Assembly: GCA_964371245.1 (NCBI GenBank)
Contig: CAYJKP010000002.1
Span: 257,469 to 321,468 of the forward strand
Reading direction: 5' to 3'
Source: an uncultured Gammaproteobacteria bacterium
GTDB lineage: Bacteria > Patescibacteriota > Patescibacteriia > JAHIZJ01
DNA length: 64,000 bases
In this document: positions 1-64,000 of the stretch, one piece after another
Numbering within the stretch: the stretch's first letter is position 1
Layout: each line of letters opens with the position of its first letter
Made by a program: the position numbers and the translations under genes
The notes under the pieces: generated by a model
What the model was told of the DNA's origin: nothing
What the model saw: the letters and a program-made list of their open reading frames with translations, nothing else
The model's database searches: none

Positions 1-345
1 ATGACGCCAGGCTGCACCACCGAAGCTTGTACGTTCCGGGACAACTTTGACGTGCTCCAAAAAGTAAACGCAATTGTTTTGGGCGTGAGCACAGATTCCG
101 TATCGAGCCATCGGCGTTTTGCCGACAAACACGCTTTGCCGTTTCCGCTCTTGGCGGACGTTGAAAAAACAGTCGTAAACTTGTATAATGTCTGGGGAGC
201 GAAGAAATTCCTCGGCCGCGAGTTTTTCGGAACAAAACGCGTTTCCTTCCTGATCCGACCCGATGGTCACATCGCGACGATATATGAACAGGTCAAACCC
301 CAATCCCACCCGGATGATGTCCTTCATGATATAGCCACCTTATAA
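1..345 (+). CDS. bcp: thiol peroxidase Bcp (AhpC/TSA peroxiredoxin), 5'-truncated by window edge
   Basis: N-terminus TPGCTTEAC matches the Bcp peroxidatic Cys motif (FTPGCT); ORF starts at the window edge. Confidence 0.8.
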   Translation: MTPGCTTEACTFRDNFDVLQKVNAIVLGVSTDSVSSHRRFADKHALPFPLLADVEKTVVNLYNVWGAKKFLGREFFGTKRVSFLIRPDGHIATIYEQVKPQSHPDDVLHDIATL

Positions 346-372
346 TCATTTTTTTATCACCTAGGAAAAACC

Positions 373-2409
373 ATGATCACTCAATCGCATCTCGACCGTG
401 GCGTTGCCTTATTAGCCAGCATCGCTGTCGTTTTAGGCGGTGTTGTTTTGTTTATTGGTCTGATTCAAACGACTCCGACTAATACCGACGCTACCCTTTC
501 CGTTCCGCCAAAACTTGCTTTTGGCAATATGACCGCGTTTACGTCGGCCGATGAATTTACGGCGTATCTCGAAACGGCCAAGCAGTACACAAATTACTTT
601 TCGGGGTCGTCACGAGCTATTAGTGAAGCCCTGCCATCAAGCACAGACGCGGGTTTGCCAACCAAAGAGGGCTCAGCCGCAGGCATCAGCCGTGTCTCTG
701 AAACAAACGTTCAAGTTCAGGGTATCGACGAGCCTGATGTTGTCAAAACCGACGGCACAAACATCTTCTTTTCGTCCGATTTACTCTATTACGGCGTCGA
801 TGACGTCATCCCGCTTTTGGAAAAAAGTGTGACAAGTGAGACGGTCGCCCCTGACGCGACAGAACCGTCGACCGGTACCGGGAGCAGTTCCGTCTCACCG
901 CCAATCACGCCGCAAAATAAAACACGGGTATTAAAGGCCTTTCCGCCTGAGCAGATCGCACAACTGGCCTCACTAACAGATAATGGCGAACTTTTACTCG
1001 ATGGCAAGACGTTGCTCGTTTTGGCCTACAATAAAATATCAGGCTACGACGTGACCAGCCCGGCCAGTCCGAAATTGCTTTGGTCGATGACCTTAAAAGA
1101 ACAATATATCACCGCCCGCCTCTGGCAAAACAAGCTATATCTTGTAACCGCGGTCACGCCCGACTATGGGACACCGTGTCCGCTCAAACCAGCCAGCCTC
1201 GATGGCGCCGAGATCAGCATCCCGTGTACGCGCATTTACCACCCAACCGTCGATATGCCGGTGTCCTCGACCTACACCGCGATGGTTATTAATCCCCTAA
1301 CCGGAAAGTCGGAACGGGACATTTCCTTCGTCGGTTCGACCGATAGCACGGTGGTCTACATGTCACCGAACGCGCTGTATGTCACCTACGCCATTACTCA
1401 GAACTACTACAAGCTTCTCTTTGATTTTATCGTCACCGGGACGGAAGGACTCATTCCGGCCGACGTCACCGCGCGGATGAAAAAAATTCAAACCTATGAC
1501 ATCAGCGATGAGTCAAAAATGACCGAGCTGGGAACAATCATGGAAGCCTATATGCAAAAACTCAGCGACGAGACACAAACCAAGTTTTCAGATGACATGA
1601 GTAAGAAGATGGACGAGTATTTTTCGAAGATCAAGCGCGACCTGACCCATACCGGCATCGTAAAAATTGGTCTTGACACGTTTACAATTTCGAAAACCGG
1701 CGAGATACCCGGTCAACTGTTAAATCAGTTCTCGATTGATGAATACCAAGACAATCTCCGGCTCGCAACCACAATTACGAATATCATGGGCACGAGCAGC
1801 CAGAGCGCTAACGATATCTATATCCTCGACAGCAATCTGAACAAGGTCGGCCAGATTCAAGACCTGGGCGTCACCGAAACGGTCCAGTCAGCCCGCTTTG
1901 TCGGCAACCGTGGCTATCTCGTCACCTTCCGCCAAACCGACCCGTTCTTCGTGCTCGATCTCTCAAATCCGGCCGCCCCAAAAATGACCGGCGAATTGAA
2001 GCTGCCCGGTTTTTCCTCGTATCTCCATCCATTGACCGATACGCTGGTGCTCGGCGTCGGCCAAGACAATTGGAAAACAAAGCTCACCTTGTTCGATGTC
2101 ACGAACGCCGCCCAACCGGTCGAATTGGCCACCGCGCCGCTCACGGACGACTGGTCTGAGGCGCAAACCAATCACCACGCCTTTCTCCAAGACGCGAAAC
2201 ACAAGGTGTTTTTCTTGCCCGGCGGCCAGGGCGGGTACATCTTCTCGTACGACAATAATACCCTGACGCAAACGAAGGCGGTTCCAGACTTCGCGATGAA
2301 ACGCGCCCTCTATATCAACGACTATCTCTACCTCATCAGTCAAACGAAGGTCCAGGTGCTCGACGAGACAAAGTGGGAAAAGGTGAAAGAATTCGACCTA
2401 CCTGTATAA
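373..2409 (+). CDS. membrane-anchored secreted protein with C-terminal beta-propeller domain
   Basis: N-terminal TM helix; C-terminal region (SARFVGNRGYLVTFRQTDPFFVLDLSNP...) resembles the beta-propeller domain family; good RBS. Confidence 0.55.
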   Translation: MITQSHLDRGVALLASIAVVLGGVVLFIGLIQTTPTNTDATLSVPPKLAFGNMTAFTSADEFTAYLETAKQYTNYFSGSSRAISEALPSSTDAGLPTKEGSAAGISRVSETNVQVQGIDEPDVVKTDGTNIFFSSDLLYYGVDDVIPLLEKSVTSETVAPDATEPSTGTGSSSVSPPITPQNKTRVLKAFPPEQIAQLASLTDNGELLLDGKTLLVLAYNKISGYDVTSPASPKLLWSMTLKEQYITARLWQNKLYLVTAVTPDYGTPCPLKPASLDGAEISIPCTRIYHPTVDMPVSSTYTAMVINPLTGKSERDISFVGSTDSTVVYMSPNALYVTYAITQNYYKLLFDFIVTGTEGLIPADVTARMKKIQTYDISDESKMTELGTIMEAYMQKLSDETQTKFSDDMSKKMDEYFSKIKRDLTHTGIVKIGLDTFTISKTGEIPGQLLNQFSIDEYQDNLRLATTITNIMGTSSQSANDIYILDSNLNKVGQIQDLGVTETVQSARFVGNRGYLVTFRQTDPFFVLDLSNPAAPKMTGELKLPGFSSYLHPLTDTLVLGVGQDNWKTKLTLFDVTNAAQPVELATAPLTDDWSEAQTNHHAFLQDAKHKVFFLPGGQGGYIFSYDNNTLTQTKAVPDFAMKRALYINDYLYLISQTKVQVLDETKWEKVKEFDLPV

Positions 2410-2427
2410 AAGTATCTCATATTATAT

Positions 2428-2457
2428 GAAAAACCGGCGATTTCGCCGGTTTTTTCT
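2428..2457 (+). terminator. rho-independent terminator
   Basis: aaaccggcgatttcgccggttttttc hairpin plus T-run immediately after the stop of 373..2409. Confidence 0.7.
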
Positions 2458-2630
2458 TTTCCCGAACCCTTGACAAGGTCGTCGTTTTTGATATCGTCAG
2501 GCTGACCCTTAAAGCACCTGCCTTAAGAGTCATTGTTTTTGCTCATTTCTTGCGCCGATGACGGCGCCACATACACGGACGGATCACGCAAACCGACCAC
2601 GGATGGATTTCTGGCTACCAAGGGGGTACG

Positions 2631-3659
2631 ATGCCACAGACAATGCGCGAGGAAGTCCTGACCATGAACGAACGGATGTCGGCGCTGTTTATTCAGACGA
2701 CGCCGCAACGACGAGAGTACCGGCGGATGCATCCGACCGAGTGGCTCGTGACCAAATGCATGGACGGACGGATCAACTTGCGTCGCTGTAGCCATATTCC
2801 ATTTGGCTTGACGACAGTGATGCGAAACATCGGGGGTAGATTTAGGGCGGGTTGGCCGAAATTCCGCGACAGCGTATTGGAGTGGTACGAATATACTCAC
2901 AGCCAACACGTTGACGCCGGGATGTACGCTACACGCCACCTCTCCCCGTCCGAACGGGATTTGGGCTGCGCCGGCTTTGACCATGATGAACAGCAGGCAC
3001 TTGAATACCTTCTTCACTTTCTGACTGAAATACGGCGCGCGTTTCCCGGGATGATCTGGCCATTCCTGCTCAGCATCGATACCGACAGTGACGCTCTCAT
3101 CCTGCACCTTGAGGATGGCAGCGTCATTGACATGAGAGAGATCACTGATCCAACGCCCCAGTATTTCGAGCACGTGCTGTCACGGGGGTGCCGGAGCTAT
3201 CCCGAACAGGTCTTGCGAGACGTGGTGCCGTTTCTGATCGGCAATCACGAACACCTACTTGAACTTCGATCGGGCAGCGCCCATACTGATTTGGTTCGCC
3301 GCCACAATGAGCGCGGGATCGCTCTCGGCCAGGGTTTCGATTGGATCGACCGGGACAATTTCATGCTCATCCTCGGACCCTGCGACCCCGCCTTGGACAA
3401 TGCCATTGTCCGCGCCGCGTCCATCGTCGAACAGAATCTCAACGATGAAGAGCGCGGTAAGGGTGGCGTCCTGCTCGTCTCCACGCCCTATCGCAGTCGC
3501 CGGCCTTGGCAGAGAGCCAGCGCGGTGGAACAGTCCCGCTACCTAGCACACTTCGCGCTCGACCATATTCGCAGGGCTTTGCCAGGCATGACTGACTACT
3601 TTGTTCCGCTTGTCGGCGTGCTCGACCTGGATACGCGCCACTTCGAGGAAATCAAGTAG
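2631..3659 (+). CDS. hypothetical protein, possibly divergent beta-carbonic-anhydrase-like fold
   Basis: RBS AAGGGGG upstream; motifs CMDGR and LGCAGFDHDE loosely recall beta-CA CxDxR / HxxCG signatures; weak. Confidence 0.4.
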   Translation: MPQTMREEVLTMNERMSALFIQTTPQRREYRRMHPTEWLVTKCMDGRINLRRCSHIPFGLTTVMRNIGGRFRAGWPKFRDSVLEWYEYTHSQHVDAGMYATRHLSPSERDLGCAGFDHDEQQALEYLLHFLTEIRRAFPGMIWPFLLSIDTDSDALILHLEDGSVIDMREITDPTPQYFEHVLSRGCRSYPEQVLRDVVPFLIGNHEHLLELRSGSAHTDLVRRHNERGIALGQGFDWIDRDNFMLILGPCDPALDNAIVRAASIVEQNLNDEERGKGGVLLVSTPYRSRRPWQRASAVEQSRYLAHFALDHIRRALPGMTDYFVPLVGVLDLDTRHFEEIK

Positions 3660-3800
3660 CCGGCATCATCTCGATCAACCGATCCTTCGTTACCAACTAT
3701 GGCGTACGCCCTTAACCAGCGTACGCTTTTATTTTATTCAGGGGATTGACGATTTCCCGCTATTGGATACAATGACGGGGTCATCATTTTTTTTCATCAC

Positions 3801-4538
3801 ATGAACACGGAAAAACTCCACCGTCATTGGTCGGAACAATCGAAACGGATTGATGCGATTATGCAGTCCGACGGCTTTGCACCGTACATCAACAAACAGC
3901 CCAATCAGGATGAGATCTGGCGTTTGCCGAACACCGTGCTTGGCTGCATCGACGAGGGATGCAAAAATACCAGCTTTCATCTAGCTGGCTCGGGGATATT
4001 ACTCGGCTTGGATAAAACCGCCGAACTGTTGGTTAATTCTGGCGCCACGGAAATAACCAGCCACGACGGCTGCGGCGCGGCCGGCTTATATGCCCAACGC
4101 GAAAATCTCGCCACTGACAACGCCGACAACTATGGGATCGTGTTTGCCCAGAAGCTGGCCGAAAAAACCGGCCTGTCCTATCGTCACATTACCGCCCAGG
4201 AGATGTCGCGGCCGCCGGAATTCCACATCGCCCGGCTCGCGGTTTATGATGGTTCGGGTAACTTTAACCCGGCGGCGATCCCGGGATTTCCCGCCTGTTT
4301 TTGGATCAGCCGGTATCTGAACCCAGAGGCAAAAGAAGAAGCCGCAATTAGCGCCCAGATTGCGCTCGGTGGCCATGGTTACGGAAACTTGCTTACGCCC
4401 GAAGAACCCTTTTATTTTATTATCATTGGCCACCCAAGTAATCCGGCACTATCAGAACGCACCCTACTCAATGAATTGTCGTCGATATTTGAACAGCCGG
4501 GCCGTATTTCGTTGGTTAGCCTGACACCGCAAAAATAA
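3801..4538 (+). CDS. hypothetical protein, beta-carbonic-anhydrase-like motifs (CIDEG ... HDGCGAAG)
   Basis: HDGCGAAG resembles the beta-CA zinc ligand motif; possible distant paralog of the preceding gene. Confidence 0.4.
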   Translation: MNTEKLHRHWSEQSKRIDAIMQSDGFAPYINKQPNQDEIWRLPNTVLGCIDEGCKNTSFHLAGSGILLGLDKTAELLVNSGATEITSHDGCGAAGLYAQRENLATDNADNYGIVFAQKLAEKTGLSYRHITAQEMSRPPEFHIARLAVYDGSGNFNPAAIPGFPACFWISRYLNPEAKEEAAISAQIALGGHGYGNLLTPEEPFYFIIIGHPSNPALSERTLLNELSSIFEQPGRISLVSLTPQK

Positions 4539-4550
4539 CATTCCTCTATA

Positions 4551-4582
4551 TAAAAAACGGCTGCAAGTGAGCCGTTTTTTTG
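4551..4582. terminator. rho-independent terminator (bidirectional hairpin between convergent genes)
   Basis: aacggctgcaagtgagccgttttttt. Confidence 0.6.
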
Positions 4583-4588
4583 TTCTCG

Positions 4589-5509
4589 TTATGGCTGTAG
4601 CGTTGTATCGACGTTCCCATTAACGGAAATAACGACATCCTGAACGGTGGAAAACTGTTTCAATGTTTGCGTGATCTGAGCCCGGATGGTCGTAACGCGA
4701 CATGATCCAGCGCTACCTTCATTTAGGGTTTCATTAAAGTCGGCCCGGGCAACGCCGTTCTGAATTGACAGACTATTGAGCTGAACCCCGTCTGGGATCA
4801 GGCTTGTGTAGCCGGTACTGGTTTCCTCGGCCGTCGGTCCCGCGAGCAAAGCGGTAATGGCCGCTTGAGCAATCGTTTCGGTTTTCGGTATGGTCCGGTC
4901 AAAGGGGTACACCGTGGCGCAGGAAGTTTCCGTGGTTACGGTTTTTGGTAGGTACACCTTGATTACACTCATATCCGCTGTCAGCAACCGAACGGGCAGA
5001 GAAACGAGATCGGTTTCAGAGCCATCCATGGCCGAGAGATCAAATACTTCCAAGGTGCCCTCATCCGACGCTGGCGTTTGATATTCAACCGACACAGAAA
5101 ACGGACTCAGCTGGCTCGGATCAGAACCGGTTGCCGTGATCGTCCCCTGGGCAAGAATGGCTTCCGTATCATCAATGAGACGATACTGGAACTGGTTTTC
5201 AAAGACGCGCGCCTGGCCTGAGATGGTGAAAGGCTTTGCCAAAACACTGTCAGCCAGCGGCTCATCGACAATGATATTGCCGCTCTCACTTGCCGTTGGC
5301 TGGTTGGTGTTGAGCGGCTGATTTGTGGCATTCGTGTTTTGATTCGTACCGCACGGCGTGGTCGGCATGGCCGAGGTCGGGTTTCCGTGTTTCACCCACT
5401 GGTTATTCTGACAGATCCAGGAATCTTCACCGACCGCCCGTAAAATAGCAACCACGACGAGCAGGATAAAAATAATGATTCCAAAAACGATCACTACTTT
5501 TTTTGTCAT
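4589..5509 (-). CDS. membrane-anchored GerMN-domain protein (sporulation/germination-like lipoprotein domain)
   Basis: N-terminal TM (KKVVIVFGIIIFILLVVVAIL); C-terminal ...ARADFNETLNEGSAGSCRVTTIRAQITQTLKQF... typical of GerMN domain. Confidence 0.5.
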   Translation of the reverse strand: MTKKVVIVFGIIIFILLVVVAILRAVGEDSWICQNNQWVKHGNPTSAMPTTPCGTNQNTNATNQPLNTNQPTASESGNIIVDEPLADSVLAKPFTISGQARVFENQFQYRLIDDTEAILAQGTITATGSDPSQLSPFSVSVEYQTPASDEGTLEVFDLSAMDGSETDLVSLPVRLLTADMSVIKVYLPKTVTTETSCATVYPFDRTIPKTETIAQAAITALLAGPTAEETSTGYTSLIPDGVQLNSLSIQNGVARADFNETLNEGSAGSCRVTTIRAQITQTLKQFSTVQDVVISVNGNVDTTLQP

Positions 5510-5661
5510 ACATGGTTTGAGTAAATAATTACCACTTGTATCCTACCACAATCGGCAAATAAATAAAACAATCCGGCACGTATCGGATTATTATATTTTG
5601 TCATATCACCGAATTGTTTTCTTCCGCTGTCGTATCCTCGAATCGCTTTATTATGAAACGT

Positions 5662-5737
5662 TGGTGGACCCTACCGGGCTCGAACCGGTCACCTCCGCGA
5701 TGCAAACGCGGCGCTCTACCAAATGAGCTAAGGGCCC
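5662..5737 (-). tRNA. tRNA-Ala(TGC)
   Basis: cloverleaf on minus strand; anticodon loop tTTGCAt; 3' CCA encoded. Confidence 0.8.
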
Positions 5738-5744
5738 CCGTAAT

Positions 5745-5981
5745 TTACTTTCCGAACGCGCCCTGAATACCGCTCGTATCGCACCGGCCGAACATGACCA
5801 CCACCGAGAGGATGACGAGCACAATCCCAATCAGCTGAAAAAATGTCCGGGAGCCTCCAAAGGTCGCGATCACGCCTCGATTGGCGAAATCGATTTTACC
5901 AAATGTGTTGAGAAACCAATTCGGTTTCAAGGCCATGGTAAACCCAACGGCCAGCATGATCAGTCCTATAAGATAGCGCAT
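5745..5981 (-). CDS. small hypothetical membrane protein
   Basis: 78 aa, two predicted TM helices, between two tRNAs. Confidence 0.35.
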   Translation of the reverse strand: MRYLIGLIMLAVGFTMALKPNWFLNTFGKIDFANRGVIATFGGSRTFFQLIGIVLVILSVVVMFGRCDTSGIQGAFGK

Positions 5982-6001
5982 CGTGTAAAGTTTATTTTTC
6001 C

Positions 6002-6076
6002 TGGTGGACGATGAGGGATTCGAACCCCCGACCCTTCGGATGTAAACCGAATGCTCTACCGCTGAGCTAATCGTCC
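6002..6076 (-). tRNA. tRNA-Val(TAC)
   Basis: GGACGATTAGCTCAGCGGTAGAGC...TTCGAATCC...CCA; anticodon loop tTTACAt. Confidence 0.8.
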
Positions 6077-6210
6077 GTAAGTCGGAAGATTCGCCTGCCT
6101 ACATGGTATATACAACCATGATTCTCCGTTTCTGACAAGAGGATAGATTCGATGTTTTCCCATATTTTTGTTATAATTCTGAGAGACATAAACAATAATA
6201 CTACGATTCG

Positions 6211-6579
6211 ATGGCTTGTTTACTCGCTCCGACAACAGCGGCAATAATCGTTATGGCAGCCAAGAAAAAGATACCGGCGCGCTATCACATCAACTGGCTT
6301 CTCGCCCTACTCTGGGGCGGGGCGGCCTGGCTCATACCCGAGCATATTTATCACGGTGAGATTGTACTCTACCCGCCCTTCTTTACCGCCGGCTTGTCAA
6401 ATGTCCTCCACGAGGTTATGAGAGTCGGTGTTCCCATGACTTTTGCGGCGGTCACTATATGGCTGGCCATGATCGCGCTCCCAGCAGTATTTAAACGAAA
6501 AACGCTGCAGCCGCGCTTTGCCTATCTGATCGTTATCGGCGCAATAATCATGGTTGCGGTTGACCGTATATTTGCCTGA
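6211..6579 (+). CDS. hypothetical membrane protein
   Basis: 122 aa, 3-4 TM helices. Confidence 0.4.
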   Translation: MACLLAPTTAAIIVMAAKKKIPARYHINWLLALLWGGAAWLIPEHIYHGEIVLYPPFFTAGLSNVLHEVMRVGVPMTFAAVTIWLAMIALPAVFKRKTLQPRFAYLIVIGAIIMVAVDRIFA

Positions 6580-6600
6580 TGCTTTTCTGAAACAATGGCA

Positions 6601-6666
6601 GAAAAGACCCTATAGGGGTCTTTTTCAGTAAATAAAAAGTACCGCTAAGCATTGCGGTATTTTTTC
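6601..6666. terminator. two adjacent terminator hairpins
   Basis: gaaaagaccctataggggtctttttc followed by gtaccgctaagcattgcggtatttttt; marks the host/island boundary. Confidence 0.6.
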
Positions 6667-6782
6667 ATCTAAAACTGGGGGGCCATCCGCCTCTGGCGAG
6701 ATGGGGAAAGGGGCATGCGCCCCAAGGGTGGAGCAGGAGCGACTTGATCGCTCATGCGCAACCCGCAGGGCGCTTTGACCCG

Positions 6783-6839
6783 TGGTGCGCAACGTGGAAC
6801 GAAGTCAGAACTTGGATCCGCGATACGACCGAGTACTTT
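6783..6839. repeat. 57-bp imperfect direct repeat, copy 1 (4 mismatches vs copy 2)
   Basis: tggtgcgcaaNgtggNacgaagtcagaacttggatccgNgatacgacNgagtacttt also present at 8483..8539. Confidence 0.85.
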
Positions 6840-7023
6840 CACATACCTGACTTATCGCCGCCACCGACTACAGCGATTAAACCATATGCTATTCCCTTGC
6901 GGTAGAGCGGGTAAAGTTTCGTTACCGCAACCACTTGTGCATGCCACCTTAACCTAAAGCGTTGGTGTCCTTGTTATTACACAATAAAAGGACCCACCGG
7001 GATGGCAGGTCAGGAACGAGCGA

Positions 7024-7449
7024 CTAGACGTCGTGAACGATGTGGAGGATGTTGGGCACTTGTGTCGGGGGTTCGCCGATCTGAGCGGCAAACGCGGCGA
7101 TGAAGTGCGGCGGGCACTGTACCGTCTTCCAGTGGCAGACGAAAGCTGGACGATCTCTCAAGTCGAGGGATAGTCGTTGAAACGCGAACTTCCCGTTTGG
7201 AACACCTGCCCCATAGCTGATGCTAGTCTGTAGGTCATAGAAGCGGCGATAGTTCCGCAGGTTGAGGCCTTCAGCTTCTGCGATAGCCGCGATGATATAT
7301 TCGGCGCCGCAAATGGTGTTAGGCCCTGCTGTCGAGTGCGGAGCAATTCCGCTAAACACGCAGCATCTACCCGGAAACATGGCGTAGACAAACCTGCCCG
7401 GACCACCCTCGTAGAACGTCAGTTCTTTGAGAACCACAGGGTCTGGCAT
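7024..7449 (-). CDS. hypothetical protein, tandem paralog A (MPD... N-terminus, FSGIAP / IAEAEG motifs)
   Basis: Strong RBS AAGGAGG; ~35% identity to the adjacent upstream gene. Confidence 0.55.
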   Translation of the reverse strand: MPDPVVLKELTFYEGGPGRFVYAMFPGRCCVFSGIAPHSTAGPNTICGAEYIIAAIAEAEGLNLRNYRRFYDLQTSISYGAGVPNGKFAFQRLSLDLRDRPAFVCHWKTVQCPPHFIAAFAAQIGEPPTQVPNILHIVHDV

Positions 7450-7480
7450 ATCCCTCCTTTCTTAGGGGGTATGCGTTGAT

Positions 7481-7897
7481 CTACAGATCGAACGCGTCCC
7501 TGACCTGCCGGGGTGGATGGCCGATCTGTTCGGCAAACACCCGGATAACGTCCTCTGAGCACGTCTCCCCGATCCAGCCGGAAACGAAGTACGGACGGAC
7601 GCCCCATTCGATGTTGAGCTGCGAAAAGGCGAGTTTTCCAGTAGGTGCTTTCGCCCGTCCGTAGCCCAGGCTGGTCTGGAGATCGTAGAAGAGGAATTGA
7701 CTCGGATCAATCCCTTCGGCTTCAGCGATTACCCGGACAATCCCTCCGGCGGCATTCACCGTTGAGGTGCGATTGTGAGGCGGCGTAATACCGCTGAAGA
7801 CGATCCGATTACCCGGAAGTCTGGCATAGACGACCCGCGACGTGCCCTGATTGAAGTTGCGATACTCAGCCTCTTTCAGTACAACCGTATCCGGCAT
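7481..7897 (-). CDS. hypothetical protein, tandem paralog B
   Basis: Start trimmed to the internal ATG (MPDTVVLKEAE) preceded by RBS AGGAGGGAGAT; paralogous to 7024..7449. Confidence 0.55.
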   Translation of the reverse strand: MPDTVVLKEAEYRNFNQGTSRVVYARLPGNRIVFSGITPPHNRTSTVNAAGGIVRVIAEAEGIDPSQFLFYDLQTSLGYGRAKAPTGKLAFSQLNIEWGVRPYFVSGWIGETCSEDVIRVFAEQIGHPPRQVRDAFDL

Positions 7898-8045
7898 ATC
7901 TCCCTCCTTTCCGATGATACAGAAGTACAAGCCACAATAGGCGCAAATGTATAACTTGTCAAGGTGGACACGTACAACACGCCTCACGACACGGAGATGT
8001 GTAACTTATGTTTGATACTATTCATGCCATTCTTGCCATGCAGGA

Positions 8046-8333
8046 TCATCGCATGGTAACAAGATTCGTGTATAAGGTTTTCGAGTGAGCGTTGAGGGTC
8101 TTGCGTAAGGACAATAGGCGTGCCATCGACGGTAGACGGTGGCCACATTCCCAAGCAGAGATGGTGCTGCGATTAGAACCCAAGACACCAGCGAGTGTTC
8201 GCTGGGTCCAGCCAAGACGAAGACGGTAGCTGCGGATAGTGTTGGGATAGCGCGCTTTCGTCTTCGTAAAGCGATGAGTGAATTGTGGACCCATGTATGT
8301 CCTAAAATATATTAGGCGACTACAATCGTTCAA
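8046..8333 (-). CDS. XRE-family helix-turn-helix transcriptional regulator
   Basis: YRLRLGWTQRTLAGVLGSNRSTISAWECGHRLPS matches the HTH_3 signature. Confidence 0.7.
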   Translation of the reverse strand: MNDCSRLIYFRTYMGPQFTHRFTKTKARYPNTIRSYRLRLGWTQRTLAGVLGSNRSTISAWECGHRLPSMARLLSLRKTLNAHSKTLYTNLVTMR

Positions 8334-8482
8334 GTCCCGCTTGCTCTGTGGACAATTGGTTCAGGACGTTCCCGATGCGGTACGTCTCCCATCCTGAGTT
8401 TAGACACACAAAAACCGCTCACCTAAGCGGTTCCCTTGTCTTTATCCCCATGGATGTGTTGCCTCTGTAACGTCTCCCATCA

Positions 8483-8539
8483 TGGTGCGCAAAGTGGGAC
8501 GAAGTCAGAACTTGGATCCGTGATACGACGGAGTACTTT
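8483..8539. repeat. 57-bp imperfect direct repeat, copy 2
   Basis: See 6783..6839; lies between the OLD nuclease stop and the XRE regulator start. Confidence 0.85.
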
Positions 8540-8666
8540 GCGATTCCGAACCTGGAAGAAACGAGCAATTGCCCACCGGCAAAGTCATTATCTCCCATCG
8601 ACCCATAATCTGGTAAGTAGGGGTGAGGTCGCGACTCTGGCACGTCCTGTGGGGGATGTGAGGCAT

Positions 8667-10529
8667 CTACTGCTCGAGTTTCTTCCCGATGGCCTCCAAC
8701 CAACCAACAACCTCCTTCTTCCCACCCCGTTCATCTATCCGCCCCGGCGTCATCGCGTCAACGGCCTCTGTATTCAGCCGTCGTTTTGCCTGGCACACCT
8801 TCTTACCCCGCACTTTCTCGGTCAGGTCGTTCCATGGGGTCTTATGCGGATCGGTCGCAGCGCTATGAGTGGCTTCCGCCACCAACTCTGGGACGTTGCA
8901 GTCGTCTGTCACAGTTACACAAACCGAGAGCTTTGCCTCTATCGCTTCAGCGTGGAGGTAGTTCTCAAGTTCTCGCTTGTTCGTAATGAATGCGATTGAT
9001 CCATCGCTACGCCCGTTCACGCTGTTTGCCTCGCCTTGGTATTTTGGTGGGTCATCTGATCCTCGATCGAACAAGTGGATTTCCGGTATTCCCAAGTTCC
9101 GCAGATAATGGGCGCGGACCCAATCGCGGAGGTTTTCCCCGCCGAGAGCAATGACCGCGATACGTGGATCATTCTCGATATCCGGCAACATAGGCGTTTC
9201 GGAACGGAGGCAGCGGCTCATGCGGGTAAGATGCTGGACATCGTTTGGTCCCTCTACACAGACAAGGACGCGAACGCGGCTGTCAGGGAGTACACCAAGG
9301 TCATCGGCCACTCGTCGATAGGTTGACTCATCGCCAACTTCGATCATGGTCGTGCCGTCGACCGTACGCGTAACGTGCCGAATGCTGCATACGGGAATGA
9401 GGCCCGCAAGTCCTGGGACGTGGGTCGTGAGGATCACCTGACATCCGTCGGTCGTTGCGAGATCCTGCAGAGCTTCAACAAGCATCTTCTGATTTTCAGG
9501 ATGCTGCGAGGCTTCAGGCTCCTCGATCGCATATATGATGCTCGCTTGTCCCTTCTCAAGTCGTCGGCGTTCTGCTTCGGCACGGAAGAAACTGAGCAGG
9601 ACGAGCCGACGAAGTCCGCTACCACGCTTATTCAGTGGAATACCATCATCGCTGTCGAGTGAAAGTTTGAAAATCGAATCCCACTTCGGTTCGTTCTTGA
9701 ACTTAGGTGTGAGAGCAGAGCCGAGTCTCGGGTCGAGCTCCTGGAGCTTCTTCAAAGTACGATCTGCTACTTTGAGAACGGAATCCTGCACCTTGGTCTT
9801 CACGCGTTCTAGGTCGGACATCATCTCCGCGACGGCCTGCTTGACAGCAACCTGCATGGGATCCTGGGCTTCCGTGTCCTCGTCTGTGCTTGGCCGATCC
9901 GCACGGAAAATCGCAAATGCGGGCAGCTGCTGGGAGAGCTGCTCCCATATTGCTTTGGCATCCTCCTTGTTGAGAGGGATCTCGGTCGGTTGAAGGCGCA
10001 GGTCTTCGATCGACGACCGGATGGCAGTCCGGAGGGCGGAGTTGCATCGAAGATCAACGTTGGATGTGCCCACCTTCAAATCCGAAGCACGCTTCTTCAG
10101 ATCGGTGTTCTTCAGAAGAAGGAGATCACCGGCACCCTGGGCGGTCGGGTGAAGTGCCGCGGCCCAGAACCCCCGGTCAGCCACCTTCCCGTCCTTACAC
10201 TCGAAAACCCTATGGATCTCAAGATCTCCATCCGCATTGAGAAGTAGCTCGGCTGAGAGCGTGGTCGTGGCTGTGGCATCGATCACCACCTTGTCGGGGA
10301 GCTCAGTAAAGATGCAGGCAATCCGAACCTCATGATCCGCCGCGTGGACACACTTGTCGCCAGCGTCAAGCTTCAGATTCGGAGCGCCCAAGAAAATTCC
10401 GATGGCGTCGAGGATGCTCGATTTACCAATGTCGTTCTTGCCCACGAGGGCGGTGAGGTCATCGATGGGTATTAGCGTATTGCCGCGATAACCGCGGAAG
10501 TTCTGTAGCTTTACGGCCTTTAATTTCAT
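8667..10529 (-). CDS. OLD-family ATP-dependent endonuclease (N-terminal ABC-type ATPase + C-terminal Toprim), stand-alone
   Basis: Walker A GKNDIGKSS, Walker B IIYAIEEPEASQHP, H-loop ILTTHVP; Toprim-like VLVCVEGPNDVQH ... AVIALGGEN ... LFDRGSDD. Confidence 0.7.
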   Translation of the reverse strand: MKLKAVKLQNFRGYRGNTLIPIDDLTALVGKNDIGKSSILDAIGIFLGAPNLKLDAGDKCVHAADHEVRIACIFTELPDKVVIDATATTTLSAELLLNADGDLEIHRVFECKDGKVADRGFWAAALHPTAQGAGDLLLLKNTDLKKRASDLKVGTSNVDLRCNSALRTAIRSSIEDLRLQPTEIPLNKEDAKAIWEQLSQQLPAFAIFRADRPSTDEDTEAQDPMQVAVKQAVAEMMSDLERVKTKVQDSVLKVADRTLKKLQELDPRLGSALTPKFKNEPKWDSIFKLSLDSDDGIPLNKRGSGLRRLVLLSFFRAEAERRRLEKGQASIIYAIEEPEASQHPENQKMLVEALQDLATTDGCQVILTTHVPGLAGLIPVCSIRHVTRTVDGTTMIEVGDESTYRRVADDLGVLPDSRVRVLVCVEGPNDVQHLTRMSRCLRSETPMLPDIENDPRIAVIALGGENLRDWVRAHYLRNLGIPEIHLFDRGSDDPPKYQGEANSVNGRSDGSIAFITNKRELENYLHAEAIEAKLSVCVTVTDDCNVPELVAEATHSAATDPHKTPWNDLTEKVRGKKVCQAKRRLNTEAVDAMTPGRIDERGGKKEVVGWLEAIGKKLEQ

Positions 10530-10684
10530 AAGGGGAATCTTAGTTGATTATGCCTGCGCGTCAAGCTAGCCCGCTGGAGCGTGCAGTTTGTAGTAGGGGA
10601 CGAGCGTGCTCTTTCCAGTAGGGGTGTAACAGGGGTAATATCAGGCAGTTACAGTCTAGCAGGTTTGTAGCTGTTCTTCGAGAT

Positions 10685-12634
10685 CTAGCGCAATACCACC
10701 TTGGTCCGTTCAAGAAAGGCTGCCAGTTTTGCCTTAAGCCGGCGATCGGTGGGTCGATGCCTGCTGCGCTCCCAATCCAGAACCGTGCTTGGATCAACCT
10801 CCAGCTGTCGGGCAATGTCCGCGTGGGAGAGGCCGAGCCGTCTTCGGGTCGCCCGGAGCTGCTCTCCAATCGTGGACCCGATCTCTGTAGGTTCGTAGCC
10901 TAGGAACCGAATCACTCCCGGGATCGCCCGGAGGTTTGGGGTAGCGGTTCCGACCTCCCAGTTATGGACCGTGGTCTTATCGACGCCGATCCGCAACGCA
11001 ACCTCCCGCTGGAGAAGTCCGAGGTCCAAGCGACGTTTTCGAACGTGGTCGCCGATCGACCGGAGTTCCGTAGGATACGCTCTATCAATGGGTTTCGGCG
11101 TTCGGAGCACGAGATCACAAAATGGCAACGCAGGGGTGACGTTGTGTTGCCCTTTTGTGACGACTTCCGAAGCCGAAGGGAGGTAGCAGAGGTGTATTTC
11201 GACGTCGCCTTTCCCAATCACGATCCGTTCGACGATGTGCTCCACGATCTGTCGCCGGTCTTCGACCGCCAGGGTGGACCATCGGGAATAGAGGTCTTTG
11301 GCCTCGGTCAGGATCTCATCTCGGGAGAGGTACTGGATCTTGAGGAAATCGACGTCTCCCTGGAGTTGTGGGAGCTCTTCCTCGATCTGCTTGAGACGCT
11401 CTTCGAGGGGGCGGTACTGCCTGCCGTACCCTTCGACGGTGATCGCGTCGCTCATATAGGCACGATGGACTTTATCCATCTCCCGGACGACTCGGTCCCG
11501 CTCGGTCTCCATGGTCTGGAGGGTCTCCTCCTTCGCTTTGATCTCCTGGTCGGCCTGGCCGAGGTGTGCCGCGATGTCCTCCGGGGAGAAGAAGAATCCC
11601 TTGAGCTGCTCCTCGAAGACGGTTTCGAGGTCCTCGATCGGGATCTTGTTGCGGCACTTCTGGCAGCCGTACTTTGTCGTCTTCGTGAGGACGTACATCT
11701 TCTGACCGCAGAAGCAGAAGACGAGACCGGCGAAGAGATGGACCGGCTTCTTCGCCTCGCGTTTGCCGTTCCGTCGCCGCTCATCGAGAATCGCGTTCGC
11801 CTGGAGCCAGATTTCTTCGGAGATGATTGGCTCGACTGGAGTTAGGACCCATTCATCCTGCGGCTTGAGCTTCCAGTTCTTCTTCTCGCCGAGGGACTTC
11901 GTGTAGTTCGCCCGGCGGATCCCCTTGGCCATCGGGTCCCGCAGAAGCCGGTCCACAGTTGTATCCGAGAACTTCGAGCCGTTCCGGGTCCGGTAGCCCT
12001 TCTCGTTCAGAAGCCGCGCTACGGCCTTCTTGCGTTTGTGCTCCAAGAAGAGTTCGTACATGAGCTTGCGGACCGGGGCTTCTTTCGGATCCGGGACGAG
12101 CTCCCGATTCTCCCATTGGTAGCCGAAGGGAGCGGCACCGCCGAGGGGCTTGCCGAGTTTCGCCCTGACGGGCACGGACGCCGCCACCCGTTCGGCGATC
12201 TCCTCCCGTTCCCACTGGGCCATCGCCGCGACGACCGTGAAGAAGAGCCGCCCAGCCGGGGTCGAAGTGTCGATCGCCTCCGAGAGGGAGATGAGGTCCG
12301 CCTCGTGATCCCGGAAGATGTCCGCGAACTCCAGAAGCTCTCGGGTGTTTCGGGCGAGCCGCGCGAGCTTCGAGAAGATGAGCGCCGTGATGTGACCACC
12401 TCGGATGTGCTCAAGCATTCGCTCGGTTTCGGGAAGCCCCATGACAGACTTTCCGGAGACCGCTTCGAGGTGGTAGACCTCGCGGACCCGCCAGCCTTTG
12501 GCCTCGGCATACATCCGCGCCCGCTTCTCATGATGTTCAGGACTTTCACCCCTCGCTTGGTCCTCGGTCGAGACGCGGATCCAGATCCCGACCTGCCTTT
12601 GAGTCTGCGGTTCTTCCTTTTGCTGCTTCTTCAT
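10685..12634 (-). CDS. large serine recombinase (resolvase/invertase catalytic domain + recombinase domain + zinc ribbon + coiled coil) fused to two C-terminal XRE HTH domains
   Basis: IWIRVSTEDQ catalytic Ser motif; CFCGQKMY...CQKCRNK zinc ribbon; C-terminal RKRRLDLGLLQREVALRIGVDKTTVHNWE and RRRLGLSHADIARQLEVDPSTVLDWE HTH repeats. Confidence 0.8.
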   Translation of the reverse strand: MKKQQKEEPQTQRQVGIWIRVSTEDQARGESPEHHEKRARMYAEAKGWRVREVYHLEAVSGKSVMGLPETERMLEHIRGGHITALIFSKLARLARNTRELLEFADIFRDHEADLISLSEAIDTSTPAGRLFFTVVAAMAQWEREEIAERVAASVPVRAKLGKPLGGAAPFGYQWENRELVPDPKEAPVRKLMYELFLEHKRKKAVARLLNEKGYRTRNGSKFSDTTVDRLLRDPMAKGIRRANYTKSLGEKKNWKLKPQDEWVLTPVEPIISEEIWLQANAILDERRRNGKREAKKPVHLFAGLVFCFCGQKMYVLTKTTKYGCQKCRNKIPIEDLETVFEEQLKGFFFSPEDIAAHLGQADQEIKAKEETLQTMETERDRVVREMDKVHRAYMSDAITVEGYGRQYRPLEERLKQIEEELPQLQGDVDFLKIQYLSRDEILTEAKDLYSRWSTLAVEDRRQIVEHIVERIVIGKGDVEIHLCYLPSASEVVTKGQHNVTPALPFCDLVLRTPKPIDRAYPTELRSIGDHVRKRRLDLGLLQREVALRIGVDKTTVHNWEVGTATPNLRAIPGVIRFLGYEPTEIGSTIGEQLRATRRRLGLSHADIARQLEVDPSTVLDWERSRHRPTDRRLKAKLAAFLERTKVVLR

Positions 12635-12644
12635 CGGACTACAC

Positions 12645-15600
12645 CTATTTCTTGTCGCCCTTCAGGCGTTTCATAGCCTTGGCGATCACCTGGGAGACCG
12701 CATCTCGTTTGGCGGTCTTGTCCTGCTCCGTAACCGACTTATACTTCACTTTCACTTTGTAACCGCGAACCGTCCCAGATGTGCTCGCGGCTTCAGCCTC
12801 GATTCCTTCGAGCACCGCGAACGCCTCCTCCGGAGTCGAGAAATGCACGCGCTTCAATTCATCTTCCGAGAGAGTATTCGCCGCGAGCTGTCTGATCTTG
12901 GTCAGCGCCTTCTTCTCGGATGACACGACCACGATTTGCTCGAATCCGGCCGCGAGGCACTTCTGTACATTCCCGAGTTCGTGGTCCGGTGTCGTCGTGA
13001 CCGCGATCTCGCAGGCGACAGATCGGTCGCCCTTCCGCAGGGCCACGTCCACGCTTCCGAGTCCGTCGAGGATCTTCTCCTCGATGGTTGCCCGCCACTC
13101 CCGAGACTCGGCCCAACGCTTCAGGAGTTCCTGCAGATACTTGTGCTGCTGACCACCCCGACCTGGAGTTGGTATAGCTGACGGCGGCAACTGGGGTGGC
13201 TCCGCCCGCTTCGGTCGTTCGGTACTGGTTGGCGTCGGGACCGGCGGGGAAGGTGCGAGGATAGTCGCGCTCTGCGGGACGGGCTCGGCAGGTCGGACCG
13301 GGACCCGGCCGGGAACGGAGCGCTGAAGGATCGCCTCGATCTCTTCCCGCCTCATCGCATACTTCTCGCGCGATTGGGAAATGACCGCATTCCTGCGGCT
13401 GCGAGCCTCTTGAGGATCGACCTCAGCAAGCCTCGGAGTATCGAGGTTGAAGTCGAATTCCGCCCGTTCGACCCTGGCGATGGCCTGGCCGATTCCGAGG
13501 TTCTGGAGGTCCTTGGCTTCATAGGAGGCGAAACCTTCATTGAGGGTACGGGCGTCCTGATCGCCCACCCGGAAACAGATCCTGGTATATGGATTCGACA
13601 GCACGGAGCTCAGAACCTCCGGGCTCTTGCTCCCGATTTGCCGGAGGTCCTGATGCGCCAGGACCAGACCCAGCCGGTACTTGCGCGCACCCGAAAGGAT
13701 CTGCTCCATCGTGGGCGTGACGAAGTTCTGAAATTCGTCGATGTAGACGTAGAATGGCCGGCGTTCAGCTTCAGCCACCTCCTGGCGGCTCATCGCTATC
13801 TGCTGAAGTTTGGAAACGAGGAGACTGCCAAGAAGATGCGCGTTCTCCTCGCCAATCGCACCTTGGGAGAGCCGGGCGAGGAGGATCTTCCCCTCATCCA
13901 TCATCCGGCGGAAGTCGAGCCGGTCATCCTTCTGCGCGACCATATATCGGATGAGTTTGGGTCGGAGAAACGTGTCGAGACGGGTGAGGATCGACGCCTG
14001 AGGATTCCCTTTGAGGAGCTGGAACTCCTTCTGCCAGTAGTACACGACGTCCGGATCACGGACGGTTGCGAGGAATTCGTCACGGAAACTCTTCTCCACG
14101 AGGAACCGGCGAAGATCGACGAGAGTGCCGCCCCGGTCGCTTTCGAGGAAGGCGAGGATCGCGTTCCCCAGAACCGAGGTCATCTGATCGCCCCACGAGG
14201 TGGAGAGCCTGCGGAAGACAGCGGCAAGATCGGAGGAGAGAAGCGTCTTTTCGAGCTCGGAGTGCGCCGAGAGTATGTTGAATCCTACCGAGTATTCGGT
14301 ATCGGCGGGATCGAAGAGGATGACGTCATCGATCCGCTCTTCCGGCACTCTCTCCAGGATCTGGTCGATGAGGTCCCCGTGCGGGTCTAGGACGGCGACA
14401 CCCTGGCCCGTCTTCAGATCCTGGAGGATGAGATTCAGAAGGAGCGTGGACTTGCCGGTGCCCGACGCACCGATGACGTACATGTGTCGGGACCGTTGAT
14501 CGGGAGTGAGTGCAACCTCCACGGTCTTTCCGGCATGAGCGTTTATGCCGAGAAGGAGCCCGGAACCTGTTGCGATCGCCGGCGCAGCCCGCGTCTTCCG
14601 TTGCTCGCGCTTCAGTTTCTCGACGCGGACCGAGGCCGAAGGCGGGTGAACCAAGGAGACGAGCTCCTCCGTGTTCAGAATCATTCCGCTCCGGCGGGAT
14701 CGCCGAAGAATGAAATCCTCCATGTGATCGGTGTTCTCGTACCCGTCGTTCGATAGTGGGATGAGCTCGTTTCCGGCCGGATTCCCGAAGGTCTTGAGGC
14801 TTCCACCGATGGCCCGGGCGAATTCCCAGACCCGTCCCGGATCGGGACTGGTGACTCCGAGCCTGACCACAGAGGCGAAGAGAGGGTGCGCAACCTTCGC
14901 CTTGGCCGCCGCCGCGATCTCGGGTGCATCGAAGAAGAAGGGGTTCCCCTCATCGTCCAGGGCCGAGTTCATGATGCTCTCGGCCCATGCATGCCGGACC
15001 GGCTGGAAGAGGATCTGCAGGACGGCGATCTCGCCCTCCTCGAGATCGGAAAGGGCCGACGTGACTCCGATCAAGGGGTCGATGTCGAAACCCTTGAAGG
15101 TCCGGAGCGGCAGCATGAATTCCCTGGAGAGCCCGAAGTCCACGATGATCGTCTGAGCTCCCTCAAGCTCGGCCCACTGGGACAGTAGGAATTCGGGTTC
15201 GCTGGTGATGACCACTTCGGGGAAGTGGCCTTTGAGCTGCTGGGAGATCTTGGAGGCGTCCTGTTCCCGCACCGCGACCTGGATTGTGATGGAATCCGGG
15301 AGGCCGATGACCTCATAGGAGAGCGGCCCCACGGCGACGGGAAGACTGCGCAGGAACTGCTCGACTGCTTCCCGGGCGACCTTGAACGGGGGTGGAACGG
15401 AGAGCCGCAACTCGGCGATCGGGAACTCATCCTCCAGTGCATCAGGTTCGGGCTCACGCACGTCGGCGATTGGCGCGTCGTCTGTCGGGGAGGTTCGTGG
15501 CTGACCCGTTACCAGGCTCCGAAGTCCGTCGGTGAGATTGCTGAGCAGGGTTGGCCTGCGGCCGTCATCGACCTTGGATCGGATCGGTGGGACCCGGTGC

Positions 15601-15779
15601 ATCCGAAATGGAGCGAACGGCGGTTCCAGCTCGACCGGATATGGAAAGACCTGCCAGCCCCGGCCGCGCTTTTCCCACGTGTAGAACTGTGCGGTAAGGC
15701 GCTCAATCTGAGTCGGGGGACCTCCCAGGACGGAGGTCTCTGCCTTCTCCCAGGGAATCAGATCCCGATCGTCTTCCAT
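12645..15779 (-). CDS. large FtsK/HerA/T4CP-like P-loop ATPase with unknown N-terminal region and possible C-terminal nuclease-like domain
   Basis: Walker A GASGTGKST, VLDPHGDL (DPKGD-like), Walker B YIDEFQNF, ARKYRLGLVLAHQ arginine-finger region typical of TraD/VirD4/HerA; C-terminal RSVACEIAVTTTPDHELGN... may be a PD-(D/E)xK-like fold. Confidence 0.55.
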   Translation of the reverse strand: MEDDRDLIPWEKAETSVLGGPPTQIERLTAQFYTWEKRGRGWQVFPYPVELEPPFAPFRMHRVPPIRSKVDDGRRPTLLSNLTDGLRSLVTGQPRTSPTDDAPIADVREPEPDALEDEFPIAELRLSVPPPFKVAREAVEQFLRSLPVAVGPLSYEVIGLPDSITIQVAVREQDASKISQQLKGHFPEVVITSEPEFLLSQWAELEGAQTIIVDFGLSREFMLPLRTFKGFDIDPLIGVTSALSDLEEGEIAVLQILFQPVRHAWAESIMNSALDDEGNPFFFDAPEIAAAAKAKVAHPLFASVVRLGVTSPDPGRVWEFARAIGGSLKTFGNPAGNELIPLSNDGYENTDHMEDFILRRSRRSGMILNTEELVSLVHPPSASVRVEKLKREQRKTRAAPAIATGSGLLLGINAHAGKTVEVALTPDQRSRHMYVIGASGTGKSTLLLNLILQDLKTGQGVAVLDPHGDLIDQILERVPEERIDDVILFDPADTEYSVGFNILSAHSELEKTLLSSDLAAVFRRLSTSWGDQMTSVLGNAILAFLESDRGGTLVDLRRFLVEKSFRDEFLATVRDPDVVYYWQKEFQLLKGNPQASILTRLDTFLRPKLIRYMVAQKDDRLDFRRMMDEGKILLARLSQGAIGEENAHLLGSLLVSKLQQIAMSRQEVAEAERRPFYVYIDEFQNFVTPTMEQILSGARKYRLGLVLAHQDLRQIGSKSPEVLSSVLSNPYTRICFRVGDQDARTLNEGFASYEAKDLQNLGIGQAIARVERAEFDFNLDTPRLAEVDPQEARSRRNAVISQSREKYAMRREEIEAILQRSVPGRVPVRPAEPVPQSATILAPSPPVPTPTSTERPKRAEPPQLPPSAIPTPGRGGQQHKYLQELLKRWAESREWRATIEEKILDGLGSVDVALRKGDRSVACEIAVTTTPDHELGNVQKCLAAGFEQIVVVSSEKKALTKIRQLAANTLSEDELKRVHFSTPEEAFAVLEGIEAEAASTSGTVRGYKVKVKYKSVTEQDKTAKRDAVSQVIAKAMKRLKGDKK

Positions 15780-15787
15780 GGTTCACC

Positions 15788-16498
15788 CTAGCCACGCAGA
15801 AAATCCCGCATGATTGGCTTCTTCTCTTCGTCCGTCAGAGCCCGCAGCCCCTTCGCCGTTGTGAGGCCATCGATGACCTCGGTCACCGCGGAGTGCATCG
15901 CCGACTGGAACATGAGCATCGTGTCGATGCGATAGTAGGTAAGCGGACGGAAGAACCGCTCATAGAGCGGCCCGAGGAGCGGGACCGCCAGGATTGGATC
16001 ATCGGCATCCATATCGAGTGCCTTGGTAGCGGCTCGATAGACGTACCAAACGACGATGAGGGTCACAAGCGTGATGAGAAGTCGTATCAGGAAGTACGGG
16101 CCACGGATGTGTTGACCGTGCCGGCCGAGTTGCATGAGAATATTCACGATTCCGCTGTGGACCGCGTAGTAGGCGACGAGAGTACCGAGGAGGATCGCCC
16201 AGCAAAGCCATCTTGGCGGGCGCTTCTCTCCCACCCACCACGAAAAAAAGAACCCCGTCCCGAAGGGCGCGGCGCAGAGGTCGAAGGCGAGCTTCTGCCT
16301 GGTGACGCGAAGGTACTCCCGCTTGGCGGAGAGGACCCCGCCCTCGTGCCAGTCCACCCGTGACGTGGAGATCCCGGGGGTCTGACGGCGTTGGAGCGCC
16401 GCCTCGACGGAGGTATAGAAGTCGAGCGCGGACGTCTGGAAGTTGTCGTAGGGCTTTTGCCAATGCGAGAACAGATTGGCCAACAAGGGCTTAGGCAT
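15788..16498 (-). CDS. hypothetical integral membrane protein, translationally coupled to the downstream ATPase
   Basis: 236 aa, about 4 TM helices; stop 8 nt before the ATPase start. Confidence 0.45.
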   Translation of the reverse strand: MPKPLLANLFSHWQKPYDNFQTSALDFYTSVEAALQRRQTPGISTSRVDWHEGGVLSAKREYLRVTRQKLAFDLCAAPFGTGFFFSWWVGEKRPPRWLCWAILLGTLVAYYAVHSGIVNILMQLGRHGQHIRGPYFLIRLLITLVTLIVVWYVYRAATKALDMDADDPILAVPLLGPLYERFFRPLTYYRIDTMLMFQSAMHSAVTEVIDGLTTAKGLRALTDEEKKPIMRDFLRG

Positions 16499-16579
16499 GC
16501 GACCTCCCTTCTCTGATGGATCCTATCGATAGTCGAGGATACGTCTATACGATAAGCAACGCAAGGGGTTGCGTTGCCA

Positions 16580-19500
16580 CTACGACTCCGCCCAGCCCTG
16601 GGAGAGTACTTCCGCCTGCTCAAGGACAGTTTGTGTCGCCTTCTCTTGCTTGTCCGGTGGGTAGCCATATTTGCGCAGGATGCGCTTGACGATCGTTCGC
16701 AGGTGCGCGCGCACATTCTCCCGCTGGGTCCAGTCGATCGTTACGTTGCTCCGAACGGAATCCACCAGTTCGCGGGCAATCGTGCGGAGCGTTTCGTCTC
16801 CAAGCACTTGCACAGCACTATCATTGACGCCGAGCGCATCGTAGAACGCTACTTCGTCCTCGTTGAGTCCGAGCTTCTCCCCGCGCTGGTTCGCCTTGCG
16901 CATCTCCTTGGCAAGACCGATCAGCTCCTCAATGACTTGAGCTGTTTCGATGGCGCGATTTTGGTAGCGTCGGATGGACTGCTCAAGTAGCTCAGCGAAG
17001 GAACGGGCCTGAACAACGTTCTTCAGGCGCCGGCTTCGAATCTCCCCGCTGAGCAGCTTGCGCAGCAGTTCGACGGCGAGGTTCTTCTGCGGCATCCCCC
17101 GGATCTCGGTCAAGAACTCGTCCGAGAGGATTGAGATGTCGGGCTTCTTGAGACCCGCGGCGGCGAAAATGTCCACGACTTCGTCGGAGGCGACCGCCTC
17201 GGAGACGATCTGTCGAATCGCGTGCTCGATCTCCTCGGGGGACTTGCGGTCGCCGGGCACGTTCTTCACCAGCACCGAGCGCACGGCTTGGAAGAATCCC
17301 ACATCGTCGCGGATTCGGATAGACTCCAAGTGCGGAACAGCCAGGGCAAACGCCGCCGACAGTTCGCCTACGGCTTGAACAAGCCGATTCTTGCCGTCCG
17401 GCTGGGTCAGAACGTGCTCCTGTGCGATAGGCAGCAGGCTGAGACGATCCGCCGGCTTGCCGTCCTTCCATTTCGTCCACTCAAAGCCGTGGAAGATACC
17501 GCAGCAGATCTCATACTTCTCAAGCATGACGGAGACGGCCTCACTCTGGTCAATCGTAGTGTCACCCTTGCCGCCACTCTCGGTGTAGTTTGCGAGTGCC
17601 TTGCGGAGCTCATCAGCGAGCCCGAGGTAGTCGACGACCAAACCGCCCGGCTTGTCCTTGAAGACACGGTTGACACGGGCAATCGCCTGCATGAGTCCGT
17701 GGCCCTGCATCGGCTTGTCGATATACATAGTGTGGAGGCAAGGCGCGTCGAATCCGGTCAGCCACATGTCGCGCACGATCACGATCTTGAACGAGTCCGC
17801 CGGATTCTTGAACCGCTCCGCCAGCGTCTCACGTCGGGCTTTGTTACGGATGTGCTCCTGCCAGTCTTCCGGGTCGGCGGCCGCACCGGTCATCACGACC
17901 TTTACCACACCCTTGTCGTCGTCCTCGTTGCGCCAATTGGGCCGCAGAGCGACGATGGCGTCGTAGAGTTCGACGCAGATGCGCCGGCTCATGCACACCA
18001 CCATAGCCTTGCCGTCAATTGCGGACAGGCGTTGCTCGAAGTGACTTATGAGATCCGCAGCGATGATATTGATTCGCTTCTCGGTGCCGACCAATGCCTC
18101 GAGTTGGGCCCACCTCGTCTTCAGCTTCTCCTTGTGTGAAACCTCCTCGCCTTCAGTGGCCTCCTCGAATGCCGCATCAAGCACAGCATGTTGGCTGTTC
18201 CTCAATTCGAGCTTGGCGAGACGGCTTTCGTAGTAGATCGGCACAGTCGCACCGTCTTGGACCGCACGCTGGATGTCATAGACGGAGATGTAGTCGCCGA
18301 ACACTGCCCGTGTGTTCTTGTCCGTCAGCTCGATCGGCGTGCCGGTGAATCCTATGAATGAGGCGTTAGGCAGGGCGTCGCGCATGTGCCGCGCGAACCC
18401 GTCGATAAAGTCGTACTGGCTCCGGTGTGCTTCGTCGGCGATAACAACGACATTTCGCCGGTCTGAGAGCAGCGGGTGCATGTCCCCGCGTTCTTCGGGG
18501 AAGAATTTCTGAATCGTAGTAAAAATCACACCCCCAGCGTCGCGGTGCAGTAGCTGTCGCAGCTGAGAGCGGCTTTCGGCCTGATCGGGAGGCTGACGTA
18601 AAAGGTCTCTGCAGCGGGAGAAGGTTCCGAAGAGTTGCCCGTCCAAGTCATTCCGATCAGTGAGGACCACGATGGTTGGATTACGCATTTCCGGCTGAAG
18701 CACAACCCTGCCCGCATAGAAAGCCATGGTCAGGCTCTTGCCGGACCCTTGAGTGTGCCAGACGACGCCGATCCGACGATCACCGGGTTTCGCCTGGTTC
18801 GATTCTTGGTCGCGGCGCTCGTCTCGACCGTCGCCGATCCGGTCGGAACTCTCAGCTATAGCCGCGCGGAGGGTCTCCTCCACTGCTACGTTGACCGCAT
18901 GGTACTGGTGGTAACCAGCCATCTTCTTTAGCAGCAGCCCGCCGCCCATGTCCTCGAACACGAGAAAGTACCTGATGAGATCGAGAAATCGACGCTTCTC
19001 GAAAATGCCTTCGATGACCACCTGGGCCTCCGGTAGACGCCGATCGGCAAGCTCCCCTCCGGTGATCGTGCGCCAGGGCATGAACCACTCGCGTTCAGCC
19101 GTAAGAGTCCCCACTCGGGCCTGGACGCCATCCGAGATGATGAGTGCTTCGTTGAAGGCAAATAGAGACGGGATTTCCCGCTTATATGTTTGAAACTGAC
19201 GAAAGGCAGACCAGATTGTTGCCATCTCATCTGCCGGATTCTTGAGTTCGATCGCAGCAAGCGGGAGGCCGTTGACGAACACGACGACATCGGGTCGCCG
19301 GTTGTTCCGGTTCTCCATCACAGTGAACTGATTAACAACGAGCCAATCGTTGTTGTTGGGATTCATGTAGTCAAGAAGCTGCGCTTGCGCACCTGCGATC
19401 GTCCCATCTGGACGGCGGTACTCGACTGTGACGCCGTCGACAAGCATCAAGTGTGCGGCATGGTTAGTTGTGACCAGCAGAGGCGACGTTATCCGAGTTA

Positions 19501-19720
19501 CCTTCCGAAATGCTTCATCGACCGCGTCGCCCGGGAGATCGGGGTTCAGTCGCGTCAGCGCGGAGCGAAGGCGATCCTCAAGGATGACCTGGCTGTAATC
19601 GGACCTTTCAGAGCTCGGTTCCCCCGGGGCCATGTCTGGACCGAATCGCGTGCCGTAGCCAAGCCCATCAAACCAGATCAGCACGGCGTCCTCTACTTCA
19701 GATTCGATGAATTTCGTCAT
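16580..19720 (-). CDS. hsdR: type I restriction enzyme R subunit HsdR
   Basis: HsdR N-terminal domain ([22 protein letters not shown]), SF2 helicase motifs ([15 protein letters not shown]), C-terminal T1RH-like region. Confidence 0.9.
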
Positions 19721-21671
19721 ACTATGCGCTTTATCTCATAAATCTCTTGGTTGTCAGGACCCTCGTCCAGAGCAAGACCTGTGGCCGCTGCTTCGCGTTT
19801 GATCAACCATCTGAGGGAGTAGTTCCGTACTCTTTCATACAGACCTTTGACCGTCGACCCAACTACGAGATTGGCCAGAGAAACAAGAACAAGAACACCA
19901 GAACCACAGGTGAGTACCCATCCGACTAAGACATTACTTGAACGAAGACCGAGACCCACGGCAAAGCCAGCTATCAGCAGCATTCCAATAAAGCCAGACA
20001 CTAACCTTGCGCAGTTCCTCGCTCTTCTCCAACACCGCCAATAGAGCCGCTCTTGCACCTGCTTATTTCCTGCAAGTGCAGATACCAGGGCCTCCCGGGT
20101 TCTCTTATGCTCGGTCTCCTCCGCGGTGAGCTTTTCAGTCTCCTCTCTTTTCATCTCGGTTGACACCCTGCGAAGTGTCTCAGCGACTGTTTCCTCAGTC
20201 AAGGCGTCTTCGTCTCCGAGCGTCAGGCGCATGAGCTCTTCTTGTGCAAGCGCGCTACTCCGCAGTAGTTGATGGTCGCGCGCCGTTATCTTCCCTAGTT
20301 TCTGCAGCCTGTTGATCTCGGCCAGGTACTTGCAGAGGAGCTCCTTTGATGGTTGCAGTGCCGCATACGAAAACGCCAGGATTTCAGTAGTTGGAAGAGT
20401 CGGAGCACCCATTGGCGCTTTGAGCCATGCCATGTTTGCCAAGCTGAAGTCGGTGATTACGCTCGACACCTCACGCGATTCCTCATGCCTCTGCCCGTAT
20501 TCCCACGCCGCCCGAGCAAAACCAGAATTGCTGGTCACAAACACCGCTCGGCATTTTTCGACCGTGGCCGGCGCCGTGTGCGCTCTCAGTGCGTAGATAC
20601 TACGCACTGAGTTGATATCATAGTCTTTGGCTCGCGGATTGAAATACGACACTTCGTCGTCGAGGACCTTCTCAAATATTCTTTCGTCGATCTGGAAATC
20701 AGGTATGTACTGCGGTGTGTCCTTCACGTCGATTTGCGCTTCTGCAAGCTTCTCATCTACCTGCCCCGCCATCAGAAGGAGGTCCGACCTAGTGGTGCCG
20801 TTTCGCCGTGCTTCCGTGACAATGGCCCCGCGGCCGGCCTCTCCATCCACGTGGTCCGCGGCACCTTTCAGCACGCGTACAAGTTCATCTCGCGAGTGTG
20901 CGAACGCAGCCACCGTAGCCCCGAGGTTACCAAGCAACGAGACCAGGTCTGCAACCGAAGCCCTTCGCGGTTCGCCTTCGAGGCCAAGTCGGCGAACCAG
21001 TAGCGGGGTATCAAGGTAGAATGTCACGCCGCTATATGACATTGGCGCGTTCTGCAGGTCTGGGCATAGTAAGCCGTTGGCGAGCATGTTCCCTTGCACC
21101 ATGATCATGAAGCTCTCAAAACGCTCTGGGTCGCGGTCCTGGATGTGTAAGACATACTGGCTGACTAAGATGATATCGCTCTCTCTCTTGACCTCCACGG
21201 TAGGAATCGCTGACCCTTGTAGATACGCGCGGAGACATACGATGCTGGACTGACCCAGGAACGTGCATATGGCAGTCACAGCGTCATCGATAATGGTGAC
21301 CTCTCTAGGCGTGCTTCTCGAGAACTCCATCAGACCGGACACCACTGCTTTGATATGGCGATCGGCTTGGCTCTTCTTTGCAAGGATACCGGGATCAGGC
21401 AAGATACCTGCAATGTGATAGACTCCCGCTTCCTTTCGTAATGGGTACGCCCGGGAGAGACGTCTAAGCACTACTTGTATGGCGCGTTCTGGAATTGCCA
21501 GCCCATACTGCGTACGGATGTGATCTCTAACACCCCGGTCCGTTATCGGGTCGGGCTTGTGGTCGACAAGGACCTGTAGAATAAACGGGCGAAGATAGTC
21601 AAGATAGTCCCTACCGTGGTCAACGTTGACTTTCAGCATCGCCAAACTGGTAAGGGTTGCGGTTGTGGACA

Positions 21672-21672
<1 letters not shown>
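19717..21672 (-). CDS. unknown 651-aa protein embedded in the type I R-M operon, C-terminal double TM anchor
   Basis: Overlaps the hsdS stop by 1 nt and the hsdR start by 4 nt; no P-loop; two C-terminal TM helices; occupies the PrrC/RloC position. Confidence 0.5.
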
Positions 21673-22956
<1,284 letters not shown>

Positions 22957-22973
<17 letters not shown>

Positions 22974-24507
22974 GTTTCTTTAGATTGGCAGCGATTGCGG
23001 CATCGAGGGTTGCTGTGTCTTTCTGCTGCTCTCGCAATGCCGTGGTGAGCCGTTTTATCTTTTCGTTGAACGGTTCTCCATCGTCCAACAGCTCTTCAGC
23101 GCCGACGTAGCGACCAGGTGTGAGCACGTGACCGCGCTTCCGGATCTCTTCCAGGTTCGCGCTTTTGCAGAACCCCAGGAGGTCTCCGTACTTCTTCTTT
23201 ACATCCTTGTCTCCGCGCCAAGCATGATAGGTGTCCGCGACCCTTGCGATGTCTTCGGACGTGAGCTCTCGATGCACGCGGTCGATCATCGTTCCAACCT
23301 CTCGAGCATCGATGAAGAGCACCTCGCCCCGTCGGTTACGGAAGCGACCGTTTTCTCTGTTCCGCGTCAGGAACCAAAGGCACACTGGGATTTGCGTGGA
23401 ATAGAAGAGCTGCCCAGGAAGGGCGATCATGCAATCGACGAGATCGGCCTCGATAATCGCTTTGCGGATCTCACCCTCCCCTGACTGGTTCGATGACATG
23501 GAGCCATTGGCGAGCACAAAGCCGGCGAGTCCAGTGGGCGCAAGATGGTAAATGAAATGCTGGACCCAGGCGAAGTTCGCGTTGCCAGGAGGCGGGATGC
23601 CGTACTTCCAGCGCTTGTCGTCTTTGAGGAGATCCCCGCGCCAGTCGCTGTCATTGAAAGGAGGGTTGGCAAGGACGTAGTCGACCTTAAGGTCCGGGTG
23701 CCGGTCGTTATGGAAGCTGTCGCCCTGAGTGATGTTCCCTTCGATCCCGCGAATCGCGAGGTTCATCTTGCAGAGCCGCCATGTAGTGTAGTTCGACTCC
23801 TGGCCAAAAACGCTGATTTGCCCGATGCGGCCACCATGTTCCTCCATAAATCGCTCGGATTGGATGAACATGCCGCCGGAGCCGCAGCAGGGGTCGTAGA
23901 CGCGGCCCTTGTAGGGTGCGAGCATGGCGACGAGGAGCTGAACGACGCACCGCGGCGTATAGAATTGACCACCCTTTTTCCCCTCGGCGCTTGCGAAACG
24001 AGAAAGGAAGTATTCATAGACTCGACCGAGTATGTCCTTCGAGCGGTTCTCTTTGTCACCGAGTCCGAGGTTCGTGATGAGGTCGATGAGTTGGCCAAGT
24101 CGTTGCTTGTCGAGCCCGGGTCGCGCATAGTCCTTCGGGAGCACACCCTTTAGACTTGGGTTGTCTCGCTCGATCGCGGTCATCGCGTCGTCAACAATCT
24201 TGCCGATTGCCGGCTGTTTTGCGGTGTCCTTGAGCTTGGACCATCGCGCTTCCTCCGGAACCCAAAAGACATTCGCCGCACGATACTCATCCGGATCCTC
24301 GGGATCAGCCCCCTGGCGACGTTCCTGGTCAAGCTGAAGACGACGCTCCTCGAAAGCGTCGGAGATGTATTTGAGGAAGATGAGACCGAGGACGACGTGT
24401 TTGTACTCCGCTGCGTCCATGTTGTTGCGGAGGGCATCAGCCGTAGCCCAGAGTTCAGCCTCGAAGCCGATATTGCCTCCGTTGTTTTTTGCTTTCGTTC
24501 GAGCCAT
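22957..24507 (-). CDS. hsdM: type I R-M DNA methyltransferase subunit HsdM (N6-adenine)
   Basis: HsdM_N motif ([36 protein letters not shown]), catalytic NPPF (VLANPPFN); start set at ATG 24507, excluding a spurious 120-aa N-terminal extension. Confidence 0.85.
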
Positions 24508-24713
24508 GGATTCACTCCGTATTCTGGGTGCGTCCTTTGTTAGTAGCACGGAAATTGGGAGGGCCTCCGCACCCTCCGGCATATTAGTTAATGTATTGCA
24601 GCCCAACGTATTAGCGCCCTTTACAGTACAAGATTCCGGGCCATTCGTCAAGCTAAACTCCTGCTGTAAGTTACGAAGCCGGAGACTGCACATGGGGCAG
24701 TCTCCGGCTGAGA

Positions 24714-25442
24714 TCAGAGCGCGAGCGCGCTCCGAAAGGTGCTGGAGAGCCTGAGCCCAGAGTCCATTTGGATCCTGGGGCTTCTGGATTTCTGGACCTC
24801 GGTGAAGGCATTGAAGAGCGACCAGGCAGTTCGAGGAATGAACTCTCCGTGAGTCGGTTTCTCCCATGCTTCGATCACCTTCGGCAGGTTCGAGGCCGGG
24901 AGGACGTTCCTCCGAACGGCTTCGACCATGAGATGGTCGGCCATCTCTGGCGAGAGACCCCGTTCCTTCATTGCCGCGATCTCTCCGTGGATCCGGCTCT
25001 GCATCGACGAGACCTTCGAGAGCATCCGGTAGATCAGGTCGGGGAGATCCCGGAACACGTTGATCGTGTGCTTCCGCGCCGCGCCGACTTCGCCCGAGAA
25101 GGCAAGGTTGTCACAGCAGAAGACTCGGCTTCCCGCGACCAGACTCACCGAGAGGGACCGGTCGTAGGAGTTGCGAAGCCCGATGGCGAGCGCGTAGTCG
25201 GGATGACCCCCACCGTTCGTACAGGTTAGGACCCCGAACATCTGGAGCCCTTCGTGCGCGAGGCCGAACCGCTGCTCTGTGATCGTGAGCCCGAAGCGCG
25301 GAATGTGCAGCTCGACCTCCTCGACGAACCGGGCATAGGGTACCGGCACGTACGAATCGGTCTCCTCGGGAACCGCGACGGCTGCGAGATCGACTTTGGT
25401 CGCCTCCCAGCCGCCACGATGCAGGACAAGCTGACCGGACAT
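24714..25442 (-). CDS. hypothetical protein (mobile-element associated; possibly DUF932-like)
   Basis: 242 aa, no clear motif; located between the recombination module and the R-M operon. Confidence 0.3.
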
Positions 25443-25463
25443 GTGACGAGATCTCCTTTCTCC

Positions 25464-25892
25464 TCAGAGGAGCAGACCTTTCTCTCGGAAGGACAGGAAC
25501 GAACCGTTCCCGCCCACGATGACGTGATCGAGGACGTCGATCCCGACGAGCCGTCCCGTGTCCACGAGCCGATTCGTGATCTCGACGTCGTCGTCCGAGG
25601 GACTTACGTCTTCGGACGGGTGGTTGTGCGCGAGGATCATCGCGGCGGCGGAGGCCACGATGGCCGGCCGGAAGACCTCGCGAGGATGAACGATCGAGGC
25701 CGAGAGGCTTCCCACCGAGACTGTCTCGATGCCGAGCACCGTGTGGCGGCTCGTGAGGAGCACGACGATGAAGTGTTCGCGCTTTGCGTCCTTGAGCGAG
25801 CGCGCGAGGAGCTTCGCAACATCCTCGGGGCGCGTGACGGCCGGTGGTTTCTTCCCCCGGTAGTGACGGGTCCGCAGTTCGGCGACGTACAT
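25464..25892 (-). CDS. radC: RadC-like JAB/MPN domain protein
   Basis: AHNHPSEDVSPSDDDVEITNRL matches the JAMM HNHPSG motif; start trimmed to MYVAELR preceded by RBS AGGAGGA. Confidence 0.7.
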   Translation of the reverse strand: MYVAELRTRHYRGKKPPAVTRPEDVAKLLARSLKDAKREHFIVVLLTSRHTVLGIETVSVGSLSASIVHPREVFRPAIVASAAAMILAHNHPSEDVSPSDDDVEITNRLVDTGRLVGIDVLDHVIVGGNGSFLSFREKGLLL

Positions 25893-25997
25893 AGGGTGAA
25901 TCCTCCTGGTTGTCGAGCGAGAAGAAGCGGGCCTCCAGGGAATTCCCCAAAGGCCCGGTGGTGGTTGCACGAAGCGCAGAGAACGGCGGATAGGCAG

Positions 25998-26759
25998 TCA
26001 TTCCCCGCGCCACGATTGGCAATGGGCAAAGAACTCGCACTCCGAACACTTCCAGGAGGGGTTCGGGAAGAAGGAGCTACCACGGATCGCGAGGGCGACG
26101 CTCTCAATCAAGCGCGCGGTCCAGGCGAGATCCTCGACCGTGCGAGAAGCGGGAAGGCGTTCCAGTCGCGGGACCTTGGTCTTGAGGAGGGCGTCGATGC
26201 GGAGGGGTGGGATCTGGCCCGTCGCAAGGAAGCGGACAAGCGCATACGTTGAGAGCTGGAGATGCCGTTCGAGGCTCCCGGTGTCGAAGGTCCGAGCGGC
26301 GGTCTTGAGTTCCACGAGCGTGCCGTCCGTCTCGATGAGGTCAATGACGCCGCGCAGGCGCACGTCGAGCACTTCACCCGTCTCGGGATCGACGAGGTCG
26401 ATCTCGAATCGGTCCTCGATGAGCTGCGGCAGCGTCCCGTCGACCTGCTCGGCATAGAGGCGGACGAGATCCCGCCCCTTCTCCCCGAGGATCTCTTTCG
26501 ATTCCTTCGCGGGGAAGACCACGGGCTCGAGGTTCTGGGCGAACCAGTCCGCGTCGAAGACCTTGACCACCGCCTCCGGGTCGGGCGTGCGCCCGGCGAA
26601 CCGTTCCTTCTGGAACCACTCGATGGCGGCGTGAACCGACGATCCGAACGCGAGCGCGGCGGCTCGCCACGGCGGCGGGATCCGGTCGATGTACTGGAAG
26701 CGGTACTTCAGGGGGCAGAAGAGATACGACTGGACCCGGCTAACGCTGAGCGGCTCCAT
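25998..26759 (-). CDS. PD-(D/E)XK exonuclease, Cas4/RecB-like with C-terminal 4Fe-4S cysteine cluster
   Basis: D...ELK core (DLIETDGTLVELKT); N-terminal C (YLFCPLKY) plus C-terminal WKCSECEFFAHC Cys cluster, as in the Cas4/AddB nuclease family. Confidence 0.65.
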   Translation of the reverse strand: MEPLSVSRVQSYLFCPLKYRFQYIDRIPPPWRAAALAFGSSVHAAIEWFQKERFAGRTPDPEAVVKVFDADWFAQNLEPVVFPAKESKEILGEKGRDLVRLYAEQVDGTLPQLIEDRFEIDLVDPETGEVLDVRLRGVIDLIETDGTLVELKTAARTFDTGSLERHLQLSTYALVRFLATGQIPPLRIDALLKTKVPRLERLPASRTVEDLAWTARLIESVALAIRGSSFFPNPSWKCSECEFFAHCQSWRGE

Positions 26760-27417
26760 CGGGAACCTCCTTCAGGAGCCGGTCGATCGCATGAGTCGCC
26801 TGGAGCTTCGTCACCTCCTTGAGCGAGACGACGCAGAGATAGTTCTTCAGGTAGTCGTGCGCCGCTTCCCCTTGGAGCCCTTGGCCGGCGAGGATGCGGA
26901 AGAGGTAGCGGCGCTGCGCCTCGGTCATCAGGACGCCGTTGCCGTTCCCGCCAGCCTGGGGGGCTTGCGGCATCGGACGGGTCTCACTTGGAACCGGGTA
27001 CTCTTGGACGGACGGTGCACCCGATCCGAGGTCGTGACCATTCGCGGCGAGACCATCGCTGTCCAACTCCTCGAAGGAGACGATACCGATGTTCACGGCA
27101 TCACGGAGAGCGCGGGCCTTCGCCCGGGTCTCGGCCATGCGGATCAGGTGTGGGACGATGAAGGAGTTCACGTTGTCGGGACAGGCGTCGCCGATCCCTT
27201 CGAACCGCCCCTTCGTCGTCTCGACGAGCGCTTTCGCGATCGCCATGCGGCCATTCTCGTCGGAGGGGATCTGGAGAAGTTTCGTCGCGACCCGCTGCAA
27301 GCCCTCGTCATGGGCTTTCGAGAGCAGCCCCGGGTACGTGACGACTTCCTTGGTCCCGACCACGCGGCCGGTGCGGTCTTTGATCTCGATCGTGCGGATG
27401 AGCTCAACTGGTTTCAC
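26740..27417 (-). CDS. phage single-strand annealing protein (RecT/Red-beta-like), GTG start
   Basis: Partner of the adjacent exonuclease; MAETRAKARALRDA helix reminiscent of RecT family; GTG start chosen because of the AAGGAGG RBS. Confidence 0.4.
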   Translation of the reverse strand: MKPVELIRTIEIKDRTGRVVGTKEVVTYPGLLSKAHDEGLQRVATKLLQIPSDENGRMAIAKALVETTKGRFEGIGDACPDNVNSFIVPHLIRMAETRAKARALRDAVNIGIVSFEELDSDGLAANGHDLGSGAPSVQEYPVPSETRPMPQAPQAGGNGNGVLMTEAQRRYLFRILAGQGLQGEAAHDYLKNYLCVVSLKEVTKLQATHAIDRLLKEVPDGAAQR

Positions 27418-27534
27418 TTCTGAACCTCCTTTGTGAAGGAACTGGTGGGAAATGAGAGAGGAGCGAGAGGGTGTTCCCATCCTTCACGATACGGAGGTCC
27501 GGAGGTTGGCCGTAGAGAGGGAGAGGTTGCGGAG

Positions 27535-28062
27535 TCAGCTCTCCTTGGGGATGGCGATCTGCCGTACGGCGAGGGCAACCGCGAGCGCGTCAAACATGTG
27601 AAGCCAATACTTGTCCTTCGGTTTGAATCCGAGCACCGGATGCGGCGGATCCTTCGGGAGCTTCACCCGGAGATCCTCAAACCCCATCTGGACGATCGCC
27701 CGAGCGACGTCGAGCTTTCTTGCGTGTGCATTGCCGACGACGATTCGGCGGACTTCGCGGGGCGAGAGCTCATAGACACGCATCCCGAGATCCCGCGAGC
27801 GGGCATGAAGCTCCTGCGCGATGACGGAGACAAGGGCAGCGCGTTTGGTCGGGAAGAGCAGCGGCTTCTCGATTCCGACGATCGCGGGCGCATACTCCTC
27901 GATGTACGAGAGCACGACCCGGCGGGCCTGATCGATCAGGTCGCGCGGACGGTCGCCGTTCTTGAGGGTGTGAACCCCGAGCGCGAGCAGGTCACGGCCG
28001 CGAAGAACGACCGCGCCCATCTCTCTCGTTCCAGGGTCAATACCAAGGATGACTGGGTGCAT
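27535..28062 (-). CDS. RuvC-like Holliday junction resolvase (phage type), paralog 1
   Basis: ILGIDPG (catalytic Asp), VGIEKP (Glu), HMFDALAVALA C-terminal acidic motif. Confidence 0.65.
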   Translation of the reverse strand: MHPVILGIDPGTREMGAVVLRGRDLLALGVHTLKNGDRPRDLIDQARRVVLSYIEEYAPAIVGIEKPLLFPTKRAALVSVIAQELHARSRDLGMRVYELSPREVRRIVVGNAHARKLDVARAIVQMGFEDLRVKLPKDPPHPVLGFKPKDKYWLHMFDALAVALAVRQIAIPKES

Positions 28063-28230
28063 AGGTGTTGATTCGTAATGAGGTCAAGGTAGAGCCCTCC
28101 CGAAAGGAACCGTCCGGCCTCGCGCGTCTTGCTGGCGGATGAGGCGGACGGCGGCAGTCCGCAAGAGATGCTGCCTTCCGAAGGAACGGGATCAGCCGAA
28201 GAATCGGCTGCGGGAGGGCTGGTTTGTAAC

Positions 28231-28728
28231 TCAGACGCTCTTCGCCTGGTGATGGAGAGCGAGCGCGATCGCGTCGAACATGTTCTGGAAATACAGCTCC
28301 TTCCACTTGCGGTCTTGGGTGAGGTAGACGCGGAGCGCCGGAAACCGGTGGCCAACTGCGATCGCCGTCTCCTTCTTCGTGGCCCAGCCGTTTCCGACGA
28401 GAGCCTTGCGGACGGTCTGCGGCGCATAGGTGGTCACGGGCAGCTTCTCCCTCCGGCCGAGTCGACGGACGGATCCAGCGAGCTTGTCGAGCGCGTTGAG
28501 CCAGGTCACGGGATGACCATGTGTGGCTTCGAGAACGAGGATCCCCGGCCGGTACGCCGTGATCCAGGTGGCGACAAGCTTTCGGGCTTCGCGGAGTCGG
28601 CGCTCCTTCGGGAGCAGGCGCAGAGGACGGACGCCGCTCGCGATGAGCCGAGAGCCTTTGAGGACCGCGAAGCCGAGATCGCGGAGGCCGGGGTCAAGGG
28701 CGAGGATTGTTTGGTGCTTCATGGGCAT
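28231..28728 (-). CDS. RuvC-like Holliday junction resolvase, paralog 2
   Basis: ILALDPG, LVLEAT, NMFDAIALALHH; same architecture as 27535..28062. Confidence 0.6.
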   Translation of the reverse strand: MPMKHQTILALDPGLRDLGFAVLKGSRLIASGVRPLRLLPKERRLREARKLVATWITAYRPGILVLEATHGHPVTWLNALDKLAGSVRRLGRREKLPVTTYAPQTVRKALVGNGWATKKETAIAVGHRFPALRVYLTQDRKWKELYFQNMFDAIALALHHQAKSV

Positions 28729-29245
28729 GGCGTTTTAGTAAGTAAAGGAAGAGGGCAGTGCGTGAACGCCGGATCTCCTGTTGCGGAACCGCGAGCGTTC
28801 CGGCAAGCGCGCGGCGTAAGGTCTCGTCAGGGTAGCTGGCGATCGCTTCTTCCAGCGCGTCAGTGTCCCGCTTCTCCCCGAGCGAGCGGGCGAGCTTCTC
28901 CGTCGTGAAGGCGCGCGGTGGTCCGGCCGGAACCTCCAACGCATCGGGCGCATGGGAAGACCGTTTCATGCGGACCTGGATGGTTCCGTTCGTCCGCCGG
29001 GCCTCGATATATCGGTGCTTTCTGAGATGGCCGAGCCAGCTTCGGATCGTCCCTTCCGGCAGCCCCATCGTCCGGGCGAGCTCGGAGGATTCGACCGCCA
29101 GAGTGTCGCTGCCCGGGGACAGGCGCGAGAGAAGAACGAGGTATAGCCAGACGGCGGCGCGCATCCGATGGATGTGGAGCGCCTGCGGGTGTTCGAGGAT
29201 CCCTCGGTCGAGGTGAATGATGTTGGGAGTTGGATTGCGGGTCAT
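28694..29245 (-). CDS. winged-helix DNA-binding protein (regulator/replication-initiator-like), paralog 1
   Basis: wHTH-like N-terminal half; shares a C-terminal motif (IRRSRTALFLYLLKRHAHE) with the adjacent paralog. Confidence 0.4.
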   Translation of the reverse strand: MTRNPTPNIIHLDRGILEHPQALHIHRMRAAVWLYLVLLSRLSPGSDTLAVESSELARTMGLPEGTIRSWLGHLRKHRYIEARRTNGTIQVRMKRSSHAPDALEVPAGPPRAFTTEKLARSLGEKRDTDALEEAIASYPDETLRRALAGTLAVPQQEIRRSRTALFLYLLKRHAHEAPNNPRP

Positions 29246-29862
29246 GGGTGGTCGTTGGTATTCACGATGAGATAGCGGAAGAAGGCGAGTCGTGACTTGC
29301 GGATTTTCTCCGGAGGAGTGTTCCGGACGCGGTCGAGTACGCGGAGAACGTGCGCCTCGGAGTATCGTTTCAGGATCGCCGGGAGTTCCTCGTCCGCGCC
29401 TGCACCTAGAATCTCGCGGGCGAGCTTGAGCAGCGCCCCTTCCCCCGCGCCCCCTTCCCCGATAGCTATTGCCGTATTGTCTGAAGACTTCTTATTGCTG
29501 CTATTGCTATAGCTACCTTCTAAGTGTTGCCCGGAAATAGCAGGGCGATTGCTCGGAAGGTCTGCTCCCCTTGGCACTTCGCCAGACCATGACCGCAGCC
29601 GCGCGACAAGGTAGGGAAAAGGTGACTGCACGCGAACGAGTTTCGCTTCGATAAGCCGGGAGAGCCATGCGGCGATTTCTGATTCGGACACGCCGAGCTC
29701 ATCGACAAGCCGCTCCTGCGTGCGGATTACGGTTCCGCCGTAACTCGCGTGACGCATGAGCGCTACATAAAGCCAGAGCGCGCGACCGATCGACTGGACG
29801 CCGTTTGGAACGGCGATCACAGCATCGAGAGCGCAAGTGGGAATCGGGCGGAGAGTGGTCAT
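29242..29862 (-). CDS. winged-helix DNA-binding protein, paralog 2
   Basis: Same architecture; C-terminal IRKSRLAFFRYLIVNTNDH. Confidence 0.4.
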   Translation of the reverse strand: MTTLRPIPTCALDAVIAVPNGVQSIGRALWLYVALMRHASYGGTVIRTQERLVDELGVSESEIAAWLSRLIEAKLVRVQSPFPYLVARLRSWSGEVPRGADLPSNRPAISGQHLEGSYSNSSNKKSSDNTAIAIGEGGAGEGALLKLAREILGAGADEELPAILKRYSEAHVLRVLDRVRNTPPEKIRKSRLAFFRYLIVNTNDHP

Positions 29863-30137
29863 CCGTCTCGGGGATTAGCATCTCGATCATCGCGCGGTCG
29901 GAAATAGAGGTTGCCGTAGAGCGACTCGGTGAGCGTGCCGAGGCCCCGTGCCAGACGGAAGACGTTCGGAAGGTTCGGCAATCGCCGGCCCCGCTCCCAA
30001 GATGAAATGATGCAGCGGCCCTTGCCGACAAGCTGCCCGAGTCCTTTCTGGGTGAGACCGGCCTTCAGCCGATACTCGCGTATTCGATTGGGGAATTTGG
30101 CGCGGGAATGGGTCCGGCGCAGAGTGTATTCGACCAT
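29859..30137 (-). CDS. XRE-family HTH transcriptional regulator (cI-like repressor candidate)
   Basis: Start trimmed to MVEYT; REYRLKAGLTQKGLGQLVGKGRCIISSWERGRRLP HTH; paralogous to 8046..8333; divergent from the integrase operon. Confidence 0.65.
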   Translation of the reverse strand: MVEYTLRRTHSRAKFPNRIREYRLKAGLTQKGLGQLVGKGRCIISSWERGRRLPNLPNVFRLARGLGTLTESLYGNLYFRPRDDRDANPRDG

Positions 30138-30295
30138 GTACTCAAGATACCGACCCGAACGAAAACCGAACAGAGGGGGAAAGGTGCATAACCCATCACA
30201 TCCTGTGGATACCGGAGAAAACGCCCATAAAACGCGCTGGATTTGGCACCTCTCCCCTCCTACGGAAACGGATCCAGGTATGGGATTGTAAGAAC

Positions 30296-30541
30296 ATGGA
30301 AGTCGCAGATTATGAACGCGAAGACGACCTGAATCGCGAACCGATCCAGGCTCGGCATCCGACCGGCGACGCCGCCGGTCTATGTCCGCTATCTCCCGAG
30401 GAAGTGAGCGCATTCCGGGAGATCATGCGGGAGGAGACGGGTGTGGATATGTCCGAAACCGAGGCTTGGAACCGGGCGATCGAACTCATTGCGCTTTTCC
30501 GAATGCTGATCGGCCCGATGCCTGAAGACCCCGAAGGTTAG
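30296..30541 (+). CDS. small acidic hypothetical protein (cro/excisionase/anti-restriction position)
   Basis: 81 aa, D/E-rich; divergent from the XRE repressor; immediately upstream of the serine integrase. Confidence 0.35.
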   Translation: MEVADYEREDDLNREPIQARHPTGDAAGLCPLSPEEVSAFREIMREETGVDMSETEAWNRAIELIALFRMLIGPMPEDPEG

Positions 30542-30624
30542 CGGCGTTTTGGCGTTCGAACGTCGTCCCCACTTGCGCGTTTCCGAACTTAAAGAGAGAA
30601 TTGCGTTTAGCCAACCATACACCC

Positions 30625-32187
30625 ATGCCTTCCTACGTCATCTATGCCAGAAAATCCACGGAGTCCGAAGACCGCCAGGTGCTTTCTATCGACTCCCAGA
30701 TCCGGGAGCTGCAATCGCAAACTGCTCGGCGCGGTCTTCGTGTTGCCGAAGTTCTGACGGAGTCGCATTCCGCGAAGGCCCCCGGGCGTCCGGTATTTGG
30801 GGCACTCATGCGGCGCGTCCGGCGCGGCGAGATTCGTGGGATCGTCTGCTGGAAGATGGATCGGCTGGCGCGCAATCACCTCGATACCGGGTCGATTCTC
30901 CAGGCACTTGCCGACGGCCAGTTACAGGAGGTCATCACTTCCGATCGCACCTATACCCGAGACGGCAATGACCGGTTCATGGGTTCCTTCGAGTTCGGCA
31001 TGGCGACGAAATTCATCGATGACCTGCGAGCGAACGTCCGGCGGGGCAACCGGGCGCGGTTTCGACGTGGATGGCCAAACTATGTGCCGCCACTCGGTTA
31101 TCTAAATGACAAGGCCACCAAGACGATCATCAAGGATCCGAAACGCTTCGACCTCGTCCGAAGAATGTGGGAGCTACTTCTGACCGGTGCCTACCGCCCG
31201 GATCAGATCTTGGGAATCGCCAACGAGAAGTGGGGATTCCGGACGCGCAAGTTCAAGCGCTACGGCGATTGTCCCCTTCCGCGAAAGATACTCTATCGCA
31301 TATTTGGAAATCCGTTTTACATGGGGCTCATCCGCCTGCGGTCCGGCGAGACGTTCGCTGGTGCCTTTCCTCCGATGGTTAGCCGCCAGGAGTTCGACCG
31401 CGCTCAGGAAATCCTTGGCCGTGCTGGGCGGCCCCGTCCCAAGCGCCATGAGTTTCCCTACACCGGGATCATCCGATGCGGCGGCTGTGGCGGCGCGATC
31501 ACAGGTGAAGAACACTACAAGAGTTCCGGCAGACGCTACGCCTACTACCACTGCTCACGCCGACGGGTCGGAACCGACTGCCACGAACCCTCGGTCTCCG
31601 AGCGGGACCTTGAAGCCCAGATCCTCCACGTCTTGGAACGGCTCACAATTCCGGAACGCGTCATCACTTGGATCCTGAAGCAAGTCACGCAATCCTTCCA
31701 ACTCGAAGACGATCGTCGGCAGGAAGCCCAGCGATCTCTCGCGGACTCCCTTGCCTCCGTTCAGCGGGAGCAGGAGAACCTCGTCACAATGCGCCTTCGG
31801 GACATGGTCACCGACGACATCTATACGGCCCGGAAGCACGAGATCGACGAGCGCAGGGCGCGATTGGAGGCCCAAATCGCCGCGCCTCTCCGCTCGCCGG
31901 AGGAGATTCTTCAGTATACGAACACGACCTTCGCATTCGCTTCGAAGGCGGTTGATGTATTCCGCTCAGGAACGGGAGTTCAGCGGCGGATGATCTTGGA
32001 AGCCGTAGGTTTGAACTCGGAGCTGCGAGCCAGAAAACTGCTAATGCAACTGAAGAATCCGTTCCAGATGATCGCTGATGCAGGCTCTAGTAGCGACTGG
32101 TGCCCAGGGCGGGACTTGAACCCGCACCCGCTTTCGCGGCTAGGCCCTCAACCTAGTGTGTATGCCAATTCCACCACCTGGGCGTAG
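30625..32187 (+). CDS. large serine recombinase (integrase); computed ORF reads through the 3' end of tRNA-Leu
   Basis: YVIYARKSTESEDRQ catalytic Ser motif; recombinase domain; CGGCGGAI...YYHCSRRR zinc ribbon; coiled-coil C-terminus; last ~30 codons overlap the tRNA. Confidence 0.8.
   Translation: MPSYVIYARKSTESEDRQVLSIDSQIRELQSQTARRGLRVAEVLTESHSAKAPGRPVFGALMRRVRRGEIRGIVCWKMDRLARNHLDTGSILQALADGQLQEVITSDRTYTRDGNDRFMGSFEFGMATKFIDDLRANVRRGNRARFRRGWPNYVPPLGYLNDKATKTIIKDPKRFDLVRRMWELLLTGAYRPDQILGIANEKWGFRTRKFKRYGDCPLPRKILYRIFGNPFYMGLIRLRSGETFAGAFPPMVSRQEFDRAQEILGRAGRPRPKRHEFPYTGIIRCGGCGGAITGEEHYKSSGRRYAYYHCSRRRVGTDCHEPSVSERDLEAQILHVLERLTIPERVITWILKQVTQSFQLEDDRRQEAQRSLADSLASVQREQENLVTMRLRDMVTDDIYTARKHEIDERRARLEAQIAAPLRSPEEILQYTNTTFAFASKAVDVFRSGTGVQRRMILEAVGLNSELRARKLLMQLKNPFQMIADAGSSSDWCPGRDLNPHPLSRLGPQPSVYANSTTWA
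32098..32183 (-). tRNA. tRNA-Leu(GAG), long variable arm
   Basis: GCCCAGGTGGTGGAATTGGCATA...CTAGGTTGAGGGCCTAG...GGTTCAAGTCC...CCTGGGCACCA. Confidence 0.8.
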
Positions 32188-32199
32188 TTATCAAAGGCC

Positions 32200-32565
32200 T
32201 TACGGCTTGCGTTTTGCCTTTTTCGGCTCCACCACATCTTTCAACGGCCGGGCTTTCTTGTCCCGCAAATAATACAGCTTGGCGCGCCGCACTTTGCCTT
32301 GTTTCACAGCTTCGATCTTGGCGATCTGCGGCGAGTGCAACGGGAATATGCGTTCAACTCCAATGCCTTCGGAAATCTTGCGCACGATCATGGTTGCGTT
32401 TAACCCTGCCCCGCCGTGCCGGGCGATAATTAACCCCTCAAAAACCTGAATCCGTTCCTTGTCCCCCTCTTTCACTTTTTGGTGCACGCGCACGGTCAGG
32501 CCCGGTTTTAAATCCGGCAGATCGGTCTTGCGTTTTTGTTGCTCCTGCTCTTTAATAACGTCCAT
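32200..32565 (-). CDS. rplS: 50S ribosomal protein L19
   Basis: [47 protein letters not shown] conserved L19 core. Confidence 0.85.
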
Positions 32566-32621
32566 ACAAAAAATAACCAATAATTAGACTAAAATTAATA
32601 TACGCTATCCGGCTGAATCAG

Positions 32622-33554
32622 TCAACCGTCCCTCAGCTCACTCAGCGCGTCTGAAAATGGCTTAGGTAAGGGCAGAGAATACTCTTTTTTTCGGCCCGCC
32701 GGATCGGTAAATAACAGGTAGTCGGCGCACAAAAACAGCCAATCCCAGTGCCGCGTGTTAATAAAACGCTTTATTTGATAGAGCGTGTCGCCGACAAGCG
32801 GATGGCCGATACCATGAAAATGCGCCCGGATCTGATGCGTTCGCCCGGTAAAGGTCGTTACCCGAACAAAGGTGTGATTCGGAAAGCGCTCGAGCACTTC
32901 ATATTCTGTTTTGGCCCATTTTGCTTCATCCGATGGGCGACCGCTTTCCGGCACGCTGACCATTTTGCCATCCTTTGATCGCTGAAGTGGAAAGGTTATT
33001 TCACCGGTCGCCGGCAAGTCAGCGCCGTAGACGAGAGCGGAATATTTTTTCGAGACGGCATGCGTTTGAAACTGTTTTTTGAAATATTCAAACGCTGGCT
33101 GAGTGAGCGCGACAATCATTAAACCAGCCACCTCTTTGTCGAGACGATGAACGATGCCCGGTCGGACCAGATCGTCACCAACTTGGGCGATGCTAGGATA
33201 TTTGGCCAGTAGCCCATTCACCAGCGTACCGCGCTTCGTCCCTTCCGACGGATGGACGACTAAACCAGCAGGTTTATTAATTACCAGGTAGTCCGGCGTG
33301 GCCTCAAGCGTTTGCCAATCAATTGCGGCATCCGGCGTCAACTCGATCTCGGCTGGCGGCTCAAGCGTTCCCGCGATCGTGTCGCCCTCACGCAGACGAT
33401 AATGCGCTGTTACCGTCCGTCCGTTTACGCTAATTCGCCCTTGGGTAATGTGTTTCTGTATAACCGCTCGGCTGAATTCCGGGTACTGCGCGTGCAGAAA
33501 GACATCAAGACGCTGACCGCCTGGTGGCGCGACGATGTGTATTCTTTTTTCCAT
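32622..33554 (-). CDS. rluD: RluA-family 23S rRNA pseudouridine synthase (RluD-like) with N-terminal S4 domain
   Basis: HRLDKEVAGLMIVA catalytic Asp motif, HQIRAH. Confidence 0.8.
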   Translation of the reverse strand: MEKRIHIVAPPGGQRLDVFLHAQYPEFSRAVIQKHITQGRISVNGRTVTAHYRLREGDTIAGTLEPPAEIELTPDAAIDWQTLEATPDYLVINKPAGLVVHPSEGTKRGTLVNGLLAKYPSIAQVGDDLVRPGIVHRLDKEVAGLMIVALTQPAFEYFKKQFQTHAVSKKYSALVYGADLPATGEITFPLQRSKDGKMVSVPESGRPSDEAKWAKTEYEVLERFPNHTFVRVTTFTGRTHQIRAHFHGIGHPLVGDTLYQIKRFINTRHWDWLFLCADYLLFTDPAGRKKEYSLPLPKPFSDALSELRDG

Positions 33555-35007
33555 AGTATCGTTTCAGAAAAGACAAAGCTTGCTTTTTCGACCGAATCAC
33601 TTTTTTTAGCTGGGCTGCCCGCAGGCGGGCGAGGATTTGGCCAACGCGCGGGCCGGGCGTCAGCTGAAGCGCTTTGATAACCTCGTCGCCATTGAGAAGG
33701 CGTACTGGCTGGTGCGTTTTTTTCGTGTAGCCGATCTTTTTTATTTCCTCGATTACCTCAACCAAGTCGTAAAAATTTCCCAGGGACGGCTGATTGTCCA
33801 CTGTTCGGCTAGCAAAGCGATCAGCCCAGATAAGCTGCAATAGTTTCGTTCCGCGATCCGGCGTTAAAAAATATTTTTCGATCGTTGCTGGCCGAAACTG
33901 CGACGGCGGCGTGTGCAAAACCAGTAAATGGTGACGAATCAGCCAGGCGACCCGTTCGCCGTCGACCAGGCCATCATAGCTCGACAAGCGCAAACGCTCG
34001 CAGATGTCCTGCGCCAGCCGACTGCCAACAAGTTCGTGACCATAGAACGAAAGCTTTCCGCCGGGTAAGCGACGGAAAGTGTAAGCCTTGCCAAGATCAT
34101 GGAAAAGCGTCGTCAGAATGAGTTCAAGGTCTGGCCGTATTTTCGGAAACTGACGGCGGAATTGGCTGGAAAACAGGGCTTCAACCGCTAACCGCGTGTG
34201 CGTCCAGACATCGCCCTCGGCTTGATAGTTCGGTCCTTGCGGACAACCTTTGAGGTGGATGATCTCGGGCATGAGGACACGAAAAACTCCGGCCAGGTCG
34301 AATATATCGATCGTGTGAAGCGGATCGGCGGTAAACGCTTTCCCGATTTCTCGGGCAATGGCCTCGCGAGGCAACTTCGTGCTATTTAAAAAGCCGATCA
34401 TCTTTTTAATAGCTCGCCAGGTTTTATTTTCAAATCTGAAGTTCAATTGAATGGCGAACCGGAGACCGCGGAGAATTCGTGAATAATCCTCGCTCAGACG
34501 CTGTTCCGCCTGCCCAACCGCCCGGATTGTTCGGCTGGCGATATCAGAACTTCCGCCCACCGGATCAATTAGCTTTTTGTTTCGAATATCCCAGGCCAGC
34601 GCATTAATCGTATAATCGCGCCGTTTCAAATCGTGCTCAATCGGCAAGCGGTAGTCCGGTTTGACGGCAAACTCGCGATACCCGCCGGAAAAATAGAGCG
34701 AGTGCTCGGTGCGCGGCAAGGCAATGTCAATCGAATCCGACGCAGACGCCCCCTTTGGTTGGAACTTATAAACCCCGAACGTTTTGCCGACAAGATCAAC
34801 CCGGCCGTGCTGTCGTAAAAACTTTTCCAAAATCGCTGGCTGAATTCCGCGAATGACAAAATCGAAATCTTTTGAACCGCGGCCCAGGATGATATCGCGC
34901 ACCATGCCGCCAACTAAATACGCTTCAGACCGACGGTATCTTTTTAGCAGTGCCGACAGAAAAACTAGGTCTTGGTTTTTATCGAGTTGATGTTGTATCT
35001 CGTGCAT
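33505..35007 (-). CDS. cca: CCA-adding tRNA nucleotidyltransferase with HD domain
   Basis: GGMVRDIILGRGSKDFDF polymerase-beta head motif; HD domain downstream; start taken at MHEIQ. Confidence 0.75.
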   Translation of the reverse strand: MHEIQHQLDKNQDLVFLSALLKRYRRSEAYLVGGMVRDIILGRGSKDFDFVIRGIQPAILEKFLRQHGRVDLVGKTFGVYKFQPKGASASDSIDIALPRTEHSLYFSGGYREFAVKPDYRLPIEHDLKRRDYTINALAWDIRNKKLIDPVGGSSDIASRTIRAVGQAEQRLSEDYSRILRGLRFAIQLNFRFENKTWRAIKKMIGFLNSTKLPREAIAREIGKAFTADPLHTIDIFDLAGVFRVLMPEIIHLKGCPQGPNYQAEGDVWTHTRLAVEALFSSQFRRQFPKIRPDLELILTTLFHDLGKAYTFRRLPGGKLSFYGHELVGSRLAQDICERLRLSSYDGLVDGERVAWLIRHHLLVLHTPPSQFRPATIEKYFLTPDRGTKLLQLIWADRFASRTVDNQPSLGNFYDLVEVIEEIKKIGYTKKTHQPVRLLNGDEVIKALQLTPGPRVGQILARLRAAQLKKVIRSKKQALSFLKRYYGKKNTHRRATRRSAS

Positions 35008-35128
35008 ATAATCATTGTAACACACCTACCCACGAAACGCATTACCAGCTTTTTACTTACCTGGCAAATACGGTATACTATCAGTGGATTGGGTACTGGC
35101 TTTCTCTTAACGGATGAGGAGGGTAGCC

Positions 35129-35395
35129 ATGCCAAGTATTTCCAACCCTGGACTTCCGGCACAAGCCGAGGAACCGAAATTGCCGGAAAAACCGCCGACA
35201 TTGCCCCGGAGGATTTACATCGGTCCGACATCTGACAACTGGGTGGCAATTGTACGGTCACAGGGAGTTGATCCTTCGAAAGGCGAGGTCGCGAATGAGG
35301 CCGGTGGGTATTACTGGGAACTGCGTCCCGAGGAAATCACCGATCCCGATGAACGGGCGCAGGCAGAACGCGATCGCTCCGCGTGGAGCGGCTGA
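35129..35395 (+). CDS. small hypothetical protein
   Basis: RBS GAGGAGGG before the ATG at 35129; followed by a terminator. Confidence 0.35.
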   Translation: MPSISNPGLPAQAEEPKLPEKPPTLPRRIYIGPTSDNWVAIVRSQGVDPSKGEVANEAGGYYWELRPEEITDPDERAQAERDRSAWSG

Positions 35396-35428
35396 CTAGG
35401 ACGCCACGGCTCGCACCTTTGTTTCGTG

Positions 35429-35456
35429 TCCCGTTTCGAAAAACGGGATTTTTCTT
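35429..35456 (+). terminator. rho-independent terminator
   Basis: gtcccgtttcgaaaaacgggatttttc. Confidence 0.65.
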
Positions 35457-35642
35457 TATAACAAAAACGCTCGCTACCGGTGTGTAGCGGGTTTCGTTAT
35501 TCTCCGCCGTTCGTTTTACCACTGATCCGATGACGTCGGATGGGCCGGTCAATTGTTTCCCGTATCTACTGATGGGTTCGAGAGGAGTTGAATCCCCAAC
35601 CCAGTCGAGGACAGGCCCTCTGGCCTCCATCCCCCACTTTCC

Positions 35643-35721
35643 TGGTGCGCGTACCTGGACTCGAACCAGGGACCTTCACAATGTCAATGTGACGCTCTAA
35701 CCAGCTGAGCTATACGCGCGC
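35643..35721 (-). tRNA. tRNA-Val(GAC)
   Basis: GCGCGCGTATAGCTCAGCTGGTTAGAGCGTCACATTGACATTGTGAAGGTCCCTGGTTCGAGTCCAGGTACGCGCACCA. Confidence 0.85.
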
Positions 35722-35735
35722 ACCAGGAAGACGGG

Positions 35736-35773
35736 GGATCAATGTGACGCCCTAACCAACTGAGCTACGAACC
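35736..35773 (-). pseudogene. 5'-half tRNA fragment (acceptor + D-arm + anticodon stem/loop with GAT anticodon), no matching 3' half
   Basis: GGGTTCGTAGCTCAGTTGGTTAGGGCGTCACATTGATCC immediately upstream of tRNA-Val(GAC) and homologous to its 5' half. Confidence 0.5.
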
Positions 35774-35894
35774 CATCTGGACCAAAAGGCGCAGGATCAA
35801 TGGCAACGCTCGAATATACTTAATTATGAAATAGCATATCGACAGCTTCCGTATTCTTATCTGTGGTAGGTGCGGATGCCCCGGATCTGAGTCC

Positions 35895-35925
35895 GGGGGA
35901 CCCCTGCCTTATAGCGACGCTTCTC
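35895..35925 (-). pseudogene. 3' tRNA-like fragment related to the adjacent UAU tRNA
   Basis: CTATAAGGCAGGGGTC shared with the tRNA at 35986..36061, followed by a noncanonical T-arm-like hairpin. Confidence 0.35.
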
Positions 35926-35985
35926 ATATTTTGTTAAATATTTGTAGCGTCGATATATCGATGACCTTCCTCTTTTATTTTCTCA

Positions 35986-36061
35986 TGGTGGGCATGGATG
36001 GATTTGAACCATCGACCCCTGCCTTATAAGGGCAGTGCTCTAACCACTGAGCTACATGCCC
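35986..36061 (-). tRNA. tRNA with anticodon TAT (Ile, AUA-reading)
   Basis: GGGCATGTAGCTCAGTGGTTAGAGCACTGCCCTTATAAGGCAGGGGTCGATGGTTCAAATCCATCCATGCCCACCA; clean cloverleaf, loop cTTATaa. Confidence 0.7.
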
Positions 36062-36144
36062 AGAAAAACGCACCGCGTTTCATACCGTACTTTTCGAAAA
36101 ACCAAAAACATAATCGTCTTGAGTAGACGCGCTATGCAAACACG

Positions 36145-37137
36145 CTACATCTTGGCCGCGTTCTTCGATCTTGTCAAGCCGCGAAATATACGAGTGAAAA
36201 ACCCGACCTGTTTACCCTGATCAAGTCGCAAGAAAAGAAGCACCCAGGCGCTTAGCTGGAAGCTTGAAATGCCGGAACCGACGACAATTAATATCATGAA
36301 TGAAATCGCCGTTAAGAGATAGATTAGCAGCACGCCCAGGCTCGGCAGCGCTCCTTGATTGAGGATCATCGTAAGCAGCAGGAATGGAACGGCAATAAGA
36401 ATAACCACAAACAGTAAAATCAGGCTGACGATAAAATTTATTAAGAATATAATGATTGCCATTTCTAGGCTCGTCACCCAATGCTTGGTAAAAAGCCTCC
36501 AACCCGAACGAATTGCCGTTGAGGCGTTTTGGTTGCGCGCCACGACATAGCAGGCGGCATACTTGGCGACGAACGAGAGAATTAAACTGACAAAAACTGA
36601 AATGATCACCAGGATCAGCGCGACGGTAGTTTTCAATGCGCCCAGTACCGCCAGCGAGGCAATTAAGCCAAACCCGATTAAGACAACATAATCAAAAACC
36701 TTGGCTAGCAGATAGATAAAGAAGTTAGGCCTGAAATTTTTCTGACCAACATGCATGCTCTCGTAAAAAAGATATGGTTTGTTGTTTTCAATCTGCATCG
36801 TCCCGTGGATTAGGCCGCCGGCCGACACCACTGTCAACCAAACAATAAACGCCCCGACCACCAGGACCATGAGAATAAAAAGGGCGGTACCGGCAGTTGT
36901 CTGCGTGATGGTGTCCCAGAGCGTGGCATACCCGCCGCCAAAACCGTTTTGAAACAGCGCGCGCCAGCTCTCGAGCGTCAAGGTCTTGTCTTGATACGTG
37001 TAAATATTGCGCAAGACGATCTCAATTTCCTGGCCAATAAACAACACAAAGAGGCCAAAAAACCAGAGCGACTTGTGATGCCAGATAGTTTGCCAGGCTT
37101 TTTTGAGAATTTCACTGTACAGTGAGTTCATAGACAC
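36145..37137 (-). CDS. polytopic integral membrane protein, function unknown
   Basis: 330 aa, at least 7 hydrophobic helices. Confidence 0.45.
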   Translation of the reverse strand: MSMNSLYSEILKKAWQTIWHHKSLWFFGLFVLFIGQEIEIVLRNIYTYQDKTLTLESWRALFQNGFGGGYATLWDTITQTTAGTALFILMVLVVGAFIVWLTVVSAGGLIHGTMQIENNKPYLFYESMHVGQKNFRPNFFIYLLAKVFDYVVLIGFGLIASLAVLGALKTTVALILVIISVFVSLILSFVAKYAACYVVARNQNASTAIRSGWRLFTKHWVTSLEMAIIIFLINFIVSLILLFVVILIAVPFLLLTMILNQGALPSLGVLLIYLLTAISFMILIVVGSGISSFQLSAWVLLFLRLDQGKQVGFFTRIFRGLTRSKNAAKM

Positions 37138-37184
37138 CTCCGTTATATTTCCTGATCGCTACCCGGGCGTGTCAGGAAAGGTAA

Positions 37185-39014
37185 TTATGTTGTGGCTGGC
37201 TGGGGTTGAAATAGCGCCTGGAATTCGTCTTGTTCCAGCGTTTCTTTCGTGATCAGCAGGTCAGCAATCTCTTTTAATTTCGGCTTCATCGTTACCAACA
37301 TTTTTTTCGCTTTCACGTAGCACTGTTTAATAATCTTTAAGACTTCCTGATCGATCAATGACGCCGTCGCGTCGCTATAATCACGCTGTTCGTGGATCTC
37401 GCGACCAAGAAAGATCATTTCCTCGTGCTCCCCGTATGTCCGTGGGCCGAGGGCATCGCTCATGCCATACTGCGTCACGAGCCTCCGCGCCAGGCGCGTC
37501 GCCTCTTTCAAATCATTGCTCGCACCGGTCGTGACCTCTTTATACGTGAGCTGCTCGGACGCGTGCCCCGCGAGTAGCACGGTGATTTCATCAACAAAAT
37601 AGGTCCGACTATGCATATGCCGGTCTTCGCTGGGTAATTTCAAGGTATAGCCGGCGGCAGCGCCGCGGGCGATAATCGAGACCTTGCGTACCGGGTCGGC
37701 GTTCGGCAGTAGGTGGGCAATGAGCGCGTGACCAGCTTCATGGTAGGCGGCAATCTTTTTTTCCTGTTCATTAAGGATGTGGCTTTTTCGTTCCGGACCG
37801 AGCATTACCTTATCAATGCTTTCCAGACACTCTTTCATGCCAACCTTCTTCAGATTTCGACGCGCCGTAAGAATAGCCGCTTCATTGAGCAGGTTCGCGA
37901 GATCAGCCCCGGAAAATCCCGGTGTGCGCACAGCTAAGGTGCGCAAGTCAACATCGCTGGCCAACGGTTTGCCGACGGCATGCACCTTGAAGATCGCTTC
38001 ACGATCATTCACGTCTGGCAAATCGAGTACCACCCGGCGATCAAACCGACCCGGCCGGAGCAGCGCCGGATCGAGAACGTCCGGCCGATTGGTGGCGGCG
38101 ATGACAATAACATTCGTATCAGTATCAAAGCCGTCCATTTCAACAAGAATTTGGTTGAGGGTCTGTTCGCGTTCGTCGTGCGAACCGCCCAAGCCCGAAC
38201 CGCGCTGGCGGCCGACAGCGTCGATCTCATCGATGAAAACGATGCAGGGCGCAGATTGCTTCGCCCGGCGGAAAAGATCCCGCACGCGCGAGGCGCCGAC
38301 GCCGACAAACATTTCGACGAATTCCGAGCCCGAAATATGAAAGAATGGCGCATTCGCTTCACCGGCCACCGCCCGGGCTAACAGTGTTTTTCCGGTACCG
38401 GGCGGACCGACTAAGAGAACGCCTTTTGGAATTTTTGCTCCGAGCGAAAGAAAGCGGCGCGGAGACTGCAAAAATTCAACCACTTCCAATAGCTCTTCTT
38501 TAGCTTCTTTCACGCCAGCCACTTCTTTGAACGTAATTTTGTCGCGCGCCTGGGGCTGGTTTTCCCGGGCCCGGCTTTGGCCAAACATGAGCGCGCGATT
38601 GTTCTGTCCCTGGACCTGGCGCATCATAAACCAGATAAAACCACCAATGACTAAAAACGGCAGCAAAACATACAACACAATGTTTAACCAAAACGAGCTG
38701 CTGGAGCTGTTGGTGATATCAACATTCAAGGCGCGTATTTTTTCGGGTGTGACACCATAATTATTTAGCAGATCACCCAATGACTGCCCGGTTTCCTTAT
38801 ACGCCACCGCTTTCGTGTTGTCGTTTAAGACGATATTCAGTTTATTGTTATCAACAACAACCTGCTTTACTTGTCCCTTGTCGACTTGATCCACAAACTG
38901 ATTGATTGTCTCCGTGTTGACCTTCTGCGTCGAAGACTGGTACAGACTAAAGACGCCTCCGACCACGAGAAACAGTATGATGAAGAAGAGAAAATTTTTG
39001 AATGCTTTGCCCAT
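37185..39014 (-). CDS. ftsH: ATP-dependent zinc metalloprotease FtsH
   Basis: AAA Walker [17 protein letters not shown] zinc motif. Confidence 0.95.
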
Positions 39015-39163
39015 ATAGTGAAGTAAGGTTAGATTGCTAACGCGTGTATTATACAGAATTTAGCGGGTTTTGACAAACGGTCTGTCCGCCCTCTTTGTGG
39101 ACGCAGACAGAGCACAACAGGAAAAGAGTCCTCCGCCACAATTTCGTTGCATTATTGCGTCGG

Positions 39164-40420
39164 TTATTCCGGTTTTTTCTCGGCGGCGTCAGGGACCACT
39201 GGGTCTGGCGGTGGCGTTTCAACCGCCGGATTTTCTGAAGTTTCGGCTGGCGCGCCTTCCTCTGGAGTCGCTTCTTTCGCCGGTTCGGCCGGCGGTGTCG
39301 GTTTCTTTTCGAGCGCTTTGAGCGAGAGGCCAAGCCGATGGTTATCGGGTTCGATCGATAAAATCTTAAACTTTCTCGTTTCGCCGACTTTCACGATTTC
39401 GCCCGGGTGACGGACGAGCTTATAGGATAGCTCTGAGATATGCGCTAAGCCATGGATGTCCTGGTCCAGCTCGACAAAAACGCCGAAGGGGTTCAGTTTG
39501 AGGACCTTGCCGGTGACTGCTTGTCCGACTTTGTATTTCTCGAGTGCCAGGCTCCACGGATCGCGCATGAGCTGTTTTATACTCAGGGATATTCGCGAGT
39601 GTTCCAAGCTGATGATTCGCGCTTTTACCGTTTCTCCGACCCTGACGATGTCCCGTGGATCGTCGATGCGCTGCCAGGCGAGCTCGGAAATATGCACCAA
39701 GCCCTCAAGCCCGTCGCCAAACTCGACAAAGGCGCCGAAATCAACCACCCCGGTAATTTTTCCTTCGACAATGTCGCCGACCTTATACTTTTTCAGCTTC
39801 TCGACGTGCTGTTCTTCCCAGGCCATCTTTTCTGATACAATCAGCTTCTCTTCGGCCTCGTCAACGTCGATCACTTTCACCTTAAACGTCTGGCTCATGA
39901 AGCTCATCAAGCGTTCGAGGATTTTTTCTTTATCGCCGCCCTCGACCCGAGGATAGTGTTCAACTGTCAATTGGGAGACTGGCAAAAATCCGCCGACCCG
40001 GCCGACCTTGACCATTAAGCCCCCGCGATTCGCTTCAGTGATGACAACGTCGACCACCGTTCCTTCGGCTTTCAAATCCATCAGGTGATCCCAGGCTTTT
40101 TTGTGCCCGGCTTGCCGGAACGATAATTCCATGACCCCTTTTTCATTTTCCAGATCGACTACGGTTGCCTGAACCGTATCGCCGACCTTCAGATCGGTGT
40201 ATTCGCCCGATTCGTCGAAAAGCTCGCGGCCGCGGACAATTCCGCTCGACAATCCGCCCAGATCGACGTGGACTTCGTTTTTTGAAACGCTAAGAATCGT
40301 TCCTTCAATAATGTCGCCAACTTTCGGAATGTGAAAAAGACCCTGCTCGTTAAGGAGTTTTTCCATCTCCCCCGACCCGGTCTTTGGTGTATCGATTGGC
40401 TCGTTTTTTGATGTTTTCAT
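39164..40420 (-). CDS. rpsA: 30S ribosomal protein S1 (four S1 domains)
   Basis: Repeated S1 domain pattern (VGDIVEGKI...G..GLVHISEL). Confidence 0.85.
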   Translation of the reverse strand: MKTSKNEPIDTPKTGSGEMEKLLNEQGLFHIPKVGDIIEGTILSVSKNEVHVDLGGLSSGIVRGRELFDESGEYTDLKVGDTVQATVVDLENEKGVMELSFRQAGHKKAWDHLMDLKAEGTVVDVVITEANRGGLMVKVGRVGGFLPVSQLTVEHYPRVEGGDKEKILERLMSFMSQTFKVKVIDVDEAEEKLIVSEKMAWEEQHVEKLKKYKVGDIVEGKITGVVDFGAFVEFGDGLEGLVHISELAWQRIDDPRDIVRVGETVKARIISLEHSRISLSIKQLMRDPWSLALEKYKVGQAVTGKVLKLNPFGVFVELDQDIHGLAHISELSYKLVRHPGEIVKVGETRKFKILSIEPDNHRLGLSLKALEKKPTPPAEPAKEATPEEGAPAETSENPAVETPPPDPVVPDAAEKKPE

Positions 40421-40438
40421 AGATTTTTCTTAATAATT

Positions 40439-41248
40439 ATGCAACAAAAAAAGGCAGGTATTACTGATTATAGACAATATTTTCTTTCCTGGCAAGAGGA
40501 AGGCAATGGCACGGTATTAATTGACAAATACCGATATTCATGGTATTATATAGGTATGAAAGTATCAACTGACAGGTTTAGTCAGCAGACATTTCGTAAA
40601 ACGGTCGGGAGCCAGCTGCGGCCCGGCTACGAGGTAAAACCGGGCAGCACCGTTGGAAATGTTTTGCGTAGCAAGAAAATGTCCGGCGTGTTTTACAAAC
40701 CCTCGGTGAGCAATAAGGAAATGATGGGGGCGATAAAAGCTGTACGGACAAACCGAACTATTTACAAAAACCTTGGAAAAAGCGTCCAATATGTCGTCGG
40801 CAAGGCAAAACAGGAGCAAAAAGAACAGCAGCGCGTCGAGAAAGTTGAAATACGAAAAGGCCAGCAACGCCAGGATCGGATGATAAAAGAAATGTTCGGT
40901 TGGCGAAAACAGGGCGAGGAAAAGCAGGGCTTGAGTTTGACCGACTTGCGGAAGAAGTCGGCCGGCGCCAGTCAGGGTACTGCTACCGGTAAATCAACTG
41001 CCGGCAAACCAGTCGGCGCCAATGCAAAATTCGCGCCGCGCAGTCGTGCCGCCTTGAGCACTCTCCCACGGTTGCACCGATCCTCAAGCGTCGAACGACC
41101 GGAGACGCATCCGGTGAATATTGAAGAGTTGAATAAAGAAGCGACAACGCCCGTTAAAAAAGAGGAAAAAACGCCGACAGAAAAGGCTGAACCGGCCGAA
41201 TCAAAATCGGAAAGTACGAGCAGCCCAGATGACATGATGCTGGATTAG
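40439..41248 (+). CDS. hypothetical low-complexity K/Q/E-rich protein
   Basis: Long ORF with no recognisable domain; start uncertain. Confidence 0.3.
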   Translation: MQQKKAGITDYRQYFLSWQEEGNGTVLIDKYRYSWYYIGMKVSTDRFSQQTFRKTVGSQLRPGYEVKPGSTVGNVLRSKKMSGVFYKPSVSNKEMMGAIKAVRTNRTIYKNLGKSVQYVVGKAKQEQKEQQRVEKVEIRKGQQRQDRMIKEMFGWRKQGEEKQGLSLTDLRKKSAGASQGTATGKSTAGKPVGANAKFAPRSRAALSTLPRLHRSSSVERPETHPVNIEELNKEATTPVKKEEKTPTEKAEPAESKSESTSSPDDMMLD

Positions 41249-41353
41249 AAGGATATTACAAAAACGAACCGCCACGAGCGGTTTTTTATTACCGAAGAAT
41301 GTTTTTTCTATGTGACACAATGAAACCGGTATTTTTATCCACACAACCTATTT

Positions 41354-41698
41354 TTATTTTTTGAGTTTTTTCGCAATGTTGTAATTCAGCTTTTCGCGCC
41401 AGTTTTCGGAATAGGTTTTTTCGCCTCGCAACAGTTCGTCACAGAACGCCGCCACATCCTCGCCGGTGATTTCTAGTGCACCCTTGCCGTTGGCCGCACC
41501 TTCCTCAAAGAGGTCAAGCAAACCCTTAAATATGTCAATTGATGAGCTAAGAAGCCCAGAACCTTTCCACAGGTACAGTTTAATTTCGCCATAGACGACC
41601 TGATAATCGCGCGGCAACTCTTTGGCGCGCGCTTCCATTGCATTCCACTCTTTTTTATCTTCAAAATCTCCTATTATCTTCTTTAAAAAGTCTTTCAT
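41354..41698 (-). CDS. DUF1048-like protein co-transcribed with the PadR regulator
   Basis: Typical PadR-partner small helical protein. Confidence 0.4.
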   Translation of the reverse strand: MKDFLKKIIGDFEDKKEWNAMEARAKELPRDYQVVYGEIKLYLWKGSGLLSSSIDIFKGLLDLFEEGAANGKGALEITGEDVAAFCDELLRGEKTYSENWREKLNYNIAKKLKK

Positions 41699-42000
41699 TT
41701 GCTTCTCCTTAATTCATTAATTTTTGATAATACGAAGTTCCAGTTCGCCCAAAAATGGTGCAGCGCCTCGCGTCCCGCATTGTTAAGTGTGTAAAACTTG
41801 CGAGGCGGTCCCAGATCGGACGGTTTTTTCTCTATGTCAACAAGTTTGTTTTTTTCAAGCCGAACTAAAATGGTGTAGACCGTTCCTTCCACTACATCCG
41901 TAAAACCAAGCTGGCGCAGTTGCTTGGCTATATCATAGCCATAGGTCTTACCACGGCTGATGATCTCAAGCACACAGCCTTCAAGCACGCCTTTTAACAT
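41695..42000 (-). CDS. PadR-family transcriptional regulator
   Basis: GCVLEIISRGKTYGYDIAKQL...GTVYTILVRLEKNKLV winged helix. Confidence 0.75.
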   Translation of the reverse strand: MLKGVLEGCVLEIISRGKTYGYDIAKQLRQLGFTDVVEGTVYTILVRLEKNKLVDIEKKPSDLGPPRKFYTLNNAGREALHHFWANWNFVLSKINELRRSK

Positions 42001-42209
42001 TTCCGTAAGGTTTTCCAGAATATGTCTCCTTTATTTATATAATTTATTTAACATATATACAGTTCTATTTACTACCACTATATCGTATCACTGAGTAGCA
42101 GAGCTTGTCAATAGAGATAAAGAATATGACAGTCGAGCAGTCGTCAAATACTGAATAAATCTTAATTTTCCGCGTGGATCTGCTTATATGAAAAGTAATT
42201 ATCTAATTT

Positions 42210-42485
42210 TTATTTTCTATAAAACTCTCTTAGCCGCAATCGGCCAGCCCCGCTTTTCCACCATCTTTCTCGTTGTTTAGCTTCTTTTTTATTCGAATGT
42301 TTTTCCAAATACATGAGAGCAAGCGGTCGCCGATTTCTTGTCGAACGAACTTGGCCATTATTATGTTTGCCCAGTCGTCTCTGAAAATCATTTGTATACC
42401 CAACATAAGTGCGACGATCACGTAAGCTTTTTAATATGTAAACGTAGTACATAAAAACAGGGTTATACTCCCTGCCATTTTTCAT
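42210..42485 (-). CDS. GIY-YIG nuclease family protein (stand-alone)
   Basis: YVYILKS...YVGYTNDFQRRLGKHNNG. Confidence 0.7.
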   Translation of the reverse strand: MKNGREYNPVFMYYVYILKSLRDRRTYVGYTNDFQRRLGKHNNGQVRSTRNRRPLALMYLEKHSNKKEAKQRERWWKSGAGRLRLREFYRK

Positions 42486-42624
42486 GATAGATATGTTTTA
42501 TTTTCCTGAGCGGGCCGCCTTTGGCGAGCCTCGCATTCATTGGATCGGGCCGCTTCGCCCAGGACGAGCGAGCCTCGGCCTCCCTTGGCGGGCGACCCTC
42601 GCTCCAGCCTCGCCTTCGGCGCGC

Positions 42625-42699
42625 TGGAGCGGGTGAGCGGAATCGAACCGCCTTCTCGTCCTTGGCAAGGACGCATAATAACCGTTATACGACACCCGC
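42625..42699 (-). tRNA. tRNA-Gly(GCC)
   Basis: GCGGGTGTCGTATAACGGTTATTATGCGTCCTTGCCAAGGACGAGAAGGCGGTTCGATTCCGCTCACCCGCTCCA. Confidence 0.8.
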
Positions 42700-42826
42700 A
42701 CGTTTTATATAAATTACTTGGGGCCCCCGACGCATTTTGATGCGGTGGGGGGAGGGACGTGCTCAGTGAGGGCGCAGTGGAGTCAACTAGATTGACTACA
42801 CGGAGCCCGAACCGAGCTTCGGCCCG

Positions 42827-42900
42827 TGGAGGCGTGGAGGGGACTCGCACCCCTGTACGCGGTTTTGCAGACCGCTCCCTAACTCCTCGGGCACCACGCC
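42827..42900 (-). tRNA. tRNA-Cys(GCA)
   Basis: GGCGTGGTGCCCGAGGAGTTAGGGAGCGGTCTGCAAAACCGCGTACAGGGGTGCGAGTCCCCTCCACGCCTCCA. Confidence 0.8.
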
Positions 42901-42981
42901 GCAAATCCACGCCGGGGATAACACTTCAACAACTATACCAAAAACAAAGCGGAACGGTCAACGGCGCCCTATCTACCTGTC

Positions 42982-43491
42982 CTAGAGTATTTCTATCACC
43001 AGCGTTTTCACGCCCCACTGCTTGGCTTCCATTTTACTGGGCAGCCAAATGTCGAAATGGGTGCGGCTGGCACCGGCGCGTAAGCGATCTTCAACCACAA
43101 ATATTTTATCGCCGTATATTTCGGGAATTCGTATTCTCGTGCCGAACGGAAGGTGGTTATAGGCGATGATGCCCGAATGCGTTTTCGCGCCCGAGGCGGT
43201 CGTGAACGGATCGCTGTCCGTTTCATCGATGGAACTGGAATAGGCGGTTACGGTCGCACGCAGCGTTTTTCGGGCTGGCCGATCAGCAATCTCCGGCAGT
43301 TTACAGACAATTTCCGGCTGGTTGGACGACACCAACGCGACCGGCTGTTCGTCCATTTCAGGCTGTGACAAGGCAGTACCGATTTCAGCGGCCACGGATC
43401 GTGGGTAAATAAACTCGAGTAAGGCGATAACGCTTAGCCAAAAAACAAACTTTTGGCTACGGGCGAGTTTATTGAATGTTGGCTTAAACAT
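42982..43491 (-). CDS. 3D-domain (MltA/YuiC-like) cell-wall associated protein with N-terminal TM
   Basis: TVTAYSSSIDETDSDPFTTASG ... VVEDR three-Asp motif. Confidence 0.6.
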   Translation of the reverse strand: MFKPTFNKLARSQKFVFWLSVIALLEFIYPRSVAAEIGTALSQPEMDEQPVALVSSNQPEIVCKLPEIADRPARKTLRATVTAYSSSIDETDSDPFTTASGAKTHSGIIAYNHLPFGTRIRIPEIYGDKIFVVEDRLRAGASRTHFDIWLPSKMEAKQWGVKTLVIEIL

Positions 43492-43639
43492 AAGGGTTCT
43501 GATTAATTAAAAAAACCCTGTCTTTTCAGGATTTTTTCGTTTTCTGGCCGTATCCTATCACACCTCAGCCATGGTGTCAATAGTAGGGTGCGGCCCCTTT
43601 GAACCCCCGTTCGGTAACTTGTTTTCCTCTAATTTGCTA

Positions 43640-43828
43640 TTATTTCAAGGAAATTGCCTGACTTGGGCAACTGTCGACCGCCGCCTGGCAATCGCACTCG
43701 CCCGTTTCGCAACCAGCCGCGTTAATCACGTCGGATTTACCGTCGTCGCCTATGGCGAAAACGGTTGGGCAGAGCGAAACGCAGGTTCCGCAGCCGATGC
43801 ATTTTTCCTTATCTACTTGTGGTTTCAT
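43640..43828 (-). CDS. 4Fe-4S ferredoxin
   Basis: CIGCGTCVSLCP and a second Cys cluster. Confidence 0.8.
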   Translation of the reverse strand: MKPQVDKEKCIGCGTCVSLCPTVFAIGDDGKSDVINAAGCETGECDCQAAVDSCPSQAISLK

Positions 43829-44391
43829 TGTTTTGAGTTAACGGTTTCCGCTTGAATAAGCTTTTCCCTCGATGCCACCCGTCGTCGAATCGCCTCGGCA
43901 ATAGTAAATCCGGCCGTGACAAAAACAAGATTACCAACCAGCTGATATTTCAAAAACGGTATACCCATGTAATAGCAGTAGAGCAGTCCGTTGAGACCGC
44001 GTTCGTACCACGGGGTCATGAACCAAACGCCAAAATTGGTATAGAGGTAGAAGAAGAGCGTAAAGAAGAGACCGAGACCGACGCCCTTGGCAGTGAGCCA
44101 GCGCCGGCGTGTCTGTCGAAGCAGATAACCAGCCAATCCGCCGACCAAATACGCCGACCAGGTGAAGAGGAATATTCCTGTGTTGCCGATGAAAAAGTCA
44201 GATCCGGCCATGACGCCAAACGGCACGACAAGCGCAAACCAGCCGCCCAAATAAAACCCGGCGAGCAATGACAGGACCGTGACAATTTCAACGTTCGGCG
44301 CGATTGGATGATCGTGGAAAAATAGCCGACTGGCAATTCCGACAGCGATCATGGCAACGGCGAGAAGGAGTTTTTTTTGATATCGCTTCAT
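43825..44391 (-). CDS. integral membrane protein, ECF-transporter S-component-like (putative cobalamin-related uptake)
   Basis: 5-6 TM helices; co-transcribed with DUF4430 downstream of a cobalamin riboswitch. Confidence 0.4.
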   Translation of the reverse strand: MKRYQKKLLLAVAMIAVGIASRLFFHDHPIAPNVEIVTVLSLLAGFYLGGWFALVVPFGVMAGSDFFIGNTGIFLFTWSAYLVGGLAGYLLRQTRRRWLTAKGVGLGLFFTLFFYLYTNFGVWFMTPWYERGLNGLLYCYYMGIPFLKYQLVGNLVFVTAGFTIAEAIRRRVASREKLIQAETVNSKQ

Positions 44392-44396
44392 GGCCG

Positions 44397-44855
44397 TTAA
44401 AAATTGCTTTTCTCAAAGCGAAATTCTATCGCGTCGCCGACTTTGACCTGATATTGATCGGCCGCCACTTGGCCGAGCGTTCCGTTTACGTAGTACGCCC
44501 AGTATTTATCGTCAGTACCATTCGCCACCGAACCAATGCCCTCAACGAGCGTACCCATGTCTCCGTAGTCTTTTGTTTTTAATTCGAGATTGTTCTTTTG
44601 TGTCGCATAGGTCAGGAGATCAAGCGCGGTGGCGCCGTTCGTGGGCAGATTTTCCACCCCTTCGGTCAACGGTTCTTCCAGTCCCTGGATGGCGACGCTC
44701 GCCTGTGCGCTTGTCGACACGCCTTTTACATTGGTGCGAAACTGAGCCACGGCCACGACATCGTTTGGCGTGGTCTGGGCTGATGTAAAAATGAGCGCGC
44801 CGGCAATGATGGCGACAATCCCGAGAATTGCGAAATGAATTCGTGTGCGTTTCAT
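44397..44855 (-). CDS. DUF4430 (transcobalamin-like) secreted/membrane-anchored protein
   Basis: N-terminal TM; GTDDKYWAYYVNG...GDAIEFRF typical of DUF4430. Confidence 0.6.
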   Translation of the reverse strand: MKRTRIHFAILGIVAIIAGALIFTSAQTTPNDVVAVAQFRTNVKGVSTSAQASVAIQGLEEPLTEGVENLPTNGATALDLLTYATQKNNLELKTKDYGDMGTLVEGIGSVANGTDDKYWAYYVNGTLGQVAADQYQVKVGDAIEFRFEKSNF

Positions 44856-44883
44856 ACTTGCTATATGTTACGAATTAGCGAAA

Positions 44884-45110
44884 CAAAAAACCCGCGTTCC
44901 TCGATCGGGACGGGGCGAAAAAGACGCCCTTTCTTTCGACCGAAGATTGGCTGCACGAGGGTATCCTGACTTATGGAGGATTGGCTTAACGCGCCTTCCC
45001 GCACCAGTCGAACGAGGCTCGGCTGACGCAGTGGTTTTGGCGTCTTGCTTCTCCACATACAGTGGCGGGACCGTGCTGGATTCTCACCAGCTTCCCCTGT
45101 TAAATTGTGA
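44884..45110 (-). promoter_or_regulatory. cobalamin (AdoCbl) riboswitch with terminator expression platform
   Basis: Minus strand GGAAGCTGGTGAGAATCCAGCACGGTCCCGCCACTGT plus B12 box AAGTCAGGATACCCTCG, then GC hairpin and T-run before the DUF4430 start. Confidence 0.65.
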
Positions 45111-45159
45111 ATCAGCTCTTCGTTATCAGAATAGCGCGTCGGCGCGCCACTGTCAATTG

Positions 45160-45726
45160 CTAATAATCAATGCCTGGCTGGGCGAGCTTACCTTTTTGAA
45201 ACGGATGCTTGATCTCTTTCATTTCCGTGACGAGATCAGCGAGTGAAACGAGGCGTGGGCTGGCCTGCCGGCCCGTCAAGACGAGGGTCAATGATGGCGG
45301 TTTCGTTCGGATGAGCGATATAACATCGGCCAGACGTATCAATTTCCCTTTGATCGCGCCGTTTATTTCATCCAGGATCAGAACGTCGCAACGCCGCATT
45401 AAGTTTTTTGCGCGGCGCAACGCGGCGCGGGCGGCGCGGACGTGGTCCTTCCGTTTCCGTCGATCGTTCAAGATCCCGACGAAGCCGAGACCGAGCGAAT
45501 AAATCGGAAACGGGAGCTTTACGTGTTTCGCCAGGAATTGTTCACCCGACTCGCGATCGGATTTCACGAATTGGAGCATGACCACTTTCTTCCCCCGGGC
45601 CGACGCGCGCAAGGCTAGGCCGAGCGCCGCCGTTGTTTTCCCTTTTCCATTACCGGTGTAGATGATGGTTAAACCGGGAAATGTCGGTTTCATGGACTTA
45701 GGAAATACTGCAGGCTGAAAAACCAC
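45160..45726 (-). CDS. cobA: cob(I)yrinic acid a,c-diamide adenosyltransferase (CobA/BtuR type)
   Basis: P-loop TGNGKGKTTAALGLALRA; CobA/CobO family length. Confidence 0.8.
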   Translation of the reverse strand: MVFQPAVFPKSMKPTFPGLTIIYTGNGKGKTTAALGLALRASARGKKVVMLQFVKSDRESGEQFLAKHVKLPFPIYSLGLGFVGILNDRRKRKDHVRAARAALRRAKNLMRRCDVLILDEINGAIKGKLIRLADVISLIRTKPPSLTLVLTGRQASPRLVSLADLVTEMKEIKHPFQKGKLAQPGIDY

Positions 45727-47986
45727 AGTTGGTGCACGTTTTGCACCCCTCTTTTATCTCAAGTTTCGCGCCGCAGTCCGGACATTTATCTTTATCAACG
45801 ATTTTGCTCAAAGCTACTTCTTGCTTCGTCGAGGCGTTGCCAACCGCGTCGTCGTTTGTGACCGCCTTTTTTTCCGGACTGGCTCCAATATTCAGCACTT
45901 GCGTGTCCCGGCTGCGATCGCGATAAATCGTCACGCCTTTGCAACCGAGCTTATAGGCCAGCATATACACTTTTTCAACATCCGCAATCGTCGCGTCATG
46001 AGGAAAGTTCACCGTTTTCGAAACGGCGTTGTCCGTATACTTTTGAAACGCGGCCTGCATCTTGATGTGGTCTTCCGGCGTGATATCGTGGGCGGTCACG
46101 AAGACTTTGCGGATCCGCTCCGGTATTTCCGGAAATTCCTGGATGGTGCCCTTTTCCGCGATTTTGCGCATCAATTCATCGCTGTAAAAGCCCTGCTCTT
46201 TCGCAACTTTCTCAAAATACGGATTTACCTCAACCAGTTCATCGCCCGAGTCGAGGATGTTCCGGCGTATGTAGGAGATGGCGAATAGCGGTTCAATGCC
46301 CGACGAGCTGCCGGCGATAATAGAGATGGTGCCGGTCGGGGCGATTGTTGTCCGCGTTGAATTTCTGATTTTCTTGCCTTTTTTCTTGTTGTAGGTGCTT
46401 TGAGGAAAGCTCGGAAAAGCGCCCCGGATTTCTGACAGCGCCTCGGAAGCTTCGCGCGCCTCGTTTGATATAAACTGCATTATCTTCTCGGCGAGCTTCA
46501 AGGCTTCAGCCGAATTATACGGAATTTCCAGCTGGATCAGCAGATCGGCAAAGCCCATGACGCCCATGCCAATTTTCCTGTTTTTCTCAACCATTTCCTC
46601 GATCTGAGTTAATGGAAAACGGTTCATGTCGATCACGTTGTCCAAGAAATGGGTGGCGGTTTGCACCACGCGGCGCAATTTGTCCCAATCGATTTCTTTT
46701 TTCTCGCTGACGAGGCGCGAGAGATTGATCGAACCAAGGTTACACGACTCATAGGGCAAGAGCGGTTGCTCACCACAGGGGTTGGTCGATTCGATTTCGC
46801 CGAGCGCCGGCGTTGGGTTGTCTCGATTGATCCGGTCGATAAAGATGATGCCCGGATCGCCGTTCTTCCAAGCCATCGTGGTCATAAGATCGAAAACTTT
46901 CCGGGCCGGCATCTTCTTGAAGACCAGTCGGTTGCGGGGGTTGATCAGGTCATACTCGCGGTCTTTCTCAACCGCTTTCATAAATTCCTCGGTTATCGCC
47001 ACCGAAATATTGAAGTTGTTGAGCTCGGCATTATTCTCTTTACAGGTGATAAATTCAAGAATGTCCGGATGGTCCACTCGGATAATGCCCATGTTGGCTC
47101 CGCGTCTGGTTCCACCCTGCTTGACCGCTTCGGTCGCGGCGTTAAAAACCTTCATGAACGAAATCGGCCCGGAGGCGATTCCGCCGGTCGACTTGACGAT
47201 ATCGCCGGACGGACGCAGCCGGGTAAAGCTGAAACCGGTGCCGCCGCCGCTCTGATGAATCAGGGCGGTATTTTTGATCGCTTCAAAAATGCTCTCCATT
47301 GAATCGTCGACCGGGAGAACAAAACAACCGGCTAACTGCTGGAGATCGCGGCCAGCATTCATCAGGGTCGGCGAATTCGGCAAAAATTCCATGTTACTGA
47401 GGACTTCGTAAAATTCCTTGGCTGTGTCCTCGATATTGACGTCCTGATGATACAGCGTCTTATACAAATTGTCCGCGTAGGCAATATTGTTGGCCACCCG
47501 CTTGAACATCTCTTCCGGCGTTTCCGTGACCTTGCCCTGTTCGTCTTTGCGGAGATAGCGCTTCTGCAAAACGACCATCGCGTTCGGCGTCGATTTCACC
47601 TCAACGCGGTAGGATTGCAACATTTTCCGGGCTTCGCGGATTTCCTTGTGTTTCTGGCGGTAGAGGATGAACGACTTCGCCACCCGGTACTGGTTTTCTC
47701 GAATCAACACCTCCTCGACAATATCCTGGACGCCTTCGACTGTCGGGATTTCGCCCGCCGGGAGACGCTCGGTCAAGATGGCGGCTACTTCGCTCGCCAT
47801 GCGCTTGGCTTGGGCTTTATTCACTTCGTTGACGGAGTGCATGGCCTTCATGATCGCCAGGGCGATTTTGTTATGATCGAACGGTACAATCTGGCCGTCG
47901 CGCTTCCGGATCTGTTGCGCGTGTTGTTTGACGAGCCGGGCGAAGAGCTTGGTGGGAAAATCGGTCGAGGGAGTGAACTTTGCCAT
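45698..47986 (-). CDS. nrdJ: class II (adenosylcobalamin-dependent) ribonucleotide reductase with N-terminal ATP-cone and C-terminal zinc finger
   Basis: ATP-cone (QIVPFDHNKIALAIMKA), RNR catalytic core, CPDCGAKL...CKTCTNCG. Confidence 0.85.
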   Translation of the reverse strand: MAKFTPSTDFPTKLFARLVKQHAQQIRKRDGQIVPFDHNKIALAIMKAMHSVNEVNKAQAKRMASEVAAILTERLPAGEIPTVEGVQDIVEEVLIRENQYRVAKSFILYRQKHKEIREARKMLQSYRVEVKSTPNAMVVLQKRYLRKDEQGKVTETPEEMFKRVANNIAYADNLYKTLYHQDVNIEDTAKEFYEVLSNMEFLPNSPTLMNAGRDLQQLAGCFVLPVDDSMESIFEAIKNTALIHQSGGGTGFSFTRLRPSGDIVKSTGGIASGPISFMKVFNAATEAVKQGGTRRGANMGIIRVDHPDILEFITCKENNAELNNFNISVAITEEFMKAVEKDREYDLINPRNRLVFKKMPARKVFDLMTTMAWKNGDPGIIFIDRINRDNPTPALGEIESTNPCGEQPLLPYESCNLGSINLSRLVSEKKEIDWDKLRRVVQTATHFLDNVIDMNRFPLTQIEEMVEKNRKIGMGVMGFADLLIQLEIPYNSAEALKLAEKIMQFISNEAREASEALSEIRGAFPSFPQSTYNKKKGKKIRNSTRTTIAPTGTISIIAGSSSGIEPLFAISYIRRNILDSGDELVEVNPYFEKVAKEQGFYSDELMRKIAEKGTIQEFPEIPERIRKVFVTAHDITPEDHIKMQAAFQKYTDNAVSKTVNFPHDATIADVEKVYMLAYKLGCKGVTIYRDRSRDTQVLNIGASPEKKAVTNDDAVGNASTKQEVALSKIVDKDKCPDCGAKLEIKEGCKTCTNCGFSACSIS

Positions 47987-48002
47987 ATAAGTATTTTTAT
48001 GA

Positions 48003-48509
48003 TTATTGAATATTTTTTAATTTATCTATTTCCACGTCAAAGGTCTGGATATCGGGAAAAGACTTGTAAACCGAAGCGAAACGCAAATAGGCTACCGGAT
48101 CAAAGCTTTTAAGCTTTTCAATAACGATTTGCCCGATTTTTTGGCTCGAAATATGGGGGCAAGCGTTCTTTTGTATTTCCACTTCAATGGCCGCAATCAG
48201 CCGCTGGACCTGCTCCTCGCCGGCCGGTCGCTTTTCGAGGGCTTTTCTGATGCCGGATTCCAGCTTTGAACGGCGATAGGTCTCATGGCTGCCGTCTTTC
48301 TTGATCACCTGGACATCGAGCAGCTCGATTTGCTCGTGGGTCGTGAAGCGAAACTGACAGCTCGTACATTCGCGGCGACGGCGGACCATCATATCGCTGT
48401 TCACCGAACGTGAATCAACAACCTTGGTTTCGGCATGACACAAGGGGCAGAGCATGGTATCGAAAAATAAAGATAAAAAGGTGTTTTTATGACCACGAAT
48501 GAGGTGCAA
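48003..48509 (-). CDS. nrdR: transcriptional repressor NrdR
   Basis: MLCPLCHAETKVVDSR...CTSCQFRFTT zinc ribbon plus ATP-cone. Confidence 0.9.
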   Translation of the reverse strand: MHLIRGHKNTFLSLFFDTMLCPLCHAETKVVDSRSVNSDMMVRRRRECTSCQFRFTTHEQIELLDVQVIKKDGSHETYRRSKLESGIRKALEKRPAGEEQVQRLIAAIEVEIQKNACPHISSQKIGQIVIEKLKSFDPVAYLRFASVYKSFPDIQTFDVEIDKLKNIQ

Positions 48510-48723
48510 AAAAAATCGCCGTCTGATTTGCGCAAATCTGTCACCGCAACTATATCTCGTGGTGCAATTACTATTATATCACGAGGTCAGGTAGTGTCAA
48601 AACGGTCAATTAATTTATTTTTTTCGCTCAGGTCAGTGGTTTATGCCTATGTGTCGTCTAATGCTTTATAATAATGTGGATAACTTCGCCTGTACTAAAA
48701 AGAAATTTGCCAATCTCATCAAG

Positions 48724-48984
48724 TTACTTCATATCACCCTCAATTTCTTGGAGAATGCAGTCGTGACCGTCGACGTGACGAATTATTATCTCGGCTTTTT
48801 CAGCAATCGTGTCCTGGCGCAACAGGTTGAGATTAAACGTCAGATTATCGGCGCTTATAACATCACCGTGGTCTTCAATGTGACCAAGGGAAATAACCAG
48901 TTTTGTTATTTTCTTCAACTTTTTTTGTTTCGCGGTTGCCAAGGCAGCCTTGAGGATGTCTTGAGCGGCATAGAGGTCGTGCAT
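48724..48984 (-). CDS. HypA-like N-terminal domain protein lacking the C-terminal zinc finger
   Basis: MHDLYAAQDILKA...LVISLG pattern resembles the HypA N-terminus; no CxxC pairs; adjacent to the hydrogenase cluster. Confidence 0.3.
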   Translation of the reverse strand: MHDLYAAQDILKAALATAKQKKLKKITKLVISLGHIEDHGDVISADNLTFNLNLLRQDTIAEKAEIIIRHVDGHDCILQEIEGDMK

Positions 48985-49009
48985 ATAGAAGACAATTAAT
49001 AATTCATAA

Positions 49010-49090
49010 TTGATAAGTAATAATTATTGACGTCCCGCAACGGGACTACTATCATTCTTCTTTCTGAATTTTGAATTCTTAATTTCTTCA
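49010..49090. repeat. MITE-like palindromic intergenic repeat (family member 3)
   Basis: aattcataatt...taataattattg + GC hairpin gtcccgcaacgggac + cattcttctttctgaattttgaattc. Confidence 0.6.
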
Positions 49091-50338
49091 GTGGGTGGCA
49101 CAGGTCATGCAGGGATCGTAGGCCCGCACCATCGTTTTAATACGTTGCTGTGGAACTGAGCGGGTGGTTTTCCCCTGCAAATATTCTTTCAAATCAGCCT
49201 CGAGGTTCGAGAGCATTTGAACCGTCGGTGTAATAATGTTGCAGGCGGCTATTTTTCCGTCTTTTCCTATGGTATACGCGTGATAGAGCGTGCCGCGTGG
49301 CGCTTCGACTGCGCCAACACCTCGACCTGCCTTCAGTGTAAATGTTTTCAGCGGCTGTGTCAGGGCGCGTGAGCCGAAGGAGCGGAGTAGTTTTTGAGCT
49401 TCCTCAAGACAGTGCATAATTTCAATTAGTTGGGCAAAGATATTATAGAGCGGGTTGTAAATCGGACGCTTCGGCAGATATTTGATAATTGATTTGGCTT
49501 TCGGATTCAGTGCCTGTTCGTTTAGGTGGAGCCGGGCCAGTGCGCCGACAAAATAACTCCGGCCTTTCCAATAGGCGCGTTTCGACATTTCGTACGGTCG
49601 CTGAATCTCGGTGACGTCGTGTTCAAATTGCTTTACTGGAATACTCAATCCCGTTGTCGAACGGATGGCGTCGCCCTGGTAAAAGGCATAATGACTGTTG
49701 CTGACCAGCGCGTAGTATTCGGTCGGCCGAGTGAACTCTGGAAACTGGATACCTTTATATACTTCGACCAGCGCCCAGACGTGATCAATGATTTCCGGAA
49801 TCTCCCGGCTCAGTTTATGGAGCTCGTCCGGTTTGGGTAGTTTCGTAAAGCCGCCCACTGTCGTTCGGAGCGGGTGGATGCTTCGGCCGCCGAGAGTCGT
49901 AATCAGCTGGTTTCCAAAATCGCGTATTTTCAGGGCGTTTAAGGTGGCAACCGGGAATTTTTTCGTCAGATCGAAAGCGTGCGGCAGATTGAAATAATCG
50001 CCCAAGGCCATGAAATAGGCATGCAATGAATGACTCTGGATCGTTTGGCCGAGTTCCATTATTTCCCGAAGGATCGCGTTTTGCGTGGAGAGCCGGATAT
50101 CGAGCGCGTTTTCCAGAGCTTTCAGGGAGCATAAATTATGGACCACCGGGCAAACACCGCAGATGCGCGCGGTGATCAGCGGCGCTTCTTGATACGAGCG
50201 GCCGATAAGGAGGGCTTCGATTAAACGAGCGCCCTCATTGGTTTTAATCTTGGCCTCTTTCACCCGCCCGCCTTCCAAGTCAGCCACAAACCCGCCGTGG
50301 CCTTCAATCTTCGCGATGTGTTTGATTGTTATTTTCAT
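49088..50338 (-). CDS. hydA: [NiFe]-hydrogenase large (alpha) subunit, group 3b sulfhydrogenase type
   Basis: RICGVCPVVH N-terminal and DPCMTCATH C-terminal Ni-binding motifs; start trimmed to MKITIKHIAKIEGHGG. Confidence 0.85.
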   Translation of the reverse strand: MKITIKHIAKIEGHGGFVADLEGGRVKEAKIKTNEGARLIEALLIGRSYQEAPLITARICGVCPVVHNLCSLKALENALDIRLSTQNAILREIMELGQTIQSHSLHAYFMALGDYFNLPHAFDLTKKFPVATLNALKIRDFGNQLITTLGGRSIHPLRTTVGGFTKLPKPDELHKLSREIPEIIDHVWALVEVYKGIQFPEFTRPTEYYALVSNSHYAFYQGDAIRSTTGLSIPVKQFEHDVTEIQRPYEMSKRAYWKGRSYFVGALARLHLNEQALNPKAKSIIKYLPKRPIYNPLYNIFAQLIEIMHCLEEAQKLLRSFGSRALTQPLKTFTLKAGRGVGAVEAPRGTLYHAYTIGKDGKIAACNIITPTVQMLSNLEADLKEYLQGKTTRSVPQQRIKTMVRAYDPCMTCATH

Positions 50339-50348
50339 GGTGGTGTAA

Positions 50349-51146
50349 TTATCGTTTTTTTGTGGCTGCCGTTTTATCCGAGGCGGCCTTCGCCTGGGCA
50401 ATGAGCATTTCCTGAACACCGTAGACCTGGAGCGCGTGTTCGTATTCTTCCTGAGTGGCGTATGAGCGGATAGTTTTTTCGAGGCTCGCCAAATTCGGCT
50501 CGTTCACCGGTCCGCGGCAACCGAGACACTGCTGGCCGTGCCGCGTGCAAATCGCGTTGCAACCGGTCTGCGTCACCGGACCGAGACAAATGATCTTCTT
50601 CTGAAGTAAGCAGCCGGCTTGCACCAACGGACAGTCATAGCACACCGGGCGCTCCGGTATCGGCTGGAGTCTTCCGTCTTTAATGTCGAGCAATATCTGG
50701 GCGAATTCTTGATTGTTGATCGGACAGCCGGGAATAACATAGTCGACTTTGACATGCGACGCGATTGGTACAATCTTCGGATTGTCAATTTTGTCCGGTT
50801 TCGAATAGACGGCGCGAAGCGTGGCTTCTTTATTCGGTAGATAATTTTTTATTCCTTGGACGCAGCCGATGTGCGCGCACGTGCCGAGGGCGATTAAAAA
50901 CTTTGATTTTTTCCGCATTTCCTTGAGCCGGCGGATGTCGTCCTCGGTGATCGGCGAACCCTCGACAACCGCGATGTCGTACTGCGGCCGCTCGCGCATA
51001 TCTTCGACCAGCCCGAACTCGCCAAGATCATAGTGTTCAAAAATCTCCAGTAGCCGCTGACCGAGATCGAGGATGGCAAACTGGCAGCCTTCGCAGCAGG
51101 TCAGGCTGATAATACCGATGGTAGGTTTTTTTGGAAAGGTAGGCAT
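50349..51146 (-). CDS. hydD: [NiFe]-hydrogenase small (delta) subunit
   Basis: IGIISLTCCEGCQ proximal cluster motif. Confidence 0.8.
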   Translation of the reverse strand: MPTFPKKPTIGIISLTCCEGCQFAILDLGQRLLEIFEHYDLGEFGLVEDMRERPQYDIAVVEGSPITEDDIRRLKEMRKKSKFLIALGTCAHIGCVQGIKNYLPNKEATLRAVYSKPDKIDNPKIVPIASHVKVDYVIPGCPINNQEFAQILLDIKDGRLQPIPERPVCYDCPLVQAGCLLQKKIICLGPVTQTGCNAICTRHGQQCLGCRGPVNEPNLASLEKTIRSYATQEEYEHALQVYGVQEMLIAQAKAASDKTAATKKR

Positions 51147-51881
51147 TTAGATCGTCAGATTAGCGAGCGCGATCGCTTCGCGGGTATAATGCGCCAAATT
51201 TCTGACCTGGCGCGTCGTTAGTATTTCGCAAGCAAAACCCCAGTGGAACGATACCCAGTCGCCGACGTTCGGCGTGCGTATAAACGTTTTGTCGTCAAGA
51301 GAACGCTGGATCGTCTTTTGTGCCGGGTGGCCAAGGCATAGTTTTTGATCAACGAGTTCGAGTGGCCGGCTCCGAACATCAAATTCATCCGGTCGCACCG
51401 CGTTTATTCGTCCCCAGCTCACGCGACAGTTGTCCATTGTCTCGATCGTATGCTGGACTGCATGATGTCCAGTCCGCCAGAACACATTGAGTACATGGAA
51501 CGTATGGTGTGGCTTGGCGCCGAGGGGCAATTTGCCGGCTAAATACTCGAGAGACTTTCCGTCGAGCCGTTTTTTGAAGTTCATGGTTTCAGCCAGGTGC
51601 CGGTAGAACTCCTGGATTGGGGTTTGCTCAAGCAGTTCATTTCCGATCCAATATGCTTCGACCACCTTTTCATCGAATGGATCGTTGGTCTGATTGCTGG
51701 AAGCGATCAGCCGCAGATACGGCCACATGGTTTGAAAATCAATCAGGATTTCTTTCAGTCCGGCGTCAACTGTTTGGGTCGCGCCGTATTCAAATAAGTC
51801 GCGATTCTTATCCGGACCGCAATACAACAGACGGTTTGGCATAAAGGCATATGTTGTGCAGGAAAGGATGCCGGAGTTCAT
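51147..51881 (-). CDS. hypothetical protein within the hydrogenase operon
   Basis: 244 aa, no recognisable motif; translationally coupled to hydD. Confidence 0.35.
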   Translation of the reverse strand: MNSGILSCTTYAFMPNRLLYCGPDKNRDLFEYGATQTVDAGLKEILIDFQTMWPYLRLIASSNQTNDPFDEKVVEAYWIGNELLEQTPIQEFYRHLAETMNFKKRLDGKSLEYLAGKLPLGAKPHHTFHVLNVFWRTGHHAVQHTIETMDNCRVSWGRINAVRPDEFDVRSRPLELVDQKLCLGHPAQKTIQRSLDDKTFIRTPNVGDWVSFHWGFACEILTTRQVRNLAHYTREAIALANLTI

Positions 51882-52774
51882 ATACTTTTTGTATTAATCA
51901 ATCGTGAGGCGTTGCGTTGAAGCAATAGTAATGGAATTGCGCCCAGGATCATCAGCACAAAACCAGCCAGCTGATCAGCGGTGAACGACTTCCCGTCAAA
52001 TATTACCGTTAGTAGACTTGTGATCGGAAAACCGAGCGCCAGGATCGCCGTGGCCACCGTAACTGGCAAACGACGCAGGCCCGCATACCAGGCAATCACG
52101 TAGCCGAACAGAAGCGCGGCAGTCAAACCGGTCCAGCTCAGTTGCGACCAGGTAAGCTTTGCTAACAACGGCAATTGGCCAGTGGTTAACAATAAGTCGA
52201 CAATCACCAAAAGGCCGAAAAACATCCGACCCCAGGCAACGATCGTCGGGGAAATATCAGCCAGCGCGCGTTTCGCCAGAATAGCCTCAGCCGCCCAGAG
52301 TAATGTCGCGACCAGCACCAATCCATCGCCCAGGCCGATCGGCTGGAATTTCCCCTGGCTCATGAGCCAAATCCCAGCGGCGATGCTCGCCAGTCCGACA
52401 AACGACCACCGGCTGAAGCGTTCCTTCAAAAACACAGCCGCCATAAGACCAGCCCAGAGAAACATCGATTTGTGGATCAGCGCGCCTTGGCTGGCCGAGG
52501 TCAGACTCAAGCCCTTGAAAAAAAGCAGGAACGGCACGCCACCGCCGACAAACCCGATCACTACGAGCTTGTACCATTGTCGACGGGAGAGACGTCGCAA
52601 TTCTTTCCAGCGACCAGCGCCAAGAATAACCAGACCGAGTAATCCGACCACGGCTGCATTCTTCACGCCCGTGAAAATATACGGATTAATAACGCTAACG
52701 CTGAATTTATTGAGATAGATTGAGGCGCCGGAAATGAGCGCTGTCAGAAAAATATAGAGATAACCCTTAGACAT
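51878..52774 (-). CDS. EamA/DMT-family transporter
   Basis: 10 TM helices, duplicated EamA domains. Confidence 0.7.
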   Translation of the reverse strand: MSKGYLYIFLTALISGASIYLNKFSVSVINPYIFTGVKNAAVVGLLGLVILGAGRWKELRRLSRRQWYKLVVIGFVGGGVPFLLFFKGLSLTSASQGALIHKSMFLWAGLMAAVFLKERFSRWSFVGLASIAAGIWLMSQGKFQPIGLGDGLVLVATLLWAAEAILAKRALADISPTIVAWGRMFFGLLVIVDLLLTTGQLPLLAKLTWSQLSWTGLTAALLFGYVIAWYAGLRRLPVTVATAILALGFPITSLLTVIFDGKSFTADQLAGFVLMILGAIPLLLLQRNASRLINTKSI

Positions 52775-52961
52775 GGCTGAGGAGTGTTAATATTTTTTTT
52801 GCTTCGGCGGCCGGTACTTTTCGAATGGCCAAGTCCGCATTCACCAGCACCCAATCGCCAGCCTTGGCTCGCGGAATGAGGGAAATGTTAATGGCACCGC
52901 TTTTCACGCGGGCCGTGGTGCCGTTGATCGAGAGTATTTTTTTTGGAATCGTTAGACACAT
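52767..52961 (-). CDS. hypC: hydrogenase maturation factor HypC/HupF
   Basis: N-terminal MCLTIP (MCL[AG]IP signature); start trimmed from the longer ORF. Confidence 0.75.
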   Translation of the reverse strand: MCLTIPKKILSINGTTARVKSGAINISLIPRAKAGDWVLVNADLAIRKVPAAEAKKILTLLSHV

Positions 52962-52963
52962 CG

Positions 52964-53782
52964 TTAGATCGCGCCAGGGATATCTTTTATCGTTTGATAT
53001 GAAAAAACCGGGCCGTCCTTGCAAACATATTTCGAGCCGAGAGCGCAATGCTGGCAGACGCCGACGCCACAATCCATCCGGCGTTCAAAGGAAAAATACA
53101 TTAGCTCGTCGGGTATGTTGCGCTGTTTTAATTTCTCAAGACAGAAGTGATACATGATTGGCGGACCGCAGGCCAGGACGGCGATATTTTCAAGCAGCGG
53201 CACGGTGTCGAACAGGTTGGTGATCAAGCCAGTTTGCCCCTTCCATTCCGGTGTTGGTTCGGAAACGATCAATTGAAGATCGAGGTGTTTCTTCCAGGTT
53301 GGATATTCGCTTCGGAAAAGGAGGTCATCGGGCGTGCCCACGCCGAGAAAAAGCTGGATTTTCTGATTGGCTGGTTTCTGTTTTATGTAATCGAGAATGA
53401 TGGTCCGCATCGTTACAAAACCGCAGCCGCCGCCGAGCAAAAGGAGGTTTTTTCCGGCAAAGGTGGCCATAGGAAAACCATTGCCGAAGGGACCGCGGAT
53501 CATCATCGTCTGACCGACCGTTAATTCATGGATTTTTTCCGTCACTGAACCAACCCGGCGCACGGCAATCTCGAACCAGCCGCGCTCGAGCGAGCTCGAA
53601 CAGATGTCGAACGGTCCTTCGCCGTGTCCGAGTAAACCGGCGAAGACGAATTGTCCAGGCGTAAATCGAAATTCTTTCCGTAGTTTTTCGTCAACAAATT
53701 GAAGGGTATACAAATTCGTCCGCGTTGATTCTTTTCGGATCTTAACTATTTTCGCCTGGGTTGGTAGATAATAATTTTTCAT
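52964..53782 (-). CDS. hydG: sulfhydrogenase gamma subunit (FAD/NAD-binding oxidoreductase, 2Fe-2S)
   Basis: FNR-like fold; C-terminal CGVGVCQHCALG. Confidence 0.75.
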   Translation of the reverse strand: MKNYYLPTQAKIVKIRKESTRTNLYTLQFVDEKLRKEFRFTPGQFVFAGLLGHGEGPFDICSSSLERGWFEIAVRRVGSVTEKIHELTVGQTMMIRGPFGNGFPMATFAGKNLLLLGGGCGFVTMRTIILDYIKQKPANQKIQLFLGVGTPDDLLFRSEYPTWKKHLDLQLIVSEPTPEWKGQTGLITNLFDTVPLLENIAVLACGPPIMYHFCLEKLKQRNIPDELMYFSFERRMDCGVGVCQHCALGSKYVCKDGPVFSYQTIKDIPGAI

Positions 53783-54810
53783 GGCTTCGAAGGATTTTTT
53801 TTAAGTGACGGTTGGGACTTCCCGCCAGCCGGGGCTGGTGTTAGCGCGGCCAGTGTTTTTCGTAAATCAATGCCGACCGGGCAGACCGCGATGCAACGAC
53901 CGCAACCGACACAGCCAGGAATCGAGTATTCATCCGGGATGCGAACGAATTTGTGTTCATACCAGAAATATATCCGTTTCGCGATCGTATCGAGAAAAAT
54001 ATGTCCGCCCGCGACCTTTGAAAAATCGGGATAAAAACACGTTTCCCAATGCCGCTGACGTTGGCCGGATTTTTTCTTTTGACCGAATTCATAGTTGGTC
54101 GTGAAACAGAAACAGGTCGGACACACCAAGGAACATTTTCCGCAGGCGAGGCAACGCTTGCCGAGCTCCTCCCAGACTGAGCGGTGCCGCTCAAACGAAT
54201 TTTTCACCTTGCGATAATTCACCACCATCACCGGATCCAGGCCGGACTCTTTGATCGGGCCGACGTAGACGGAATTCTCGTACTCCGTCAAACCAGCTTC
54301 GGTGATGATTGTCCGGCCGGTTTTACTACCGGCGTAGAGATAGCTGCCAGTTCCGGTTTCGAGCACAAATATATCAAATTCAAGGTGCTCGAGCGTGTCT
54401 TCCTCGAGCCGCTCCTTGAAAATGCCGAAGCTCTTCTCGGAAACCGGCCCCTTCAGGTACCCGATGACGAGCGTGCGCTGCTTGATCGCTTGATAGACGG
54501 CGTCATGTCGAAAAACTTGATTATACAGTCCCAGCGCCCGGAGATCGACGATTTGAATGCCGAAAAGCGCCTGTTTCGGATATTCGCGTTGGTTCGGTTC
54601 CGTTATCGTCTCACCCTCAAATCGATACAACGTTTGATGCTGCGGAAAAAGAAAATCTTTAAAGGTATTATGGGTAAGCTGAGCCGAAAAGACGATTTTT
54701 TTCAGATCGGTAACCGTCGACAAAAAAAGCCCTCGGCTCTTCTGAGTCGGAGCAATGAGGGCATACTCGCGCTGGATATGTGAAAAAAGTTTTTTTATTA
54801 TCGGATTCAT
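53779..54810 (-). CDS. hydB: sulfhydrogenase beta subunit (4Fe-4S cluster protein)
   Basis: CLACGKCSLVCPTCFC and CVGCGRCIAVCP. Confidence 0.75.
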   Translation of the reverse strand: MNPIIKKLFSHIQREYALIAPTQKSRGLFLSTVTDLKKIVFSAQLTHNTFKDFLFPQHQTLYRFEGETITEPNQREYPKQALFGIQIVDLRALGLYNQVFRHDAVYQAIKQRTLVIGYLKGPVSEKSFGIFKERLEEDTLEHLEFDIFVLETGTGSYLYAGSKTGRTIITEAGLTEYENSVYVGPIKESGLDPVMVVNYRKVKNSFERHRSVWEELGKRCLACGKCSLVCPTCFCFTTNYEFGQKKKSGQRQRHWETCFYPDFSKVAGGHIFLDTIAKRIYFWYEHKFVRIPDEYSIPGCVGCGRCIAVCPVGIDLRKTLAALTPAPAGGKSQPSLKKNPSKP

Positions 54811-54872
54811 TGCGGTGATTATACCATAAAAAAACCGAGTTCACAACATCCGGTGACTCGTTTTTCAACCGT

Positions 54873-55634
54873 CTATTTAACCGAAAGCAGCCCGTCTAAC
54901 AGCTCGTGCCATTTCTCGTCGGTGATGACGCCGGGGATCGGATATCCGTTGATAATAAACAACGGCGTACCGAGCGTTGGCAGGTTTTTGCCAAGCTCGA
55001 CGCCATCCTGCAAATCTTTCGCGACCTCGATGGCGTTTATACCCGAGTCAAGGCAGGAATTAAACGTATCGGTATTTAAGCCGACTTGAACGGCGTAGTT
55101 TTTTAAATCGGCCACGGAGAGCGCATTCTGATTTTCAAAAAGCTTATCATGCATCGCCCAAAATTTATCTTGATCGTTCGCGCATTCACCCGCCTCGGCC
55201 GCTTTCTCGGCATCAGGGTGGAGGTCAGCCACCGGGAAATCGCGATAGACAAATAAGACGTCATCCGCGTATTCATTCATAATCGATCGAACAATTATTG
55301 AGGCTTCCTTGCAAAACGGGCATTGGAAATCGCCGAATTCAACTATTTGAATAGTGGCTTGGGAATTGCCAAATCGCGGGTCGTCTTCGGTTACGCCTGA
55401 GGGACCTGCTTGGACGACATCCGTATTGCTGTTTGACGCCGCCACAATGTTTTTTTGGAATATAACGAGTAAGCGCCAGGCAAAAAATGTGAGTGTGCCG
55501 AATAATGCCACGCCGAATACAATAAACAAAACCCCCCACCAGGTTCGGTACCAGTGCCACGTTTTCGGTTTGGCTGGCGGGGTAGCCTGTTTTTGAATTT
55601 GTGTTGGTTGGTTTGGCATAGTTTTCCTACCCAT
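54873..55634 (-). CDS. membrane-anchored DsbA-like thiol:disulfide oxidoreductase
   Basis: N-terminal TM; FGDFQCPFC active site. Confidence 0.8.
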   Translation of the reverse strand: MGRKTMPNQPTQIQKQATPPAKPKTWHWYRTWWGVLFIVFGVALFGTLTFFAWRLLVIFQKNIVAASNSNTDVVQAGPSGVTEDDPRFGNSQATIQIVEFGDFQCPFCKEASIIVRSIMNEYADDVLFVYRDFPVADLHPDAEKAAEAGECANDQDKFWAMHDKLFENQNALSVADLKNYAVQVGLNTDTFNSCLDSGINAIEVAKDLQDGVELGKNLPTLGTPLFIINGYPIPGVITDEKWHELLDGLLSVK

Positions 55635-55881
55635 CCATCATAGCGCAGATCGGCTGTTGCGTAAATACAAAAACCGCCAGGCGCGGCGGTTTTTGCGGAA
55701 TTGCCTTTTTCTTGGCCGGCGAAGCCAGTGGCCGATTGCCATAGCCCCGGAAATAGCCAGGGGTAACGGCAGCGGTGAAACCAACTGTGATACAAACGCC
55801 CGAGGAGAGAGATTTTTTTCGAACGCTCACATCGGACAGTCGATCCAAAGGTTCGCCGGTCGAGAAAGAGGCGAAGGTAGG

Positions 55882-55961
55882 CCCTTCTCTGAATCTGCTA
55901 GCTTTATTCTAGCAAATTCAGAGAAGAGGGGTAGGCGTGGCGGCATCGGTCGTGCCTACCC
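55882..55961. repeat. pair of palindromic elements (20-bp arms, then GGTAGGC...GCCTACC hairpin)
   Basis: cccttctctgaatctgctag/ctagcaaattcagagaagaggg inverted repeat; ggtaggcgtggcggcatcggtcgtgcctacc. Confidence 0.6.
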
Positions 55962-55979
55962 TTTGAAAGAGAAGAGGGG

Positions 55980-56369
55980 TCATCGGACAAGCATTCTCCG
56001 GATCTGGCGTTTCAACCGCTGCAGCGCGATTGGATATGCCAGTCCGGCCATCATCCCGACCCAAGTGCCAGCGTACTCAATCGGCTCGTTCCCGCGGAAA
56101 CGGAGAAGCCACGAGGCTGTGAGTACGATGATGCCGATGATGCCGAAGAGGAGCAGTTTGGGACGCGGGTAAAATATCGGTAGCCGACTGAAGATTGTCG
56201 CTATCGTGACAATACCCGCAAACCCGATCAGGAACGGGAACCACGCGGTAGACAATGTATGGGTCATAAAAACACCTCCTTCATCCAGTTGTCGGACCAC
56301 TTCCTCTGAACTCAGAAACCGACGCTTCTGAATTCGGAAAAAGTGAGGAGTCCCCGCACCGGAAGTCAT
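55980..56369 (-). CDS. small hypothetical membrane protein
   Basis: 129 aa, 3 TM helices. Confidence 0.35.
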   Translation of the reverse strand: MTSGAGTPHFFRIQKRRFLSSEEVVRQLDEGGVFMTHTLSTAWFPFLIGFAGIVTIATIFSRLPIFYPRPKLLLFGIIGIIVLTASWLLRFRGNEPIEYAGTWVGMMAGLAYPIALQRLKRQIRRMLVR

Positions 56370-56435
56370 GAACCGTCTGGTACATGACGACTGGTGCAGG
56401 GTTATGGCGTCTCCTCAGAACACCTATAAAGATCG

Positions 56436-56891
56436 TCAAGTCGTCACAGTCACCTTGAGCTCGCCGAAGAGTTGACGGTAGGTCCGCAACGCCTTGGCTT
56501 CTTGGCGATAGGAGGGTGTCACCTCGCAGGGTAGCGTGATGACGTATTTTCCTTTCCATTCGCCGATGCCCGGTGACGGCGACCGAACGTCGTCGCGGAC
56601 CAGCCTCCAGGCCTGATAGATCTTCTCGGCCGTCAGTCTGGAGTCTTCACCCGCGTCGACTATGATCGTGTAGATCGGAAGCGCTGTGATGGTCTTAGGT
56701 GATATTATCCCGTGCCAGATGACACAGGGATACCCCCAGTTATCAACCCGAACCTCCTCGAGCCGGCTGAGAGAACAGACCGGCGAGGCGTGATTCATGC
56801 GCACGTCAAGTTCGAAATACCTCGACAGACCGACGATCAGAACTCCGGTCATCAACGACGTTGTCAGACAGCCGAGAATGTAGCGCTTCAT
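56436..56891 (-). CDS. hypothetical membrane-anchored protein
   Basis: N-terminal TM/signal; first gene in a run of co-directional small genes. Confidence 0.4.
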   Translation of the reverse strand: MKRYILGCLTTSLMTGVLIVGLSRYFELDVRMNHASPVCSLSRLEEVRVDNWGYPCVIWHGIISPKTITALPIYTIIVDAGEDSRLTAEKIYQAWRLVRDDVRSPSPGIGEWKGKYVITLPCEVTPSYRQEAKALRTYRQLFGELKVTVTT

Positions 56892-57550
56892 GTCTTTGCC
56901 CCTTTCGAGCGAATCGTCTCTTCGATCAGCTCCACCACCTGCTTAGCCTTGAGTCGTCCCCGGGGCGTAGCTTGCAGAGTCAGCTGATAGTCATAGGCCG
57001 TATACGCCCGTACTTCGAGATACCAGTTGTCGCCCCAGAGCCGGAAGTGCCGGGGGTGGTCGTGGAGACTGGCGGTGTAAAACACAAAGCCTCCAATAAC
57101 CTGGGTTTCTCCGGGACCGATTGAATCCATCGGCTGAAAAGCCAGTGGATCAGCAAACGGGTCGCCCTTATGGTCTACGGTCGGGTATCTGTCCCAGACA
57201 AGCCGGCGCATGGCTTGTTCGTCGCGGACACCATTGCCGTCAAACACGGTCCAGACGTCGGCCCCTCGCGTGACACAGACTGGCACGAAGCTGGTCGCGC
57301 CCGTCATAGGAAACATCGTCTTACCGGGCGTGAGAACATGGTTCTGCGCCTTGGTAAGTTCCTGGAGAACTCGCATGGCCTGATCGCGCGGGACGTTGTA
57401 TGTCGTATGGCCCGACTTACCCGGCGCGCAGACGAACGCGCCGAGCACGACCGGCAGCAGCGCCGTGATGAGAACCAAGGCCGGGATGCGGCCGCCCTTC
57501 ATGGTGACATGAAACGTGGCCAACCGGTACATCAAACTCTTGACCCGCAT
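56888..57550 (-). CDS. hypothetical secreted protein
   Basis: RBS AAGGAGG; N-terminal signal/TM. Confidence 0.45.
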   Translation of the reverse strand: MRVKSLMYRLATFHVTMKGGRIPALVLITALLPVVLGAFVCAPGKSGHTTYNVPRDQAMRVLQELTKAQNHVLTPGKTMFPMTGATSFVPVCVTRGADVWTVFDGNGVRDEQAMRRLVWDRYPTVDHKGDPFADPLAFQPMDSIGPGETQVIGGFVFYTASLHDHPRHFRLWGDNWYLEVRAYTAYDYQLTLQATPRGRLKAKQVVELIEETIRSKGAKT

Positions 57551-57566
57551 GACTCAACCTCCTTGT

Positions 57567-57866
57567 CTAGAGACTTCTGACCAACCGGCTGCAGCGCGGA
57601 ACCGCCTGAAAGGCGATCGCGAAATACAGCGCTTGTTTCGTGATCAACCCGGCCACCCCGAGGTCCAGCTGGCTAACCAACAGGGCTTCGAGCACTCCCA
57701 ACAACAGCACTGCAAACGTCATCCGCTTCCGTAAGTGCTGGTAGGTCACGTCTCCGGGGCGCGGCCGTAACCACATCAGGCGGATGCAGATGACGAATCC
57801 GGCGACACTGGGAAGTAAGAGCATGACGTTCACTGCAATAAGCAATGCCCTGCTCCACGAACCCAT
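57567..57866 (-). CDS. small hypothetical membrane protein
   Basis: Start trimmed to MGSWSRALL preceded by RBS GAAGGAGGTG; 2-3 TM helices. Confidence 0.45.
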   Translation of the reverse strand: MGSWSRALLIAVNVMLLLPSVAGFVICIRLMWLRPRPGDVTYQHLRKRMTFAVLLLGVLEALLVSQLDLGVAGLITKQALYFAIAFQAVPRCSRLVRSL

Positions 57867-58177
57867 CGAACCCACCTCCTTCGTAGATAGCGCTACGTTC
57901 ACAAGTAGCCTGCGGCGGTGGAAGTCCCGAAAGAGAAACTTAGCATCTCGCCGTTTCCTCTCAGGGACGCTGCTGCTAGCCAAAGACGTGTTCCTTGAGA
58001 ACGTGTAATACTCATACCCGTTTGAAATGCATGATGGCATAAACCATCCCGCGCTTCAAGAGGTACCTCGCTGATACAGTCGTGAAAGACTGCGCCAGCG
58101 AGGCGATAGTGTAAGCCCGTATGGCTAACGGACAGCGCAATGATCAGGCGACCCCGGCCGAACAAACGACTCTTCGG

Positions 58178-58576
58178 TCAACAGCCGACGAGCCGTTCAA
58201 CCTTGAGTCGGTGACAGACGTAGTGCCCGAATCCGTACGTGACGAGCAGTACAAACACACGCATTACCGGAATGTCCTTGACCGCGTCACCCTGGTACAG
58301 ACCGAGCAGACATCCGGCAACAACCAGGACGACGACGAACGCAAGTGTGACATTGGCCGCAACGACATTCGGGATGCGTTTGATGAGTTCGTAGGCGACA
58401 ATAATAATGAACGGCGCGATAAACCCCACCGCGCCAGCAATCAGGTAGCTCACTTTCAACCTCCCGGCGGACATTTGTTGCCGTCCGTTTTCACATGTGG
58501 CGGATCCGAACGATCGAAGATTACTTCCCCGGTGTAAGAAAGTCGCAAAAACCGAGAAACAGACAGATGAGAGCAA
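58178..58576 (-). CDS. small hypothetical membrane protein (start uncertain, alternative ATG at 58474)
   Basis: Hydrophobic helices; no strong RBS at either start. Confidence 0.3.
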   Translation of the reverse strand: MLSSVCFSVFATFLHRGSNLRSFGSATCENGRQQMSAGRLKVSYLIAGAVGFIAPFIIIVAYELIKRIPNVVAANVTLAFVVVLVVAGCLLGLYQGDAVKDIPVMRVFVLLVTYGFGHYVCHRLKVERLVGC

Positions 58577-58775
58577 GCACGACGCCGAGACCGATTCCCG
58601 CGTACGCTGTCTTGATCAAGCCCGTCGCTTCGAGTGCAAAGCCGACGGCCAAGGCAAATGCTGATAAGGTAAAGAAGATGCCCTGGGGATCGCGTCTGAT
58701 GGCCTGGTAGTTGCTGAACCACAGAAAGACGACACTGGCGGCAACGAACGCTGAGATGATCTGACGGTCACTCAT
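58521..58775 (-). CDS. small hypothetical membrane protein
   Basis: Start trimmed to MSDRQIIS with RBS GGAAGGG; 3 TM helices. Confidence 0.4.
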   Translation of the reverse strand: MSDRQIISAFVAASVVFLWFSNYQAIRRDPQGIFFTLSAFALAVGFALEATGLIKTAYAGIGLGVVLALICLFLGFCDFLTPGK

Positions 58776-58994
58776 TGTAACCCTTCCTGGCGGATATTGA
58801 CTTCCATCCGCACCGAGCTGACCGGCATTTTTTATATTGCTGGACAATTCGGTGAGGAGAATTATGTACCTTCTTCTGAACCTGCGAACCGTGTCCGATT
58901 CCCAGACTCGGAAGAGGTGGAGAGGCGCGCGCTGAGCATGGAATGCGCGCGTCTCTCCGATTGTGGCCATTGCCCCGACCACGGGGGTGTTCTG

Positions 58995-59630
58995 TCAAGA
59001 GATAGCCAGCTGCGCCCGGAAGTACTGAATCGGGTTGTCTCCGTAGAGCATCCGATAGTACCGGCCCTCCAGCTTGACGTGAGTCGTCAGCTGGTTGGCT
59101 AAGTGCACGCCCCAGCGATCCGTCATGTCCACTTTGTTGAAATGAACCCCGACAGTGTACTCGCCGGTTCTGTCCTTCGCCTTCGAATCGGCCGGACCGT
59201 TGAACTTCAGGTCGGCGGTATGATACCAGAATTTGGTCCGGTGATTGCCGACCGCCGAAAAGCGCTTGAAGTCCAGGGTTAGATACACCGGTCCTGCCTT
59301 GGTCCCGGCAACGAGAGCCAACGACAGGGCATCGTGTTTCTCGTACCAGCCGCCGAGGTAACTTACGGCCGGCTGAACCCAGCAGTCATGCGGCAGCGGC
59401 TGCTTGATCCCGACGGTGGCGAAGTAAACCTCGCCGCCAGTACTCGGGATCTTCAGGTATTCACCGACGAACATCACCGTCGCGCCGCTCGCAGCGATCG
59501 GCTTGCTGCCGATCGCCACAACCTGGAGCTGGGTGCCGGTGTTGACGCACTCATCCGCGAGCGCGTATTCGGCGATAACGGCCAATAGCGCCACCGCCAC
59601 GACCAGCATCAGGGCTCTTTGAAATGTCAT
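58995..59630 (-). CDS. hypothetical secreted protein with cleavable signal peptide
   Basis: Start at MTFQRALMLVVAVALLAVIAEYALA with RBS GGAGGAAG; alternating amphipathic beta-like segments. Confidence 0.45.
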   Translation of the reverse strand: MTFQRALMLVVAVALLAVIAEYALADECVNTGTQLQVVAIGSKPIAASGATVMFVGEYLKIPSTGGEVYFATVGIKQPLPHDCWVQPAVSYLGGWYEKHDALSLALVAGTKAGPVYLTLDFKRFSAVGNHRTKFWYHTADLKFNGPADSKAKDRTGEYTVGVHFNKVDMTDRWGVHLANQLTTHVKLEGRYYRMLYGDNPIQYFRAQLAIS

Positions 59631-59784
59631 TGTTCTTCCTCCGTGCCTACGTATCGGCCTCAACTAGCAACGCACCACTCTGGCGCGAGCGTTTAGAACC
59701 GATCTCTGTCATGTCATGACCAGAGACATCGAAACTCCGGGAGAGAGTACGGAGCCTCGATGCCGCCGACCATAATGGAGAATA

Positions 59785-59890
59785 ATTCACAATTCAAAAT
59801 TCAGAATTAATAATTATTGTATCCGCCGTTGGCGGATTTCTTTAATTATTCCTTCTGGATTATGAATTCTGAATTACTATTTTATCCACT
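59785..59890. repeat. MITE-like palindromic intergenic repeat (family member 1)
   Basis: aattcagaattaataattattg + perfect hairpin atccgccgttggcggat + ...attatgaattctgaatt terminal inverted repeats. Confidence 0.7.
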
Positions 59891-60045
59891 TCTGTGCTTA
59901 CAAGGTTTCCCTTCCAAGCGCGGAAGTGGTGGAGACGGACAGGACGTCTCCGAAGATGTGCGAAATGTGCGTTGGTGCTCTCACGCCTGTCTACCTCGCC
60001 GGATGGCGGGTCTTCCGTTGTTCACGGAACGTGAGAGTGTGCTCA

Positions 60046-60861
60046 TCAGCTATCGAGCAGCTTCAGGTCGGACTTGGTCAGGCCGACCATGGCAGTGGCG
60101 ATGCGGTATTCACGGCAGGCGTTGTGCGCCTCCCAGAGTTCCCAGCGACGGTCGTCGCCGCGGAGCGTGTGGGCGTAGATGACCTTCTCGGTCACGTCCT
60201 GGATCAGAGCCTGCCGGAGATCAGCCGCCGTCCAGCCGATGTCGGTCGGCGTGGCATTGACATTCTCCAGCGCCCGCTGGACTTCATACATCAGGCGACC
60301 GCAGTCGTCCAGCTCCCAGGACCCTTCGCCCTGTCCGAACGTTACCGTCCGGCGGATGTTGAGCGGTTCATCGAAGAGACGTGTCAGTTCCCGAGCCGTG
60401 CGTAGCCCTTCCTCGCGGAAGCGGGCCAGCGTGGTCTTCCGGTCGAGGCAGACCTCTTCCCAGCTTGCCTTCGGCCAGATGATGTCAGGGCTGTCCAGCA
60501 CCGACACCGCGAACTCCATGCTGTGGAAGCGACTGCATTGGTCGTTGAGGTTGGAGTACCAGCCACCGTCGCTGACCAGCTGCTGGCTCCAGTTGAGCGA
60601 CGGCACCAGGCTCTGGCGGACGCGCTCCACATCCTCGACGTGGTTCTTCCAGTCGTACTGCTCGTTCTCGAACTTCTTCTTGGCCTGCGCGAGCGCGGTC
60701 TTGGCCGAATCGAGGCTGGCCTGCTGGTGCTGCAACTCGGCGTTCCAGCTCGTCAACTCAGCCTTCTGCGTGTTGACGTTGTGGAGACCGACGAGCGTGA
60801 TGACCAGAAACACTGCCCAGACCATCCCGATTGCCCCGACGACACCGATCCGCTTCCTCAT
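60046..60861 (-). CDS. hypothetical membrane-anchored coiled-coil protein
   Basis: Start trimmed to MRKRIGVVGAIGM with RBS AAGGAGGA; one TM then a coiled-coil region. Confidence 0.45.
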   Translation of the reverse strand: MRKRIGVVGAIGMVWAVFLVITLVGLHNVNTQKAELTSWNAELQHQQASLDSAKTALAQAKKKFENEQYDWKNHVEDVERVRQSLVPSLNWSQQLVSDGGWYSNLNDQCSRFHSMEFAVSVLDSPDIIWPKASWEEVCLDRKTTLARFREEGLRTARELTRLFDEPLNIRRTVTFGQGEGSWELDDCGRLMYEVQRALENVNATPTDIGWTAADLRQALIQDVTEKVIYAHTLRGDDRRWELWEAHNACREYRIATAMVGLTKSDLKLLDS

Positions 60862-61169
60862 GACTGCGATCCTCCTTGGCATTTCTGCCGTGACGTACCC
60901 CCGTGTTTCGTATCTGAGACCCATCGTCCCGATCCTTCGATATGCTCGCTGGATCAGGACGCTCCGCTTAACCCTTATATCCATAAGAATCAAACGGAGG
61001 ATAAATTGTCAACGTTCGAGGCATACTCAGCACCGAACTGGAGGCGAGACTGACATGTTTTGAGCCGAAGCTCACATGCCCAGTCCGCTTTCCTGAAGCC
61101 GCGAGGGTTAGCCCGGGAGAATCAGGTCGACGGACCGTTCTCTACTCCCCTCCATGTCGGTGTGGAGAA

Positions 61170-61290
61170 CAATGAATAATTCAGAATTAAAAATTAATAA
61201 TTATTGTATCCGCCGTTGGCGGATTTCCTTCATTCTTACTTCTGAGCCCCGATCACGTCGGGGATGAATTTTGAATTGTAACGTACGATA
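61170..61290. repeat. MITE-like palindromic intergenic repeat (family member 2)
   Basis: 32-nt core aataattattgtatccgccgttggcggatttc identical to 59814..59845; flanked by aattcagaatt / gaattttgaattg. Confidence 0.7.
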
Positions 61291-61982
61291 TTCCCGCCGG
61301 AGCATACCATCGACAACAGCCGCGGTACGCTCTGGCGGAAGCCCGAAGGGACAAAGCTGGAGGCGAGGTGTCCGTCTTTGAGCCGAAGCTCGACGGACCG
61401 GTTTGTTTCACTGAAGCCTCGAGGTAATCCTGTCATACGACGGGACATAGCCCGAATGAATCAGCTATCCAAACCGTTCTCTACTCCCCTCCATGTTCGT
61501 CCCCTCCGATGTATTTCCCCAAATTCCGGGGCGATAGTTCAGGCCCATATAATATGTGTGACCTCTATCAGCCCCGATATTCGGAGAAACAAAAGGGTGG
61601 CGCTTTGCTGCGATGTTCTTCAGAAGAGAGAACGCCGCAACAAACCACCACCCAAGATAATAAAAGCAGGTTTGGTTGCATTTTGCCGCTTTCTCAGGGC
61701 GGCGATTCCGCTAATATTAGCGGAAACTCTCTCCTCGCTTGCCCCAGACTTGATCTGGGGTCAATCTATATAATGTTCGCTATTTCACTGTGTAACTTGG
61801 CATAATAGCGCACTTTTTGCTTGTTGTCAAGACCTTATTGATTATATTTAGCTAATATCAGCATAAAATAATTATCTAATGTGATTTTATTGGCATTTTT
61901 GATAAACTCTACCGCAGGTGAACAATCGCTTGTTCACCTGCTATTACTCATGGTAAATTTACATAATTGAACGAATAAAACC

Positions 61983-62417
61983 ATGGCAACGGCAGGAAAA
62001 AATTTTCAGGTAGGGATAAAAGCCTTTCTCCAGAACGGTTCGCGCTTCTTAGCGTTGAAAGATGCCTATAGCGAATATTGGGACGTCCCCGGCGGCCGGA
62101 TTGAAGCGTCGGAAATCGATCAGCCCGTCTCTGAATGCTTGCGCCGTGAATTGTTGGAGGAACTCGGCTTAAATATACGCTTTGTGATTAATAATCTCTT
62201 TGACGTTTTTAAGTTTCGCGTTGCACCGACGAATGTTAGACATCCGAATATGAATCTGTTCTTAGTTTTTTATTGCTGCCGTTTTCTCGAAGGCGAGATT
62301 GTTATCAACGAGGAATCAAAGGGCTATCGCTGGCTGACAAAAGAAAACTATACTGAGTGTAGTTTCGGGGCATATCAAAAAGTAGTTGATGGTTTTGTCC
62401 AACAATGCCTGTCGTGA
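61983..62417 (+). CDS. NUDIX hydrolase
   Basis: Nudix box GGRIEASEIDQPVSECLRRELLEELGL. Confidence 0.8.
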   Translation: MATAGKNFQVGIKAFLQNGSRFLALKDAYSEYWDVPGGRIEASEIDQPVSECLRRELLEELGLNIRFVINNLFDVFKFRVAPTNVRHPNMNLFLVFYCCRFLEGEIVINEESKGYRWLTKENYTECSFGAYQKVVDGFVQQCLS

Positions 62418-62872
62418 AGAAAAACCGTGCCGCCGTCCTCATCCTCTTTAATATCCGAAGCCGGTTCAATGTCGGGGCGATGTTCCGAACAGCTGATGCA
62501 GCTGGTGTCACAAAACTTTTCCTCGGTGGCATCACACCCCGGCCGCCCCATCACAAAATTGCCAAAGTTGCCCTTGGCGCAGAAAAGTATTTGCCCTGGG
62601 AACACCACACCCAAACCGTCCGGCTCATCAAGCGTCTGAAGAATGACGGGTATACGATCGTCGCCCTTGAACAATCCCGCAAAAGCGTTCAATATAATAT
62701 GTGTCGGGTACGCGCGCCTTTCGCGCTCGTTGTCGGCAATGAAGTGAAAGGCTTGCCACCAAAAATACTGTCGCTGGCGGATTGCGTTGTTGAAATCCCG
62801 ATGCGCGGCCGCAAAGAATCTCTAAACGTTGCCGTGGCCGCCGGGATCGTGCTGTTTCACATGATACAATAA
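62405..62872 (+). CDS. SpoU/TrmH-family RNA 2'-O-methyltransferase
   Basis: SPOUT motifs (LVVGNEVKGL, EIPMRGRKESLNVAVAAGIVLF). Confidence 0.8.
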   Translation: MPVVKKNRAAVLILFNIRSRFNVGAMFRTADAAGVTKLFLGGITPRPPHHKIAKVALGAEKYLPWEHHTQTVRLIKRLKNDGYTIVALEQSRKSVQYNMCRVRAPFALVVGNEVKGLPPKILSLADCVVEIPMRGRKESLNVAVAAGIVLFHMIQ

Positions 62873-62913
62873 ACGTGGCGAGCAAACCTTTGCTCGCCTG
62901 CATAGTAACATTT

Positions 62914-63000
62914 GCCGCGGTGGTGGAACTGGTATACACGCAGGACTTAAAATCCTGTGGGGGTAACCCCATGAGAGTTCGATTCTCTCCCGCGGCACCA
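62914..63000 (+). tRNA. tRNA-Leu(TAA), long variable arm
   Basis: GCCGCGGTGGTGGAACTGGTATACACGCAGGACTTAAAATCCTG...GAGTTCGATTCTCTCCCGCGGCACCA. Confidence 0.8.
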
Positions 63001-63054
63001 ACTAAAAAACACTCGGCCATTACGGACAAGTGTTTTTTAGTATATTGAATGAGG

Positions 63055-63972
63055 CTAGACAGTTTCAGCCGACTCAGCCATGGCAATCGGGAGAACAATC
63101 TGCCGGGCGATAATATTGAGGAGAATTTGATTGTTATAATTGAAGTCCTGCATGTCTACCTTGTCGCCCAGGAGAATGGCGCCCACCACCCGGTCGCCGA
63201 TCTGCAACGGCACGCCCATCATGCCCGGACTAGAGTACGCCACACGCAAAGCCGCTTTTTTTCGGTACATCTCGCGCGTCACGATAATTTCGCGCCGGGT
63301 TTTGTACATCAGACCAAGGAGCGGGTCTTTGAATAGATCAATTTTCAGATTTTTTATCCGTTGGTCGCTCGGATACCCGCGCGCCTGGATTATCGAGACC
63401 GTTCCTTCCTTCGGCCGATAAAAAGCGAAAAGAGCGCGATTCGCCTTGATGATTTTCAGGATCGTGGTTGTAATCAGCTCGGTCAGATTATCGAGGTCGG
63501 TATAGGTCGAGGCGATTTTGCCGGTCGAGTAGATCGTGACCAGTTTGTTGTTCGCGTGATGGAGGCGTTCGGCCAAATTGGCGATGATGTTGCCATAGAC
63601 CTTGTTGGCGATTTGCGGATAGTCATCGGCCAGCCGGAGAAAATCCTTACCGAGAATTTCGATCATATCGCCGGCCTCAGTTACTTCGCTGCTGTGGTCA
63701 TGTTTGAGTTTTGGATTGGTCAGCGCGCTTTCGACGGCGAAATTGTTCTTACCAAGGATGGCTAAGGTCTGAACTTCATCGTTGAACATCCGGTAGACGT
63801 GAACCTGCCCGCTTAAAACAATGAAAAACGATTTTCGGACATCGCCTCGCTCGAACAAGACCTCGCCTTTCTTGTACTTCTTCACCGTAATAATTTTTGA
63901 CAGTGCTGCCAGTTCCGGCGTACTCAAACCGGCAAGGACGGGTATCTTTTCGAGAATTTTTGTATCAATCAT
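63055..63972 (-). CDS. cyclic-nucleotide-binding domain + GAF domain protein
   Basis: N-terminal cNMP-binding fold (GEVLFERGDVRKSFFIVLSGQV); C-terminal GAF-like region. Confidence 0.55.
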   Translation of the reverse strand: MIDTKILEKIPVLAGLSTPELAALSKIITVKKYKKGEVLFERGDVRKSFFIVLSGQVHVYRMFNDEVQTLAILGKNNFAVESALTNPKLKHDHSSEVTEAGDMIEILGKDFLRLADDYPQIANKVYGNIIANLAERLHHANNKLVTIYSTGKIASTYTDLDNLTELITTTILKIIKANRALFAFYRPKEGTVSIIQARGYPSDQRIKNLKIDLFKDPLLGLMYKTRREIIVTREMYRKKAALRVAYSSPGMMGVPLQIGDRVVGAILLGDKVDMQDFNYNNQILLNIIARQIVLPIAMAESAETV

Positions 63973-64000
63973 GAGTCGTGATGTTATCGGCTTAGGTGTT

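Follow-up and report, generated by a model that had tools for sequence, protein, structure and literature searches.

Streptomyces TraB, a single FtsK-like protein, transfers the double-stranded DNA of actinomycete integrative elements. It has its own transmembrane (TM) segment and a winged-helix DNA-recognition domain, contains no nuclease and works in mycelial monoderms. TraI has been proposed as the membrane anchor of TraJ, the coupling protein of pIP501 that lacks TM segments (PMC12857230). A MobC relaxase accompanies VirD4 on those integrative mobilizable elements and mobilizable plasmids that encode a VirD4 of their own (PMC5704250). The locus described here lies in a 64,000-nucleotide stretch of DNA (the window), where a membrane protein, a 1044-residue ATPase and a large serine recombinase are encoded in a single operon, with the recombinase as its third conserved gene (Table 1). 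We give a probability of about 0.5 to the reading that this operon is the conserved backbone of chromosome-integrating mobile elements, serving as a DNA-processing and transfer module rather than as defence cargo. The element family is widespread and undescribed.

The gene pair singled out in an earlier note on this DNA is real: the open reading frames and their junction confirm a 236-residue protein followed, 8 nt later, by the ATPase. The membrane protein–ATPase junction reads TAG–8 nt–ATG and the ATPase–recombinase junction TAG–10 nt–ATG; a strong Shine-Dalgarno sequence and the hairpin that follows hsdR also count toward the operon structure. The hairpin begins 3 nt past the hsdR stop codon, inside the 81-nt spacer preceding the membrane-protein gene, and probably forms the border between the restriction-modification (R-M) operon and the three-gene module. 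Because its T tract is weak, a consensus scan called no terminator there. Full-length relatives number more than 3,900 for the ATPase and 942 for the membrane protein, which excludes chance open reading frames in both cases. The recombinase is composed of Resolvase and Recombinase domains, a zinc ribbon, a coiled coil and two C-terminal HTH_3 domains (Pfam).

Table 1. Coordinates of the three-gene module and its parts within the window
Feature	Position	Strand	Source or remark
Large serine recombinase, 649 aa	10685..12634	(-)	Pfam
ATPase, 1044 aa, whole gene	12645-15779	(-)	
ATPase: PD-(D/E)XK (restriction-endonuclease-like) domain, residues 868-1044 + stop codon	12645..13178	(-)	
ATPase: Pro-rich linker, residues about 801-867, variable length, low conservation	13179..13379	(-)	Alignment columns 840-940
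ATPase: coupling-protein-type (TrwB/TraD/VirD4-like) P-loop domain, residues about 410-800	13380..14552	(-)	
ATPase: residues 1-400, Pfam DUF8128, VirB4-N-terminal-domain-like fold	14580..15779	(-)	
Membrane partner protein, 236 aa	15788..16498	(-)	ORF list
Perfect 9-bp hairpin, GCAACGCAA-CCCC-TTGCGTTGC	16556..16577	(-)	Read from sequence

The motor domain of the ATPase contains a Walker A motif (GASGTGKST, residues 437–445) and a Walker B motif (YIDEF, residues 679–683) separated by an all-α insertion. Both are invariant in the family alignment, and all four motifs quoted in the earlier note are found in the protein. Its description there as an FtsK/HerA/T4CP-like ATPase is borne out by Pfam matches to TrwB_AAD_bind (2e-9, residues 422–745, 37.2 bits against a cut-off of 20.5) and T4SS-DNA_transf (29.7 bits, cut-off 20.1), together with DUF87 and TraG-D_C. 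A profile search of the PDB places TrwB first (2.9e-6), followed by DotL (4e-4), HerA (0.03) and DptH (0.08). All curated NCBIfam coupling-protein models score far under their cut-offs (the highest are conju_CD1115, 57.8 bits against 250; SXT_TraD, 50.5 against 366; TraD_Ftype, 14.9 against 521). The VirB4 model TIGR00929 (VirB4_CagE) reaches 25.7 bits against a cut-off of 643 and only over residues 670–751, and Pfam CagE_TrbE_VirB does not match.

A VirB4-type N-terminal fold precedes the ATPase domain of the 1044-residue protein, in place of the HAS-barrel of HerA, which is absent. In the AlphaFold model, residues 1–406 form a soluble α/β domain that contains no TM anchor, the TM helices belonging to the upstream protein; residues 63–106 are a disordered stretch. 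At the other end of the polypeptide, the core of the C-terminal domain follows the α-β-β-β-α-β order of the PD-(D/E)XK superfamily. Invariant positions are the GRGG..H.Y.Q motif in helix 1, E900 in strand 1, D911 in strand 2, E924 in strand 3, and E934, N937 and K940 in helix 2. There is no lysine two residues past E924; the invariant lysine, K940, is instead located on the next helix with E934 and N937. Since K940 lies off the canonical (D/E)xK position, catalysis by this domain is plausible only. Active-site residues are known to migrate within the superfamily. The nuclease-like C-terminal fold suspected earlier, with its invariant Asp, Glu and Lys, is present. The domain has no detectable homology to Replic_Relax (hhalign probability 0.9%), and a tblastn search of 72,556 plasmids returned a sole match, a short archaeal one.

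The membrane partner was first described as a four-TM protein. A Kyte-Doolittle scan shows two clear TM helices instead, at about residues 98–122 and 133–156, and at most one further, weakly hydrophobic stretch at about residues 72–90 that is part of a conserved soluble-domain motif. The poorly conserved two-helix hairpin (about residues 98–156) separates a conserved soluble N-terminal domain (about residues 1–90) from a conserved soluble C-terminal domain (about residues 170–236), and the family alignment has 26 invariant positions. When 46 members were searched at E ≤ 1, no Pfam, NCBIfam or PADLOC family was matched, nor was there a VirB3, TcpE or PrgI profile match. In 61 of the 67 loci that could be judged, the gene of the two-TM protein immediately precedes the ATPase gene, and in 51 of these 61 the two are -4 to +26 nt apart. 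The identity of the membrane protein to its window counterpart rises and falls with that of the ATPase (r = 0.77). Such an arrangement would suit a VirB3-like partner, yet the protein is 236 residues long, includes large conserved soluble domains and lacks a VirB3 profile match.

The neighbourhood was compared across 80 related loci from about ten phyla, with hosts in Eisenbacteria, Acidobacteriota, Verrucomicrobiota, Bacteroidota, Planctomycetota, Gemmatimonadota, Binatia, Desulfarculus, Kerfeldbacteria, Saccharimonadales and others; integrases were scored in 74 of them. De novo clustering of 1,431 neighbouring open reading frames yields only three widely shared families: the membrane protein, the ATPase and, in about half of the loci, the serine recombinase just downstream. 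A recombinase homologue follows on the same strand in 36 of the 74 loci, within 350 nt in 25; the closer it is in identity to the window recombinase, the closer the ATPase is to the window ATPase (r = 0.85, n = 35). Nine loci have a tyrosine integrase downstream, seven of them without a serine recombinase, and about a third have no integrase within 10 kb downstream. Two of the copies, L045 and L055, are carried on one contig. The elements often lie inside comM or beside tRNA genes. Where the recombinase adjoins comM fragments, these are broken at a common profile position (about 155 of 207), and a tRNA-Arg gene directly borders the ATPase gene in L065 and L078. An integrase at the island edge, variable cargo and a known integration target alongside are all found, as in the backbone of an integrative element.

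Recurrent companion genes encode ArdC, RadC, a DnaG-like primase and Replic_Relax, in addition to the split comM. About 19 of the 74 loci contain an additional short coupling-protein paralogue without a TM helix, which is positioned directly upstream of the membrane gene in some loci and adjoins Replic_Relax in eight. Five family members have a fused HTH_17 (excisionase/AlpA-type) domain. Among 291 sampled neighbours within 10 kb in the 80 loci, there are no recurrent T4SS pore genes (VirB6, VirB8, VirB9, VirB10 or Gram-positive equivalents) and no canonical relaxase. Linkage to such genes is seen only in distant plasmid relatives of the ATPase (23–37% identity), which carry DUF87 or T4SS annotations. 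On a Bacillus subtilis plasmid of the size of pLS20, one of them is encoded close to TcpD/TcpE-family transfer genes; another lies in a Gram-positive-type T4SS locus of an Embleya plasmid and is directly followed by a replication-relaxation protein. The remotest relatives that can be detected are thus predicted coupling proteins of Gram-positive conjugation loci.

The window island carries a type I R-M system and an OLD/AriA-like ATPase as defence genes, and the window also encodes RadC, DUF932, PDDEXK_1 and two RuvC-like genes. No T4SS or relaxase genes occur among the window genes scanned, in agreement with the earlier note. In tblastn searches across the 80 loci, HsdR, a 651-residue open reading frame and the AAA_15 protein have no matches, whereas HsdS matches anywhere in the locus in one case and HsdM in five. 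The R-M genes, the OLD-like ATPase and the other defence genes are variable, interchangeable cargo, and the pair is not tied to R-M. The earlier proposal, in which the pair serves defence or exclusion as part of the R-M island, is not borne out by this comparison: across the 80 loci neither the R-M genes nor the OLD-like ATPase are ever conserved beside the pair, and what recurs in the same operon is the membrane protein and an integrase.

From the domain folds, the operon structure and the conserved neighbourhood, we infer the following scheme for tethering, pumping, nicking and transfer. The recombinase would excise and integrate the element. The two-helix membrane protein may hold the ATPase at the inner membrane through its VirB4-like N-terminal domain, much as VirB3 holds VirB4 or TraI holds the TM-less TraJ of pIP501. 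The TrwB-like ATPase ring would then bind and pump the element's DNA, and the C-terminal PD-(D/E)XK domain could make the transfer-initiating nick or cut, in parallel with the MOB_C relaxases, which have the same fold and are encoded beside plasmid-encoded coupling proteins. DNA might leave through the pore of a helper conjugation system, as is modelled for integrative mobilizable elements, or, in relatives with the short coupling-protein paralogue and a replication-relaxation protein, through a very reduced apparatus of their own. The lack of recurrent pore genes and of a canonical relaxase among the neighbours sampled within 10 kb counts against an exit route, above all in diderm hosts. Verrucomicrobial relatives already own the coupling-protein and Replic_Relax pair, so that the need for the long ATPase-nuclease in those roles is not obvious. 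Further points against the scheme are the loci without an integrase downstream, the displaced lysine of the C-terminal domain and its lack of homology to Replic_Relax, and a membrane partner over twice as large as VirB3 with extensive conserved soluble domains; lastly, HerA/DptH-like ATPases do serve defence (DptH in Dnd systems, and Mad8).

The last point leads to the alternative that the pair is a fixed defence or exclusion part of the element, a reading we regard as unlikely. The membrane-tethered ATPase would load onto DNA that enters the cell, whether from phages, plasmids or transformation, and the nuclease would destroy it, guarding host and element against competitors or against curing by transformation. 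A translocase and nuclease at the membrane suit the capture of incoming DNA, no export pore is encoded, the island is rich in defence genes, and the frequent disruption of comM, a transformation gene, is consistent with conflict over such DNA. The sole defence-database match of the ATPase is the PADLOC mad8 profile (5e-21), HerA matches (4e-6) being confined to the Walker A region (residues 405–471); these and the weak DptH match point to HerA-like defence ATPases, the class of both Mad8 and DptH. The mad8 profile is generic, however: its authors' methods state that PDB proteins matched by HHpred were used to build it, and they call Mad8 HerA-like. Curated defence families give no match: NCBIfam HerA_antiphage reaches 14.5 bits where 800 are required, and NCBIfam gives no MADS match for the ATPase. 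The MADS partners Mad1–7 and the Dnd partners DptF/G are absent beside it (genes for a kinase, DptG or DUF4276 are all missing), and the mad1 and mad3 matches fall on generic HTH and AAA_15 domains. Moreover, the pair is unlinked to any particular defence gene across loci; sharing an operon with the integrase at the element edge is the behaviour of backbone, not cargo; the N-terminal domain is VirB4-like; and the nearest annotated relatives are conjugation proteins. The HTH_17 fusions and the coupling-protein paralogue with Replic_Relax likewise argue for processing of the element's own DNA. Neither observation that the earlier note named as refuting its proposal was made: close homologues lie outside complete T4SS loci, and the fold of the C-terminal domain differs from one that only binds DNA. 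Defence or exclusion therefore stays a live rival, though not the best explanation.

A bolder version of the transfer reading, which we consider improbable, is that the membrane protein and ATPase-nuclease alone form a complete minimal DNA-transfer machine not recognised before, a VirB3/VirB4-like motor that cuts its own substrate. If true, this machine and an integrase would suffice to move genomic islands between cells in groups where classical conjugation genes are rarely seen (Acidobacteriota, Verrucomicrobiota, Planctomycetota, Gemmatimonadota and candidate phyla radiation (CPR) bacteria), and would be for diderms and CPR bacteria what TraB-type transfer is for Streptomyces.

We also consider it improbable that the pair assists the recombinase or the excised element rather than transfer: an FtsK-like motor with a nuclease could set the direction or timing of excision and integration, or replicate, resolve or segregate the circle. 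In comparable cases, FtsK activates XerCD, and helicase operons lie beside the ccr recombinases of staphylococcal cassette chromosome (SCC) elements. The 10-nt gap between ATPase and recombinase genes, the fact that about half of the loci have the recombinase as the next gene and the co-variation of the two are consistent with such a role, as are the excisionase-type HTH_17 fusions and the primases, which suggest a replicative excised form. The pair also occurs with tyrosine integrases or without any integrase within 10 kb, however; no studied serine integrase is known to need an ATPase; and a purely cytoplasmic role in recombination or replication would hardly call for a VirB4-like N-terminal domain and obligatory anchoring in the membrane. 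Finally, although other T4SS genes are absent nearby, it is highly improbable that the pair is a now functionless VirB3/VirB4-like or coupling-protein fragment surviving from decayed integrative conjugative elements, because the Walker motifs, nuclease residues and N-terminal motifs are invariant in thousands of full-length copies from about ten phyla and gene order and translational coupling are kept, which indicates that purifying selection acts strongly on a set architecture of three domains.

Returning to the backbone and transfer reading, the ATPase shares with the type IV coupling proteins TrwB, TraD and VirD4 a P-loop domain with an all-α insertion, and it resembles the DUF87 proteins of pLS20-like Bacillus plasmids. 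As with pIP501 TraJ and TraI, a two-helix membrane protein is encoded alongside an ATPase without TM helices. It differs from coupling proteins in its extra 400-residue VirB4-like N-terminal domain and C-terminal nuclease domain, and in being co-operonic with a serine integrase without a nearby T4SS or canonical relaxase. Compared with VirB3–VirB4 (TrwM–TrwK of R388), the ATPase-domain sequence is closer to coupling proteins than to VirB4, which has no nuclease domain; the membrane partner, with its two conserved soluble domains, is longer than VirB3 (about 100 residues), and the VirB6 and VirB8 partners are missing.

HerA, DptH and Mad8 (Dnd DptFGH, MADS) and HerA–nuclease pairs belong to the same FtsK–HerA P-loop class and have the logic of an ATPase with a nuclease in common with this system, but DptF/G, Mad1–7, NurA and Sir2 are absent here, and conservation around the ATPase is limited to an integrase and a membrane protein. 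CloDF13 MobB/MobC and some streptococcal integrative mobilizable elements also encode their own coupling-type ATPase and a PD-(D/E)XK-fold enzyme with no mating pore of their own (PMC5704250, PMC12857230). The likeness lies in functional pairing and fold; here the motor and nuclease-like domain are fused in one polypeptide beside an integrase. Streptomyces TraB is a parallel in concept, a single membrane-associated motor of the FtsK/HerA class that is the only transfer protein of an integrase-bearing element, whereas the ATPase family described here lives mostly in diderm phyla and CPR bacteria and contains a nuclease-like domain.

In the window, the genes for the membrane protein, the ATPase and the large serine recombinase follow one another at short distances. 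The junction between the first two is TAG-GGTGAACC-ATG (8 nt) and that between the ATPase and recombinase genes is TAG-GTGTAGTCCG-ATG (10 nt). The membrane-protein gene has a strong Shine-Dalgarno sequence (AAGGGAGG). Between it and the hsdR stop codon lies an 81-nt spacer that starts with a perfect 9-bp hairpin. Given the tight junctions, the ribosome-binding site and the spacer hairpin, the three genes look like a single transcription unit, separate from the type I restriction-modification (R-M) operon. A consensus scan for promoters and terminators across the operon gave nothing informative within the module on the minus strand. The R-M operon contains a 651-aa ORF that overlaps both hsdS and hsdR by a few bases and has no match in Pfam, NCBIfam or PADLOC. 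Its C-terminus is hydrophobic, with transmembrane helices likely, and it may be an accessory or abortive-infection-like partner of the R-M system.

Features of the window, in window coordinates
Feature	Length	Position	Strand	Setting
Membrane protein	236 aa	15788-16498	minus	three-gene operon
ATPase	1044 aa	12645-15779	minus	three-gene operon
Large serine recombinase	649 aa	10685-12634	minus	three-gene operon
Spacer hairpin	9 bp	16556-16577		upstream of membrane-protein gene
HsdM		22957-24867		type I R-M operon, upstream of the three genes
HsdS		21672-22973		type I R-M operon
ORF between hsdS and hsdR	651 aa	19717-21672	minus	type I R-M operon
HsdR		16580-19720		type I R-M operon
OLD/AriA/GajA-like ATPase	620 aa	8667-10529	minus	immediately after serine recombinase
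Promoter-like site		10564-10537		OLD-like gene
Direct repeat, first copy	57 nt	6783-6839		small ORF
Direct repeat, second copy	57 nt	8483-8539		small ORF
High-G+C block		~24700-30500		
Second large serine recombinase	520 aa	30625-32187	plus	far end of island
Predicted tRNA-Leu(GAG)		32098-32183	minus	right beside rplS

The membrane protein belongs to a family of 942 proteins that has no Pfam coverage. The earlier note assigned it four transmembrane helices; hydropathy gives two strong helices only, at residues ~98-122 and ~133-156. With two helices, the N-terminal (~1-90) and C-terminal (~170-236) soluble domains face one side of the membrane, presumably in the cytoplasm, where the ATPase is. 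The family alignment contains 26 invariant positions; both soluble domains are strongly conserved and the two-helix hairpin between them is poorly conserved. A Pfam scan of 46 homologues at E<=1 found no family match, VirB3, TcpE and PrgI included.

The ATPase combines an N-terminal domain with a VirB4-like fold (DUF8128 in Pfam), a middle ATPase domain and a C-terminal domain (aa 868-1044) with a PD-(D/E)XK nuclease fold. The four motifs quoted in the earlier note are all present, and are invariant or nearly so across 20 homologues. The middle domain (aa ~410-800) is of the coupling-protein class, with Pfam matches above the gathering score to TrwB_AAD_bind (2e-9), T4SS-DNA_transf, DUF87 and TraG-D_C, and the family profile matches the solved structures of TrwB (2.9e-6), DotL, HerA and DptH. 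The curated NCBIfam models for coupling proteins, VirB4 and HerA all score far below cut-off on this protein, which belongs within the coupling-protein class but outside every named family. It has more than 3,900 relatives. Databases label the ATPase 'type IV secretion system DNA-binding domain-containing protein' or hypothetical. Five homologues (P0040, P0078, P0079, P0088 and P0096) carry a fused HTH_17 DNA-binding domain of the excisionase/AlpA/MerR type, which in P0096 takes the place of the extreme C-terminus after the nuclease core; these excisionase-type fusions fit a site-specific handling of element DNA.

A profile of the C-terminal domain recovers 2,587 representatives (50% identity clusters) among 1.84 billion proteins. 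The domain lies at the extreme C-terminus in every one of the best 150 of these 2,587; short matches appear to be genes truncated where a contig ends. Against PDB sequences the profile has no significant match, and only the fold search gave matches. The nuclease motif is non-canonical. An H...D...E...K-on-helix pattern is common to this domain and to Replic_Relax, whose alignment has invariant H, PD, ExD and K...Y residues (H...PD...ExD...K..Y); homology between the two is unsupported (hhalign probability 0.9%). The conserved residues of Replic_Relax suggest that this family is itself a PD-(D/E)XK-type nuclease.

The genomic setting was compared across 80 related loci with 10-kb flanks, which a search of a single genome for each species returned. 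The taxa represented are Eisenbacteria, Acidobacteriota, Verrucomicrobiota, Bacteroidota, Planctomycetota, Gemmatimonadota, Binatia, Desulfarculus, Kerfeldbacteria, Saccharimonadales, Sumerlaeota, Gammaproteobacteria and others. Carriers include the culturable strains Lacibacter luteus TTM-7 (NZ_SDHW01000006), Mucilaginibacter sp. OK098 (NZ_FRCM01000007) and Brevifollis gellanilyticus NBRC 108608 (NZ_BKAG01000030). When 1,431 neighbour ORFs were clustered de novo, only three families proved to be widely shared: the ATPase (78 sequences, from 77 loci and the window), the membrane protein (62) and the large serine recombinase (35). In HMM searches, the membrane gene lies immediately upstream of the ATPase gene in 61 of the 67 loci with enough upstream DNA, at a gap of -4 to +26 nt in 51 of the 61. 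In 36 of 74 loci a serine recombinase follows in the same orientation, at 350 nt or less in 25 of them; a tyrosine integrase lies downstream in nine of the 74, seven of which have no serine recombinase, and in about one-third of loci no integrase is in view. Identity to the window proteins co-varies between ATPase and recombinase (r = 0.85) and between ATPase and membrane protein (r = 0.77).

The defence genes of the window behave differently. By tblastn, HsdR, the 651-aa ORF and the OLD-like AAA_15 protein are found in none of the 80 loci, HsdS in one and HsdM in five, and on these counts we rejected a functional link of the pair to the R-M operon or to the AAA_15 gene. The comparative context is the evidence that weighs most: the pair behaves like backbone genes of an integrating element, with the defence genes as cargo. 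The defence interpretation first given to the pair is only partly supported. Pfam families among 291 sampled neighbours include integrases, DnaG-like primases, ArdC, Replic_Relax, DNA methylases and comM fragments; no recurrent type IV secretion system (T4SS) pore subunit or canonical relaxase was seen in this sample.

A truncated comM (Mg-chelatase-like) gene often adjoins the recombinase, as in L005, L008, L009, L018, L037 and L046, with the C-terminal fragment in L019, L062 and L080. The N- and C-terminal fragments share a breakpoint at ~155 of the 207 positions of the Pfam Mg_chelatase profile. These elements repeatedly use this competence helicase gene as an integration target, and insertion would knock out a natural-transformation gene. 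At two loci (L065 and L078) a tRNA-Arg gene adjoins the end of the ATPase gene, and two copies occur on a single contig (L045 and L055).

A short ATPase paralogue (390-530 aa, ATPase domain only, no transmembrane helix) with 33-37% identity to the long ATPase is additionally present in about 19 of 74 loci; it is absent from the window. In several loci of Bacteroidota and Planctomycetota its gene immediately precedes the membrane gene, and in Verrucomicrobiota the genes after it encode a Replic_Relax protein, a primase, ArdC and RadC. Upstream of the module, L012, L021, L029, L031, L034, L056, L059 and L079 have a conserved run of this coupling-protein-like ATPase, the Replic_Relax protein, a DnaG-like primase and a 95-aa protein, and ArdC and RadC are found close by. 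In Verrucomicrobiota a PEGA-domain membrane protein of 600 aa, or a multi-TM protein of 800 aa with a WD40-like beta-propeller (PD40), regularly stands directly upstream of the membrane gene (neighbour cluster c14 in L021, L026, L043, L050, L073 and L083; c15 in L031, L034, L042, L044, L069 and L079). These proteins may belong to the envelope part of the same system in that lineage, or they may be cargo.

The window island has its approximate limits at tRNA-Val (6.0 kb) and tRNA-Leu/rplS (32.2 kb). Candidate att repeats, direct and inverted, sought in 5.5-34 kb comprise short chance-level matches and one 57-nt repeat (93% identical copies, 1,700 nt apart). Its copies fall within a pair of small paralogous ORFs of 168 and 141 aa, which lie between the OLD-like gene and the tRNA-Val/tRNA-Ala genes. 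Serine integrases leave only ~2-bp repeats, so this search is uninformative and the element boundaries in the window are not fixed by it. The OLD-like ATPase (Pfam AAA_15 4e-73, PADLOC AriA 1.6e-58) has its own promoter-like site, and no obvious AriB or GajB partner gene was found next to it. The ~24700-30500 block has a G+C content of 0.62-0.64, as against ~0.52 in its flanks, and encodes DUF932, RadC, a PDDEXK_1 nuclease, two RuvC-like proteins, an HTH protein and several unknown proteins, a gene set typical of mobile elements. Beyond it, the last ~90 nt of the second serine recombinase gene overlap the predicted tRNA-Leu; the overlap may mark an integration junction, or the tRNA call may be false. 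Two elements may together make up the window island.

No full-length ATPase homologue occurs in PLSDB plasmids or in phages, and a phage origin was rejected, Bacillus phages giving only weak matches to the ATPase domain. The detectable plasmid relatives (23-37% identity) are DUF87 proteins of pLS20-sized and 27-kb Bacillus plasmids, with TcpD/TcpE-family transfer genes nearby or a replication-relaxation gene directly after. A further relative on an Embleya plasmid lies within a Gram-positive-type T4SS locus that encodes a PrgI-family protein, an ATP-binding protein, the T4SS DNA-transfer-family protein, a replication-relaxation protein and NlpC/P60. In pLS20, gene 48 has been named as the predicted coupling-protein gene (PMC5313138).

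The folds, motifs, operon structure and conserved neighbourhood are established by the analysis; every biochemical step, and the link to transfer, is inferred. In the best-supported reading, to which we give a probability of about one-half, the module serves to process and move the DNA of the element itself. The membrane protein would anchor the motor through the VirB4-like N-terminal domain, the TrwB-like ring would pump DNA, and the PD-(D/E)XK domain would nick or cut it. Its weak points are the absent pore, the non-canonical nuclease motif, the loci that show no integrase, and an apparent redundancy in Verrucomicrobiota with the short ATPase and Replic_Relax pair.

A defence or exclusion module fixed in the element backbone is unlikely. 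It would account for the presence of a nuclease, for the location at the membrane and for the lack of a pore, and DptH and Mad8 are precedents for it; the coupling to integrases, the VirB4-like domain and the conjugation-type relatives are left unexplained. Membership in MADS was rejected despite a mad8 match of 5e-21: the partner genes are missing, and the profile is generic in origin, made, according to its authors' methods, from HHpred matches to PDB proteins, with Mad8 termed HerA-like by the same authors. Less probable still is a helper in recombination, replication or segregation, which fits the coupling to the recombinase and leaves the membrane anchor and the loci with other integrases unaccounted for. 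That the pair is a decayed remnant is contradicted by its strong conservation.

Detection of integrative conjugative and mobilizable elements currently rests on canonical relaxase, VirB4 and coupling-protein profiles. If the own-DNA transfer reading is correct, the backbone of membrane anchor, ATPase-nuclease and integrase would mark a large, unannotated class of genomic islands. Such islands would bring R-M systems and other cargo into phyla of soil and freshwater in which the routes of gene exchange are little understood. A conjugation-type motor fused to a restriction-endonuclease-fold domain would then also represent a new means of linking DNA cutting with pumping. The backbone is widespread and unrecognised, occurs in islands of understudied phyla and has an unusual and testable motor-nuclease fusion; for defence-island mining it is a caution that a translocase-nuclease next to an R-M operon can be vehicle rather than weapon.

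Literature searches on DUF8128 or on the gene trio found no description. The parts (coupling-protein ATPase, VirB4-like N-terminal domain, PD-(D/E)XK nuclease and serine integrase) are known; their combination and setting are undescribed. The proposed tether would resemble that of VirB3 with VirB4, or of TraI with the TM-less coupling protein TraJ (PMC12857230). MOB_C relaxases have a PD-(D/E)XK fold, and the self-encoded coupling proteins of mobilizable plasmids and of some integrative mobilizable elements are paired with them (PMC12857230; PMC5704250).

Follow-up and report, generated by a model that had tools for sequence, protein, structure and literature searches.

Type I restriction-modification (R-M) operons host embedded second-line defences, among them PrrC, RloC, TgvAB and a number of PADLOC candidates, few of which have been characterised. 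The window analysed here (the whole stretch of 64,000 nucleotides, whose numbering is used throughout) carries such an operon, in which a gene for a protein of 651 amino acids, here called gene X, is lodged between hsdS and hsdR. The question raised by this locus is what kind of protein that gene encodes, and whether it adds a further layer of immunity to the restriction enzyme with which it is produced. A preliminary description of the sequence had considered the product to be a membrane-anchored effector of unknown fold, guarded by the R-M system; the analysis below bears out the gene's position and its anchor, and departs from that description on the fold and on the guarding.

Organization of the operon

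The genes hsdM, hsdS, X and hsdR form one operon on the minus strand, an orientation that the preliminary description had omitted. The methyltransferase subunit gene, hsdM (22957..24507), matches Pfam HsdM_N (1e-28) and N6_Mtase (6e-111), and the ATG at 24507 (MARTKAK...) is its likely start, with the PADLOC MTase_I model aligned at model position 4 from residue 131 of the open reading frame. The mechanical reading frame of hsdM reaches 24867, and an automated gene call chose the ATG at 24693. The specificity subunit gene, hsdS (21672..22967), encodes 431 residues from its ATG, a product on which an independent gene call agrees, and matches Pfam Methylase_S in two stretches (2.5e-22) and PADLOC Specificity_I (5e-85). 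The restriction and translocase subunit gene, hsdR (16580..19720; 1046 residues), matches Pfam HSDR_N, SWI2_SNF2, T1R_D3-like and T1RH-like_C (1e-137), PADLOC REase_I across residues 2-1041, NCBIfam TIGR00348 (1e-186) and the PADLOC v2.0.0 model PDC-S15. All three hsd genes are therefore intact, co-oriented and matched over their full length by Pfam, PADLOC and NCBIfam.

Gene X (19717..21672, minus strand) begins with an ATG and has no significant family-library match. The junctions, read directly from the sequence, agree with the claim that it is embedded in the operon and translationally coupled to its neighbors: at the hsdS/X junction (...GGAGGGACGTCTAATG, TAATG) the final A of the hsdS TAA is also the A of the X ATG, an overlap of 1 nucleotide, and at the X/hsdR junction (ATGA) the ATG of hsdR overlaps the TGA of X by 4 nucleotides. 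The hsdM/hsdS junction overlaps as well (ATGGCGAGTGA), and a GGAGGG Shine-Dalgarno sequence lies 8 nucleotides upstream of the X start. Identical boundaries were found in an independent gene call, which comprised 20 metagenome contigs with an identical protein. This copy of X is found in a GC-rich island together with a serine recombinase.

A large and unnamed protein family

Gene X is a real gene, since 1,193 homologs were found in a word-indexed search and 3,199 representative clusters at 50% identity in an exhaustive HMMER search; the best 120 of the 1,193 are 61-73% identical to X. The family is distributed patchily across many phyla, with identities of 60-70% even between distant ones, and its more distant members include lone genes between IS elements on plasmids of Enterococcus, Klebsiella and other hosts. 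A scan of genome contigs with the single sequence of X returned nothing, while an alignment-based scan of the same contigs succeeded; a tblastn search of phage genomes returned no homolog.

Searches of Pfam, NCBIfam, PADLOC and PHROGs gave no significant match of any kind, in agreement with the earlier statement that X bears no HEPN, TIR or SIR2 signature, and neither Pfam nor NCBIfam offered a housekeeping family. No model of PADLOC-DB v2.0.0, which covers both established and candidate proteins of anti-phage defence, matched X or ten divergent members of the family, and literature searches for a defence gene combining a winged helix-turn-helix (wHTH), a PIN domain and a transmembrane segment found none described. 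The family is large, unnamed and horizontally spread.

Domain architecture of protein X

The structural model that was used in this analysis was obtained with AlphaFold (AF2) for residues 1-545 and 70 diverse sequences (pLDDT 87, pTM 0.82); an initial run, for full-length X with an alignment of 34 close homologs, reached a pLDDT of only 64, and this poor model was left out of the fold search. Where the preliminary description had called the fold unknown, the model shows a winged helix and a domain resembling PIN and VapC nucleases. All of the coordinates that follow are on the minus strand.

A wHTH domain is characterized by a three-helix bundle and a beta-hairpin wing. Residues 1-90 (21403..21672) are predicted by model and fold match to form such a domain, which superposes on known wHTH domains and is of the Fur/MarR/BlaI type. 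It is followed by a modelled all-helical domain at residues 96-210 (21043..21387; helices 96-118, 128-152, 165-180 and 182-202) with a conserved GHMLANALLCPDL block, by the putative PIN-like alpha/beta domain at residues 215-425 (20398..21030), and by a small helical domain at residues 428-485 (20218..20391; helices 428-439, 443-459, 464-471 and 474-485). Residues 493-553 (20014..20196) are modelled as a single long, charged helix that would lead as a coiled-coil-like stalk into the membrane; it extends over 493-544 in the second AF2 model and runs unbroken to 573 in the first.

The suggestion that X is anchored in the membrane by two C-terminal helices agrees with its hydrophobic segments at approximately 557-575 and 581-599, which lie within a predicted transmembrane hairpin at residues 556-607 (19852..20007) that has Kyte-Doolittle peaks of 2.15 and 2.23 and a loop of about five residues. 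Small residues abound in both helices (G569, G573, G575 and G584). The region before the first helix contains six Lys and Arg residues against one Asp or Glu, and the tail after the second contains eight against seven; because Arg- and Lys-rich flanks lie both N-terminal and C-terminal to the hydrophobic segments, the hairpin is predicted to be N-in/C-in, with the body of the protein in the cytoplasm. Between one and three C-terminal hydrophobic segments are present in all 247 full-length homologs examined, and exactly two in 222 of them; a transmembrane hairpin thus accompanies every full-length member, even though its sequence is poorly conserved, more so than that of any other part of X.

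A PIN-like domain with a candidate active site

Residues 215-425 look like a PIN-type nuclease domain in the model, with the three-layer alpha/beta/alpha arrangement and parallel sheet of the PIN fold, superposable on VapC and PIN structures. The predicted strands span 217-220, 253-257, 315-317, 376-380 and 405-407, and a helical insert of approximately 60 residues occupies 318-375. When the model of residues 1-545 was compared with known structures using Foldseek, the highest-probability match was a PIN protein; nothing in the PDB reached E < 1e-3, no viral structure was matched, and the fold pointed to no HEPN, TIR or SIR2 effector.

The metal site of PIN nucleases is built from conserved acids located where strands terminate C-terminally and where helices begin. 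Residues D221, E263, E330, D352 and N382 do not vary across 70 sequences with identities down to 33%, and at least 90% of these sequences retain D297. D221 ends the first strand (FYLDT), E263 lies in the helix after the second strand, and N382 follows the fourth in the motif VTSN, such that the conserved acids occupy, in the AF2 model, the secondary-structure positions expected of a PIN domain, with residue equivalences taken from non-significant alignments. D221, E263, D297 and N382, together with E330 and D352, are treated here as a candidate active site. Two independent hhalign runs, each non-significant, placed the motifs of X colinear with the D7/E42 region of VapC and the helix that precedes its catalytic Asp; the first employed a Shigella VapC sequence and is a lead only, and the second employed a VapC alignment built from a neighboring gene in locus L049. 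The match of X to a VapC alignment had a probability of 0.5%. As the third PIN acid, for which D352 was also considered, the run with the VapC alignment favors D297; both D352 and E330 belong to the insert.

Sequence searches count against this assignment. Pfam PIN gave no match to X itself at E <= 1; among the 70 members, PIN matched two and PIN_12 two, with E values of about 0.01-0.03; and phmmer and profile searches of the PDB, including one with a profile of the X domain, returned no PIN chain. It is by its modelled fold only that X would be placed among PIN proteins. A histone H4 match to the insert (E 0.2) was judged to be due to chance. Non-significant matches to R-M controller proteins (PADLOC Control_protein, E 0.046; the Csp231I C protein in the PDB, E 1.2) were rejected because the residues involved, 288-348, form PIN helices in the model rather than an HTH.

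Genomic context of the homologs

A survey of homologs for linkage to hsd genes, as the preliminary description had proposed, was conducted on 59 species-level loci with enough flanking sequence. Linkage was found at 24 of them (approximately 40%), 17 with the complete M-S-X-R order, and since it thus recurs, the refuting case named in that description, homologs without any link to R-M or defence genes, does not apply. At 19 of 24 measured junctions the X start lies between -7 and +17 nucleotides from the hsdS stop, while the distance from X to hsdR ranges from -7 to +4320 nucleotides; the conserved coupling of X is therefore to hsdS, not to hsdR, and the position immediately behind hsdS is kept with unusual strictness. 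The cargo found between X and hsdR consists of typical defence genes: GmrSD (twice), a reverse transcriptase, VapC, DUF6602 and a DEAD helicase. Elsewhere, X follows a type III-like methylase and precedes a UvrD/NERD helicase (L010 and L029), adjoins a DUF1156 methylase (L048), or is paired with hsdS where neither hsdM nor hsdR is detectable (L020, L034 and L057).

About 60% of the homologs, including the plasmid copies between IS elements, are single genes in varied contexts, with hsd genes absent from the surrounding 10 kb. For that reason X cannot depend on the type I enzyme, and the description 'R-M-guarded' is left unsupported. In a tree, hsd-linked and unlinked members interleave. At 41 hsd-less loci most of the immediate neighbors have housekeeping functions or belong to mobile elements, not to recognised defence systems, so that no enrichment of the stand-alone copies in defence islands is apparent, a point against a role in defence.

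Possible functions of protein X

The reading that we prefer, at a probability of roughly one half, is that X works on its own as a nuclease effector, anchored in the membrane and directed against phage or mobile elements, and often resides inside type I R-M operons. Its two-helix anchor would tether it to the inner face of the cytoplasmic membrane, its wHTH and helical part would sense nucleic acid derived from an invader or some cue of infection, and its PIN-like, metal-dependent domain would then cut RNA or incoming DNA, with the result that the invader would be blocked directly or the cell arrested by what may be abortive infection. Within an R-M operon, where translational coupling would yield X together with the R-M subunits and in matching amounts, it would form a second layer of immunity alongside restriction. 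We infer the nuclease activity and its substrate, the activation cue and the defence function, as well as any contact with HsdS or HsdM in the two readings that follow.

A doubtful alternative is a guard of the PrrC type, in which contact with HsdS and HsdM (or with the full R2M2S complex) would silence X until a phage anti-restriction protein (Ocr, ArdA or Stp-like) disabled the type I enzyme and freed a suicide nuclease. The position of X in the prrC slot, the overlap of all junctions, which suggests stoichiometric co-production, the hsdS-X junction that is nearly always tight across species where X-hsdR is not, and the three hsdS-X pairs with no detectable hsdM or hsdR would suit such a guard; it is opposed by the majority of homologs with no hsd gene within 10 kb, by lone plasmid copies, by the absence of a dedicated 'guard' clade in the interleaved tree, and by the lack of similarity between X and PrrC or RloC. 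A related and rather unlikely proposal is that X would define a new class of immune effector partnered with R-M: a membrane-tethered wHTH-PIN nuclease that docks at the inner membrane on HsdS, or on the M2S methylase core, and takes over its sequence specificity or state of inhibition, so as to strike incoming nucleic acid at the point of entry, or to kill the cell once phage anti-restriction proteins have overcome the type I enzyme. Such a guard mechanism would be mechanistically unrelated to those of PrrC and RloC, and the overlap conserved between hsdS and X would stem from the assembly of an HsdS-X complex during translation.

It is improbable that X is a non-defence accessory of the mobile element or of the R-M system, such as a membrane-tethered transcription regulator, a localiser or regulator of the type I complex that would bind DNA through its wHTH, or an addiction toxin that stabilises its island or plasmid: the N-terminal wHTH of the Fur/MarR/BlaI type, the weak controller matches noted above, and the presence of X on plasmids, and in islands where recombinases and IS elements adjoin it, speak for it, but those matches are non-significant and fall on PIN helices, copies that stand alone lack an operon they could regulate, and the invariant acidic constellation argues for catalysis. 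More improbable still is a pore, in which stalk and small-residue-rich helices would oligomerise on sensing and depolarise the cell, leaving the PIN-like domain as a sensor or a degenerate module. Effectors with two transmembrane helices are a common design in abortive infection, the long helix and short-loop hairpin of X recall the architecture of CorA and MCU, and the first transmembrane helix displays the pattern G569-x3-G573-x-G575; the Pfam matches among the 70 members (DUF2207_C in 27, MCU in 8 and CorA in 2) are nonetheless all sub-threshold. No member of the 70 had a significant match to a CorA/MCU-like or SLATT-like channel family (DUF4231 in 2 of 70; best E 1.4e-4), and the loop, RSSNV, is poorly conserved and lacks the conserved GMN or DIME motif that was looked for. 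That the transmembrane region is the least conserved part of X, while the candidate catalytic residues are invariant, would fit a generic anchor on an active enzyme better than a pore. A housekeeping membrane protein that lies near R-M genes by coincidence is already disfavoured and very improbable: some stand-alone copies adjoin ribonucleotide reductase or recA, but the patchy distribution, the high identity between distant phyla, the variable contexts and plasmid copies, the recurrent adjacency to hsdS and the lack of a housekeeping family match all oppose it.

Significance

X is a good candidate for a new anti-phage accessory gene. Its family is an orphan of the libraries: it is large, strongly conserved, found in many bacterial phyla and on plasmids of clinical species, and absent from the family and defence libraries searched. 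None of those defence libraries, and no paper found, reports a single chain of the kind predicted here, in which a DNA-binding head and a PIN-type nuclease are joined to a membrane anchor. Should X prove to act in defence, a widespread system consisting of one gene would be gained, along with a tractable model for the coupling of restriction enzymes to membrane-localised or abortive effectors; if it does not, a big orphan family would still have been named and provided with a testable fold assignment.

Comparison with known systems

VapC, whose fold the central domain of X appears to share, is a soluble toxin of about 135 residues that is neutralised by its antitoxin VapB, whereas X is a multidomain membrane protein of 651 residues with an insert of about 60 residues in its PIN-like domain, no partner gene, and no Pfam PIN match that reaches threshold. 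RloC is a Rad50-like anticodon nuclease named from Campylobacter R-linked open reading frames. Like X, it occurs inside type I R-M loci or alone, and is a long protein with a coiled-coil element; unlike X, it has a Walker A/B ATPase that a zinc-hook coiled coil interrupts, as well as an anticodon nuclease (ACNase) domain. A Rad50 match to X in NCBIfam (E 0.12; 10 bits against a cut-off of 700) was set aside as coiled-coil noise.

The E. coli prr locus has the order prrA-prrB-prrC-prrD, with prrC between hsdS and hsdR, and X does occupy the same slot, as had been pointed out. The likeness extends to a single accessory gene, a predicted nuclease, with no part in restriction itself, and perhaps to a second line of defence tied to R-M. 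PrrC is a soluble protein with an ABC-type NTPase head that carries a P-loop, and a C-terminal anticodon-nuclease domain. X has no Walker A motif ([AG]x4GK[ST]) and hence no P-loop, matches no ATPase family, and has instead a predicted wHTH, a PIN-like fold and a membrane hairpin; the absence of a P-loop and of any PADLOC or NCBIfam match upholds the earlier view that X is not PrrC- or RloC-like. PADLOC, with which Payne et al. (2024; 10.1101/2024.01.29.577857) annotate systems that include PrrC, yielded for X no PrrC or ACNase model, giving only Control_protein at E 0.046. According to that study, PrrC is almost exclusively embedded in R-M systems; X is embedded at only about 40% of loci.

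That study also describes the genes embedded in type I R-M systems as enriched for defence functions (Payne et al., 10.1101/2024.01.29.577857), and the HEC-09/PDC candidates presented there resemble X in being embedded in multi-gene defence systems. HEC-09 in particular is described as combining an N-terminal HTH with a C-terminal PIN-like (NYN) domain; it differs in that no transmembrane hairpin is mentioned for it in the section drawn on here, and X matches no PADLOC v2.0.0 model. In the sole test reported there, HEC-09 gave no protection (10.1101/2024.01.29.577857), which counts against X as a defence gene. TgvAB is a two-protein, GmrSD-family system of modification-dependent restriction, unrelated to X in sequence and fold; its genes, which interrupt a type I R-M operon, have been proven by experiment to provide an independent and complementary defence (PMC11411939).

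Organization of the hsd operon and the boundaries of X

The open reading frame at 19717-21672 on the minus strand (termed X here), which begins with ATG and encodes 651 amino acids, is a real gene, and it lies on that strand within a coupled operon in the order hsdM, hsdS, X, hsdR. The flanking genes, all on the minus strand, comprise hsdM (22957-24507), hsdS (21672-22967, 431 amino acids counted from its ATG) and hsdR (16580-19720, 1046 amino acids), and all three products displayed full-length family matches in Pfam, PADLOC and NCBIfam. The hsdM gene likely starts at the ATG at 24507, although its exact start is uncertain: both the HsdM_N domain and the match to the PADLOC model start at approximately residue 131 of a longer mechanical reading frame, which is open to 24867 (120 codons upstream of that ATG), and an automated gene call elsewhere chose an alternative ATG at 24693. 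The hsdS/X junction (GGAGGGACGTCTAATG) contains a single base common to stop and start, the X/hsdR junction is an ATGA overlap of four bases, and hsdM and hsdS also overlap; the junction sequences thereby bear out the overlaps of 1 and 4 nucleotides claimed in the preliminary description. An independent gene call placed the boundaries of X identically on 20 metagenome contigs encoding the identical protein. In one of these contigs (L086), in which hsdM, hsdS and X are intact, a net deletion of 68 nucleotides at 6231-6240 (about 18364-18442 of the window, inside hsdR) cuts hsdR into two reading frames; this contig is a population variant in which restriction has been lost and X retained. Directly downstream of hsdR, a 236-residue reading frame (15788-16498, minus strand), which gave no match in a Pfam search, may be cotranscribed with the operon.

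The operon resides in a GC-rich island (approximately 10000-32200; GC 0.56-0.64, versus about 0.50-0.52 elsewhere in the window), one end of which adjoins a tRNA-Leu(GAG) gene at 32098-32183. Encoded on the minus strand of the island are a large serine recombinase with HTH domains (10685-12634), a TrwB/HerA-like ATPase of 1044 residues (12645-15779), a DUF932 protein (24714-25442) and a PD-(D/E)XK nuclease (25998-26759), and an AAA_15 ATPase (8667-10529, minus strand) is found just beyond its low-coordinate edge. This region, the ends of which are approximate, probably represents a mobile or defence island that has become integrated. A 57-nucleotide direct repeat (6783-6839 and 8483-8539, 93% identical and 1.7 kb apart) is located just upstream of the AAA_15 gene and downstream of tRNA-Val and tRNA-Ala genes, and a cobalamin riboswitch (Rfam RF00174, 73.9 bits) is present at 44939-45140 on the minus strand.

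Distribution and genomic context of the X family

Far from being an orphan, X belongs to a large family without annotation. Of the 1,193 homologs retrieved in a word-indexed search, the 120 best are approximately 638 residues long, 61-73% identical to X and all unnamed or ‘hypothetical’; their source phyla across the set include Chloroflexota, Acidobacteriota, Planctomycetota, Nitrospirota and Zixibacteria. When representatives at 50% identity were searched exhaustively with HMMER, 3,199 clusters matched at E <= 1e-3, of which 1,153 passed E <= 1e-30; the matches usually run from residue 1 to around residue 530. More remote homologs, with 22-28% identity across residues ~15-509, are encoded by plasmids from Enterococcus faecium, Klebsiella, Pantoea, Arthrobacter, Hymenobacter and Sporosarcina. 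Two of these, WP_010706231.1 from E. faecium plasmid pNY2032-2 (L081, 6965-8923) and WP_258336611.1 from K. quasipneumoniae pKA1-2 (L082, 4707-6674), are 652-655 residues in length, 22-25% identical to X and annotated as ‘hypothetical’, and each is encoded by a lone gene that IS elements flank on a mobilizable resistance plasmid from a clinical species; the match in the Arthrobacter plasmid record is surrounded only by hypothetical genes. A tblastn search found no X homolog in phage genomes.

Scanning a single genome for each species yielded 80 X loci, the neighbours of which were surveyed using HsdM, HsdS and HsdR of the window as tblastn probes and by clustering of neighbouring reading frames. 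Only three neighbours recurred, each in the same orientation as X: hsdS, at position -1, together with an upstream hsdM and a downstream hsdR. Flanks of 3 kb or more on each side were available for 59 loci, of which 24 are hsd-linked and 17 display the complete M-S-X-R order, such that linkage to hsd, the point on which the preliminary description proposed a survey, recurs in homologs. The distance from the hsdS stop to the X start is -7 to +17 nucleotides in 19 of 24 junctions measured, and that from X to hsdR ranges from -7 to +4320; additional genes sit in the X-hsdR interval and in no case separate hsdS from X (loci L004, L042, L016, L045, L049, L051 and L021). These insertions are typical defence or mobile cargo: GmrSD_N proteins (twice), a reverse transcriptase, a 139-residue VapC, a DUF6602 protein, a DEAD helicase, and an IS1595 transposase with a P63C protein.

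Three loci (L020, L034 and L057) carry the hsdS-X pair with no hsdM or hsdR detectable by tblastn within 10 kb, and the latter two belong to one Dehalococcoidia genome, which therefore holds two copies of the pair. Elsewhere, X follows a reverse transcriptase and a large type III-like N6/N4 methylase and precedes a UvrD/NERD-type helicase (L010, 464-8866; L029, 4932-13976), or adjoins a DUF1156 methylase (L048) or an SNF2/NOV_C helicase (L038); at the remaining loci the neighbours are mixed, with integrases and transposases as well as plain housekeeping genes among them. Linked and unlinked copies are interleaved in a neighbour-joining tree, and hsd linkage must therefore have been gained or lost many times.

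Predicted fold and candidate active site

X gave no significant match in Pfam, NCBIfam, PADLOC, PHROGs or PDB sequences, and a motif check of its 651 residues found no Walker A motif, in agreement with the earlier claim that it lacks a P-loop. The two C-terminal transmembrane helices also proposed earlier are consistent with hydrophobic segments at ~557-575 and ~581-599, separated by a five-residue loop; because the flanks of this hairpin are rich in Arg and Lys, the bulk of X is predicted to be cytoplasmic. Every full-length family member examined has one to three such segments, usually two, within a poorly conserved stretch of 100 C-terminal residues.

A first model built from close homologs was poor; a second, covering residues 1-545 and built from 70 diverse sequences, was confident (pLDDT 87, pTM 0.82). 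The predicted structure opens with a winged helix at residues 1-90, followed by a helical domain at 96-210, an alpha/beta domain of five strands with a helical insert of ~60 residues (215-425), a small helical domain (428-485) and, from residue 493, a single long helix leading into the membrane hairpin. Foldseek returned no match at E < 1e-3; the match of highest probability (0.9) was PAE2754, a PIN protein, and Exo1, a nuclease of the FEN type, was also among the matches. The residues invariant in the 70 sequences, down to 33% identity, include D221, H259, E263, E330, D352, R363 and N382, and D297 is at least 90% conserved. In the model, D221 ends strand 1 (FYLDT), E263 lies in the helix following strand 2, D297 starts the helix after the ‘ARRxGxT’ helix, and N382 comes just after strand 4 (VTSN), positions that would correspond to those of the PIN acidic residues. 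Profile searches for a PIN/VapC sequence relationship were without significance, and two independent hhalign runs, also non-significant, paired precisely these motifs, in colinear order, with VapC. The model thus supports a PIN-like fold, and the searches do not support membership in a PIN sequence family; a functional active site is likely, with these residues as its candidates.

Proposed function

The best-supported reading is that X acts as an autonomous, membrane-tethered, cytoplasm-facing protein, in which the winged helix would bind nucleic acid and the PIN-like domain would cut it (either RNA, as for VapC, or incoming DNA), encoded by a mobile defence-type accessory gene that often rides directly behind hsdS. 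The data establish the coupled operon, the folds, the conserved acidic residues, the membrane anchor, the recurrent adjacency to hsdS and the existence of lone and plasmid-borne copies, and catalysis, substrate, trigger and immune role are all inferred. Published work reports an enrichment for defence functions among genes embedded in type I R-M loci (10.1101/2024.01.29.577857; PMC11411939), which supports an immune role for X without proving it. The preliminary description stands in its observations and in part of its interpretation, and the defence function that it put forward is putative; the finding is readily testable and not categorically new.

The strict hsdS-X junction lends some weight to a role as a guard of the R-M system, resembling that of PrrC, which is weakened by the many hsd-free copies. 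The hairpin might instead form a pore, as the long stalk, the small-residue-rich transmembrane helices and sub-threshold matches to MCU, CorA and DUF2207_C would suggest; this is possible and less probable, given that no part of the protein is conserved as poorly as the hairpin. Regulation or tethering ranks as a minor rival reading; the weak matches to controller proteins fall on the PIN helices.

Comparison with known systems

PrrC and RloC share with X only their position and presumed logic, since X possesses neither the P-loop ATPase head nor the ACNase domain that define them. The nearest structural relatives, judged from the predicted model, are VapC toxins, from which X differs as a 651-residue membrane protein with no antitoxin partner. 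Its nearest architectural analogue is HEC-09, a published embedded candidate (HTH and PIN-like) which no PADLOC model ties to X and which displayed no defence in its single published test (10.1101/2024.01.29.577857). The literature searched yielded no description of a winged-helix, PIN and two-transmembrane protein in R-M loci. X would represent a known kind of element, a putative nuclease of the defence type lodged within a type I R-M operon, with a new domain architecture.
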